Below are positions 1 through 64,000 of a DNA stretch of 64,000 nt, in pieces. Position 1 is the stretch's first letter. Every line of letters starts with the position of its first letter. This stretch comes from Callorhinchus milii (Eukaryota), in NCBI RefSeq assembly GCF_018977255.1, contig NW_024704742.1, positions 46,626,001 to 46,690,000 on the forward strand, read 5' to 3'. Both the position numbers and the translations under genes were made by a program. A model generated the notes under the pieces. It did no database searches. It had not been told where the DNA came from and saw only the letters and a list, made by a program, of their open reading frames with translations.

Positions 1-350
1 GGTTCTCTAAAATAAGGCACTCGATAGACTGGAAGAAAGAGGTTGTGCCAAAACTGAAACATTTACAATAAAATTGAGACTGCACCAGTTACATATAAAA
101 GAGCTTCAGATTATCCACAAACCTACAGGCGTGAGGAAATATTAATGAACAAGTTGCACTAAAACTATTGCCTAGATGTCACGGTCCTGTTAGCTGCAGC
201 AATGTTGCAATGTTCCTCTAAATGTGTCTATTCATCACTGGACCAGATATCTGCTTTCATTCCCATTTAGTGCATGGATAACCTGAAATATGCTCAATAA
301 GGACAGCCACTGCTCCTGCTCATGGTAAAGTGAAAGAGATGTTAGCCTAC

Positions 351-456
351 CTGTAAAGGTGACCAATCAGAGCTGCAAGAGTGACCCTGTTAACACGCGG
401 TAAAGTTTGTATTAACATCCGATACTTTTCCAATCGTTCCTTTTCATCTTGCACAT
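351..456 (-). CDS. ARAP2: ARAP2 exon, RhoGAP (106 nt, phase 1 to 2); not in the ORF track
   Basis: cag|AT ... CAG|gtaggc; (D)[34 protein letters not shown](R). Confidence 0.93.
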
Positions 457-3400
457 CTGTTGACAGACGATTGCACAAGTCATAAAAAGTTCACAAAATG
501 CCATGGCATCAAAAAGACCCAAAACATGCCCTCTACCTCACTGTTCCATTGTTAACAATGCACTGATCTCTTCATCCTACCCATAAAAATTACACACGCC
601 ATTATATGGGAAACATATTTGTTCTACTTTGTAAGATTCTTAATAAGGAACACCACTGAAACTTCCATTGACCTGTAGAACTCCACTTCGGAAGTAAGAT
701 TACACTCTTGTTTACTGGAAAGAGTTTCTATTTACCCATGACTTGCATTCCTTATCTTGTTAAGAAATACCATAACTTAAACCTCACTGTAGAAAAGCGT
801 CCTCTGTCTTATTAGGCAGGTTTATATAATTGTGAATTCTCTCATGGGGTGCCTGCTGAACTTACTTTAATGAGATTGAGCTCTTCATAGAATGGCAAAC
901 CTACTCTCAGTATACTAGGACTAGATTTCCATACATCAAAAAAAATAAAAGTCTCAAGTGGTATAAGCACTTTTTTAAAAAATTCTCTCTTCAGTGAATT
1001 GACGCAACAGTTCCCCGAGTACATGCGAAATACCTTTGCAATCTGGGACTTTGTGATTTATGAACCTCGTTGTGATTTGCGGTGTGAATCTCACATCATG
1101 TAACGTTTCTTAAAATTAGATATTTTAAATTATACCAAGAAACCAGCAAGCATAACACAATACAAGGAAACATAAAGTAGTGAGGACTAGATTCGTTAAA
1201 AGGAATTTTGGAAGTAAAATAATGGAAAGACAATTTGCAGCAAGGAGGGATCAATTTTTCTTTGCTTGCTAGGTTAGCAGTAGTTACCATTTAAGACATC
1301 AAATTAGTCTCTTCGAGTACAAGTGAGGAAAACATATTTAGATATTGAATAGATATTTCCATCAGTTTTTAGAAGGAACAGTTGTTAAATTCAACAGTCA
1401 GATATTTGGGCTCCAGGATTTCTAATATGGATATCATCAGAATCACAATAAATAAATAATAATCCTTGCATTTGATACAGTGCCTTATCACATCTTTTGA
1501 GAATCCTAAAGAAATTCAAACGTTTAAAAGGTCTACTTGGCGAGCCAAAATTCACCCTTAGATTCTTAAAGAAATGCAAGATTATCACTATTATCCGATT
1601 ATTAGCACTATTATCAGTGGAACTATGCTGGACGATTATTCAAGACTGAGATATAGACCAATTAGGCTAACATCTGATAATGGAGAAAATACTTGAGCAC
1701 ATTTTACAAGACCCTTTCAATGCTCTTCTAAAGATCACAGAAGCTATAAAATGCAGTCAACATGGAATCAAGGACCTCAGAAATCTACTGAAACTCTTGA
1801 CGAAGAATCTAATCTAGAGGATGATGGCAATCCATCAGAGGCCACTTGATAAAATTCCACATATGATATTTCTAAAGGTTAAATCTCATGGAACATAATA
1901 CTAGGAGGCCAAAGGTAAATAGAAAAGGCTTCACCTGGGGCAATGACTAGCAGAGATCCATAACGGTCTGTTCCTAGATTCCCTGTTGTTCTCAGTATTC
2001 AATGATGACTTGGATAGAACACTTGCAATATGACAACATTTACTGATAACACCAAACTATGGGGACTGATGAATAATCTAAGTGGGATAAATGGCATGCA
2101 AGATCTGGATAAATTAAGTAGATAAGTGAAGAAATGTCAAATGAAGACTCCATATCAGCAGAAATGTAAAGGGTTTTTGTTGCAACTATTGACTCTTGGG
2201 TTTCTGTCAAGCTGAGGCTGTTGTGAACAAAGCAAAATGCAAAAGTATTTGACTGGAAGTTCAGAGTAAATAATTCTAACATGATATAAATCACTGGCGA
2301 CACTACATTATGAATTTTCTTTTGCAGCTTTGGGCACCTTACCTGAAAAAGAACATTGCAATGTATATTGTAATGGAGCTAAATTATGAAGAGATCATTT
2401 CAGATCTGAACCTGTCCTTATTGAACAATGATTGAAGGAGGGATGAGGAGGGGCACAAAGCACATAACTAAAATGATTCAAATGTTCAAAATAATGTTGT
2501 TGGATATGGACATAGTCAGAGAACTACAACAACAACAACAGAAACTTGGATTTATATAGCGCCCTCCACGCCGGACGGTGTCTCAGAGCGCTTCACAGTA
2601 ACGGATCCCGGGGCCGAGCCAGGGGGATGGGGAGGAACTAGGGGGCCATAGGTTTTAATTTAAAAGTCTAGAGTGGTATAAGGATTAGATTATGTTTTTC
2701 TCCCAGTGGTAGATATAGGGAATAAAATGAAAAGATTTGGTTTGGGCTAATATAAATTATTTATGGGGCAAACCAGAAACTAGCGAAATGATTATTAAAT
2801 GTGAAAAAGTGGGAATTGCGAAGTTACAATGTTTGTGCAGATAAAGTAGGGCATAAATAGTTTGAGATATAGTTTTCAAATCAAAAATTCAGTTGGAGAC
2901 CTCAACAAAAGTATTGCCTAAAGTTTCTGAAGTTTAAATAGGTGAAATTATTTAATGAAAGAATTTAAAGTGACTGTTCCCCCAGCGTTTGAAAGATGGG
3001 ACACTGAAACAGACCCAAGACTAATTCTCTGCACATCGTGTCCACAAAAAATATAGCAGGAGTATGAATCTAGAATTTGTTTTTTTTAAAAGGACATCTG
3101 TAAATGAGTGACTTGGTGTGGGTGTATTACAAGTTCTGAAAATAATGCTCGACTGTAAAGTGTCTTCTTTGAGCTGTAAAAGACTGACTGGAGTTAATGA
3201 GGTGCAGACGGCACAACAGGATTACCAATTCTAACTGGCCAGATAAGAGCTAGTAAACTCTAACATAAAGAGTGACAGACAGATTATGTTATCATTAGGC
3301 AAAGACAGCTGTGCTAGGGGTACAGAAAGCTCAGGTAAAACAAACAAGGAACTTATATATATATAGCGTCTTTTGACAAAATGTCTTAAATTTAATGCCA

Positions 3401-6400
3401 AGTGTAGTTACTCTAGTGTAGGAAACTCTACTCTAAAGATGGCTCACATAATAATAATAATACTTGTATCTGTTGTAGTGCTTTTCACATCTTCGAGACA
3501 TCTCAAAGCGCTTCACAGAATACACTGTGAAGTGAATTGACTGTATACTTGTGGGAGAAACACAGCAACAGTCGTGGATTGAGTGACCAAATTATGACTT
3601 TTTTTTCTTGAGCCATTATTATCAAGCGTGTGGAGTAAGGAAACTTGCCCAAGGTTTCGCCTGCCGGGAATTGAACCCAGGTCTCTCACTTGTGAGGCAG
3701 GTGCTCTAACGACAGAGCTACAGGACTCTACACCACTGAGCTACAGGACTCCACGTTGGGGTGGGGTTGACAAGTCAATGACATCTACTTGCCGTTTCCT
3801 TATTAAGGAATGTCATTAGGAATCACTTCTTATTAAAGCACCAATATCTTCACAGAATATACTGTAAAGTGAATTGACTGTATTTGTGGGTGAAACGCGG
3901 CAGACAATTGCGCACAGCAGTATCCTACAAATAGTCGTGGATTGAGTGACCAAATTATTACTTTTTTTCAGGGATTATTATCCCCGGAAAAGCTGTCCGC
4001 CAATCAACTAACAACCAGATTCCTACTTACTGCTACGTAAACAGTAAGGAAACTTGCCCAACATTTCACCCTGCCAGGAATTGAACCCAGGTCTCTCTTG
4101 TGAGGCGAGTGCTCTAACCACTGAGCTACAGGATTCCACATGAACAAGATTCACAGCATATCAATAACTAGGTATGTTTTAATATTTTAAAGAAGTGGCT
4201 CCATGAACACCTCTTTAAGTGAACATTAAAAATCATAATTTAAACATTCTGGGCAGTTCCATTTTGACCTTCCAAGAACTGTTACTGATATGAGCAAATT
4301 TACACTGCAAGCACTTATACTGGAACACTGCAAATCGACAGATCTCTGAAACCATTCTCTCCTAATGTTTTCTCAGTACCTGTGCTTTAGTGCAGTTCAC
4401 TTTCACATCAGTTCAATCCCCCAAAATGTTCATGGTCAGTTGGCATAAAAAAGCACAGGGATAGATGAACTGGGCACATAAATAGTGAGCAGTGCCGATT
4501 TTCAAAATTTCAACCAGCATTAGAATGACAATGGTCCCTGCATTTCATGTAGTGCCTTTTACATCAGGGGGATGTCTCAAAGCACTTCACTGGATTTACT
4601 ATCAAGTGTAGTGACTGTGTATTTTGTAGGCAAACAACGATCTCTTTACGAAAGTCTTTTTGAAAATAAAATACTCATTAAAACTTTGCATCAAACTAAA
4701 TCATTAGTTGCATTATACAGATAGAAACTATAGACAATAGGCACAGAGCATACAAAGCTATATTACCCAATGCAGACAACCAGTATGGATACAATTCCTT
4801 GGTGAGCAGTGCGTCATCCATTTCAAACAGGAATCGCTTCAGTACATCAGCCACATCGCCGAGCTGATGTTCTCCGGCTCTCAGCTTTACATTTCTGGCA
4901 TCTTTTCTAAACTGATCCAGTAGCTGGCTAACCCGTGATGGTGTGCCATTTTTCCGATACATTCCTTCACAATTGAGGCCTGAAGGATAAAAAGAAATAT
5001 CTAAGCTTCTTAAAAAGTCCACCTCCTCCCCACCCACCCCCACCGCACCCCCCCCACACACACACACCTTGTATCGAACATATACAGTTGAAGACTGAAA
5101 TCTCACACCTAAAATAATGATGCCTTGGATCAGATAGAACAGTGCTTCCAGTAGAAGGAAAAGGATATGAGCACCTTCAGGAGAAGAGGGAACAGTCTTG
5201 AAGGGGTTGGGTTGGGGGGGGGAACACACAATTCGGGCCTAAGCAAAACTGTAAATATTGTTTCAATGTTTGAGAAAACTGAGCAGCAATCCTTTTTGTG
5301 GTGTGGTATGACAAAACTAATAATACTAATAATCCTTGCATTTGATATTGCGCCTTTCATGTTTGAAGGAAATCTCAAAATGCTTCACAGAATTTACTGT
5401 AAAGCGTAGTAACAGTTGTAGGAGCACAAGAGCACAGCCCCTCGAGTCTATTCTGTCATTCTATTAGATCATGGCTGATCTGAACCTCAACTCCATTTAC
5501 CATCCTTTGCCCCATATCTCTTGATACTCTTACCTAAAACAAAATCTATCCAACTCAATCTTGAAAATTTTAATTGATTCAGGATAACAGCCTTTTGGGG
5601 GAGAGAGTTCCAGATTTCCACTACACTACTTTGTGCCGACAAAATAGCGCTTTGAGACGTCTCGAAGACATAATAAGGCGCTATATCAAATGCAACAATT
5701 ATTATTATCATATTATTATTATTATTTTTCCACTACAAGCAAATAATCTATTCTTATTTTTGCTCAGTCACTTTACTGATCAAACAGAGAATAAAACACA
5801 AACCTTTACCACATAGGATTTGTACCCAATGTCAATCATAGTCCACATTACTGCCTGGAAAAAGAATGTTCTTGCAGAAATATCACCAGGCTCAAAAAAC
5901 AGGACTACTCTTTCTGAATGACTGTCTGTTATCCAAATGAAGACCTTTGAAACATTTACTCAATAGACTACATTGTTAGAATAGTTGGTGTGTGATTGTA
6001 CCCAAGACCTTTAACAGAACAAATATAAGCTACAATTTTCTCATTTTAAGGGCTAAAATTATTGGCACTCAAGTTACAGAACTGAACATGAATTTCTAAA
6101 CCATGTGGTTTTGTTTCAATTCTTAAAGTCAGAACTTGGATTTCTATAGCAACTTGTCATGTTGAAATGTCTCAAATGCTTCTGTCAAGTGCAATTGTTG
6201 AAAACAGAATGCAGTGTCCCAATTTGCCAGCAAGGTCACACCAACAGTCTTGAGGTGAATTACCAATGAATCTGAATTGTTGGCCTGGACACTGGGAGAA
6301 TTATTTCAAAGACAGCAGTTTCATGGAATTTTTAACATCCAACTGAAGAGACAAATGAAATTCAGTTTAATATCTCACCCTAAAGACCTGCACCTACAAT

Positions 6401-9400
6401 GTTACAGTACTCAACTCGTGTCCGCCTAAACAATGAGCTCAAGTTCCTAAGTGTAGCTTGAACCCATAACCTTCCAACCCAGAGGCGAGAGTGCTACCTA
6501 CTACACAAAATTGACTGACACAATAGTGAAAGCATTCCACCCTGAAACACAATAAGGATTTGTAAATGGTTTCATTTCCACATAGACTTTGAATATCAAA
6601 GCAAACATCTGTCGAAATCATAAGAGACGTCTGGATGAAGAAGGTCATATCTATCCTAAACTTTCACAATGTTGGACCTGTACACACTTTTACTGCTCCC
6701 TTAGTGTATTTGAAAGTATTGTTCAGATTTACTTTGTCTTACATTTTGTATACTCTTACAACAACAACAACAAGAAGAAGATTCCATTTATAGAGCACCT
6801 TTCACGTCAGGAGGACGTCTCAAAGCGCTGGACAATTGGGTCAGGACCCGAGCAGGGGGGAAATGGTCAGGGTGAGGGGAGGGAGGGAAGGGAGCGAGGA
6901 GGGGGGAAATGGTCAGGGTGAGGGGAGGGAAGGGAGGGAGCGAGCAGGGGGTAGAGAGTTGAGAGGAGAGCTGAAGGCACGGTCAAAGAGAAAGGTCTTG
7001 AGACCGGCCTTGAAGGAGGAAAGGGAGGAGGCGGCGAAAGCACTGGGGGATAGAGCTCCAGAGCCTGGGGGCTGAGAGGTTGAAGGCCCGGCCACTGATG
7101 GGAGGGCGGTTGGGGCGGGGGATGTGGAGCAGACCGGAGCCAGAGGAACGGAGGGTACGGGCAGGTAGATAGGGGGATACTAGGTCGGAGAGTTAGGAGG
7201 GAGCGAGGCTGTGAATGGCCTTGTAGGTGAGGATGAGGATCTTGAATTCGAGATGCTCTGAAGCATAAACGTATGCTCTGAAGAGTCCCTTTCAATTGTT
7301 GTTCCTCAACACTAACCTCATCCTTCTAACACTAGGTATTCACCACCAACCTTCCAAATTGTAAATTGGTCATCCAAATCCTGCTTGTAATGGCAGGATG
7401 GATCGCAATAGTCTGTTGCAGTCCGCTTATTATGAAGACATAAGGGATAGGATTTATATCCCACAAGTAGGTTACTTTAAGTGTTGGTGGATAATGTTTG
7501 AATGACAATTAATCCATTGTTGTGTGGCGTGGGGTAAAAATGTTCATACTTTGAACGTCCACAACAAACAGAATCTGTAACATTTTTGAAGAAGATGAAA
7601 ATACAAACATATTTTAAAAAATCATATTTTAATACAGGTTTCAATACATCTAAAGATTTCTGTTTTTTGAGAATCTAGTTATTTGCATTTTACTCTATCT
7701 TGATTTATTATCCACAACCATAGATTCTACACTTCATGACGACAGATTAACAGTTTTTAATGATGGCTTGCTCAAATGTTCACATTTGTCCTTAATTTAC
7801 ACTCAAAAATGAAACAAAAGAATAAGGGATTCTAGAAGATATAATTTTAAAATTAGATAGATATTGTTATTTACATCAATAGCAATCAGATAAAATAATT
7901 GAAATTAATTATCTAAAGTTATGTAAAATATGCAAATAATACAACAAAACTAAAAGCATTTTGTTATCCTCAATTGTTAGGCAGCCTGACACACAAGAAA
8001 ATCAAATGCTTTTAAATGGGTTGCCTGGAACTCGAAACATACTTCTTGGGTGACTATGATGAGGGTCCCTGGTGAATTGAAGACGGGTAATCACAATTCA
8101 ATTCCCAGTGGCTACAAATTCAAGTGCACAAAATTGCCCATAATTCAGGACTGATTTGACAATCTCACTGAGACAGACTGCAGGAATAGACAGAGTGGAA
8201 AATGGAAATGTCATACAGAGCAAGTAGGACATACTCTTCCATCACTGCAGCTGAAGTACGAGTAGCACAGAAACAGGAGTACTTAAAATGTAGACAAAGG
8301 TAGAAAAAAGGTACAACTCAACATAATTGCCCCTCACCTGGGTAAGTAGACAAGTGCCAAAATGAATAGCTCACTGATTTGCAGCCGAGTAGTTTTAGCG
8401 ACCAGGCTTTAAGTTCTCATTCCATACACCTGGATTTGAACGGCTACCTCATAGGCAATTTCTTGTCCTGACTTTTAAATCCCTCTGTTACCTCGCCCCA
8501 GCCTACCTGCATGACCTCTTCTGTCCTGGTTCCTACTTTCCAATCACTGGCCACTTTCACATCCTCTGCCCACTCCATCGTAGTAATTCCTTCCTCACTC
8601 TCAAACTCCATCCCAGAGTGCCACGGCATTGCTCCATCCCTCCCCACCTTCAAAAGCACCCCTTTGACCAAACCTTTCAGCCACCCCTCTCCACATACAC
8701 TGTTAAGCAGTCAGATTTAGACCTGGTCTAGACATCCCATAACTTAAACAGTTAATGGGGGGTGGGAGACAGACACATTACAATACCAAAATATGTACAT
8801 GCCCTTTCCCACATAAAGAACCTCTTTGACTGATATGGATTGTTATTTATGCCTCTTAGCCTCTTATGGGAAGGCCCAGAATATTCCTATGTCCACTAAA
8901 CATGGCATGAGAAGTAGGTTTAAGCATGGGAGTGGGTCAGGAGAGATAGGAGAAACAAAGAAGTAAAAATATGAGCATATGTATGATAAATATTAGATAT
9001 TTTTTAGTGCTGCAAAAAAGAATAGATATCAAAAGGTTAACCCTAACAATAGCAAATTGAATGTGCTATTTGACATCCCAAGGTGCTGGACAGTCAGGGG
9101 TTTGTAACCAAGCTGGGAGTTGGATCTAAGTGGGTGGGGGGGGCGGGAGAAGATGGCCAAAGGCCAGTCAAATAAACCGGAGATGTGTTTATACTGTATA
9201 TTTATGACCTGGATTTGTACACCCAATGTAAGGTAGTTACATTTACAGACAACACCAAGTTATATAGTCAAATCAGTACAATTCAGATCCCATACTCAAG
9301 TTATATAGTGCTCTGATCAGGCTATACGTGGAACACTGCATGACATTCTGGTTGCTGGACATAAGAGATTGCCCAGAGTCTAGAAGCAGAGGAGAGCCAC

Positions 9401-12400
9401 AGTGATGATCCCCAGTTTTAAGGAAAGAGCTTTGAGCAATGATTAGATAAGCTAAGGCATTTCATTCTTGAAAAGAGAAAACTCAGAAGAGATCCTTATA
9501 GATGTATGTAAGATTTTAAATGCGTTTGAGAAAGTAAACACAGAAAAACAGTGGCTTGCACATTTTCAGATATATCAAGACAGCAGAACAAGAAGATACA
9601 AATTTAGGATTTCAAAGGGCAATTTCAGGATAGAAGTTGTATTTATTTATCCAGAGGGTAATTAACAACTGGAACAGGTTCCCAGGAATGGTGGTGGAGG
9701 TCAGAACAGGGGACTAATTCAAAAAACAGCTCAATGCTGAACAGGAGGATCACAGGGTGGGTGTTCTGGAAGGACGAGATCAAATAGACCAAAGGACATT
9801 CTTGTGATTGGTAAATGACTGAAAATGTTTATTTCAGCATCAAACTGGCTGTTTGGAACAATTAATGAAGTGTAGTTGAAATAATTAGATCTCTTCATTT
9901 AAATCTATGTTTCACAATTTTTCTCAAAAAAAATCAAAGCCAACTATAAAGCATATGGAGAAAATAGCTCTTGGCATTAAAGAAGGAAATAGATATGACT
10001 CACGGTGACATTCTGTAGTTCTAAAATGAGGTTGCTTACCATACTGTGTAACAAATGCTATACAGCTGTCCACAATGATGGGAATGTCATTTTTGCTGAG
10101 CTGCTGGTCTCGCAGTGCATTGCCATCTGTGCCCGCTGCCTTTTTGATGGCCATGTGCCAGACTGTAAAATCCAACTTTGTATGGCCATGCATGTACAAA
10201 GTTCTGCAAGGTTAAAACAAACTTTTAGACCTCGAAGGGTTTCTCTGTTTACAGAGATTCTATAACTTTGGAAGGAACATTATTAGACTGATAACCTATA
10301 GCCAACTGAACTATAAATCAAGAGCACAGTCTTGGAAACTATTCAATGTAGCCGCACCAAATATTTGAAGGAATGGTATGTCTTAGTCTTTTGCTAAAAG
10401 TTAAATTGCTATGACAATATCACCAATCTTTCATCAAGGATGGCATTGAACATCAATGCAACAGATTGGTCTGGCTGACATTACAGCTGCTGCTGAAATA
10501 AACCACATTCCAGACCACTGGTGTGACAGTTCAGATGGAATTTATTTGCACTAAATAAATGCTATGTTGATCATTTCTTTCACAAAATAAATTACATGAC
10601 AATGAACCTCACCTCAACAGGCACTTCACTTACACTTGCAATTCATTCCTCAAGTTTTATAATGTATCTGAACACCTTAGTGAGATTAGTTTTGTGGCAT
10701 CGCTGATAGCCGGTATGCATATATAATACGCGTTATGAAGCTTGTAGGTTTGGGTTTATTCAGTTTTCCCATTTTGTGCTAGTATTGGGTTTAATGATGG
10801 ATGCTGAACTCCAGTGGACTCTGCTGATATCCACAATGAAGGATTAATGGCATGAACTATTTGCTGGAAATTTATGAATAATCGTGAGTATATAGGAAGC
10901 AGAGAATAAAGGACACCTAATAATGACTACATCAGTAGTAATCACATTGAGGATTTCAGACTACGTTAATCTGTTGCATTCATAGTTTTGATGACAGTAC
11001 TGAATAATTAATAATACTATAACACTAACACCAGTGTACGGAAAGCAATCAGATATTAACCAAGGACTGCTTGAACTGCTAGAATAAAATACATGCCCAG
11101 CTGTATTAAATACAACTGTTCAATTGTAATAAAGTATTAAATTAATAAAGTATGTATGCAACTGTATATATTTAATAAAATATATTAATACTATCCCAGA
11201 AAAGGCCTGGACTTTCTGTGATTTCTGACAAACGTACTTAATGCAATATTTCAAAATGTAATTTGGGGCTTCTTAAGACAATGGGCAGTACAGTACTTTC
11301 AACGTTTAGTTTTTTGAATATATAAAAGCTGCAAATGTTTCGAGATCTTCAGTTGTGCCTCAGCAGATGCCATTTTACACTATTGCTGTATATATGTATT
11401 GCTAACTTTGTACATTGCAGAACTTTCAACAAGTCTAGCACCTAGCATACCCAGTAACACTGACATTTGCCAAAAATAAGGATGAATTGAAGAAGATCTC
11501 TACCTTCCTTTTTCTACCAGCAGTAAGACGTCTTTCTTCTCATTGTGTTCAAGCTGCGTGGTGACAGCTGTGAATAGAACAAAAGGAACAAATTGGTCAT
11601 TTTTAAACACATGTCTGAGCAAAGACAAGCCAAAATTCTCTTCAGAGATCAAAAACTTGTCAGAAACATTTCTACTACAATTCACAGGTTTTGAATTTTA
11701 TTACAGATAAAGTATGTACAGCCTTTTCTATTTGCTGCTGTAAGTACAGATCTTTACATATTCAATTAGTATTTAAAAATCGATGCTGAATCCAAAAAGG
11801 AGATGAAGACAAAACTACACAAAACACAAGTTTAATCGTCCAGGTTCTAAAATCCCACAAGGGCCAGATTTCTACAATGCAAAATGTTCACAATTACTTA
11901 AGACATTTTTACTAAAGCAAATTTCAGTAGGAATGTACAATTCTTCAAACACAACCTTCTCAAATTTAGTGGAGGGAAGAACAAGTGTCTGGCAGGAGAA
12001 CTGATGTTAGAATCTAGGACTCGTGAGTTTAAACCACTTTCTTTGTGATTATCTGTCTTTCCAGGAGGAGAAATGTTTGCAGTTATTTAGGCCACTGGTC
12101 TGAATAGGGTACTTCATATTTATTAGATCTTAGTAAAGGAAGGGAAATCTGGCAAGGTTTGAGATGTTTAGAAGAACGTGATAAGGAATTATATTAAATG
12201 CAAGGATGAAAATACAAGGATGCAAGAACAGCACCAAATGGGAGAAGCAACAAGAGGAAAGTAGAAAATCTGTCACCGTTCGGGTTCCTTTCACCATTAG
12301 GACCAAAGTAGTCACATTGAATTCTTAATACCCTTTACTCCTGGCACAGATGATAACATGCTGTCTCTGAGACAGGTTCTGTCTCTGTAGGTTCAAGCTC

Positions 12401-15400
12401 CATGTCATGAATTTGGGAAAATAATCTCGACTGATGCTCCAGGGCAATGTTGGAGGAGCGCCTTATTGTCAGAGGTGCTATCCTTCATATAACATGTTAC
12501 ACAGAAGCCCCTTCCACCTGTTCAAGTGGACTTTAAAGATCACATGACCCTTTTTGAAATCAGAAGGCAATTTCTCTGGGCCAACAATTCCCAAGAAGAT
12601 TGGTCATTCACTTCATGGCTGTTTGGGGGAACTTTACTGTGCACAAATTTTCTGCTGGTCCACCTATAAAATACAGTCACTGATTCTCTACAATAAATCT
12701 TAAGAAGTGCTTTGAGATGTTTCAACAATGTGACAAGGCATTATACCAAACACAAATATTATTACTATTATTTACTATTATTATATAAGCAAACGAGTGA
12801 GTGTAGGATGTTAAAGTCTTACTAAGTTCCTGCAGTCTCTTTAAATACACAGAATCCTCTTCAGCACCATCCTGCTCAGGGCAGAAGCAGAGTTTCGATT
12901 TCTCTAAAGTAAACCAGCCTGCACTCCAGCGTTCCAAATTATGCACATCTTTGTAGTAGAGCCGACCAATCAACTCGTAATCTTTCTTTAACAGGTTTTC
13001 TACCACAGCAGGAATAAAACACTGGAACGCACAGAAGGTCAATCAACAGCAATTTACACCACAGAGGTTTACATTGGTATATCTGGAAAATAAATCTTAA
13101 AACATCAATAAAATGAGGACATGTGTTATATTTAATGGAATGAATTAAACAGGTTTCAATGGTACTTCTTCATTTTCTAATTTGACTGTGTCAGTCTTAC
13201 ACATTTACAAATACAGTAAAGCAATTCTGCAGATATATTAAGCATGACAGACAGCAAGAGAACGTGAATAATTATAGTGATGTTATAATATCCACTAAAA
13301 TTCAACTGCAACCTGCATTGTGCAGAGCTGTGTAACAAAACATCTTTTTGGATTATTGCAACTTTAGACTGTCGATATGTCTTTATGTTAGGCAGACAGT
13401 GGCACAAATGCATTCATTATGGGTCTTTGTGTTTAGAAAAAACTTTTGCATCTGTCTCAACTAGTTAAGATATACAAAACTGAAATCTTTCTACTTATCG
13501 AAACCAACACTGAGGAAACACATACCAATAGTAAATTTTTCATGTGTTAACACAACATAAAATAGAATCTTAATGTTAACTATTAAAGACTTTCAATTTA
13601 TAAAATCAATATTGTAGAGCTGAAATTCAATTTCAAACAACAAATTACACTTGTACAGCACTCGTCACGTCAAAAAGATGTCCTAGGCTGCTGTGACCAT
13701 GCTCTAGTACAGGGATGGGGGAAGTTAAATATAGACTGCAAAAAATCTTGATTAAGTAAAATTGATGGAGGAAAAATATATACAACAACTTAAATAGTGG
13801 CCCTTCCCACAGGGTAGCATCCCGGAATCTATAGACTCTATAAACAGTAAAGTTTACTTATGCCTCCCCACATATAGTAGTGAAGTTTTATATAGAAGAT
13901 AGAAATAAGTTTATTGATTGATGGGTGATTCTAATATCAGAAAATTTACACTCAGCCTATATATATATACACATGAAATAAAATGTTGAGAAACTCCCAT
14001 AATTTTGATGAATAATCTAAGTAATCTAGATTCGGTTCCTCATTTTAGAAAGCTTCATACTTCAATGGAAGCATATTATACAGTAATGATTGATTCATAT
14101 AAAAAAGACATATGGTATCTCTATATTTTTCCTCCATCAATTTTACTTATACAAGATTTTCTTCAGTCTATCCTGATGACATTTAGCTTCCCCCATCTTT
14201 GTACTAGAGCATGGTTCCTTAGTTGTAAGTTGACCTCTGATGAATGTACTAGACTAATCACTTGATAAATAGCTTGTGTCGTGATAAGTCATTCAACAGT
14301 GGGCATGACAACCAATCCAGATTCTTTCCTTAACTAACAGAAGTCTATGGGCATGCTGCTGCCAGTTCTCGGCTCTAGATAGGGATTTGGATTTGGTGTG
14401 GGAACCCTGGCTCCCTTTCCTCTCCTTCATCCAATCACAGGACCTGACCAGCTACTCTGGGAGAGATCAGATAACACAGCACCTAATGGCGTTCACTTCT
14501 ACGTTTGTATCAGTATCTTCCGTTGGGGAAGTTGGCCATGATCAAGCAGTTCATCAGGAATGAAAAAGTCAGAGTAACAAAGTCACTCAGTCAATCTTAA
14601 TTTGATATCACCCAACATAACTCAGGTTGCAGATTCTGTCTTGCCTGGGACTCAAGGATGAAGTCTGTCAATTTTGAAACATTTACTTTTTATGATTATT
14701 ATTACTATTGAAGAATAAAATCCATTTAGAACAGCTGAAATCCGAGAGTTTTATCTCAATGGTTTACGCACAGCATGATGTGCATCGTAATGTCTGTATG
14801 CTTGTGGGTTCAGATAAGGTTAAGGAAAATTTAGCATACTTTAGAAATGTATGTGGCAAACTGTAACTTTGCTACAAAGAGCTGAAAAATCCATTCCACA
14901 TATACCAATGGTAATCAACATGCAAATATAAATTCCCATATCAGTCATCACAAGGCTTCTGCCTCACTTAGCACTGAAATGATGTTCCAAAAGTTGTTTT
15001 CACCTTGCATATTGCCCGTGTCCAGTCTTTTAGAGTTTCAGCACTATCAGTTCCGAAGGAAAAGAGACATTCTGACAGCAAATACATCTCAAATGTATAA
15101 CTAACCCTGAAGCAAATGAAAATAAAAAAGAGCATTAGATCTTTGCAATATGACAGCAGGAGCTACAGTTCAAGTCTTAATGCTTTAAGCTGTATCTTTT
15201 TTTTAAAGTACTTTATACTGAAGCAAAACTCCACCATTGAATGTACATATTGGCTTATCAGATTCCACATTAAATATATTTTTAGGCTGAACCTCTCCAG
15301 AGCAACGAGCTAAGATCACCTAATGTCTGATGTTAAGGACCTATGATACAATTAAAAAGCGAAAGGAATTTCTTCCAATGTTCCAGCTAACAATTCTCCA

Positions 15401-18400
15401 GTTTAATTGATCGTTCATCTCATGGTTGTTAGTGGAAACTTACTGGTGTAAATGGTTAGCCTACAAACTTACTACAATTGAAAGTACCTTAATTAATTGA
15501 CATTTTGGCATGATAAGGCAAAAATCATAAATTGGTCACTTCAATCCATGACTGTTTGTGGGACACTGCTGTGCGCGATTGGTTACCACATATCGCCCAG
15601 AAAATACACAATTAATTCACCTTACAGTATATTCTTTGAAAAGCTTTGAGACACCTTGAAGATGTGATAAGGCACTGCATCAAATGCAAGGATTATTATT
15701 ATGATGCATGCCTTTCTTTTACCATGCAACCCAGTTTAGTCAGCAAACTTCTTCATAAACTGCTCTGTGAATGCTCAGCAATGTCAAGGATGTGTGAGTC
15801 AAGGTAAGTGAGTTGAATTAGTTTTGTTAGACCTGTTTATTGAGATTGAATGCTTCCTTGTCATAAAGATTACTATCTACCAATCCACAGGGGGATGAAC
15901 CTAACACAACCAAGGCAAATGAGCGAACGATCTTGAACTCAAAACCTTCTGATCTCATATCTGATGCTCAACCATTTGAACTATCTATTATGTTTGTTCA
16001 AAGCTTTGAATGGAACACCGCTGTGGTTCTGTGCAGTTATAAAAATTCAGAATTAGAAACTTTAAGCCCACACTTGTGGCATTATGTGATAAAAAATGCC
16101 CACTTTGAAATCTGCAAAGGCCATTGTATGTGCAAAAAATGAATGCAAAGAAATCAACATAATATTCAAGGAGTTAACCCTGCTTGATTAACAATATCAA
16201 TAGTTACACTACATCGCTAACCAAGCTTGAGAAATGCTAATTATACATCTGCTTTGCTAATGTACTTCTCATTTAAAATAACCTTTTCATATTTTCAGTT
16301 ATTTGCTGAAAGATAATGATGACATTAAAAAAAAACTTATCATTGTTTAAACAGCTGTAAAGAACATTTGGTAAATGAGAAAGCCTGTTGGTTATCAGGA
16401 ACTCCAGGTATATTATAATTAGAAGGTGTTCCTCCATAAACACATACAGAAAAAGTTTTCTACTGGTCATCTCTCCTGGACGTCAAACTGATAAGGGAGT
16501 GAAAAAATTCTGAATTTGCTACCTCCATTCACTAGGTTAACTTCAGAGCTGGACTAAATAACCAACTAATTGTTCAGGTATGAATATTTGTGACAAAAAT
16601 GTAATCATTGTGTTGCATTATACTGTTTTGTATAGTACTGCACTCATTGTTTTGCATCATATCCATATTGAACTGCACGCATTGTCTTATATTATAGTGT
16701 CCATATAGTACTGCAGTTCTATATCACACAATATGCATGTGGAATTGCACTCATTATTTTGTACCAAACAGTGTCCATATAGTCCTGCACTCATTGTTCT
16801 GTACTGAAATATTCATGTAATGTTTAGATACAACAAATACAGTTGATGTGGTTCTGATTACTGAAGTACCCTTGAAGCATTTAATGGTTAAAACAGCAGA
16901 ATCTGAATGAGCTGACACTGACGCCAACACATTTCCAATAAAATGCTGAATGCACATTTATTCAGGAACTGTGCTATTTACTATTTGATTAAATGTAAGT
17001 GCATATTCCATCAATGCTTTCAATAATTGATAAGATTATTCGATTGCAAAACTGCTCAAGTTCCCAGCGTTCAGATTTGCCCTTTCCAAGGAGTATTGTA
17101 GATCAAGCAAGATGCTGACTCAACAAGGAATAGAGTCAGTAATGCTGAGCTGCACAATCAGAAGTTCATTATCTTAACATCTTTTGTAAAGCTTAAAGTT
17201 TTTATTAATGCACTTTGTGAAATACAAGAAGAGAAAGAGTAATCCACCATCCTGGGCATTGCAGCTGTATAATGAACACAGAAGTTTCCTGCAAGAATAT
17301 CAAGCCACTCGTTTCCTTCACAAACAAAACATTGCTATTTACCATCATCAGCAGCTCAATGGCACCATTTATATCTCCTGTTAAATCTGGTGTGAAAATC
17401 ACCTCTTGTTTTTATTTGCTTGGTGTGCATGTGAAGTGTGGGGCTTTTGAACTGATTCAATTAAAACAGTGTTTTTATAACTGCAAAATTAATTATGATT
17501 TAAATATAATTAATGTGGAATCACAAATCACTTCCAAAAGTTAAACTATTGGCACTCTAAGCAAAACAAATGACACTATAAAGGAAAGAATTGATCTGGT
17601 GTTACCAGAAGACAAAGCTTGCAACCCAATCCAGTCCTGCTGAGAGCTAGAAAGTTATATAGAGGTCATCGTTCATTTTAATGTGTGTTCAACCCTCATT
17701 ATAAGGACTCCATCACATTTGCAAGGCAAAGGTTTTCAGTGCAGATCAGAGTAGGACATATCTATCTCTGCAACTTGGTGTTGTTCAGTCTAAAACACGA
17801 GAATCCCATTTAAAGGCAGTAGTTCACAAAATTACAAAACCATATAAAGGGGCACGATCAAGAATGGCCACAAGTCAGCCCTCCTGCATGGTGATGTCGC
17901 TGATCACACGACCTGGGACGTCGCTGCATATGTGGCTTCCTGCACTAAAATTCTAGTGCATTAATTGCACTAAAAGGTCACCACCAATTCATATGTTGCA
18001 CATATGCATGGCATCCATGCACAGGAAACTTCCTGTACATATCATGCAGCCACTCTGCCCCCACCATATGGAACTCCGTCCCATTCCCTTCACCTCGCTC
18101 CCCCCCTCGCCTCCTTCAAGGTGAGTCTCAAAAACCTCCCCTTCGACCGAGCCTTCGGCCACCCTCCTACCCTCCCTGACCTCCACCTTCCCTGATCCCG
18201 ACCCCCAGCTCGGGTCCAAATCCCTGACTGTCCAGCGGCTTTGGGACGTCCTCCCGATGTGAAAGGCGCTATACAAATGTGATTTTGTATTGTATGCACA
18301 GCACAAAGTCAATAGGGCAGATCCACAAGGCATATTCCTTATAATCAAATCCACCTTATAGCAGAGTGCTTGTTAAACAGGGATTTACTGCATCCACCTT

Positions 18401-21400
18401 CAAAGTTGTAACTGAACCAATCGGACATGCACAGGAGGATGTAATGGCTTTGCACACTGATGATTCCATGCACACACCACACTTTAAACAGGAGACATTT
18501 CTTGCAACATGTCACAGCCCTTGTATTGAATAATTCAGATGTTTGTACAATTTCAAATATAGCATTATCTAGTAATTTTTTTGTTGGCATTTCAATATGA
18601 TTATTATCCCACTATACTACAAATGTGGGAGTCATACAAGAGTATTATTTTCCACATGAAACAAGTTGTAAGCAGCATGTTTTATACAGTTTCATAATTA
18701 CTGAGGCAAAACCATAAATGACATACCATGACCTCAAGATACAAGGCACACCACAGTCAGAGACTACTGTTTCTGTAGCAGCACGACTGAACAGATAATA
18801 AATAAGGTTTAAACTTTCTTATGAAAAAATAATTCCTCACTGTTATACTCGATGTTATCTGATCATTCTCCTGTCTAAACAGTATTATCTAAAACTTGGG
18901 TTATTAAGTTTTACAAAGAGCATTGCACTGCACTGAACTGCAGGAAGGCAGATTGGCACAGTCTGTTTATTCTCTATCTTTTTGTTTTCCTTTGGTATGT
19001 GAAATGCAATTAGTTCCCCTCCAAATGAGATTTTTTTTCACATTTCAGTTATCTTAAATGTGCTAGTGAAACATGCTGTCCCTATCTAATTAACCCACTT
19101 CTAATAGCTTTGTGTTTTCATCGTAAAACTTAACACTAAAAATTCAGCTTTGCATTGCAGTTTGTGTGCGGTTCATTAGGGGTTGTAACAAAAGACTGTC
19201 TTCATCCACTCCCATTCAAACTGAAAGCAATTTAATGGTCAACTTTCATAACATGTTAGCCTCTGATTTCAGTAAAATCAATAATTTCTATGGCCTGTGC
19301 ATTCTATGTGATATTTTCATTTGTTGCATCAGCCATCATAATGGCCTCTGAATGAGTGTATCAATTTAACGCTCAAATTTGTAGGCAGTTTTGTGCTGCA
19401 GATTTGCATATTTTTTCTTCCATCGCTCCTAATGCTTTTGTTCAAATCTGGTCGTTCTTAAAATTTAGTTACACTTTGAATTTATGTTAATTTAGGAAAT
19501 TACATAATGTGAAAGGGTGGAATATTGACTTTTCACCTTGGGGACAGAGATGAATCCAATCCAGACTGATGGGATTATAAATCTCTGCTCTCTGCCAGCA
19601 GCAAACATCCTAAATGAAATGAATCTGAGCATTCTCAACCCAGTCTCTAGTTCGTTCAAAGCCACAGTACAAAACTGCCCATGAATCACAATAATAGCAT
19701 TTTCACGTGGGAGGTTACAATTTAGAAGGAAATGTCATACTACCCTATGTTTGGTGGGGGAGTGCTCTTCAGAGATTGATACTGAACACAACCTTTATTG
19801 TAAGTACAAATGTGATGCATAGTCACGCCAACATAAATCTAGATGATTTATTTCCCCCACCTTTTGTTTTTTCCAATAACTATAGTTACAGGGCCTTTGT
19901 CAATAATCTACTCAAGAAGCCTTGCATTCATCAAGTTCAAAGTGGCACATTCACAAGAGTGATGCTGTGCAGAACATCTATCCCATAAAATTGGTGTGCT
20001 TATATATGCTCTCTTTGGACTAATTTCTGACTCCCTTTTTTCCCCTCAATCTTCACCAATGTGTTATTGTATACACAATCTGAACCAAGACGTCTGGATA
20101 ATAAAGTATATTGATTGCTGTGTAAAACTCGCCATCACTGAGCCCAAATTCAAATAATTGACATTAAGAATTTCATGTTCAATACCACATCACAATATTT
20201 TGTACAGTGGAGTAAATGATGGTCCCAAAGTAAGTATACAAATAAAGTTTACCCTCAAATGGCAATTATTCCTTCTCTATGGAAACTTAAGGAGCCTTAT
20301 AGAACTAGGGTGCAATTACTGCAGATGCCCTCAGGAAGACTTTGCAATACACTGATAGATACAATCAACTCTCCACTATAACAATGAATACTTGAACTTT
20401 TAACATTACAAAAGGGATTCATGTGCTGAGAAGAAGAGTAGATATACTGGATATCATAGCAATTTATATATTTATGATGCTCCCAAAATTAGACAATACA
20501 CAGACTTAAGATTCTCATCTCCAGTAGCGTCTAGGGTAATAGAACAAATTCTATGAAAGCATTACAAGAATCACACTCTAAATCCACCAAGTTTGGAACT
20601 TTTTGCTTTGGGATCATGAATTTTTTACAACTTTGCAATTTTATACGCACAAGAGAAGCGTGTGTAGATTTTCTTTAATGTAGATCTCTGACAGCTACTA
20701 CATGTCAACATTGCCTCAGAGCATTATGATTGAATTTAGAATGAACAACAATGTTATAATAAAAAGGCTTCACCTTAAATCTACAAAATCCCTTTGCAGA
20801 CATTAAAACTTCCTTGAGTACATTAAAAGAAGCGGCAGCACGGAACACAATTAGCAGCAGTCGGGAATTTTACAACTATAAGCACCCTGGCACTCAAGTT
20901 ACCAGAATATCACTTAAAATTAATTTGCATGATCAGGAATACATTTAAAACATTATAAAAAAAAGTATTTTACATCATCTCAAAGCAAAGATTAAGCCAA
21001 CTGGGGAAAAAAAGAACAGTTGCATCTTCGCTGTTTCACATGGATTAGACACTTCATAAAACTACATGGTCGCTTCACAAGAACACCAGGGATAAGACCA
21101 ACTGGATAAAAAATTATTTTAATAAAATGTCAAGTTCTACCCTCTCTGTGTCATCAGCAAGCAATGTGCTGATTCAACTCCAACCACTAATAACCAGGTC
21201 TCGCTTGCTACATTAAACTGCCAGGTCGCAGAATAATTTGTTCTCTCAGTCATCCAGAACTTGAAGTTCAGGGAATTCCATCTCCAATCCAAACCACACA
21301 CACAAAAGTGATTACAGTTCACAGTACTCACCCAGTACCCCACGTGAGGTCAGGCTTGTTCACTCCTAAGCAGACAACTTCGCTGATATCAATCCTTCCG

Positions 21401-24400
21401 TTGGGAGTGGCCGACTTGTCACTTTCATAATAACTGAGAAATCCACCTTCCAGGGTGCACCATCGTTTATTGAATTCTGCAAACAAAGGAAAGAAGTTTA
21501 GGTTTAGCAAAAAAAACTTCTGTAATCTCTGTGAACAGGCCTCCCATAGTGGAGTCTTATTAATCATTCCAAAAAGCAGCCAGAGGATCCGGAGAATATA
21601 AAACTTGAAAAAGGCGAATGGGTCAGGTCTTTTAAAAAAAAACTGAGAGCACGAGACTTGTAATGATACGGGTTTATTGTTTTTAATTCTGGGCTTTCTT
21701 TTAAAAAGGTTAAGTTCTGCCTATGCAATGAAATCGCATTTGAGCCAGAATCCCGTAATTGCATGCTCGTGGATTTCAGAGAGAAAGAGCTGCTCATAGT
21801 CCAGATACACAGCCATGACACAACTCCAGCATTTTCTTCATGCTACTGCTAATGTCTTAGAATGGAACCTCGCATCATGAAGACAGCAATTCTCAGACAT
21901 ATCAACGTGGTTCATTAGCAAAGGGGCATATAGCCTCTGAAGACAGAATGTAATAATTCTTGGATTTGATACAGCGACTTATCACATCTCGACACGCCTT
22001 GAAGTGCTTCATAGGATACACTGCAGAGTAGCACTTCACAGAATACACAGTAAAGTGATTTGAGTGTATATTTTGCAGCCGAAACGCGGCAGCCAAGTGT
22101 GCACAGCAGTGTCCCACAAACAGTCGTGGATTGAAGTGAACAATTTTTTTTTTGAAGGAATTATTACCCCCGGAAAAGTCATCCACCAATCGACTAACAA
22201 ATGGATTCCTACTTACTGCTAGGTAAATAGAGGCATGTGGAGTAAGGAAATTTGCCCAACATTTTGCCCTGCCGGGATTTGAACCCAGGTCTCTCACTGC
22301 AAGACGAATGGTCTAACCACAGGACTTCACAACCACAATAATGTAGAGCACCTAAAACTTCATTTTAAAGGCTACTAAGAGTGCTTTGAATATACAAATG
22401 TAATCCAGTTCTCCAGTGACATTCCCTTGCTCAGTAATTACAATATACTATTGGACACTAGATTAAGGATACTTGCAAAGGAAATTTCTGATTCGGTCCA
22501 AGTTTGAGCAAATTGCACTTTTTGGCTCAGTTATAGCACTTTTCATTGTTTTGTACCAAAGCTGCTCTTGTGAAGGTGACATAGCCACAAATAACAATGG
22601 GGACACATGCAGGAAAATAATCAAACACAAATAATCCCTTAACCCAGTGGTGGCTATCCTCTTTGGTGGGCCAACAAAATCAATGTTTCTTGATTGAATA
22701 TTGATTTATTGATTTATTGCATGAATCTATGCTATTTGTTATTTCTATGATTATTTTGTTGGCCAACCAATACAGCTTAGCCACTACTGCCTTAACCAAA
22801 TGTTAGCAGTGAAGACAACATCTACTGTATTTGTATCAGCATTCCATTTGCCTTGATCCCATGCCAAAAATTTTTGCATTACATAGAAGATTGTACTGGG
22901 CTTTATTAGTGACTCCTCTACCTTTGGTAAAATGTTCTGTGTATTATATATGACTCAATATCAATATACTTCCAGGTGTGTATAGCTCAATACACTTTTT
23001 TTTGGAAGTAAGATTGAAGGAGGTCAGAGAGATAGGCCCTGTCCCCCTGTGACACCCTTGCTCCTCCATGCCACCATCGGAGGACAAACCCTCAGTCACT
23101 CCTCCCTTAACCTCTGGGACTCCCTGCCTCAAAACCTCTGCTTCGTACTCTCTCTATCCATCTTTAAATCCCACCTTAAAACCTACCTCTTCAACTTCAC
23201 CTATAGTTACCTCCTACTCCTTGTTCCACATCTAACCCTGCTGCTGTGAAATGCTCTGTGTCATCACCTACAAGAAGCGCGTTATGTAAAAGTTTTTGTT
23301 GTTTTCTGTGAATTCCTCACCAAGCTCTAAAATCCATCTTTGAATTAGATTCAAGGCTACCTTAGATTTGATTAAATACAGTGAATCATGAGGCAGTCAC
23401 AAGTTGCACCCTGACTAACCTTAAGATTCAGAAACTATTCAGCAATGCATCAAAATCTTAGCTCTGCATTTAGTTAAACAAAATGCAAGTCTCCAGATCC
23501 TTTTCCGCATTCAATGGCTGTATCAGCAGGAACAATATATGGTTGCATATTCCAGTGAGAGCTTTTACTATTAATACCTATGATGAAACTGATGGAAATT
23601 TTAATGTAACTTAATACCAAATTAATATGTCCAACTGCTAAGATGTGAAACACACAACTGTAACTCAGATGCTCAAAGCATCAGAAAATATTTCAAGTTC
23701 GTAACAGTTTGATTGCAGAATCTATTGCTGACTTTACAGCACATAATAGCAAAAGGTCTTGGTCTTTCTTCACACATAGTGGAAATAACAGCTGAGACAG
23801 AATCAATCTATTCTCTACTACATGGTGGCATTACAGTGCCAACTTAATGTCACAGCATAGAACAAAAACAATCAAAACCTCTCATAAATGTTGATGTTAC
23901 CATAAAAGGTCACAAAGGTCACAGTTGGCGAAATTACATTCCATGTCAAGAGAAAGAACAAGTCAACATGGCCTTAGATCACAAAACTGGACAAGTTGTG
24001 TTATCTAAAAACTGCAAAAAGCATGTTAGTCCATGGTACAATTTCCTGGATCTATTGTGACAAAATGTTTCCATGGGCTGTTCCTCCCTTGAACAATCTT
24101 AGCAGAAAATATCAGAGGGCAGAAATCACAACAGGCCACAAATCTAATCTTCTAATCCCTGCTGGATAGGTCAAATCCCGTATCCTTCAAATACCATAAA
24201 TCAGACAAATGAACAGGAAAAGCTCAATATATGGGACACTGGGAAAATGCATCACCCACTATGATAGTGGGCCATACAAACCAAGAAGCATAGACAGCTA
24301 TACACAACTGGAAGCATAACATGTTTTGCAGACATATAGAACATTTGACCCAGGAGTTAGAACAGGGGAGTCGCTTTTAAGAAACGTCTACTGTATTCAA

Positions 24401-27400
24401 GGAGGAGTGTAGATTAAAGCCCAGCATGTGTTTACATTATACTACTTGTCAAAGTAATTGTGGAATTACCATCTGAAATTACTAAAAAAGTAAAAAGACA
24501 TACACATACACATAAAATACACTCCCAATCAAGATTAGCGAAAAACAAGCTGTTCCCTCACTGTTCTACTGAAATCAATGTGCAGCAGGGAGTGGAAGCT
24601 AAATGAACAAAGTGCTTCAGTGCTCATGTGGTAGAAACACCATGAATACAGACAGCTTTCCTTTACAAACAGAAACACTTGAAGCTTTCAGCAATCTTGC
24701 CATGAGCAATATATAATAGAAGCTCCTCAACATGAAAGGGAGTTTCTATCATCCCCACTGTTGAGCGACCCATAGCAGCCAACCCAGAACAACACCATTG
24801 GTTGCCTGGAGACTTCCCTGCAGGTAGTCTTCTATCCAGGCAGCAAATAAAGGGATTCGATATTCCCAGAGAGAGAAAAAAACATAAAACCTATTATAGC
24901 TTAAAATTTTGTTTCCGCAAACACTGGTGATAATTATTATCCTGCAGTTTTTCGTTCAATAAAAGCTTTTCAGTTTTATTAATAAAAATGCATCAGCAGA
25001 CCCTCCAACTCTAAGAGTTACGAAAACTCTAGTACATTCTGTCTCTTGCAAAGTTGCAAGGATATACAAAATAGAAGAAAAAGATGTCTGCTATTAACGA
25101 AAAAAAGAGGAAAAACTCTTAGTGAAGAATTATTCTTGTGGATTGTACAGTTGATTTCAATGAGGGCATTAAAAGGCTAGCTCTACACAGAATGTGATTC
25201 GTTGAAACGTTTTCTTTAAAGGAAAGAAATAATGCTTGTCTGCATGAGATTATCTATTGGCAAAAAAAGAAACTAAATACAAAACTGGAGTGCAGTGGAC
25301 AGTAGAGCAACATTTTCTAGTCTGCAGATTCTAATCAAGCTCTTCAAAACAAACCAGTAATCTTCTCTGGGTTCATTTGTTGCCATGGAATCAATAGCTG
25401 CTTCCTTACACCATTACCAGATTCTTCAGCAGTTGAAAGTAAGCGCACAAAAAATCTGGAGCTGAAATATTTTAATTTCCACACTTTCATCGGGATCACA
25501 TGCCCTCCTAATTATTTTAATGGCTACAACAAATTTCAAATCTTTATTCATCTCGGGGGGGGGGGGGGGGGGAAGCAAGTGGCATTAAGTATAAAGATCA
25601 TTCAAGGACCTAAATTAAATGGCGTCTTGCATTTTCCATTGCGTTAATGAACCTCAAACAAGCAGCAGTCGTTAAACAGAGCACATAATTGATTCACATT
25701 TCATTTCTTCATTTTGATTTAGACAAGCAAAATGGTTCTAAGAACACTGGTGACTCACTCTCAGTATTTCGGCACGTTACTCATGTCAGACACAAATAAC
25801 ATCAATTTTCACATAGTCCCAACATAGGAAATGCATTTTTATAAAAATGTGATTTACACATGACAAATCTAACAATTCCACCTGAAGCAAAATTTGGTTA
25901 TTTTTGTAACAAAAACAGGTGATAGATTGGTTTATCATGAACAAAAGAATAAAACAAGTAACTTGTAGGAGGGAGAAGTAAGGAAGAGCTGGACAGCCAT
26001 CAATTCAACACAGTGTGACTGCCCGCAAGGCTGGAGGAAGGGGATGAAACTCAATTGGTCAAAATTCTAGTTATTTTAGACATGCACTTAAGAAACTCAT
26101 GACAAGATGCAACTGTAGTGTAGAAGTGTTTTTTTTGCAATATCTGAGTCATAGTGAACTTAGAGACCCTAATCTTCCTCAGATTAAATGGCACTTAACT
26201 ACATGTGTGTTCACTCTGGCTAACAGTGCTGAGTACTTATTCTAAGTAAAAACACCATGACTGAATCACGTACCTTCCTTCAGTCTCTTCTCGCTTACTG
26301 TTTTTGTAGTGTTAATGGCCTTGTATAAGAAACCACAAAGGAAGGTGGAGCAAGAGGTCTGAGAATGAACGGCAGCTTCGGATGGTGAGTCAATCTTTGG
26401 AATAACTATGAGAAACAGAAGAGGTCAGTAGTGATTCACATAATGAGTTTTTTAAAACTACGCATTTTTTAACTATTATTAAACATTCCAGTTGTAATAA
26501 AACAGCGGCTGCTTGCAATGATTCATGCAACGGTGCATCCACTTATGAGATCATCTTTACATCTGATAGTTACAGGATTTTTGACTGAACCCTTCCATTT
26601 TTTATACATTTGGAATTTTAAAATCATAAAATATTATTTTTCAAGTTTAGGGATTATCAAGCTTCTTGGGGCTCATCTGGCTCCAAGGTAAAATGTCTGG
26701 CAATGGAATATGTGGTTCAAGTCAATCCTCTCTGGTGAACTCGATAGTCCGGTTCTGCAATACTCCAAGATACACCAACCAGCCTGGCTTATCGACAGGA
26801 CTTAGAGAGGCAGACCAGTCACTGGGGAGGGAGTCTTCCCACTTAGCTCTCATCAACCCTCAAGTCCAAGTAAGGCGATCCTAGCTGGGGCAAGCAGTGG
26901 GAAGCTTGTCAGACAGTTCTCCCAATGCCGAGCTATACAGGTCTAGCTGGTTAACTCACAACAACAACAAAATTACATTTTTGTAAAATGCCTTTCGCTT
27001 CGGGAGGGCATCCCAAGGCGTTGAACAGTCAGGGAGCAGGATCCGAGCGTGGGGGCGCAGGATTGGATGAGGGAGGGCAGAGAGGGTAGGAGGGTGGCTG
27101 AAGGCAAGGTCAAAAAGGAGGGTCTTGAGTCGTGCCTTGAAGGAGGCAAGAGAGGGAGCAAGGCAAAGGGATTGTGGGATGGAGTTCCAGAGGTTGGTGG
27201 TCAGAGAGGCTAAAGGTCCGGCCACCAATGGTAGGGCGGATCAGGCGGGGATCCCACACCCTGGAATACACAAAATCTTGGCTTTTGCCAGGCTGTGTCT
27301 GTTTCCAGAATTAAGTAAGCAGAGTGCATTCTTCCAGCGCCTTGGGATATCTCCTGGATTGAAAAGTGCTATATAAATGCAATTTGTTGTTGTTCTTCTC

Positions 27401-30400
27401 ACTCCTAGGTGACAGTTCTCATTCCCTTCCAGACACAGGGAAATTTCCAGTGCATAGGTGGCATACATATGAGGAAGACGACAACAACCAAACCGACAAT
27501 TTGCATTTATATAGCGCCCCTCATGCAGGGTAGCGTCCCAGAACGCTTGACAATGGTGGAGCACAACTCAGAGCCGGGGGACCTGATGTGATAAGACGTT
27601 ATATTAATGCAAGGATTATTACTGTATGTGCAACTCTCACAGCGGAATGGCCAGCTTAGTCTCTGAATCCAAGGGAAACAACAACTTGCGTTGATACAGC
27701 TGCCTTCACGCAGGGTAACAACTCAGAGCACTTGAAAAGGGAAATGTAATGGAAGTTCTTCACAATACAGATCAAACAGCTTTGATGCTCACATTCTATG
27801 GTTAGATGGCAGTATACTTTTAAGCTGAAAGCCTTCAAATGTACCAAGCGTTTTACCTGAGAGTTTATTGTGAAAAAGAAATTCCATCTGCAACCGCTGA
27901 CCAGCTTTCTGGGCTAAGAGATAGGGGGTACAGTGAGTCGCATCTCCTGTTGCACACATAGCATCTGCTCCGCTGAAAACCAGTGACATGGTCTCTAAGA
28001 CATCCTGTTTCACCACTGCTTGACATAAGCTCTAAGTTTACAAAAACATTAGAAGACTTTATAAATGAGGGACGCAAGAAAAGAATTCAACACTCAGGTA
28101 TAGACAAATAAACTATATCAGAAAAAATGTTCGAACAAGTTTTAAGAAGCATCAACTTTGATGTCTACAAACTAGACAATGTTACATGTTATTCTCAGAA
28201 GGATCAACTGTCTACTTCTGCAGATACAATACAAAATAACATTTGTAAAGCTCTTTTCACGTCAGGAGGATGTCCAGTCAGGAATTAGGATTGGAGCGGG
28301 GAGGAGGTTGGGATCAGGGCAGCCAGAGAGGGCAGGAGGTGGCCGAAGGCACGGTCAAAGACAAGGGTCTTGAAGCCTCCCTTGAAGAAGGTAAGGCAGG
28401 GAACGAGGCGAAGGGAATGTAGAATGGGAGTTCCAAAGAGTGGAGGCAGAGGGCTGAAAGCCCAACCACCGATAGTGGGGTGGGCTGGGCAGGGGACATG
28501 GAGCAGGACGGAGCCTGCTGACTTGCCAGGAGCGGACAGGTCAATAAGGGGTTAGCACGTCGGAGAGGTAGGAAGGAGCAACTGTAAGGCGATGCTGGAC
28601 TTCCTCAAATCGAAAGTCGAGGGGATCTGCTCAGCTGCCTCTGCCCTTCCATCTACTATCCCCTCCCCATCTCCCCCCGGCCCCTACCCATCCCTCCCTC
28701 CACACCTTTGAAACTGTCTCCCACTCCTCTCTCACCACCACTGTAACCCGCATGAAACCAACCACCTGCTCCCTCGACCCCATTCCTATCCCTCTCCTTA
28801 CCTCCCAGCTCCACCTCATTGCCCCTCTACTCACAGACATCATAAACGTCTCCCTGGTACTGGTACTGTTCCCATCCCTTTAAAAATGTCGGTCGCACTC
28901 CAAACCTTAAAAAACCCTCCCTGGACCATCCCTGCTCTCAAACTACCGCTCCATCTCTAACCTCCCTTTCCTCTCCAAGGTCCTGGAATGAGTCAATTCT
29001 TCACAGCTTCACTCCTTCCTCTCCCACCACTCCCTCACGAACCCCTCCAATTGGGTTTCCATCCCACCCACAGCATAGAAAGAACTTTGGTCAAAATGAC
29101 AAATGATATTCTGTCCATCTGCGACCAGGGCTCCCACTGCCTCCTCATCCTCCTTGACCTCTCTGCTGCCTTCAACACCATTGACCACTCTATCCTCATC
29201 CATCGCCTCTCCGCTCACTTCACGGCTCTGTCCTTGAATGGTTCAGATCGTACCTCTCACACCGCCTGCACTTCATCTCTACAAACGGCTTCTCCTCTAG
29301 CCCTTCACCATCTCATGCGGCATTTCTCAGGGCTCTGTCCTTGGTCCCCTCCTCTTCAACATCTATTTGTTCCCTCTAGGTGACATCATCCGCAGACATG
29401 GGGTCAACTTCCACATGTATGTGGATGACACCCAACTCTATCTCTCTACCTCCACCCTCAACTCCAGGACCACTGCTGTCCTGACAGAATGTCTGTCAGA
29501 CATTGAGTGAGATAGCCAATCCAAATACTTCTAAGTTATAGAGATTTCTGGGCATAGGTCGTAATGTGATATAAGTGCAGTACTAGGCAGCTACCGAGTT
29601 CTTTAGGACCACAAGTCATCAAGCTGATGAGAACTTAATCAATGAGACCTTAAAACCTCCGTACTGCTACAACAGCTTGTAAAGACTATTTTTGTCACCC
29701 AATCAATAGCCCAAGCAGACGTTGGTACAGTTATACCAAATGGGATTGGATCAATCTCAGACACGTAAAGTGCGCTAAAACAAGTGAATTGCTTCATGAT
29801 GCTCATCCAACAGGAAAGGCACTACAGGAGCGCTAGTTATTGTCATCAAGGATTAAATACATTCACCAGGACCCATAATGATTTTTATTTCCAGTGTCAA
29901 ACCTCTGCTTTCATTTCTTGAATTGAGAAATCTAGTTGGGCCAAACTACATGATTTATTAAGATTTAAAATAAAAAATATCAGCAGTCAAGAAGCAATGT
30001 TAGATGTGCAAAATGTTGGTTTTAAAAGGTTGTCAGAGGTTAACAAGAATTTAACAGGAATTTAATGAGAAAGAATAAGTATGAGACAATGCAATAAGAC
30101 TCCATTTCATCAGTGAACATGCAGAGAGCAACTTGTGTAAAACAGTATATTTAGAGTTTAGGGAAAAATTAGGAAAGTTTAGAGGAACAATAACTACAGC
30201 AGGAATAAGTTCTTCTCAAATCAAATCTCTGTTATATATACACAATAACATTACCTTGTTCAGTTCTTCCTGAGTCAGAAAAGTTAAAGGAATTTTTCGA
30301 AATTTTCTCTCTTTGTATTTCTGAGTGATGAATTCGAGGCGACGGTCTGGTAGTGCATCCATATCCAGCTCTTCCTCTGCTTTCAGGTTTGCTGTCCAAA

Positions 30401-33400
30401 AACTATTGGCATTCTTATTTCCCACCACTATGAAAAGCTGTACATCAAAGCACAGGTATTAAACATGTGTAAGAATCAAACATGCTTCCTTATTTCAATG
30501 TTATTATTTGGCTACACAAACATTCTATTGGTGAGAGACTGCAAAACTGTATTGAAATGGCAAATCAGGAATCAGATTTGCAATGTTGCATGCATCTGCC
30601 TGGCTCAGTGGTAGAACTCACATCTCCGAGTCAATGTGGTCCATGCCCCACATTAAGCATTCAACTCAATCTGGGTTGACACCCCAATGCGATCCTGGGG
30701 AGCACTATGATTTTAAACCAAGGTCTCATCTGCCTGTTCAGATAGATGTTAAAGATTTGATGGCACTATTCAAAAAAAGAAAGCAAGTTATCCTGGTGTT
30801 CTGACAATAATCTCCCAAATAAAATTGGTCATTCATAGCTTATTTTAGGACATTGATGAGTGCAAACTGGCTATGATATTAAATTTGTCTACAGTCACTA
30901 CACTCTACAGTAAATCATGTGCATTACTTTGAGACATCCTCTCAACCTCAAATGTAAGGATTTTCATTGTTTGTATTAGGATCAAAAGTACTTTCATTTC
31001 ATCGCATCATTTGCAACCAAATACACAATCAATCTCGCTAAAGTAGAAAAGGTGCTATATATAATTCTTATTTATTATTATTAAAACAGTTGATCTGCCC
31101 TGGGCACGAGATTAAAGGTTGTCAAAACCTTCTCTCATTGTCTTCATAAGCAAGGTGGTGACGTTTATTCCAAAGGCCAGGACTAGTGATTTTGCACACG
31201 TTCATCAGATCCAGCTTGGAAATCTTTTAAAGAAAACATTGCAGCTATGAATTCCGCAATTTTCCCCTTATGGTAACTTTATATTGCGACACAGTTCAGC
31301 TTTAATCAGTGGGCTAAGAATCATTGGTCAGCATAAAGTATTACAATACTGAAACCTTATTTTGACCTATTAATGCTCACTTGTGCACTAGGCAATTTGT
31401 TTTCTGAAGTGACATATGCAGTGGTCATCTTCAGTGGTCAATTAGAACCAGTTAAAGCTCTCCACAGCACGTTACCTGATGATACTGACTAAAGTACTCA
31501 GATGCAACATACAATTATCTTACTTAACAGGCTACAGAATGGTCTCCAAGGAACTTAAGACCAGTTGGGAAAAATAAGTGACTTTGTGAACAGTAGTTCT
31601 TATTAATATTTTACAATGAGTTGCATCACTGAATTTAGAAACCTGAGGGCTCCAAGTTCACTTTGGCCGAGTGCCAAAGAAATGCCAAGAAATACTTTTG
31701 TGAATTGCAGCAAAACGGCTCATGGGTCATGGAATGGGGATCTCATTAATATCACGGCTTGTTCACCAATGCACTTCCAACAAGATGCATAACAAGTACA
31801 CTAAATTTAACTTAAGGAAACAGGGAGCAGGCGAACTGCCACTTATTCAGTGGACAAGATTGCTCGCTGCTTTCTCAATGCAGGACTCAGTTGGCCTCTT
31901 ACCTCCACAAGTTCATTACTCCAGATACTAATATCCAATTTCAAACTTCGAACCTTAGATATATTTGATCCCAATGATCGGTGCTGACCTGTGACAAATA
32001 AAGAATTTATATTGATAACTGACATTTAAACGTATGATCGAAAACACTCAAGGCTACAAAGTCTTTGGAGATTATGAAAATGCTCTTTGGTAGAATTCAA
32101 ACTGCTCTGTAAATTAATAGGTAGGTTTCATTTCATAGCTGCCGGGCAAATGGAAATGTTGACTGTGGGAAGGAGGTGGATTCACAGAGAAAGAACAAGG
32201 TTTAATATTGAAGTTTTAATTCAAGTATTTTTGGAAAACTAAGAGTATCCAGACACAATGGAGAGTCAAAAGATAGTTTAGAAATCTCTGAGAAAGCAAC
32301 AAGCTTAATGAATTAAAAGCTTTTCTAGACAGAAACTCATTTTTGTTCCTATGAAGGAGCAGGCTATAATTTGGAATTTCAAGCAGATGTTGGTGTCAAA
32401 TTTGTAATATCGCCAAATCACATTAAGCTGTCTTAATTGCAACTTCCAGTTTACAAACTTCAGACAGAAATTTGTAATCTCACATCAGCAAAGTACAGGA
32501 AAAGCCTGGTACGCAAAACAATCCAACATTTTTTATGTCGGCCTTTGGAGATTTGGAAGGATGGAGTTGGGGTGGTCAGTGACCAGTGTGTTGGGAGAAG
32601 TCAAATCTGAGGTGACAAAAATGAGGATGAGAGATCCAGCTGTTCTGAAGTAATGTAGTGGGAGAGATGTCAATGTTGTAGAGATGGAACAAAAGCAGCT
32701 TCAGCTGAGCTCAAATGAAGACTCGAAAAGGAGAATCGAGGATCAAACAAAACACCAAAGTTCTACACAGTCTCTGCAAATTGGAGTGAGCAACTGGAGA
32801 GGCCAATATGGTCAGCACCAGAGGCAAAGAGGTGCTGGTGGTCACCAAGCACGATAGCCTCAGTTTTATAGGCGTTGATTTTAAGGAAGTTATGGCTCAT
32901 CTAGGATTTGATGTCTAACAGGCAGACTGTCAGAACACCAGTAGTCCTGCAGTTCAGGGTGGAGATAAAAATTTGAGATGTGTGTCAACCAGGTATATAT
33001 AAAATTGGACCCCATGCCTGTGGATAATGTCTGCAAGGGGCCATCAGCTCAGAGCACATAGATGAGAAAAATCAGAGAACCAAACAATATTGCACGAGAC
33101 CCCATCAAGTAACCCAGCAGGGTTCATACATCAATAGTGTCCACTTGGGCAAGGTACAAAGATAACACACACTCAAAGAAATGTAACTCATCAGAAAAAA
33201 AAGGAGACAAACACTTATAGGAGAGATTGATGGAGGAAAAAATACAAGTGTTCAAAATGAAATGTATTTAAAGCACATTTTCCTAAATTTCCAGTGAATT
33301 CACACAATAAAGAGACTGTGATGATTGCTCAAAGAACTCAACACATTACGTTCAAATATCAGACATGTGAAGACAAGCCTCAGTTGACTGAGCATTAGAA

Positions 33401-36400
33401 CATTAATGGGGAGACATCCTTCTCAGATGTCGGAGGGGGAAGAAGATAATAAAAATCAAGAGGCTTGCATGGGAGGTTTTCTATTGCCAGCAAGGAATCA
33501 CTAGGCTCATCGCAAAAGAGCTGAAAGAGTCCCCCGCAGGTAGCCTGAACAAGCAAAGCAAGAAAGGGAATTTTCTTTAAAAATATGCTGTGAAGTGAAA
33601 GAAAGAAAATGTTGGGGAAAAACGCTCACTCAAATCATTCCGTAAAAATAAAGTGGAACAGATATGATGTTGTTGCATTTTGTGCCTGTTTACTCTTCGC
33701 ATCCGCTCCCCCCTCCCCCATTTGTTCCATTAATTACCTGCACATTTTTTGCAGATGACAACGCAAAGATTGATGGATGCCCATTCAGGGTCCAGTGAAC
33801 GGCAGTCTGCGCAGCTTCTGTTCGACTCGTTGAACCAAATCTTTTCTGCCACTTCATAATCTGAGAGGCTTTCTGCTATGGATCCTTCTAAAGTTTCAAT
33901 CCAATCTTGTTTCTCTCTTTCAGATTCCGCTGTGAAGCTGAAACATTGATTTTATTTTCCGCATTTCTTTTTAATTATCCAGTCTAATAGTTTATATAAA
34001 GCTAGTTATTAATTTAGCAGGATGAGGAACTCGGCAGAACATAACCAGTTTACACACCTGTGTCTGATGCATGTGACATGGTTTGCAATGTATACAAAAT
34101 ACATATTTAAATTCTATCTGGAAAAGAGATATTATAAATATATTCCAAGGCGCTGGACAGTCAGGAATTTGGACCTAAGCAAGGGGTGGGGGGGGGGGGG
34201 TGGGATTGGGGTGAGGGTGGAGGGGCAGAGAGGGAAGGAGGGTGGCCGAAGGCATGGTCGAAGAGATGGATCTTGAGACGTGCATTGAACGAGGCAAGGG
34301 AGGGAGCGAGGTGAAGGAAATGTGGGAAGGAGTTCCAAAGGGTGGGGGCAGAGAGGCTGATATTAAACCAAGGTCTTGTCTATGCCTGTTCAGGTGGATG
34401 TTAAAGATCCTGTGGCACTATTTTAAAAGAGAAGTCAGCTCCTCCTGGTGTCCTGGTTAAAAATCACCCAAATCAAATTGTTCACTCATTTCCTGACTGT
34501 GTGATATTGCTATATGCAAATTGACTGCCATGTTTTCCTATAAATACGCAGTTACTACTCTCCTCTGTAAAATCCTGTGGAACGCTTTCAGACATCTAAA
34601 TGATGTGTTAAGATGCTATCCGCATGGATTACTAGTAATTATGATTTTAACCCATTTCGTAACTGATTCAGAACAAATTCAGACATGGTATTCCCCATCA
34701 CATATATAAACAAAATACAACAAATTAGGTGTGACAGCAGAATTTTATATTTAAGCTTGTATATCTATGCAGCGAGGCAAAATAAAAACTGATGACGCTG
34801 ACGGGCATAGTCTTCCTTAAAGAAATATAAAGAACTTTCTTAAACTAGGACTTCTGCCAGTCCCAGGACACTTCAACAGAAGTCAAATGTGCATTAGAAA
34901 CATCCACCCACTAATGCTGCAAAATCCATTAGTTTTCAAAACCACACTCTGCAGGGAAATAAGCAATGTATTCACAAATTCATATCCAGCTCCAGTCAAC
35001 TGCTGTGTAAATTACAGGCAGTATTCTATTAACTTTATAGAGCTCCACAATTATATTCATGTCACATTTGACATGAAAGGCTGAACCCCTCCCTCCTCCC
35101 ATGACATATATTACCACACCAGCAAGTGGTGTACAATAGGCACACATATTGCCATATGTACTTTCAGCATATACTAACTCCCATACTTCCAGGCATCAGC
35201 AGTTCCCAGTAGCCAATCCCATTTGTTTTCACAAGTAACTTACTCTAACTCATTCGATCATTATCATTATCATCATCATATTTGTTTAGCGCCTTTCACG
35301 TCAGGAGGATGTCCAAGGCGCTGGACAGAATACAGCATTTTAGACCCGAGCTGGGGTTGTAATAATAATAATAGTAATCCTTGCATTTGATATAGCGCTT
35401 TTCACGTCGGGAGGACGTCCCAAAGCGCTTCACAGAACACACTGTAAAGTGAATTGACTGTATATTTGTGGGCAAACGCGGCAGCCAATTGCGTACAGCA
35501 GTGTTCCACAAACAGTCATGGATTGAAAATGACCAATTTATTATTGTTTTTGGTTTTGGAGGGATTATTATTAGGTGTGTGGAGTAAGGAAACTTCCCCA
35601 AGGTTTCGCCCTGACCTGGAATTGAACTCAGGTCTCTCGCTTGCAAAGCGAGTGCTCTAACCACTGAGCTACAGGACTCCACAGGTTGGGGGTTAAGGTA
35701 GGGGATCGGAAGGGGGGTGGCCGATGGCATGGTCAAAGAGGAGGGTCTTGAGGCGGGACTTGAAGGAGGCTAAGGAGGGGGAGAGGCGGAGTGATTGGGG
35801 ATGGAATTCCAGAGGTTGGGGGCAGAGTGGCTGAAGGCTGTCCCGCCAATGGTGGGCGGGTGGGTCGGGGAACGTGAAGCAGGCTAGAGCAGGCCAGAGC
35901 CGGCTGAGCGGCGGGAACGGGCGGGTTGGTAGGGCGTTAGAAGGTCGCAGAGGTAGAGTGGGGCGAGGCCATGGAGGGCTTTGTATGTGAGGACCAGAAA
36001 ATATCAGAAAAGATCAGAAAGAAAATAGCTTTTTAAAATAATAATAATACTTGCATTTAATATAGCGTTTTTCATGTCTTCTAAACGTCTCAAAGTGCTT
36101 CAAAGAATATACTGTATGGTGAATTGACTGTATATTTGTAGGCAAAATGCGGGAGCCAAATTGCGCACAGCAGTGTCCCACAAACAGTCGTGGATTGAAG
36201 TGACCAATTTATTATTGTGTTTTTTCTTGAGGGATTGAGGACGTGTGGAGTGTGAGAACAAAATTAAATTCAGATTTTTATTTATAAATGGTTTCAGATC
36301 TTGAACATTTCTGCAGTAAATTATAAAGGAAATATTCAGATGTTTAAACACCATATATTGAATCTCAGCATTTTGAGTTAGATTCCCATTTCTTGCATCA

Positions 36401-39400
36401 GAGTAAACAGACTAAACACTCTGCAATTGACAGAAGATTTTAGTATCAAATGCAAGGATTAAAATAATACCAATATGTGAATTCTCCTTGTGACAAATTT
36501 CACAAAGAGGACTCATGAAAAGCTTTTCCTTTGTAATACATTCTCCATGCCAACTCAGAAAAAGAGGCAAAAAAAATTTCCAGCTAAACAAAGCAATAAC
36601 ACTACCACCAGAAAGCTGCATTCTTTATCAATCCACATAATTAGCAGATCACACCAGTCCCAGGTCCTGAGAGTGCTTACACACATTGCTTCTGTGCTTG
36701 TACATTTGATGCCGTTTTGAACTTACAATATTAAGGGCACATAAATAATTTTATAAACTGAACCCTGATTTGTACTGAAATTTTTGCAATCCATTCTATC
36801 TACTGGAATATATTGCACATTTTCATTTGTTTTCAAAAGTATTATAAACATAATGTTAGTTACAAACTTTACAATACCAAAAGGCTGACAATTATAATAC
36901 ATAATATACATTATAGAGCCTGAAATGTTTCAGCTCACACTTTTGGGGACTCTGTTCATCAAAAATGGTTCTATATTTCTTCGCTGCTACTGCAAATAGA
37001 ATAAAAGTGTGAGTGGATATAATATGGTTCTTTTTCAGTACAATTTGTTGATAAATTAAAATCCAGTTCAAATTTACCAAGGCACAATTAAATTCTGTTT
37101 ACTTGCATGCTTTCTCCATAGTCAACCTTAGTATTGATATATTGGGGAAAAAAAATAGTTTTAAAAATATTCCCATAAAAATAAAAACTCTTTGCGTGCT
37201 CTTACTTCCTGACCAATGCCCGTACAAAAAGCAACGGAAAGTCTTATAAACTGAGATTCACACCTAGTCGGCAGCATGAAATGTTGCAAATAATATAATC
37301 ATTTTGGGACATCAACAAATAAAAATGCATAGTTCAACTCCATGGGTGGAAGTCACCGAAAAAGTAATAAACATGGACACTTGGTTTTTCTTGCCGATTT
37401 TCTTTCATTTATGGTTTTAGATGATCTACTGGGCTGATCAAGCTAAAGGACAATATATTATATTTCCATTCCATACAATTTTTTTCCCAGTGTTAAGCAG
37501 TGCTAGTCATGAGGGCAAAAGCTTTATGTACATAAGAAAGCATGGAAAGAGAAAGGATTTTGAGGGTGTCAAGCTGGCTCGCTCCATAGTACATGACAAG
37601 CTATCTAATTAAATTCTGCACAGATAAATCCAGATTATATAATAATAATCTTATAATGATGCTTACATTTGAGATAGCACTTTGACATCAATAGGCTGTC
37701 TCAAAGAGCTTCACATGATATTACTGTAAAGTGTTGTGACTGTGTATTTTTGTAGGGGAATGCATACAATTATCAAACTCAATCCACTAAAAGGTGAATT
37801 TTATTCTTACGTTCCCACATCTCTAATATTCAAACCTGTCTTCCTAATCTAAACCACCCCCCTGCCCTTGTAACACTATGTATAGTACACCATGGAGTAG
37901 AGTTCAAACAAGTATGTGTCTATGCCTATATCTTGTAATATCCTGTAAAAATTGTTCTCAAACAGATGTTTCCTTTTTTTCTAGCATAATTTTCTAACTG
38001 GATAGTGAAACTGGCGGATTTATTCATCCCTAAACAAATGGTGCTGAAGCTAGTTGAGAACAACTATCTCAGTACAAACTAGGACCTCGAACCTGCGGCA
38101 CCAGGCAATGACTTCTACCCACCAGCAATGTCTTTACTCTCTGGGCATTCGGGGACCATTCGGTTCTTTTTTGAAGGAGTTCATGAAAACAACATCACCT
38201 GTTTCTGTTAGGAATCAAATCGATGACTCTTCACCTCTAGTCTGATTCAAGACTTTTATTTTGTTTCAAAAGAAAACCTCAAGTCTAAGTTATATAATCT
38301 GCTTGCTGCCATCTCATCGACACCTGGACATCGAACTGTTCTAACAAAGGTCATGGACCTGAAACGTTGACTCACATTTCTTTCTCCATAGATGCTGCCT
38401 GACCTGCTGAGTGTTCGCAGAGACTTCTGTTTTCATTTGACAAATTAAATTCGCTTTCAGTAGACCACATAATAGATTGGTGGAGGAGAGAAAAAAATCA
38501 AAGTCAACATCAATACAGCTTCAGAAGATTTTACCTAAAGTTTCGGAATGGAGTGGATAATTCAAAACCTTTACGATCCACGTCTTTGACTGTAGCCACA
38601 TTTGTGTCGACCGTAGTTATACCGACTCCACTTTTAAAATCCTGGAGAATCAAAACATTTTAGTAGTCAGGATTTCCTACCAAGTACAGTTTGACAAAAT
38701 TATTCTTAACTTGTTTTGCAGATGTTGTTGCACTCTGTTTAATATGACATTTGTACTATTAGATAAATAAGTTTATAAAGTCTATCAATTTCCGATTATG
38801 CAAAAACAACAACAACAACAAGATTCCACTTATAAAGCGCCTTTCACGTCAGGAGGACGTCCCAAGGCGCTGCACAGTTGGGTCATGACCCGAGCAGGGG
38901 GGAAATGGTCAGGGTGAGGGGAGGGAAGGGAGGGAGCGAGGAGGGGGGAAATGGTCAGGGTGAGGGGAGGGAAGGGAGGGAGCGAGGAGGGGGGAAATGG
39001 TCAGGGTGAGGGGAGGGAAGGGAGGGAGCGAAAAGGGGGAAGAGAGTCGAGAGGGGAGCTGAAGGCACGGTCAAAGAGAAAAAGAAGGGGTAAGTGTGGA
39101 ATATGTTTCATTTAAACAAAAAAATAACCATCCAAGACTTTTTTGAACATGATCCTGTGTGATGCCATGTTTAGTAAACTAAATGCCAAATCCAACTGTT
39201 TGCGAAGGGCTGGTCACACTCATGATATTCATCATACTCATTGGCTCTCACACTGTTAAAAATAAAGTTTAAAAAAATCACCAGGAGAGGTTTGCTATTT
39301 CCAAGGCTAATCTCTTCCTCTGGTTTATCAGTGTAAAGTAAACATGACATTGAATATCTGACCCCAAACTAAAGTGATATCAATGGGCTTAGAAAGGCAG

Positions 39401-42400
39401 TCATTCATCCATCCAATTGTAGAATGTCTGTATAATATCCATAATCCCTGAAAGCATAGAGGTGTTGATAATTATGGAATAAGTATAGAAATACTTACTA
39501 AACAATTACCTTTCAGTCTAAATATGGATTCGGGGAACTCAGATGACACTGTACAAAATCACAACGATTGACTGGATTTGTCTTCAATAACTATTTTAAA
39601 ATGACAATTACTTTTCAAAATAAATGTAGTAACATTAACAGTAAATGGAAGACACTGCGGGAAGTTGTAGAAGCTATTACAGGTGCTACCTCTGCAATAT
39701 CTAAGATGGGGGAAAAGAGGCACATCCATTTTTGCCATTTAATGATTCTTGAAGAATTTAAATGAATATCTATAGTGACATTTAAACCTTGAAAATGTGC
39801 ATTGATATGGCTACTACCTTCTATTCTCTACCTGGTCCTTATTTTCTGATTTATAGACAAGATATTTATTACAAATGTTTTAAAGCCCCATGTTTTAAAT
39901 CATGATTTAGCCTTTTGTACTAAACTATGACCTGATAATATTGAATGGACCCAGCAGAATCCATTTATTGTATTTTGAGTTCAATTTACACATATTGGTT
40001 CTACACAGCATGAGAAGATACACAGATCCCTGTATTCATTGAAAAAAGCACCGAACGGGAAACTGCATTTGCTAGTAACATTGTTCCTGCTATTCTATGC
40101 TATCTCCACTGCTAGTCGATCAAAATAAAACAATGATGATAGATTCCTAATATATATATATATAACAGGATGACTTTAACAACTGGCTCACAAAACCAGA
40201 GACTCGAGTGTTAATTGAATGTCCTGATTACAGTATTTCTTATTTAACATTCTTATTTATTCCGGTCACCAGGTGTCACACCAAATGAGTATAGTTTTCC
40301 ACCTCAATTCACAGAGTTTGTCATTGAGGCTAGGTAATCAAAGAGTAACACGGTGAACAGATAAAGGTGCAAAGCAAATCTGTAAAGACTAAAAGATCTC
40401 AGGTTTGAATCTCACTTGTGGTGACTTAGGGCATCTGTGCCAGGAAATTAAACATAATACCCCTGGATAAGGGAAGAGGGAGAAAAACAGTCCTGATTCT
40501 GACCTGGAGTATCCATGCATACAGAAGTGGTCACAATCAAGTAATCATGTCTGCAAAGTGCACATGAATAGACACTGCATGGAAATAGGCTTGGTGGTAA
40601 AGCTCTCTGTGGTTCAGGAGCCTGTTGACACGTGTTAGCTCACTGATGGAAAGTAACCTAATAGACAAAGCAGTGGGCTGGCAGCGGTGGAATCATAACC
40701 ATAGATGAATCATGCAGTTCAACAGACGGGGGGGGGGGGGTCTGGGGGGGGAGACAACACAACAACAAACAAAACAAGAGGCAGGAGTTAGAAAAATTAA
40801 TGATTTTCTGAAATGATATAAGTGCATTTGCATGGCAAGCTAAAATTGCCATGGTTACTATGAAATTTTAAAAAATCTTTTTAAATGACCTGCTAATTCC
40901 TGGGGAACATCAAGTATGTGTCCTTATACAATACTTGTTACAGCAGTTCACAGCTGACTCCTATGTGTTTATTTTTTTTAAATGTTTCGATTCTTTTGGC
41001 ATTAGAATGGTAGGTCACAAAGTTTGACCTGCAACTCATGAGCTAGCAATTGTGGAGTCCTGTAGCTCAGTGGTTAGAGCACTCGCCTTGCAAGCGAGAG
41101 ACCTTGGTTTGATTCCCGGCAGGACGAAATGTTGGGCAAGTTTCCTTACTCCGCACGCCTGTTTACCAAGCAGTGACTAGGAACCCAGTTGTTGGTCAAT
41201 TGGTGGATTGCTTTTCTGGGGGCAATAATTCCTTAAAAAAAATTGGTCACTGAATCCATGACTGTTCTTGGGACATTGCTGTGCGCAATTGGCTGCCGCG
41301 TCTCGCCCACAAAGTATACCATTCACTTTACAGTATATTCTGTGAAGTGCTTTGAGACGTCTCGAAGACACGATAAGGCGCTATATCATATACAAGGATT
41401 ATTATAACAAACAGGTCACTTGATTACTTCCCATTGCGTATCACCTCAGTGAGTCCAAGATGTCTTAAAATAAACCACTGTGCACAATTTGAACAAATTT
41501 GCTGTGTTAATAAACAGGTTCACCATTTTCAGTATCTGCGAGCAATCTGTAAACTGGTGTAGAAGTGTGCCACAATAATATTTAAGTCAAGTGTTAATGA
41601 TGAAAATTGTGCACACGAACACGAACACTTGGCATCTCATTTTCTCATCTTTGCAAGCTTCAAATGTCCCTATAACACTGGAGAAGTGCCACTTTTTTTT
41701 ATTATTGTTCGACCATGACACTGCTACTTAAGATGCTCTTTATGTTACTGTTACCATTGATTTTTATCAAGAATAAACTCTAGGAATCTAAGAAATCAAA
41801 TGAAATAATAAATAAAATAACCCCCGCATTTGATATAGCGCTTATCACGTCTTCAAATGTACTGTAAAGTGAATTGACTGTATATTTTGTGGGTGAAACG
41901 CGGCAGCCAATTGTGCACAACAAGTAGAGCCAGGTTAATATTTTAGAAGCACTTCAGCTGCACAGGAAGACAGCATGTTATCTGTTATTCTAAAAGAAAA
42001 GGAACAAGACATGAGCCCATAAAATCCAAACCAGAGAAAATGGTGGAAAGCATTGTGTACAAAGCTATCAATTATCATCTAAAGAACACAGAAGTTATAA
42101 GGAGTAGTCAACATGAATTTAGAAGCAATAAGTCATGTCACATAAGCCAAGTGAAATTATTTGATGAAGTAGTTAAAGTATAAAAACTATCTAGTGGACG
42201 ATTCTCACAAAACTGCACGATGTACATGGGGATCCATGCACAAGTTGCACTTTATGTCTCAATGGGCCTTTTCTCCAGCGTTTGCCTGTTTTACACTGTG
42301 GACTTCGCCATCAAATTTTTTTTTAAACAGTGATGTTAATGTGAGGAGGTCACATTTGGCATTGTGTGCACAGCTTTGAACATCAAAACGAGCGTTAAGA

Positions 42401-45400
42401 GAAGACTTCCAAGAATGATCAAGCTCCAAGATACCTGTACGAGGAGAGGCTTACAGAGCTCAACAGATTCTCATTGCAAAGGGCAAAGTTGGTGAAATGA
42501 AATCCTGCTATTCTTGATCAAAGGTTTATGTTCTTATATCTAAAAAGAGCCATAAGAGTCATGTGCTTTGAAGCCCCAATCATTCGGAAAGTATCTTGAT
42601 TTTCCACTGCGCTAGTCAATCTTTGCTGCTCAAAACCATCATTGCAATAAGAAACACCACAAAATCACATGGGCTACAATATTTCCTCGAGCAAAAGGCT
42701 CAAAAAGCATTGCAGCAGCTCAACCAAATTCCAAGAATCAACAGCAACAATGAATTACATTCGTAAAGCACCTTTAACGTCGGGAGGACGTCCCAAGGTG
42801 CTGGATAGTCAGGGATTCGGACCTGAGCTTGGGGGTTGGGATCAGGGAAGGTGGAGGATAGGAAGGGTAGGAGGGTGATCAAATGTGCGGTCAAAGAGGA
42901 GGATTTTGAGACGTTCTTTGAAGGAGCTAAGGGAGGGAGTAAGACAAAGGGAATGTGGGATGGAGTTCCAAACGGTGGGGGTAGAGAAGCTGAAGGCCTG
43001 ACCACCGATGGTAGGGCTGGCCGGGCTGGGATGTGAAGCAGGACGGAGCCTGCTGAGCAGAGGGAGCGGACAGCTTGATATGGGGTTTGCATAAGATGCA
43101 CTACAGTTAATACATTATGAAACAAGTAAATAACCTGAAAACTGTTAAGTCTTACCTGCTCATTTTTGTAAATCCACACTTTTACACCTTTCAATGCAAT
43201 AAAAATTCGTGCTTTGTAGCCTTTTAGCTCAAGATAGCCAGATTTCTCAAATGAGACATTGGACCGGCTGCCCAGATGTGGAAACGTGTTGCTCTGAGAT
43301 TTTACTGCATTCAAAAGCTTGTTAATCCAGTCATCTCTCTCACCTATAGATAATAAGAAATAAAATAGCCAATTATAAGACATTAACTTAAATGTTTCAA
43401 GGAATATATTAAAGACAACATTTGTTTTTAAAGAGTCAGTAATAGGCAGAAACTCAGTATCTAATAAAAGTATTTTTCTTATAAACTTTTTCAGCAGTGA
43501 TGTCTCTGGATGGCTTAGCAAGTAATTTGGTGAGTAGTTAAACCATAACAGCTGCCAAAGGCCTGGTTGATAATGAATTAGCTCTGGTCTGGGCAACAGT
43601 GGAAGAGAGACAAGCAACCTGAATGCCACAGGGCAGGGAAGGAAACAAAACATCTACAGATCTTACTTTCAATCACTTTTCAGTGACCCATAATGGATGG
43701 TTCTTATGTGTGAAGCATTGTCAGTATCGCTCCGGAAAGACTGGGAGGTGAATATCCCGCCTGAAAGGAGATGTTTCAACGGAAGCACCAGAACGTGTCT
43801 CAGGAATGCAGTAGGAAGAGGAAAAGGTGATTGACACACCTTTTCTATTTTAGGCTGTTGTTGACCCACCTTCCCACTGTATCGGGGTTCAATAAGTGCT
43901 TCTCAGGAAAGCGGTAGCGTAACTGATGCTTCGATGTCCCATCTCCTGCAGGGAGCCTGTGCACGTCACACAGACTCACAAGACCTCAGTTCCTCAGCTT
44001 TTTCAACCCATATGGTGCTCTAGATTCTGATTTCTCGCCACTGGAAAATGGTCAAAGATACACTAATTGCACAAAGCTTCTGAGCAAGTGCTTTCAGGTT
44101 TGGGAAATTAACACTGGCAGAAAGGGATCTCCTGAGAATGGGTTCATCATCTTTCTGGAGAAGTAGCAAAGAAAAGTACCCCTCTCACCCCCGAGATGCT
44201 TTCCAGTGTTGTACATCTATTGACTAGAAAGGCAGACAGCAACTGCGCCTGGATCTCTGATCATCAGAAACTTAGTCCATCTGCTAAGAGATAGGGAACT
44301 GGATTCCAGGGTAATTTCTCAATCGACTATTCATCGCCCCATATGGAGAGAGTACCTACTATCTGCTCTGCACTTCCATCTAAATTTTAGTACAGTATGA
44401 GCTGCAAAGTCCATCATAGAGGTGCCCCCTACACGCACATCTTATCAAGGCAATCCAACGTAATGCACAATGATTTACTTAGCACAATAAGTGGATCAAG
44501 TATAAGCAGCATTGCTGGCAATGTACTAACACTGCTAATTACTTCAAACAGTGCAGCTTTACACTTTTGATATAAATTGGCAAGCACTGCTTAGAAACAA
44601 AGGCTGCTTTTGGTGCAAGATTAACCCAGGGCGCGAAAATGTCAAATGTAACGTTGAAGTTAACATGCAATTAAAAATGTTGTTATTCAGCCGACTGTAC
44701 AATTAAGGTCAGGAGCTCAAGATGTATTACTGAGGGAATTTGCTGTTAAACTGGAAAGTACATACTACAAGTATGACTGCGTAAGACAAGAACACTTTCG
44801 TGACTTGTAACACCTTATCCTGGCCACAAGGGATGTAAAGATCTGTACATTTCATACCTGAATACCCAGATCTGAAATATCCTAACACTTTAAATACAAA
44901 ATTGTAGGCTCCCCACGATTAGATTGGCAGCTTCATAGAGCTCAGCTTTGGTTGGAAAATTCCATACACTGCAGGATGCATGTTAACAGCTTCTGTTACA
45001 AACTGTGGTACCTATTCTAGGATTCGAAACAGTCTGAATTTTCTGTGCAATATAGAAAGGCATCAATGTAAAAATCAAATCAAGAAGGGCAGTACAGGAA
45101 GATAGAAAGTTCACAAGAGAGATTCAGATAATAATAATAATAATCCTTGCATTTGATATAGCGCTTTTCACGTCGGGAGGACGTCCCAAAGCGCTTCACA
45201 GAACACACTGTAAAGTGAATTGATTGTATATTTGTGGGCGAACGCGGCAGCCAATTGCGCACAGCAATGTCCCACAAACAGTCGTAGATTGAATATGACC
45301 AATTTATTATTGTTTTTGGTTTTGGAGGGATTATTATTAGGCGTGTGGAGTAAGGAAACCTGCCCAAGGTTTCGCCCTCTGCCTGGAATTGAACTCAGGT

Positions 45401-46341
45401 CTCTCACTTGCAAAGCAAATGCTCTAACCACTGAGCTACAGGGCTCCAAGATGAGTCCAGATGAAAAAGGTCCTTCAGCCAATTTAATCTCATCCTACCA
45501 GAAGACCCATCCAACCATCCTCTACATTGTAGAGTCTAAAGCACAGCATCATGCTGCTTTTTATGAATCAGTCAAGTATTCTGCCCATAACTACCCTTCC
45601 TCGAGAGTTCAATAGCACTGTTCCACAGTGATGGAAAGTGCATTCACACCCACAATTCTCCCCAACCTCAAACCTGGGTTTACTAAAAGTACTGGGTACA
45701 GTCTACGCCAGGTGCGTCCGACAGGAGGAAGGGGAATTTGGGTAGCTGGTCACTTGGAGCAGAACTCCATTGTGAGGAAGGAAAAATAAATCAATATTAA
45801 TGCTGAACCAAAATATTGATAAAAAACAAAATAGTTCTTTGGCTTACATTTATTATTGGGAGCTCAAAAATGTGTGCAGATTACTGAAAAATGTTATAGA
45901 ATAGTGAACATGTTCAGTTTAAATCTGCACCATTGTTAGTGGAAAAACCTTGAGATCCTACTCCCCTAACCTCTAGAACTCCCCCCTCCCACCCCTCTCT
46001 ATCCTGTCTTAAAACCTACCTCTTTGAAAGCCACCCCGCCCTCCACCCATCACCTCCCCTTGTTCAGCATCCAACCCTGTCCTTGCAAAATACTCTATGT
46101 GAAGGGTGCTATATAAATGTAAATTGTTAAAGAAATGTTATCCTCTCTCTTTCTCTCTTCTGGTCTTTTTTCGGAGACTGATCAACATTTTCAGCCACTG
46201 GGCCACACTCCACATCTTACCTTCTTTCTCGACTCTAAAAGTAAAAGTTCTGTTAGAGGTCAACACCTCAAATTTGCTGTCTCCTATTCCACGGACCGTA
46301 ATTATTGAAGAGGCTGGAATTATTCCTTTTGAATACATTTC
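351..46341 (-). CDS. ARAP2: ARAP2 (ArfGAP with RhoGAP domain, ankyrin repeat and PH domain 2), partial; 15 internal exons joined
   Basis: The exons below splice with consistent phases into a 2186-nt open frame. Domain order PH-PH-ArfGAP-ANK-PH-PH-RhoGAP is ARAP-specific. The peptides [40 protein letters not shown] and [13 protein letters not shown] match ARAP2 as I recall it, rather than ARAP1 or ARAP3. Confidence 0.95.
1650..2720 (+). mobile_element. Highly decayed CR1-type LINE ORF2/3' relic, interrupted by a minus-strand L2 tail (about 2525-2640)
   Basis: Degenerate RT-motif DNA near 1950-2015 (resembles [16 protein letters not shown]), with CR1-like 3' ORF2 sequence downstream; many stops. 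Confidence 0.55.
3448..4139 (-). mobile_element. Two tandem tRNA-headed SINE copies (3448-3754 and about 3848-4139)
   Basis: Both carry the reverse complement of the head GTGGAGTCCTGTAGCTCAGTGGTTAGAGCAC. The first has a (TAA)n tail and a duplicated 23-nt 5' end at 3732-3754. Confidence 0.85.
4767..4979 (-). CDS. ARAP2: ARAP2 exon, RhoGAP core (213 nt, phase 1 to 1)
   Basis: cag|GC ... TGG|gtaata; [33 protein letters not shown]...[29 protein letters not shown]. Confidence 0.95.
5410..5635 (-). mobile_element. CR1 LINE 3' end fragment
   Basis: Minus strand reads [13 protein letters not shown], a typical CR1 ORF2 C-terminus, followed by the 3'UTR motif agcccctcgag...agatcatggctgatct (plus strand). 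Confidence 0.8.
6140..6515 (-). mobile_element. Old Deu-domain SINE (SacSINE1/AmnSINE1-like), decayed
   Basis: tRNA-like head (ggttcaagc B-box on minus) and a body similar to the copies at 12350, 51230, 54290 and 58830. Confidence 0.6.
6759..7260 (-). mobile_element. L2 LINE 3' fragment with two copies of a 46-bp unit in its 3'UTR
   Basis: (CAA)n tail, stem-loop ACGTC-aggag-GACGT, and ORF2 C-terminus [18 protein letters not shown] on the minus strand. Confidence 0.88.
8445..8700 (+). mobile_element. Decayed L2 ORF2 3' fragment
   Basis: NSIP...[13 protein letters not shown] motif shared with the other L2 ends. Confidence 0.6.
9290..9810 (+). mobile_element. Decayed CR1 ORF2 3' fragment
   Basis: [15 protein letters not shown]...[10 protein letters not shown] and ccagagggtaattaacaactggaac, CR1 C-terminal signatures. 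Confidence 0.75.
10040..10203 (-). CDS. ARAP2: ARAP2 exon, end of PH4 and start of RhoGAP (164 nt, phase 2 to 1)
   Basis: cag|A ... ATG|gtaagc; [54 protein letters not shown]. Confidence 0.95.
11504..11567 (-). CDS. ARAP2: ARAP2 exon, PH4 (64 nt, phase 1 to 2)
   Basis: cag|CT ... AAG|gtagag; (T)[20 protein letters not shown](R). Confidence 0.92.
12350..12750 (+). mobile_element. Old Deu-domain SINE, decayed; lies about 70 bp from the donor of exon 12823
   Basis: ggttcaagc B-box, gtcagaggtgct...cacctgttcaagtggac, gctgtgc-like Deu motif and L2-type tail. Confidence 0.65.
12823..13021 (-). CDS. ARAP2: ARAP2 exon, PH4 (199 nt, phase 0 to 1)
   Basis: cag|TGT ... TTA|gtaaga; [44 protein letters not shown]...LKRLQEL. 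Confidence 0.94.
14270..14490 (-). mobile_element. Ancient SINE relic, same family as 40380-40650
   Basis: Reverse complement (gtgctgtgttatctgatctc...ggagaggaaagggagccagggttccc...ggattggttgtcatgcccactg) loosely parallels the plus-strand copy at 40380. Confidence 0.4.
15004..15106 (-). CDS. ARAP2: ARAP2 exon, end of PH3 (103 nt, phase 2 to 0); not in the ORF track
   Basis: cag|G ... AAG|gtgaaa; (G)[34 protein letters not shown]. Confidence 0.92.
16632..16804. repeat. Degenerate minisatellite, about 35-40 bp unit, about 5 copies
   Basis: Recurrent tagtactgcactcattgtt...gtgtccata unit. Confidence 0.7.
18045..18292 (+). mobile_element. L2 LINE 3' fragment
   Basis: [17 protein letters not shown] followed by tail gggacgtcctcccgatgtgaaaggcgctata. 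Confidence 0.85.
21332..21476 (-). CDS. ARAP2: ARAP2 exon, PH3 (145 nt, phase 1 to 2)
   Basis: cag|AA ... TGG|gtgagt; [48 protein letters not shown]. Confidence 0.94.
21953..22330 (-). mobile_element. tRNA-headed SINE, long form
   Basis: Same head, body and tail as 41052; includes the tcctacttactgctaggtaaa segment. Confidence 0.85.
22645..22789. mobile_element. hAT-type MITE, 145 bp
   Basis: Roughly 40-bp imperfect TIRs starting CAGTGGTGGCTA and ending TAGCCACTACTG; perfect 8-bp TSD CCTTAACC at 22637-22644 and 22790-22797. Confidence 0.85.
23035..23303 (+). mobile_element. L2 LINE 3' fragment
   Basis: LWDSLPQNL...[13 protein letters not shown]; ends in ttgttgtt. Confidence 0.8.
26274..26405 (-). 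CDS. ARAP2: ARAP2 exon, linker and start of PH3 (132 nt, phase 1 to 1); not in the ORF track
   Basis: tag|TT ... AAG|gtacgt; (V)[43 protein letters not shown]. Confidence 0.9.
26958..27250 (-). mobile_element. L2 LINE 3' fragment; further isolated L2 tails at about 27325-27395 (+) and 27480-27580 (-)
   Basis: (CAA)n tail; [31 protein letters not shown] on the minus strand. Confidence 0.85.
27857..28031 (-). CDS. ARAP2: ARAP2 exon, ankyrin-like segment (175 nt, phase 0 to 1)
   Basis: tag|AGC ... CAG|gtaaaa; [58 protein letters not shown]. Confidence 0.94.
28230..28582 (-). mobile_element. L2 LINE 3' fragment
   Basis: Tail cttttcacgtcaggaggatgtcc and a G-rich body like 42745 and 47248. Confidence 0.85.
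28595..29510 (+). mobile_element. L2 LINE ORF2 reverse-transcriptase pseudogene fragment
   Basis: Frameshifted RT motifs [37 protein letters not shown] and [10 protein letters not shown] (about 29412-29441). Confidence 0.9.
30255..30437 (-). CDS. ARAP2: ARAP2 exon, C-terminal part of ArfGAP (183 nt, phase 0 to 0)
   Basis: cag|CTT ... AAG|gtaatg; [18 protein letters not shown]...[17 protein letters not shown]...EELNK. Confidence 0.94.
30598..30960 (+). mobile_element. Old Deu-domain SINE, decayed
   Basis: Head gcctggctcagtggtagaactc; taaaccaaggtctcatctgcctgttcagatagatg body. Confidence 0.6.
31903..31988 (-). CDS. ARAP2: ARAP2 exon, ArfGAP with catalytic Arg (86 nt, phase 1 to 0)
   Basis: cag|GT ... 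GAG|gtaaga; [29 protein letters not shown], completing CxxC-x4-R. Confidence 0.95.
32540..33110 (-). mobile_element. Decayed L2 ORF2 (RT region) fragment
   Basis: Antisense to 29330-29510-type sequence (gtagtcctgcagttcagggtggag..., gaccccatgcctgtggataatgtc). Confidence 0.7.
33738..33937 (-). CDS. ARAP2: ARAP2 exon, end of PH2 and ArfGAP zinc finger (200 nt, phase 2 to 1); not in the ORF track
   Basis: cag|C ... CAG|gtaatt; [66 protein letters not shown], containing CxxC-x16-CxxC. Confidence 0.95.
34130..34620. mobile_element. L2 3' fragment (-, about 34130-34360) abutting an old Deu-SINE 3' half (+, about 34360-34620)
   Basis: ccaaggcgctggacagtcagg... followed by taaaccaaggtcttgtctatgcctgttcaggtggatg. 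Confidence 0.7.
35280..35996 (-). mobile_element. L2 3' fragment interrupted by a young SINE (35360-35682, -)
   Basis: L2 tail ...gagctggggttg | full SINE | aggttgggggtt... and L2 resumes; ggttg on both sides. Confidence 0.88.
36038..36250 (-). mobile_element. 5'-truncated SINE
   Basis: (TAA)n tail and Deu-like ccaaattgcgcacagcagtgtcccacaaacagtc. Confidence 0.8.
38050..38440 (+). mobile_element. Penelope-like element 3' relic
   Basis: [14 protein letters not shown] resembles the recalled GIY-YIG C-terminal motif EQHLIFRLGTL.P.GLN; terminal gacctgaaacgttgactc...gatgctgcctgacctgctgagt resembles recalled shark Penelope ends. Confidence 0.6.
38535..38641 (-). CDS. ARAP2: ARAP2 exon, PH2 (107 nt, phase 0 to 2); not in the ORF track
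   Basis: cag|GAT ... TAG|gtaaaa; [35 protein letters not shown](S). Confidence 0.92.
38805..39082 (-). mobile_element. L2 LINE 3' end with three copies of a 46-bp G-rich unit
   Basis: Nearly identical to 6759-6992; aaatggtc recurs at 38903, 38949 and 38995. Confidence 0.88.
40380..40650 (+). mobile_element. Ancient SINE relic (AmnSINE2-like by recollection)
   Basis: B-box-like aggtttgaatc, cccctggataagggaagaggg; loosely similar to 14270-14490. Confidence 0.4.
41052..41406 (+). mobile_element. Full-length tRNA-headed SINE, long form
   Basis: A box TAGCTCAGTGG, B box GGTTTGATTCC, CORE-like gggcaagtttccttactcc...tgtttacc, Deu-like gctgtgcgcaattggctgccgcg, L2-type tail and (ATT)n. Confidence 0.9.
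42020..42500 (+). mobile_element. Decayed CR1 ORF2 fragments
   Basis: [15 protein letters not shown] (agtcaacatgaatttagaagcaataagtcatgt) and YEERL-like (tacgaggagaggctt) segments. Confidence 0.55.
42743..43088 (-). mobile_element. L2 LINE 3' fragment, about 70 bp from the donor of exon 43156
   Basis: Tail acgtcgggaggacgtcccaagg; G-rich body. Confidence 0.85.
43156..43343 (-). CDS. ARAP2: ARAP2 exon, end of PH1 and start of PH2 (188 nt, phase 1 to 0)
   Basis: tag|GT ... CAG|gtaaga; [17 protein letters not shown]...[31 protein letters not shown]. Confidence 0.93.
45128..45448 (-). mobile_element. Young tRNA-headed SINE, short form
   Basis: Nearly identical to 35360, 49932 and 62462. Confidence 0.9.
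45940..46128 (+). mobile_element. Decayed L2 3' fragment
   Basis: cttaaaacctacctctttga ... gtgctatataaatgtaaattgtt. Confidence 0.65.
46221..46341 (-). CDS. ARAP2: ARAP2 exon, C-terminal half of PH1 (121 nt, phase 0 to 1)
   Basis: Acceptor ctctctcgccatcaaag|GAA, donor AAG|gtaaga; [40 protein letters not shown]. Confidence 0.93.
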
Positions 46342-46501
46342 CTTTGATGGCGAGAGAGAGATGGGAGAACATAGAAACAAAAAAAACACAAATAAATATC
46401 AATTTTTTTTTTCTACAGCAACAATGACACACAGATCTACAGAAGTCAATAATTGATCAGGATTCTCTGAAAGCTGTGATCAGTACCTATCAGTTCCACT
46501 A

Positions 46502-47071
46502 CAGTGAAACTTACAAAAGTCGTATCAATAGGGACCATAACATTTAAATGACCTACACAAAGTCCGAATTACAGTCAAACAGTATAAGTTGTATAAAATC
46601 TGATTAAATCAATAATCTACACTGCGCATGCGTAATTTAATGTAGTCGGTAAGTGCGTAATTTAATGTAGCCTTGTCACTGGAGCTGGTAAGTGCACACA
46701 TGGTGACAGATCACGATTATGTTTTCCGGAATTCAATGCGTCTTGATCCGTTAACACATGCACACTTATTGGGAAGTACTGGAATCACATTGAATCGAGT
46801 GAAATTAAGTTCTTCTGTGCACGCGGCAATGGATCAAGACTAAGTTTCCCGCGATTTAATGCAGCCGGCCGGTAGGTGCACGTGTATTGACAGGTCAGGA
46901 TATCATTTTTTGCGATTCAATGCATCCGGTAAATGGGGGAGTAATGGAGAATAGGAGAGCAGTGTTACAAGTTAAGAGATGATAAATACGAGTAGTGGAA
47001 AGAAATCTAATGCATGTATGACCCAGGCAATTATATGATTTATAAAGATAAGACTTCTGCAAATTTTACTG
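46502..47071. mobile_element. pogo/Tigger-type MITE, 570 bp
   Basis: TA|CAGTGAAACTTACAAAAGTC ... GACTTCTGCAAATTTTACTG|TA: 16/20 TIR identity, TA TSD, internal direct and inverted repeats. Confidence 0.7.
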
Positions 47072-47247
47072 TATACCAAATTCGTGCATCAAACCTCAAT
47101 TAATCCATCTCCCAGCTCCACAGACGTGACTACCCAATAAGATAAATTTAACCTACAGTGTAGGACCATAGACATCTGTGGAATCCAGACAAAAACAATT
47201 TCCAGCCTTGGAATAATTTTGTCTTGCTGTTCCAATTTGACCCAGCA

Positions 47248-47620
47248 CCAACAACAAATTACATTTCTATAGCGCCTTTCACATCAGGAGGATGTCTTCA
47301 GGTACTGGACAGTCAGGGATTTGGACCCGAGCTAGGGGTTGGGATAAGGAGGGAGCAGAGGGCAGGGGGATAAGAGTAGGAAAATGGCTGAATGCACGGT
47401 TGAAGAGGATCTTGAGACGTGCTTTGAAGGAGGCAAGGCCTGGAGCAAGACGCAAGGAAAATGGGATGGAATTCCAAAGGGTGGGGGCAGAAAGGCTGAA
47501 GGTCCGACCGCCGATTGTGGGGCGGGCCTGGCGGGGGACATGGAGCAGGCTGGAGCCTGCTGAGCAGAGGGAGCGGATAAGTTGATATGGGTTAGCAGGT
47601 CAAAGAGGTAGGCCGTGGAG
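47248..47620 (-). mobile_element. L2 LINE 3' fragment
   Basis: caacaacaaattacattt...cacatcaggaggatgtc and G-rich body. Confidence 0.85.
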
Positions 47621-47664
47621 AATGTTGAAAGCGAAAATTGCTTGTCTTCACTTTTATCCAAATA

Positions 47665-47850
47665 CAATGGAAGCCGATTAAACCGGACATTTCGAGGACG
47701 AACATTTTGACTGAGTTTAACTGGATTTTTATCCGAATGAACTGGCATATTTAAAACAGGTAAGAATACAAATGAATCGGGGCCAGGGGTTTTGTTCGAT
47801 TTGCCTGGCGTCTGGGGTTAACCGGTGTTTGCCTAAAGCAGATTCCACTG
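47665..47850. mobile_element. Decayed pogo/Tigger-type MITE, 186 bp
   Basis: TA|CAATGGAAGCCG ... CAGATTCCACTG|TA with repeated aaccgg/aactgg subterminal motifs. Confidence 0.55.
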
Positions 47851-48474
47851 TATTTAACAAACAACTGATTTTTACCCTTTGAAAGCTCAGTTACTCCTAT
47901 TTTCAGATCTTTTCAAAGTCCACACTGTGAAGGTTTACTCTGGCAGGAGGGTTATTTGGCACTACGTCGCATCCATCCTTATAATTTACAAACACACACC
48001 AACATCAACCCAATTGCTGACCTACTATTATTATAATATTATAATCCCATCTCAGTGAGAGAGGTTGGATAAGCAGCCACTGATTTCACAATGGACACAT
48101 TTTTCCATATGTTTTCGCCCCATCATTAATCATGAGCCTTCTAAGGAGTTTCTGTTTTCCAATGAATATCACAAGCCAATTTATACAGTGCTCCAATTAA
48201 TCATGTTGATAATTTTAAACACCTCCTTTTAATAATAAAATGTTGAACAATGTATGATTGATGATGGGAGTGTCACCATAACATAGTAATTATGACAAAG
48301 GATATTAAACCTATAATTACTGCTGCAGTCTAATTTCAAAGGAAATTTGGAATAATGCCACATTTTAAAAATGTTTTTCTTAACTTGTTCTGCCCGAAGT
48401 TCTCCCCGTACTTTAAAACACAAATTGTCAATACTGCAAGTTTGCATTTCAGATTCGACTGTGATACATAAAAT

Positions 48475-48848
48475 TATTAATAATAATAGTAATCTTTGCT
48501 TTTGATATATCGCCTTATCACATCTTCAAAACGTCTCAAAGCACTTCACAGAATATACTATCAAGTGAACTGATTATATATTTTGTGGACCAAACCCAGC
48601 AGCCAGTTGCACAGCAGTGTCCCAGTCGTGGATTGAGTGACCAAATTACTGTTATTATTATGTTTGTTTTGAAGGGATTACTAACCCCTGAAAAGCGATC
48701 CGCAAAGCGAACGGCCAATCGACTAACAACCAGGTTCCTACTTACTACTAGGTAACCAGAGGAGTGTAGAGCAAAGAAAGATAAAGACGCTTTGAGATGT
48801 CTCGAAGATGTGGTAAGGTGCTGTATCAAATGCAAGGATTATTATTAG
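48475..48848. mobile_element. 5'-truncated long-form SINE (-, to about 48770) followed by an inverted SINE tail (+, about 48785-48848)
   Basis: Tail sequence is present at both ends in opposite orientation. Confidence 0.75.
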
Positions 48849-49016
48849 GAATTTGGTTAATATTGCAGTGCACTCCACAACTTGCTAATTGGTGTATAGC
48901 TTCAATGCAGAGCTGAACATAACATAAGAAGGTAGAATATTTCAACTCTGCAGTCAATTGCATGATATTAATTCTGTGTTGATGTCATCTGTTACGTGTG
49001 TTGCATTGATTGTGTC

Positions 49017-49324
49017 GTGGAGTCCTGTAGCTCAGTGGTTAGAGCACTCGCCTCCAAGCGAAAGACCTGGGTTCGATTCCCGGCAGGGTGAAACCTTGGG
49101 CAAGTTTCCTTACTCCACATGCCTGATAATAATCCCTCAAGAAAAAAAAATTTGGTCACTTAAATCCACGACTGTTTGTGGGACACTGCTGTGCGCAATT
49201 GGCTGCCGCGTTTCGCCCACAAACATACAGTCAAATTCACTTTACAGTAGATTGTGTGAAGAGCTTTGAGACATCTAGAAGACGTGAAAAGCACTATATC
49301 AAATACAAGGATTATTATTATTAT
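49017..49324 (+). mobile_element. tRNA-headed SINE, short form, followed by an inverted head-only copy (49330-49412, -)
   Basis: GTGGAGTCCTGTAGCTCAGTGGTTAGAGC...GGTTCGATTCC; the second piece ends gctacaggactccac. Confidence 0.9.
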
Positions 49325-49931
49325 GCCTAACGTTTCGTCCTGCCTGGGAATCAAACCTACGTCCTCTTGCTTGCGAGGCGTGTGCTCTAACCAATATGCT
49401 ACAGGACTCCACGATGACTGTGGATGAAAATCGGATCATTTAAAAAAAGTTACATTATTCAGAACCAGAGTTATAATCAACAGGCAGAAAGAAAACGGAT
49501 ATCTACCCTTTTTGTTCACATAGGTGAAATACTTATCCCGCACATGAAAATGACAACATTCTAGACAGCCTTCCTCTCTACTCAATTATTATTTGAAAAA
49601 AAGCCTACCAGATGGCTAAGTAGTCTGAACCTTGATGACGTCAAACTACAAACAGCAATGTGACAGGACCTTTAATTTTCAATTCAATTGCTGCTTTGGA
49701 CCTCTGCCAACCATGTTCTTTTCTTTTATCTGTTTCTTCGTCTTACTGATGTCCAAATCGTCTTGCAGTATCAATCCCCCAGTTTCTTTGGCAACTCAAC
49801 CAACAAGTCAGGCTGGCTGGCTGTCATCTCAGTGCCTTGGGAGTCCTGTGGACTCACATTGTTCAAAGACTGCACACCCAGACATCCCCCAAAGGATTAA
49901 CTTGATTTCAATAATCCACTGCCAGGCACAT

Positions 49932-50262
49932 AATAATATAATAATAATAATAATCCTTGCATTTGATATAGCGCTTTTCACGTCGGGAGGACGTCCCAAA
50001 GCGCTTCACAGAATATACTGTAAAGTGAATTGACTGTATATTTGTGGGCGAACGCGGCAGCCAATTACGCACAGCAATGTCCCACAAACAGTCGTAGATT
50101 GAACATGACCAATTTTTTTTATTATTGTTTTTGGTTTTGGAGGGATTATTATTAGGTGTGTGGAGTAAGGAAACTTGCCCAAGGTTTCGCCCTGCCTGGA
50201 ATTGAACTCAGGTCTCTCACTTGCAAAGCAAGTGCTCTAACCACTGAGCTACAGGACTCCAC
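49932..50262 (-). mobile_element. Young tRNA-headed SINE, short form
   Basis: Nearly identical to 35360 and 45128. Confidence 0.9.
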
Positions 50263-50844
50263 ATGACCTTTTTTGGAGATTCCTCTAGCAGAGCGGGGAA
50301 AGGTTGTCCCTCATTTTAATTTGTTTTAAGCACCTCAATCAAATCAACCCTTAACCTTCATACCACCAGGGCATCTAACCCAAATCTATCTAGCCTTTTA
50401 CATCTAGTGAATCATCTTTGGAAGGCTTCTAAAGCTGTCCTATCCTTCCAAATCTTAGCTGCCCAAAACAAGATATTCCAAATGACATCTGACCAACATT
50501 CTTACAGAAAGCCTTACATTTATTCTAGTCCCCTCTCTTCCCACCCCATACCCCATCCTTTTCAACTGTGCAACTAATTAATTAAACAGATCAATTTCAA
50601 ATCTGCATAACAGTTTTCTAGCACTTTCTAGAAAAATTGGTAAGCAGGCTCTTCAGTCCTCGAGCAATTTCACATACAAAGATTACAGCTTCAGTAAAAT
50701 TAATAATAAAATTGTAGCTGAAAAAAATTCCCTCTGCACTTTGAGCAGTGTTTTTTTTTGTTTGAAACTGGGCATTTTAAATTTTTATATCAGTTGTTTC
50801 TTAATGTGCATATAAGCGTTATACCGTAAAACAGTAAGGCAAAT

Positions 50845-51189
50845 GTGGAGTCCTGTAGCTCAGCGGTTAGAGCACTCGCCTCTCAAACAAGAGAACCCGG
50901 GTTCGATTCCCGGGCAGTGCAAATCATTGGGCAAGTTTCCTTACTCCACTGTTTACCAAGCAGTCAGTAGGAACCCGTCAATTGGCGGATTGCTTTTCTG
51001 AGGATAATAATCCCTTCAAAAAGAAAAAAATATACAAAAGGAATAAGAATTTGGTCACTCAATCCACGACTGTTTGTGGACACTGCTCTGCACAATTGGC
51101 TGCCGCGTTTCGCAGTATATTGTGAAGCGCTTTGAGACATCTAGAAGATGCGATAAGGTGCTATATCAAATGCAAAGATTGTTATTATA
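50845..51189 (+). mobile_element. tRNA-headed SINE, long form
   Basis: A and B boxes (TAGCTCAGCGG, GGTTCGATTCC), CORE-like and Deu-like segments, tail. Confidence 0.88.
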
Positions 51190-51214
51190 AAGCATGAGTA
51201 GCTGAACAGATCAT

Positions 51215-51600
51215 AATAATAACCCTTGCATTTGATATAGTGCCTAATCACAAAAACAAACTTCTAAATTGTACAGACTGTATTTTGTAGGTGAACACAG
51301 CAGCTAACATGCACGCAGCAACATCGCACAAACAGCCATGGAGTAAACAACCAATTTTATCTGGCAGATTGTTAGTCAGGACACAAAGAGAAATTCCCTT
51401 CTTTTTTTGGAATAGTGCTATAGGATCTCTAACGGCACAAGTTTTTGGTTTAATGTCTCACCAAAGGATGGGCCCTCCAACACTTGAGCACTCCCCAGCA
51501 CTGTCCTGTAGTGTCTGGTTAGAATGTAAACTCAAAGACCCAATGCGATCCTTGAACCTACAACTTTATGACTCAGTGAGATTGACACTACATCAACTGC
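51215..51600 (-). mobile_element. Old Deu-domain SINE, decayed; similar relics at about 52215-52430, 54290-54612, 58830-59160 and 60900-61022
   Basis: acagcagc...acaaacagccatggagt...ggtttaatgtctca...gcactccccagcactg pattern recurs in these copies. Confidence 0.6.
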
Positions 51601-52567
51601 AAGAACTACTGACCAGTTAACATAACAATAGTACAGAAACAAGAGCCTGAACAATCAGCAACAAGGAACGCAATTGTCTTTTTGGTTAGATATGACCTTG
51701 GACATAAAATGATTTTATAAATATATATTGTGATGATGTAATACATCTCTAAATGGGGCTCAATGTGAGCATTAAAAAGAATGTAATTATTATAATGCAT
51801 ATTGTATATAAAAAAAGTATTTTTGCCCCAAAGGGTCAACCCCAGAACCGGCGTGGAATCGAGGATTTATTTTTACATTCCCATAACTGTGCAGAATTCC
51901 AATCATTTCTGGAATCGGACGAGAAGGTTCACGTTTCCATATTTTCGGTGTTGCTGCTGTAATTGGGCCATATTGTTTTATATCGCTTCTATATATCAAG
52001 CTGATCTAATTTGTGTTTCACAATTTTTTTTTCATTTTACAATCTACCAGGAGTCCTCTGAATGACTTGAGAAGGGGCTCTGCCTGTCAGCTTTCTCTTC
52101 ACCCACTGCATAGCTCCCCTGAGGTCAGCAAAAGCCATCTTCGAGAGGAAACCAATCTTCCATTGTTTAACCTACTACTACATCTCGAGCAATGGAATGA
52201 GAAAATAATTGATCAACCTTGCACTTGAGATTGCGCCATTCATGTTGGAAGGACAACTTCGAAATGCTTCACGGGATTTGCTGTAAAGTGTAGTGACTAT
52301 ATTTTGTATGCGAACACAGCGAATTGCAATGTACCACAAACAGCCATGAAGTAAATGATCAATTTTATCTGGAGGATCTTTAATACCCATCTCAACAAGC
52401 AGACGGACCTCAGATTAATGTCTCGAAACTTAATTTAATATTTTTGATCTATTGTTCAAACTAATACAAGTGTTCTATTAAAAATTGCATTTTCAGTATA
52501 CTGGATGATTTAAAAAGATAATTGCTGGCCAAAAATAATGATTTGCCTATGAAGGAAATAACCTATG

Positions 52568-52985
52568 CGTCAACCTGGCTGAGTTGTTAGTACACATGTT
52601 CAGGTCGGAAGGTCATGGGTTCAAGCCCGACACGGAAACGTTGAACTCATAACCTAGATCAGCCTGGTCCCGCACGCCAGCGAGTAGTTTTATCTGGCAG
52701 GCTACCATTTCCAACATTTCACCTTCTGCTCCCTCCCGCCCTGGCGAACATCCTCCCAGGGCAGCGCCAAGAGCCAGCGGTTGGAAGGACACAGCTCGTA
52801 GAGTGAGAGAGAGGGGGAGTGAAGGAGAGAGAGTGTCCTCCTCTCCCTCTCTGTCCTCCATCCCCCCCCTCTCTCCCTCTTCTCTCTTCCCCCTCTCTCT
52901 AAGCTAACATTCCAGTGCAATTCTGGAGAGAGCTTCACTCTCAAAGGTTGTTCTTCAGATACGACTTTGAACCTCGGCCCTGGTA
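52568..52985 (+). mobile_element. Old SINE 5' half split by an insert of about 243 bp (52658-52900)
   Basis: gggttcaagccc...cataacctag | insert | aagctaacattccagtgca; the two flanks are contiguous in the copy at 12350. Confidence 0.6.
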
Positions 52986-55900
52986 CAGGACACTTGTTAT
53001 ATGATCGAATGCAAGTTTGTTATTTTACTACCATACAGAGACGATGTGAAAAGCATCCTCGAAATGGATTGTCACATAATAATATTTGGTCCAATATTTA
53101 TTCCATTTTTATAAATTTACAAAAGCTTGAACAGTTGATGGTTCCGTGGTATATGCAGACATCTACTGGAAATATGGTGCAACTACAGCCATCTCTATGT
53201 TCAAGCACATTTCTTTTTCGCAACATATTTTGTTGCAGTTTTTAGTAACCGTAATTGAACAACCTGATTGCTACATGAATAGAACTCGTATTACAAATAA
53301 ACTGATATTGTATTAGTGGAATACAAAAAATTCAATGGTCCATTGAATTAAGAAACAACCTGAAGTGTCCACTTAGATTAATATTGTTGAGTTACTAGAC
53401 TTATGCAATTGTGAAATTGTATACAGCTCATTTTAATATTCTTTGTAGCAAATGTTCATAGCTGATGTTTTCTGGTCTAACCCAACCATTTCTCACATTC
53501 CTGACACCAGCATGTTACTTGGCATCATGCAAAACATAAATGTAATCATAAACCTTTCCAAGAAATGTACAGAATAGAATAAGTGAGAAATCAGACGAAT
53601 ATATTTTCTGAATTTTTTTTCTAAATACTATTCCAACTGTTAGCAGGTGAGAACAGTTGGCTAGTGGGATTCCAGCCGAGGACAACATTTGTTCCTCCCT
53701 TAAATCTTTTACACTTTCAAAGCACGACTTTCAAAACTTTGGCTCTAAATGCCTGGTTTGGCAATACTCTCCAACATTCTGTGGTACAACATTTACTGCT
53801 TTTGGCTCACCTTGCCAACATTTTAAAGCATCTTCTCTGTTGTAGTTCATTCCTTGCAATTAGCTTTTTGCATGGCTCCCAAGTATATATTCTTATATAA
53901 AAGCAGCCTTAGTGTAATGGTCAGTTTAGTAAATTGTAAGATAGTGAACTGAATTATTGGACCAAGGTATGGCAAGGCACTGCCAACAAATGGTAAATTT
54001 CATGGTAAATTAACAGAAATTGTTATTAAAGAATGCTATTGAGCTCTTTTGACTCAGAATACAAAAGGTTAAACATCTTTAGGAGAATATTAGCATATTA
54101 AATACTACGATTCGTCCAGAAAATATACAGACAATTCATTTTACAGTATATTCTGTGAAGCACTTTGAGATATCTCGAAGATATAAGTTGCTATATCAAA
54201 TGCAAGGATTATTATTATTACCAATACCAAGGTTACTTCGTAATTCTATAATGTTACCACACAAAAATCAAACAAAGCTGTTCTACTAATATATAAGTGC
54301 TATAAGTTATTTTTATAAGTACAGACAGCAGCCAATTTGCACACAGCAGATCCCACAAACAACTATGTAGTGAATGACTAATTTATCTGGAGGACTGTTC
54401 ACCAGGAAACTGGGAAAATAATGTGATGGGATCTTGAACATACAGAGGAGACTTCTGTTAACATCTCATTCAAAGGAAGGCACGTCCAACAAAGTAGTGC
54501 TTTCCAACATGGCACTAAAATGTTAGCCTAGTCTGCAAACTCAAAGCTTTAATATGGGGCACAACCTTTCTGATCCACAAAAGCGAGAGTACTACCACCT
54601 GAGCCAAACTGAACATGTATTACTGGCATTTGAACAACAACAAAATAATAAGAGCTGCTGAAATAATAGGTCACCGGGAGATAGCTATTTTACGATTTGG
54701 CACTTTTCCAATTGATTTTGTTGCAAATAAAACAGATTGTGCCGAAGGAAGTACTGTACTACCTTTTTCAGAAAAGCACTTTAATTAATGCACACCTTTT
54801 ACATATTTTCAAAAATGTGACAATATCCTGGATAAATTAGGCTTTCAACCGTAAATATAAATTGGTATGATGTCACTGCTAAATCTGGATACTTCGCTTC
54901 TGTACAAAAGCTTTAATATTCAGGACAAACCCTGGCCTGAGGAAGATAAATTATACATTAACAAGATCTTTTTCAAGGCAATGCTGGCAAAAGCTCCACA
55001 ACAACAAATATATGTTAAATAATGCTTTTTAAATAGTCAGTTTTTTCTTTATTGTAAAAGACATACACCTACCTACCTTTGGGGCAATATGACAAATCCA
55101 ATCTTAATGGGTATAACTCAATGGTATGAATCGTCCTCAGACCATGGGGAAGAATTGGTCCTGTAAATTTACATTTTGATAGTTTCTCTTCATGGGTTCT
55201 CTAGTTTTTCTACCTTTAGGAAAGCCTAGTACAGAACATGTCTAAATGCATGCAGATGTCAATGTATAAATCTGTAAGTGTAAATTAAACCTACAAAACC
55301 CACTTTGCTTGATATGTCCATCATAATACTGGACGTCGAAGCAAGAACAAATAAACATGCTTGATGTTCAGAATTATTTGCGTTTGTGCAAAATAGCTAC
55401 AATCTTTTCATGTTGTCAACACATAATGCAGGAAAAGATTTTTACATACGAAAGAGCAAATAGGATATATTAGAAATGTAATTACAGGGCTCGTACCATT
55501 TGGTGATGTATACAGACAATTCATTATGTCACTAATGAAGCTAAATAGTGCCCTCACGCTTTTTAGAATATTATTATGTTAACTAACTTTTGCTTCTCAA
55601 AGTATTGATTATTATTCGCATTAATTTTGCATCGATTTTTAGCAGGCTTCGATAATATACTTTGAGTCATTGTAACACAGGTTTGATTAAGGAGGGTGCC
55701 CTGGGGAACCTTGGTCAGCTTCTCCAAGCAAATACTGGCTGACCTCTCTGTCACCAGGTTGCTACTGTTGTCACTTCTAGGAGCTACATGCCAGCAACGT
55801 GATGGTGTATAACCTAACTTATTTGCACTAGCAATAATACACAATAACCTACTGATGCTACCAGGTTAGGTCAAGTACTTGAGGCTTGTGTGACTTTCTG

Positions 55901-56807
55901 GGTGACAGTGAAGTGATAACCTGAAAGTTGACCATTTTTCAGCACAGGAAACAGGTTGGCTTTCTACTCAGTGACATGACTGCTCATCTAACCAGCAATT
56001 ATGCCCATTATAAGGCAGATTAGGATTTTATGGACCCATAGAAAACCTTCTGATTTGACCATGTGCTTCAGGTTACTTGCAGCAATCCATTACTGGAATG
56101 AATCTCATCAATTTGTTGAAATAACGTATTCTATCCTTGTAGGCATCTTTAGAGAAACCATATTTGAAATATTACAACAATAATCCTTACATGTAAAGTG
56201 CAAGGATAGAAAATCAAACACTGTATAAATTCACGATGTTGTAAATGATGCATATGATAATCCTATTTGTTTCCACCGATTGTTTGTTGCAGAAATTACC
56301 TGGTTGGGGCAGCTAACATCTCTTTACAATAGTCACTGTTCAGACCCAGAAAGGATGCTAACATAAGTGTTAAAGTATAGCAGCAATTCCTAATTCATTC
56401 AAAGTATCAAAATAGATTATTCCTATTATTATGATCCTGGAACAAAGAAACAGTCCACTGTGTTATACATTCAGCAATGTTCCGCAATATTGCCTTAATA
56501 CTTATATGCATGTCTCTAGCCTCAAAATTATAAACAATAAAACAGAAACCTCTTTTACATGTTGAAATTTACTGGCCAGAATATAATAATAATCCTTGCA
56601 TTTGATACACCGCCTTATCAAGTCCTTGAGATATCTCAAAGCGCTTCACAGAATATACTGTAAAGTGAATTGACTGTATAAATGTTTGAGATTTATCTCA
56701 AACAAAGAATGAAAATCCTGAGCTAGCAATTCTCTTGTTCTCTGTAATTGCTGCTTTAGGTATCATGAATATTGGTTGCTATGGGAAATCATTTCTTACT
56801 GAATGAG

Positions 56808-57027
56808 GTATTTGATGAAGTAGCTGGATCATGTTAGCTCTCTTCAAAGTCTAGTAAACATTATAACCCAGCTGATAATCATACAGACAATTAGTTTAAT
56901 TTAAAGTACTGTAGCATTCTTTAAAATCTGATGTTTCAAGCCTGAATATATTAACTAGCACAGGGTTATAATGTTTACCAGACTTTGAAGAGAGCTCACT
57001 CAGTAAACCAGCTCCTTTATCAAATAC
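56808..57027. repeat. Long imperfect inverted repeat (foldback, MITE-like)
   Basis: agctctcttcaaagtctagtaaacattataaccc (56836-56869) pairs with gggttataatgtttaccagactttgaagagagct (56963-56996) with one mismatch; the arms extend to gtatttgat / atcaaatac. Confidence 0.85.
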
Positions 57028-57662
57028 AAGCACACACAACAACAAATTGCATTATATAGTCCCTTTCACATCAGGAGAAGGTCCCAAGGTACTGGACAAA
57101 ATGAGGAGTTTGCACCTAAGATGCAGATTGGGATCAGAGACCGGTGGTGGAAGGGGAAAGATTACCGAAGGCACGATCGAAAAGTACACACACACACATA
57201 CAGCCCAATATCTGGCTCACATGTAAAATAGCATAATTTGGACTGAGTTATTGCAGGTCATTTGTGGAAATGTACCTCAGCATAAATAAGGACCTTGTGT
57301 AGAGAAGATTCATTTAAAAATAAAAATGAAAAAAGAAACTAGGAAAAATACATATTATACACTTTGAGTACAATACAATAACAACAAATTTACATTTAAA
57401 TAGGGCCTCTAACGTCAGGAGGACTTCTCAAGGCGCTGAATTGAAATGTATGTAATATACTAAGTGGCTCCTCATAACTCCTTCAAAACAAATTATCCGT
57501 ATTAACTTCAAGGATCTGACATCTCTAAAGAATTGCCTACAAAAACCTTTTGATGCTCAAGTTTGTATCATTGGGTTTTCCTATCTTTCATTTATTAGGC
57601 TTCAGTGCATAGTTAATTTCAGAATACTTTCAAATTGGAATGCATTTAGTTTCTCTCCCAGA

Positions 57663-58050
57663 AACAACAACAAATTACATTTGTATAGGGCCTTTCACAT
57701 CGGGAGGACGTCCCAAGGCGCTGGACAGACAGGAATTTGGATCCGAGTAGGGGGCTGAGATTAGGAGGGGTGGAGGGCAGGGACGGTACGGGTAGGAGGG
57801 TGACCGAAGACACAGTTGAAGAGGAGGATCTTGAGATGGGTGTCGAAGGAGGCAAGGTAGAGGGTGAGGTAAAGGGACAGTGGGATAGAGTTCTAAGGGT
57901 GGGAGCAGAGAAGCTAAAGCCCGACCATCGATGGTGGGCAGGCTGGCCGGGGACCTGAGGCGGGCCAGAGTCTGCTGAGCGGAGGGAGAGGACAGGTTGA
58001 TATGCAGTTAGCAGGTCAAAGAGGTAGGAAGGCTCAAGGTTGTGGAGTGT
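57663..58050 (-). mobile_element. L2 LINE 3' fragment; shorter L2 ends at about 57037-57180 (-), 57380-57438 (-) and 58140-58400 (+)
   Basis: (CAA)n tail, cacatcgggaggacgtcccaaggcgctggac. Confidence 0.85.
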
Positions 58051-58425
58051 TTAATAACTTAATAACAAATTATCCTTAATAACTTCAAGACTTCAGACCA
58101 CCTCAGATCAGAAACCACGCTATTGCCAGCTTATGTGTTGCCATCTTCTAAGATTTGAGTTTGTAGCATTTCCAAACTATTTCAGCTATTTGGCGCCCAT
58201 TCTCTGGAACTCCATTTCCAGGTCCCTCCTTCTCCTCTTTCAAGATAAAACCTCAAACATACCTCTTTGACCACGCTATCGGTTATCTTTCCTTTCCTCA
58301 CCCCATCAGCTCCTACCCTCAGCTCCTACATCCAACTAGAATGATCAAGCACTTTGGGTATCTTCCTATCTTGAAAGGTGCTATATAAGTGTAAATTATA
58401 TTGTATATCATAGCTGTTAAAATAA

Positions 58426-58445
58426 TGTCCACTAGGTGACAGCAC
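58426..58445 (+). promoter_or_regulatory. Candidate CTCF site
   Basis: TGTCCACTAGGTGACAGCAC versus core CCACYAGRKGGCRS, one core mismatch; motif match only. Confidence 0.3.
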
Positions 58446-59259
58446 AAGGCCACAGGGCAATTGGTTAAAAAGTTCAGTTTGGCCAGGAGAGTGCAAATTT
58501 CACTCCTCCTTTCACAGATCAACCACACACAAAAAAACCACACAAGCCACTCCAGGGCCTTCAATTTACAACGCTCGCCATTGCTTCAAACTCAAAAAAC
58601 AAATGGTTGACGTTGTGTCTTTAGATAGATTGTGAGGAGGGTGCTGCACCTCACGATTGTTGATTTAATAATAATGCTTCCATTTGATATTGGTGAATTA
58701 CCCTGTAATTTCCTCTGTACACACGCTATACACATAATAATAATAATCCTAATAATCCTTTTCAGCCTTACCCACAAAACTGCACTCAACTCGGGCCATT
58801 CCAACAGGGTCACCCTACATTTATAATTATAATAATATGTGCATTTGATCTTATGCCTTATCACATCATTGAGACGTCTCAAAGTGCTTTGCAAGATATA
58901 CTGTGAACGGCCTGTGATTTTGTGGGCGAATCGCAGAGGGCAGATGAGCATAGCAATATCCCACAAACAGCCATGGAGTGAGTGACCAATTTAATTTGGG
59001 GGATTGTTGTCCAGACCCTCTCGAGAAATTCCCTTCTTTTCTTGAGTAGATCCATGGTACCTTTAACGTCCACCTGAACAGGCAGAGGAAGGCACCTCTG
59101 ACAATGCAACACCCCCCGCAACCAGAGCTGCATTCGAGTATCAGCTTAGACTATGTGATTCCAAATCCAATGATAGTAATAGTTTTGAAGTGCTGCAAAC
59201 ATTATCTCACAAAGTGTTTATGGGAAAGACCATCAAGTTTGTAGTGGTACTAGCAACCC

Positions 59260-59680
59260 CATTGGACCAACCTGTTCTATTCTATTTCTCTGTTCTTTCC
59301 CCACACAACTTTTACGTTACTTTTTCCTTGAATATTTTTCCAATTCATTTTGAAAATGTTATCTGGACTCTGCTTCGACTGTCATTTTTGGTAAAGCATT
59401 CCACATTCTGATGATCCTCTGTGTAAAAAATGTTCTTCTAAGCTCCCTCAATTTCCATCTGGTAACAATCCTCAATTGATGACCCCCCTTTTTACAATTA
59501 TAACAAATAGTGGAAATTAGCTCTCATTTACCTGTCAAAACAACTCATCATTCCGAAAACATCTACATTCTCCCCTCCCATTTAAGGGAACACAATCCCA
59601 ACGTTTTAAGTCTCCCTTAATTCATAGGACTTCTTGTCCCCAGCACAACTCCAGTGTATCATTGCTGTTCCCTTTCCAAT
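59260..59680 (-). mobile_element. Decayed CR1 3' fragment
   Basis: gcattccacattctgatgatcctctgtgtaaaaaa is antisense to FFTQR...WN.L, a CR1 C-terminal motif. Confidence 0.7.
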
Positions 59681-60519
59681 GAATGTGAAAGCTGTTTTTA
59701 AAATAAAAAAAAGAATAAAAACCTAGTAATAAATGAATGAAACAAGAGGCCCCAGGATAACCGATTAGCACCAGAGTTCAGACACACAATCCCAGAAGAT
59801 TCATGCATTGGTGGATTGCTGGTAAGAGTATGTTTGGAACTGTAATCAACTGTACAATGTCAGCCATCTGCTTTGAGAGGATAGTAATCCCCCAACAGAC
59901 TAGCACAAACTTGAATACATCAGCAATTTCCTGTTATACAGCTCCTCTGAGGGCAGTTGGGATCTAATCCACAATCAGAGCCAATTCAGAGACTGCCTCT
60001 TTGGGAGAAACCAACGTCTGTAACCAGTGGGATGCCTCAGCATTAGTTAAAGACATGGATGCTTTACTTGGCCAAGCTCAGGCCTTCTGTGGTATTCTGA
60101 AGTTTTAGCAACTTGGGATCGATGCTGGTGGAGGCAGCTCAACCATTGATGAGCCCGAAGCCTACAAGTCAGCCAAGCAGTGCTGAACCAATGGATTTTG
60201 GATGGCACTCCCACATGTAATCCCTCGCTCCAGTTAATTCCATGCCTGACTGAGAATTGAAGTATATTTCTTTATGGGTGTGGAACACAAAGGTCTTTTG
60301 ACTAAATTGATTGAAATAGTACCAACAAAAATCCCAAGAGATTGGGAATCACATAAGCACTGACAGAAGACTATGGAAACATTAGCAAAGAGTCCAAAAC
60401 AATTCAGTATAAGCTACAAAGGACGCTCAGTGCAGACTGTCATCCTCTGACCAACATCAGTGAATGGAAAAAAAAACAGACCAGGGAAACATTCAGAATG
60501 AAACCATATATACACAGCT

Positions 60520-60800
60520 TACAACACAAAAGTACACTTATAAAAGGCTTTTCCAGTAGGAAGAACAACTGAAAGCACTTTGCAAAGACTGAGTGGGAGT
60601 CCATGCTCACTAGCTAAAGGCGTTATCAAAGAGATGTTTAGACGAGTTTTAGAAAGTTAAAAGCTAGAGGGCAAGGGAAGAGTACCTAAAAGCTTGCCCA
60701 GTGATGGCTGGGCAGAACAGGCAGGGGACATAAAGCAGGTCAGAATTGGCAAGGCAGCGGGAATGGCCAGGGGAGTAGTAACAGGAGATCGCTGAGGTAT
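60520..60800 (-). mobile_element. Decayed L2 3' fragment; another at about 61615-61790
   Basis: acaac tail and gggcagaacaggcaggggaca body. Confidence 0.6.
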
Positions 60801-61994
60801 GGGATTTATACGTCAGACCAGGCAGACATGTCAGGTGGACATTACAAATCCATGGAATTTGTAATGTCCACCTGACAATCAATGGGCCTTTATTTGACAT
60901 TTCCTCCAATGTTGCAGCACTTTCCCAATACTGCCCTGGAGTGTGAGCACAAGTTCCCCGAGGGGCTTGAACTCACAACCTTCAGACCAAGAAGCGAGAG
61001 TGCTACCAAATGAGCCAAGTTGATAATGACAGGAATATGGTCACATGTGTAATGACCAGTGATACAGACATTGAGACTGCCAAATGGAAGATAATTCATC
61101 TTTTCAAAAAATAACCTGCCTGCTGATCAAAGGAAATATTTTTGCTCAGTTGCATGCTTCTGTTGAAGCCTAATGTCTAAATCCCAGCCCAGCATATCTT
61201 TCCCAGTAAAGCCTGCTCATTGTGGATTACCTCTCAGCCGCCACAGTTTTTATAGCTGTTTTTGTATTAAAATATGCAATTAGGCTTAGAATTTTAATGG
61301 ATTCTCCATGTCTAGGATTCACTCTATTTCTATCTTTCATTTAAATATACTCCACAGACAGAGCTGAAAAAAATGAGAAGCTACATTACTGCTCCACGCA
61401 CAGCTATTTCTAGTTAAAGTTTTCATCCGTGTCAGTGCAATACCATTCAACAATCCAGCTATAAATGAAGGGGATCCAAGTCTATAAGAATCCATTAGTT
61501 TTGTAGATGTAATCACATCTTTATGTTATATATATAATAAAGCTATGAAAAGTCTTGGACTGCTGAGTGAGAGCGAGACAGAGATATAAAGAGATTCATC
61601 ATTTCCAATGACTTTACAATAACAACAAATTGCATTTAGAGAGCACCTTTCAAGTCATCCCAAGATGCTTGATAGTCAAGGATTTGAAACCAAGCTGGAG
61701 GTTAGAGTCAAGAGGGTGCAGGGTAAGGGATGGAGGTGGAGGTATGACTAAAGGCACGGTCAAATAGCAACATCTTGTGATGGGCCTTGAACGAGTAATC
61801 GACCTGCAGAGCTCGGTGCAGGAGAGGAAAGTTCTTGTTGTCAGAAGTTTGTTAAGTGTTTAGCTTTGTCAAGGAGTTTGAGATGTTCTCCCAATTTGAA
61901 AGACGCTATATAAATGTAATTTGTATTGTAAAACCATTCTGAACCATTCCAAAAATTAAATTTGAATTAGCTGCAAAATTGTGAATAATCAACA

Positions 61995-63062
61995 GGATTG
62001 TGGAGGAAAGGGCGTGAGAAGGGAGTTAGCATAGTCAAGCCTGGACGTGAAGAGGGCATGGATGAGGGTCTCAGTAGCCTAAGGGGAGAGGGAGTGGTGG
62101 CGGTGGGCAATGTTGCGGAGGTGAGGGAAGACAGAATGGGTCAGGGCATAAATGTGGGATTTAAAAGACAGTTGAGGGTCAAACAAGACACGAAAATTTC
62201 ATATGTGAAGTGGAGTGTGCGTCCATGAATAGTGCTGTCAGCATCTGAGGTGTGGAGGTGCTGACGGGAACAAAGCAGGAGAGCCTCGGACTTGTTGACA
62301 TTCAACTGGAGAAAGTTGGCTCTTGATGTTTGACAGAAATTCTGTCAGCACAGCAGTGGCCCAGGAGTTGAGGGTGGAGGAAGAGAGATAGAATTCAGTG
62401 TCATTCACATACATGTGGAAGTTAACCCCACTCTGCAGATAACATCACTGAGCAGGAGCACATAATAATATAATAATAATCCTTGCATTTGATATAGCAC
62501 TTTTCACGTCTTCTAGACGTCCCAAAGCGCTTCACAGAATATACCGTAAAGTGAATTGACTGTATATTTGTGGGCGAACGCGACAGCCAATTGCGCACAG
62601 CAGTGTCCCACAAACAGTCGTAGATTGAAAATTACCAATTTATTATTGTTTTTTGTTTTGGAGGGATTATTATTAGGCGTGTGGAGTAAGGGAACTTGGC
62701 CAAGGTTTCGCCCTCTGCCTGGAATTGAACTCACGTCTCTCGCTTGCAAAGCTAGTGCTCTAACCACTGAGCTACAGGACTCCACATAAATATTAAGTGG
62801 GAGAGGACCAAAGACAGAGTGCCTGAGGAATGCCGCACATGATGTTGTGAGGACTGGAGGAGAAGCCACTAGCATATACAAAGTGGAGACGATGGGAAAG
62901 GTAAGAGTGAACAGAACCATGAAGGTGAAGCTGAGAAGAGGCGCAGTGGAGAAGATTAGAGTGGTCAACAGTGTCTGAGACAGCAGAGATCGAGAAGGAC
63001 GAGAAGACAGATCTTGTCCTGGTCACAGATGAACAGAGTGTCATTTGTAACTTGACTAAGGC
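61995..63062 (-). mobile_element. L2 ORF2 RT relic interrupted by a young SINE (62462-62785, -)
   Basis: Minus strand gives ISAVSDTVDHS.LL, CGIPQA and FHMY-like RT motifs on either side of a full-length SINE. Confidence 0.85.
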
Positions 63063-64000
63063 TTTAATACCTCTAATATACTAACAGTTCATGTCACAGC
63101 TTTTCTTCAGAAGCCGTGACTGCTATTTGACACTTTGTTCATCGGAAACAAATAATGAAATCGATAGGGCTCCCTGTTTAGTAAAATACGAGATTGTTTA
63201 AGTGCTGGGTATAGAATATGATTATGTATTTGTGATTCAATGTCAAATTAGTTTTTTAAAAAAACAAATGTATCGACTATGTGACTAGTATGCTTCATTA
63301 CCCAACGTAATGGAGAAGAAAAAAACATTATTTTTTTAAAAAGTGCAGACAGTTAAATTGGGAGCTTTCTAGGAAAGTTCAGAGCATTGGGACGAGTCAG
63401 TCACTCTACATCACGTTCACCATTCAGCTACTAGATCTTAGTAGGATTGGTAGAGTCTTACTATAAGCAAAATTCAGCATGATCTAGGAAATGGATGATA
63501 TAGATAATACACATGTGTACAAAATACGTACATACTACATCAACTAATATTGCTCTAAAATGTACATTTACGATTTTAGGCTAAACGTTTTTAAATCTTT
63601 TTATCTTATAATAGTAATAATCCTTGCATTTTTATAGTGCTTTATCGCACAGTCAAGATATCTCAAAGCGCTCCATAGGATTTCAATGTGAAGTGTCGTG
63701 ACTGTATTTTGTAGGTAATTTTACAATTCAAAGCGTTAGATTTTGTGAATCAGCTTAGCACTGTGCAGGATAGCGAAGGAAAATTAAAATTAATGGTACT
63801 GCTATCCCAATGACAGTGGTCAGTTTACATGTTGATGGTTGGTGACCAAATTTAATACTTAAACCTATAAAGATGAACTGTGACCATCAAATATAGTTAA
63901 TAGCAGGAATGCAATTACTAGGAATGTTTTGATATTGATATTTAATTTATATTTAATTTATATTACTCTGATAAACGTAATTTGTGATCTTCTGTTAAAG

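Follow-up and report, generated by a model that had tools for sequence, protein, structure and literature searches.

The ARAP2 gene and its finger exon

The window, by which we mean the whole stretch of 64,000 nucleotides of Callorhinchus milii DNA analysed here, contained part of an ARAP2 gene on the minus strand, and the segments within it covered the PH, ArfGAP, ANK and PH regions and the first three RhoGAP exons (Table 1). The remainder of the RhoGAP domain, with the equivalents of Asn391, Val394 and Pro398, lies beyond the window, at a distance of about 7.4 kb in the same genome (C1:46618438-46618602; NQMSTQSLSQVLSSYLFQ). The corresponding protein, P0004, whose residue numbers are used below, displayed the ARAP architecture in Pfam, with SAM (residues 9-64), PH, ArfGap (695-808), RhoGAP (1136-1282) and RA (1335-1411) domains. 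The ArfGAP domain matched PF01412 (E 6.3e-34), and its motif was intact, as first described: CADC-x16-CKKC-AGQH-R was split across the zinc-finger exon and the following exon, where P0004 continues as QHRSLG.

Table 1. Features of the ARAP2 gene in the window (positions are those of the window).
Feature	Position	Strand	P0004 residues	Remarks
ARAP2 part inside the window	350..46344	-	~527-1256	15 tblastn segments
ArfGAP exon	33736..33942	-		zinc finger CADC-x16-CKKC
Exon with ArfGAP catalytic Arg	about 31900-31989	-		QHR; follows the zinc-finger exon
Upstream RhoGAP exon	10040..10203	-	~1095-1150	ends VTQY + G
RhoGAP exon with the finger codon	4767..4979	-	1150-1220	ends YPYWLSAL; translation 100% to P0004
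CGG codon, RhoGAP arginine-finger position	4954..4956	-	Arg1158
LKRFLF codons	4825..4842	-		Lys is the p50RhoGAP Lys319 equivalent (kept); Arg323 equivalent is Phe
Next RhoGAP exon	350..457	-	1221-1256	tblastn, limits approximate

The preliminary description had placed an Arg codon at the RhoGAP arginine finger, and the CGG triplet was found exactly there. The minus strand reads cag at the end of the intron and then GC CTC AAT TGT GAA GGA ATG TAT CGG AAA AAT GGC. The exon is bounded by an acceptor AG at 4981-4980 and a donor GT at 4766-4765, and the first G of its initial Gly codon is supplied by the upstream exon, which ends with TAT G followed by gtaagc at 10040. The frame at 4980-4768 was free of stops over 71 amino acids, and this product matched the Pfam RhoGAP profile PF00620 (E 1.8e-14, profile positions 15-83 of 148).

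Since a single codon does not lend itself to a test against chance, independent reads were used instead, all of which agreed. A DNA contig of 448 nt from run X1, spanning 4609-5017, showed 0 differences. The contig from run X6, which belongs to a separate study, matched exactly 4767-4980 with 0 differences and contained 401 nt more past the donor side, which means that the exon is spliced; that X6 represents RNA is our guess, and its match with the window ends precisely at the two exon boundaries. Finally, the contigs from run X18, labelled as a different, related organism (B), spanned 4757-5016 and contained 7 differences in the exon but 0 at 4954-4956. Run X19 (organism C) yielded no matching contig and is neutral. 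Organism B is thus about 3% divergent in the finger exon, with 6 synonymous changes and 1 replacement (Ala35->Pro) by a manual codon count, and has the same CGG codon, so the Arg is not a recent private change. A sequencing error as the source of CGG was ruled out by the X1, X6 and X18 contigs. We conclude that the finger Arg is genuine, fixed and expressed.

Orthology of the gene

The best protein matches to the finger exon were three Callorhinchus ARAP2 entries at 100% identity, followed by shark and ray ARAP2 proteins at 82-89%, and these matches carry the ARAP2 name in both NCBI and UniRef. In a tree inferred from 65 rows and 869 columns, from which the finger column was omitted, the 36 ARAP2 rows formed a clade with an SH-aLRT support of 99. 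Within it, Callorhinchus ARAP2 was the sister of 10 elasmobranchs in a chondrichthyan ARAP2 clade with a support of 100, and the sister relationship of the ARAP2 clade to the named ARAP3 proteins also had a support of 100. A grouping of Callorhinchus with ARAP3 was rejected in the AU test (dlnL 85.9, p 0.00027). The initial assignment of the gene to ARAP2 is thereby borne out by clade supports of 99-100 and by the AU test. A mis-assigned ARAP3 or ARAP1 was ruled out by the tree, the AU test and the presence of a separate, canonical ARAP3 on contig C13 of the Callorhinchus genome.

It was also noted that the Callorhinchus gene annotated as ARAP1, on C15, encodes Leu at its own finger position. 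A search for orthologues of this divergent protein returned that protein alone. No second named holocephalan ARAP2 protein was found in the protein search, which was empty between 100% and 89% identity, and a length-matched search for holocephalan ARAP2 proteins gave 12 matches, all with an identity of at most 71%, which leaves the contigs of organism B as the only relative.

An artefact, be it a fault of assembly or base calling, an allele of low frequency or a paralogue taken for ARAP2, is an extremely improbable source of the Arg. The codon was identical in the independent DNA run, in the RNA-like contig of the other study and in organism B, bearing in mind that contigs drop rare variants and could miss a low-frequency polymorphism, and the tree and the AU test back the orthology to ARAP2.

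Residues at and around the finger in ARAP proteins

The RhoGAP domain of P0004 (residues 1122-1323) aligned with human ARAP3 (5jd0_A) over 202 residues without gaps, at 52% identity (E 2.2e-64). This alignment places the Arg on the Arg of the human segment 'egvyrkgg', confirming it as the finger residue, and the Callorhinchus Arg occupies the same column as the Arg of all 29 other ARAP rows (p50RhoGAP Arg282/Arg85). In ARAP3, this is presumably the residue named Arg942.

Among 120 ARAP2 proteins, the residue at this position was Q in 85, L in 23, R in 4, S in 3, V in 2 and K, F and H in 1 each. The Callorhinchus protein thus departs from the typical Gln, and the 4 proteins with Arg were the 3 Callorhinchus isoforms and Stegostoma. 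A finger other than Arg, seen in 116 of the 120 rows, is a trait of most ARAP2 members and not a condition of orthology, and the finger Arg was kept in 29 of 29 ARAP rows outside ARAP2. The lamprey and hagfish ARAP genes (P0137, P0135) both have Arg. Gln was observed in 10 of 11 elasmobranch genera, in all sampled ray-finned fishes, in the coelacanth and in mammals; human ARAP2 likewise has Gln. The description of Gln as the mammalian residue, contrasted with Arg in Callorhinchus, holds, but its portrayal as a mammalian loss does not, as elasmobranchs, ray-finned fishes and the coelacanth also have Gln. It follows from this distribution that the bony-vertebrate ancestor already had Gln and that the loss predates the bony vertebrates, which leaves the proposal of a later switch from GAP to effector unsupported as stated.

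The finger position is labile, with at least 9 changes among the 36 ARAP2 sequences and two lineages with Arg. Stegostoma (R) was the sister of Hemiscyllium (Q), and the 90% cluster that includes Stegostoma also holds a second species, 95% identical, with Q. The Arg of Stegostoma is a nested Q-to-R reversal.

The remaining determinants of the domain were considered next to the finger. Arg323, Asn391, Val394 and Pro398 are named as binding determinants of RhoGAP domains in PMC8305018. In Callorhinchus ARAP2 the corresponding positions hold F, S, Q and S, respectively, where the p50RhoGAP numbers were mapped to the ARAP columns by motif spacing (K+4; N, N+3, N+7) and not by residue-level alignment. 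The caveat in the preliminary description that LKRFLF stands in place of LKxFLR was correct. An Arg at the Arg323 position was found in 0 of 120 ARAP2 rows and in 0 of the 36 ARAP2 rows of the tree set, as compared to 29 of 29 ARAP rows outside ARAP2. The Asn391 equivalent was kept in 27 of these 29 rows versus 12 of 36 ARAP2 rows, and the Pro398 equivalent in 29 of 29 versus 11 of 36, with a minimum of 13 and 8 changes within ARAP2, respectively. This pattern shows a piecemeal decay of the catalytic surface of ARAP2 beyond the finger.

The ARAP3 RhoGAP domain (PDB 5jd0; 5jcp fused with RhoA) is an active RhoA GAP that shares the finger Arg with Callorhinchus ARAP2, but it has LKRFFR and NLxLLFAP where Callorhinchus ARAP2 has LKRFLF and SLSQVLSS. 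Mammalian ARAP2 (centaurin-delta-1), an Arf6 GAP with an inactive RhoGAP domain, is the orthologue, with the same order of SAM, PH, ArfGAP, PH, RhoGAP and RA domains. In both, the Arg323 equivalent has disappeared and other residues stand where the Asn391 helix had Gly-Pro, whereas the finger is Arg in Callorhinchus and Gln in mammals. The Asn391 equivalent is Ser in Callorhinchus, in all 11 chondrichthyan rows and in the platypus, but Asn in Mus, Ochotona and Molossus. PMC6358971 describes ARAP2 as a RhoGAP without catalytic activity that binds RhoA-GTP. Our literature search returned no paper linking ARAP2 with the elephant shark, and the one paper naming both ARAP2 and Callorhinchus mentions ARAP2 solely because it lies next to human transposon fossils.

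Two other groups of RhoGAP-like domains offer a comparison. The RhoGAP-like (BH) domains of p85 alpha and beta resemble Callorhinchus ARAP2 in that the finger Arg is present and the same four equivalents are missing, and PMC8305018 and PMC2386819 describe p85 as having no GAP activity. However, p85 comes from a different, unrelated part of the RhoGAP family and is said to lack conserved residues around the finger, whereas Callorhinchus ARAP2 keeps EGxYRKxG. The RhoGAP-like domains of OCRL1 and INPP5B bind Rho-family GTPases without hydrolysis, and OCRL, like most ARAP2 proteins, carries Gln at the finger position, through an independent R->Q change according to PMC11139668. These proteins differ from Callorhinchus ARAP2 in family and architecture, and the latter has Arg.

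History of the arginine and state of the domain

The history of the Arg was weighed by parsimony counts and by hand arithmetic on the branch lengths of the tree. With ARAP3 and ARAP1 (Arg) as the outgroup, retention and reversal both required 2 changes, and parsimony gives retention no advantage. An early loss followed by reversal places the changes on branches of 0.21 and 0.12, while retention places two losses on branches of 0.04 and 0.073, giving a ratio of 8.6 for early loss and reversal if equal rates are assumed. For the branch lengths to stop favouring early loss and reversal, the rate of R->Q would have to be about 9 times that of Q->R. The preliminary description noted correctly that CGG->CAG (Gln) is one transition at a CpG; R->Q from CGG or CGA is such a transition and Q->R is not, and a CpG bias of 5-10 fold would offset the 8.6-fold advantage largely or entirely.

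To a reading in which the finger Arg is a relic we assign a real but clearly lesser probability. Here, the gnathostome ARAP2 ancestor would have had the finger Arg with Arg323 already lost, the slowly evolving holocephalan line would have kept the Arg, and Gln would have arisen twice by the same CpG transition, on the elasmobranch stem and on the bony-vertebrate stem, the domain being poorly active or inactive. The tied parsimony counts, the status of R->Q as the favoured CpG outcome of CGG and CGA, and the presence of Arg also in organism B are consistent with it. It is not unreasonable to suppose that the finger was lost in parallel, because the Asn391 and Pro398 equivalents were clearly lost repeatedly and in parallel within ARAP2, and OCRL made the same change on its own, as noted above. 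However, both losses would fall on the short branches, the opposite change (Q->R) is seen in Stegostoma, and a hypermutable CpG codon must survive about 0.43 substitutions per site along the lineage; for this, Arg would have to be selected for even though the domain was already without Arg323.

The original proposal went further and saw in the gene an ancestral ARAP2 with both GAP activities. Given the parsimony tie and branch lengths that lean towards reversal, this is not supported as stated, and with the Arg323 equivalent and three further determinants missing, the Arg alone is no sign of activity. An active RhoGAP in Callorhinchus ARAP2 is unlikely, and a working dual GAP (ArfGAP and RhoGAP) in holocephalans, whether retained or regained, would be an improbable reading. 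The finger Arg, the Lys319 equivalent and the intact ArfGAP motif agree with it, as does purifying selection on the exon between Callorhinchus and organism B (6 synonymous changes to 1 replacement). Furthermore, mammalian ARAP2 binds RhoA-GTP without Arg323 and Pro398, so that a bound GTPase and a finger could give some catalysis. Against this stand the residues F, S, Q and S at the four determinants, a pattern like that of p85, which has the finger but no detectable GAP activity, and the canonical ARAP3 in the same genome. Nor does anything else in the domain set Callorhinchus apart from the shark ARAP2 proteins with Gln, to which it is 82-89% identical in the finger exon and up to 83% identical over the 869 tree columns. 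The Leu finger of the ARAP1-annotated gene would allow roles to have shifted between the paralogues. It is doubtful, though conceivable, that holocephalan ARAP roles were reshuffled in this way, with an ARAP2 finger that is usable and gives some RhoGAP activity, kept from the ARAP before duplication or regained, and an ARAP1-annotated gene that lost its finger.

The reading that we prefer, and to which we give about an even chance, is that of a true ARAP2 orthologue with a degenerate RhoGAP domain, a secondary Arg and Rho-GTP binding. We infer that Gln was gained on the ARAP2 stem before the jawed vertebrates diverged, and that the Arg of the holocephalan lineage is most probably secondary, one A->G transition having turned CAG into CGG. 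The Callorhinchus domain would be the usual degenerate, GAP-like module of ARAP2 and most likely still binds Rho-GTP rather than hydrolysing GTP; with four other residues for binding or positioning the GTPase lost, the Arg would hardly bring back efficient catalysis. The Callorhinchus Arg is thus more likely to stem from a minor reversal within a defunct enzyme domain than from a surviving ancestor with double activity.

ARAP2 is the textbook example of how an enzyme domain can become an effector or a binding module, and the timing and reversibility of the finger loss bear on the evolution of pseudo-enzymes. The Callorhinchus and Stegostoma domains provide a cheap natural experiment on whether activity is limited by the finger alone. 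Should the Arg be ancestral, ARAP2 would have switched from GAP to effector twice, once in elasmobranchs and once in bony vertebrates, each time through the same CpG transition. On present evidence, the date of the switch is unmoved for the lineage leading to mammals.

The finger exon and its surroundings

When the full Callorhinchus ARAP2 protein (P0004) was compared with the window by tblastn, residues ~527-1256 were placed on 15 segments from 46344 to 350, all on the minus strand. These segments included the ArfGAP zinc-finger exon, with the motif CADC-x16-CKKC, and the ArfGAP catalytic arginine was encoded by the next exon, where P0004 reads ...CKKCAGQHRSLG. The exon carrying the arginine-finger position of the RhoGAP domain, here called the finger exon, gave 71 residues when read from 4980, and these matched the Pfam RhoGAP domain with an E-value of 1.8e-14. 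The Gly codon that opens the exon receives its first G from the upstream exon, which ends at 10040 in ...TAT G followed by gtaagc. The CGG arginine codon was found where the preliminary description had placed it.

Features in the window and on other contigs of the Callorhinchus genome
Feature	Location	Strand	Details
RhoGAP finger exon	window 4979-4767	minus	acceptor AG 4981-4980, donor GT 4766-4765
Arginine codon CGG	window 4956-4954	minus	
tRNA-Val (CAC)-like sequence	window 4067-4134	minus	intron, ~630 bp downstream of the finger exon (ARAGORN)
Interspersed repeat	window 4600-4641		contig depth ~100,000, many loose ends
(GT)n / G-rich low-complexity run	window 5018-5074		40-95 bp upstream of the finger-exon acceptor
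ARAP3	C13:17655731-17666398 (L001, L002, L004, L008)		canonical RhoGAP motifs EGIYRKNG, LKRFFRE, NLSLLFAPSLF
Gene annotated ARAP1	C15:17533337-17540055 (L024 = C15:17538300-17540400)		EGIYLGSG, LKKYFRE, ...VFGP
ARAP1-like exons for residues 32-132	C514:35323-38226 (L012-L014)		small contig

The same residue was read in independent sequencing runs. A DNA contig from run X1 was identical over 4609-5017, and a contig from run X6, which we can only guess to be RNA, matched exactly from 4767 to 4980, read CGG, and continued past the donor side, so that it is spliced. Contigs from run X18, which has a different organism label, covered the exon with 7 listed differences (6 synonymous and one Ala to Pro, by hand count), none of them in the CGG codon. 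The arginine is shared with at least one relative that is ~3% divergent in the finger exon. Sequencing error or RNA editing as the source of the arginine was ruled out by the agreement of the 3 sets of contigs.

The tRNA-Val-like sequence could represent a tRNA gene, a tRNA pseudogene, or the leading part of a SINE that derives from a tRNA. The segment at 4600-4641, which reached its high depth in runs from both Callorhinchus and the relative, is a high-copy interspersed repeat common to the two. Contigs from all runs broke at the (GT)n run.

Orthology of the window gene

The finger-exon peptide gave 245 matches among 289 candidates, and was 100% identical to 3 Callorhinchus milii entries named ARAP2; public databases already list the gene and protein under the correct name. 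Among the best 120 of the 245 matches, identities to the peptide were 82% to 89% for the ARAP2 proteins of sharks and rays from 11 genera and 65% to 80% for those of bony vertebrates. Homologs were collected with sturgeon ARAP2 as the query against 1.84 billion representative proteins, and 30 named ARAP2 proteins were aligned with 35 representatives. The ARAP tree suggested in the preliminary description was inferred under LG+G4 from 869 columns, excluding the finger column, and it recovered an ARAP2 clade of 36 rows with an SH-aLRT value of 99. Within this clade, Callorhinchus was sister to 10 elasmobranchs (support 100), while bony vertebrates made up the other half (support 99). Two proteins named ARAP3 were the sister of ARAP2 (support 100), and the proteins named ARAP1, along with a lamprey protein, fell outside both. 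Constraining Callorhinchus to group with ARAP3 cost 85.9 log-likelihood units and was rejected (p-AU 0.00027). Furthermore, the same genome contains a separate ARAP3 gene on contig C13, the finger exon of which was 78% to 83% identical to named ARAP3 proteins and only 56% to the window protein. Judged from these sequence comparisons, the tree, the AU test and the separate ARAP3 gene make a solid case for the window gene being an ARAP2 ortholog.

It was also noted that the proteins of the Callorhinchus gene annotated as ARAP1 (P0162 and P0306) have Leu at the finger (EGIYLGSG) but retain the motifs LKKYFRE and ...VFGP. The tree placed this protein within the ARAP1 clade, where its branch was very long (1.07) and paired with that of an "ARAP1-like" protein of Latimeria; the pairing may be a long-branch artifact or the mark of a fourth paralog. 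An elasmobranch ARAP1-like protein, P0139, was canonical and had a short branch. With P0139 as the query, the exons on contig C514 were the sole high-identity matches (66% to 80%) in this genome, and canonical ARAP1 ArfGAP or RhoGAP exons were not found in the Callorhinchus assembly.

Distribution and history of the finger residue

Residues 1122-1323 of P0004 aligned without gaps to the crystallized RhoGAP domain of human ARAP3 (5jd0_A, E-value 2.2e-64), and the Callorhinchus arginine fell on the Arg of "egvyrkgg". The same column held Arg in 29 of 29 non-ARAP2 rows of the family alignment, and the 2 alignments bear out the earlier identification of this arginine as the finger residue.

Among the 120 ARAP2 proteins that were the best of the 245 matches, Q was the commonest residue at the site (85 proteins), followed by L (23), R (4), S (3) and V (2), with single occurrences of K, F and H. 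The 4 arginine rows were 3 Callorhinchus isoforms and the shark Stegostoma. All other sharks and rays had Q (Carcharodon, Heterodontus, Pristiophorus, Mobula, Hypanus, Pristis, Mustelus, Rhinoraja, Scyliorhinus, and Hemiscyllium), as did bichirs, sturgeon, paddlefish, teleosts, Latimeria, and mammals including platypus. The lungfish had K. The column was ambiguous in tetrapods, with L in caecilian and frog, V in salamanders, L, S or F in turtles, and L in birds (H in one partial protein, species unread); either Q changed to L more than once, or mammals reverted from L to Q. Overall the site is labile, with at least 9 changes among the 36 ARAP2 rows of the tree. Mammals do have Q, which the preliminary description gave for human ARAP2, but its wording that mammalian ARAP2 lost the finger is misleading because Q extends across ray-finned fishes, Latimeria and mammals; the arginine was already absent from the bony-vertebrate ancestor.

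Arg occupies the finger position in ARAP1, in ARAP3, and in the ARAPs of lamprey and invertebrates, and the ARAP2 stem therefore starts from Arg. Two histories were weighed by parsimony counts and branch-length arithmetic. The arginine could have been lost early on the ARAP2 stem and regained by a Q to R change in holocephalans, or holocephalans could have kept it while elasmobranchs and bony vertebrates each underwent an R to Q change on their stem branch. Each history takes 2 changes, so parsimony is tied. In the 869-column tree the changes fall on branches of 0.21 and 0.12 under reversal and of 0.04 and 0.073 under retention, and at equal rates this favors reversal 8.6 to 1 (hand arithmetic). 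However, an R to Q change that starts from CGG or CGA is a CpG transition, unlike Q to R, and most or all of this edge would vanish if CpG transitions were favored five- to ten-fold; OCRL has also undergone the R to Q replacement independently (PMC11139668). Several points count against retention: a hypermutable CpG codon would need to survive ~0.43 substitutions per site of lineage, and to do so in a domain already without another conserved basic residue. Moreover, Stegostoma ARAP2 (P0011/P0287) has Arg at the finger, GLGCEGIYRKGGT, whereas Q is found both in Hemiscyllium, its sister, and in a species of the same cluster that is 95% identical and reads ERIYQKGG (P0289/P0285 and P0016 compared). 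The Stegostoma residue is an independent, recent change nested among sharks, proof that Q to R occurs. On balance we lean toward a reversal from Q in holocephalans, and consider retention a credible but less probable history.

Other RhoGAP determinants

We take CNTD1 to be an old name of ARAP2. In a review on the regulation of Rho, CNTD1 is listed among finger-less RhoGAP-like proteins and described as an Arf6 GAP that has no RhoGAP activity, and p85 alpha/beta is said to have no detectable GAP activity because it lacks binding determinants, "e.g., Arg323, Asn391, Val394, and Pro398" (PMC8305018). We mapped these p50RhoGAP numbers by motif spacing (Lys319+4; Asn391, +3, +7) and compared them with 29 rows of ARAP1, ARAP3 and outgroup proteins. 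Callorhinchus ARAP2 has the finger Arg282 (29 of 29 rows) and Lys319 (28 of 29), but has Phe for Arg323 (Arg in 29 of 29), Ser for Asn391 (Asn in 27 of 29), and Ser for Pro398 (Pro in 29 of 29). At Val394 it has Gln, and the comparison rows L, I, A, S or T, with neither Val nor Gln. The last 3 positions are encoded by an exon ~7.4 kb outside the window.

Arg at position 323 was found in none of the 120 ARAP2 proteins among the best matches, which places this lesion on the ARAP2 stem. Loss of the other two was piecemeal within ARAP2, where Asn391 was kept in 12 and Pro398 in 11 of the 36 rows. From its sequence, the Callorhinchus domain resembles all other ARAP2 pseudo-GAPs apart from a single residue and, like p85, keeps the finger on a defective platform. 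Residual RhoGAP catalysis is in our view unlikely.

In the open papers we found nothing in print on the finger residue of Callorhinchus (elephant shark) ARAP2. Callorhinchus ARAP2 represents a minor variation on a pseudo-GAP that is already known, and it would gain greater importance only if an assay showed activity or a codon-level analysis showed retention.
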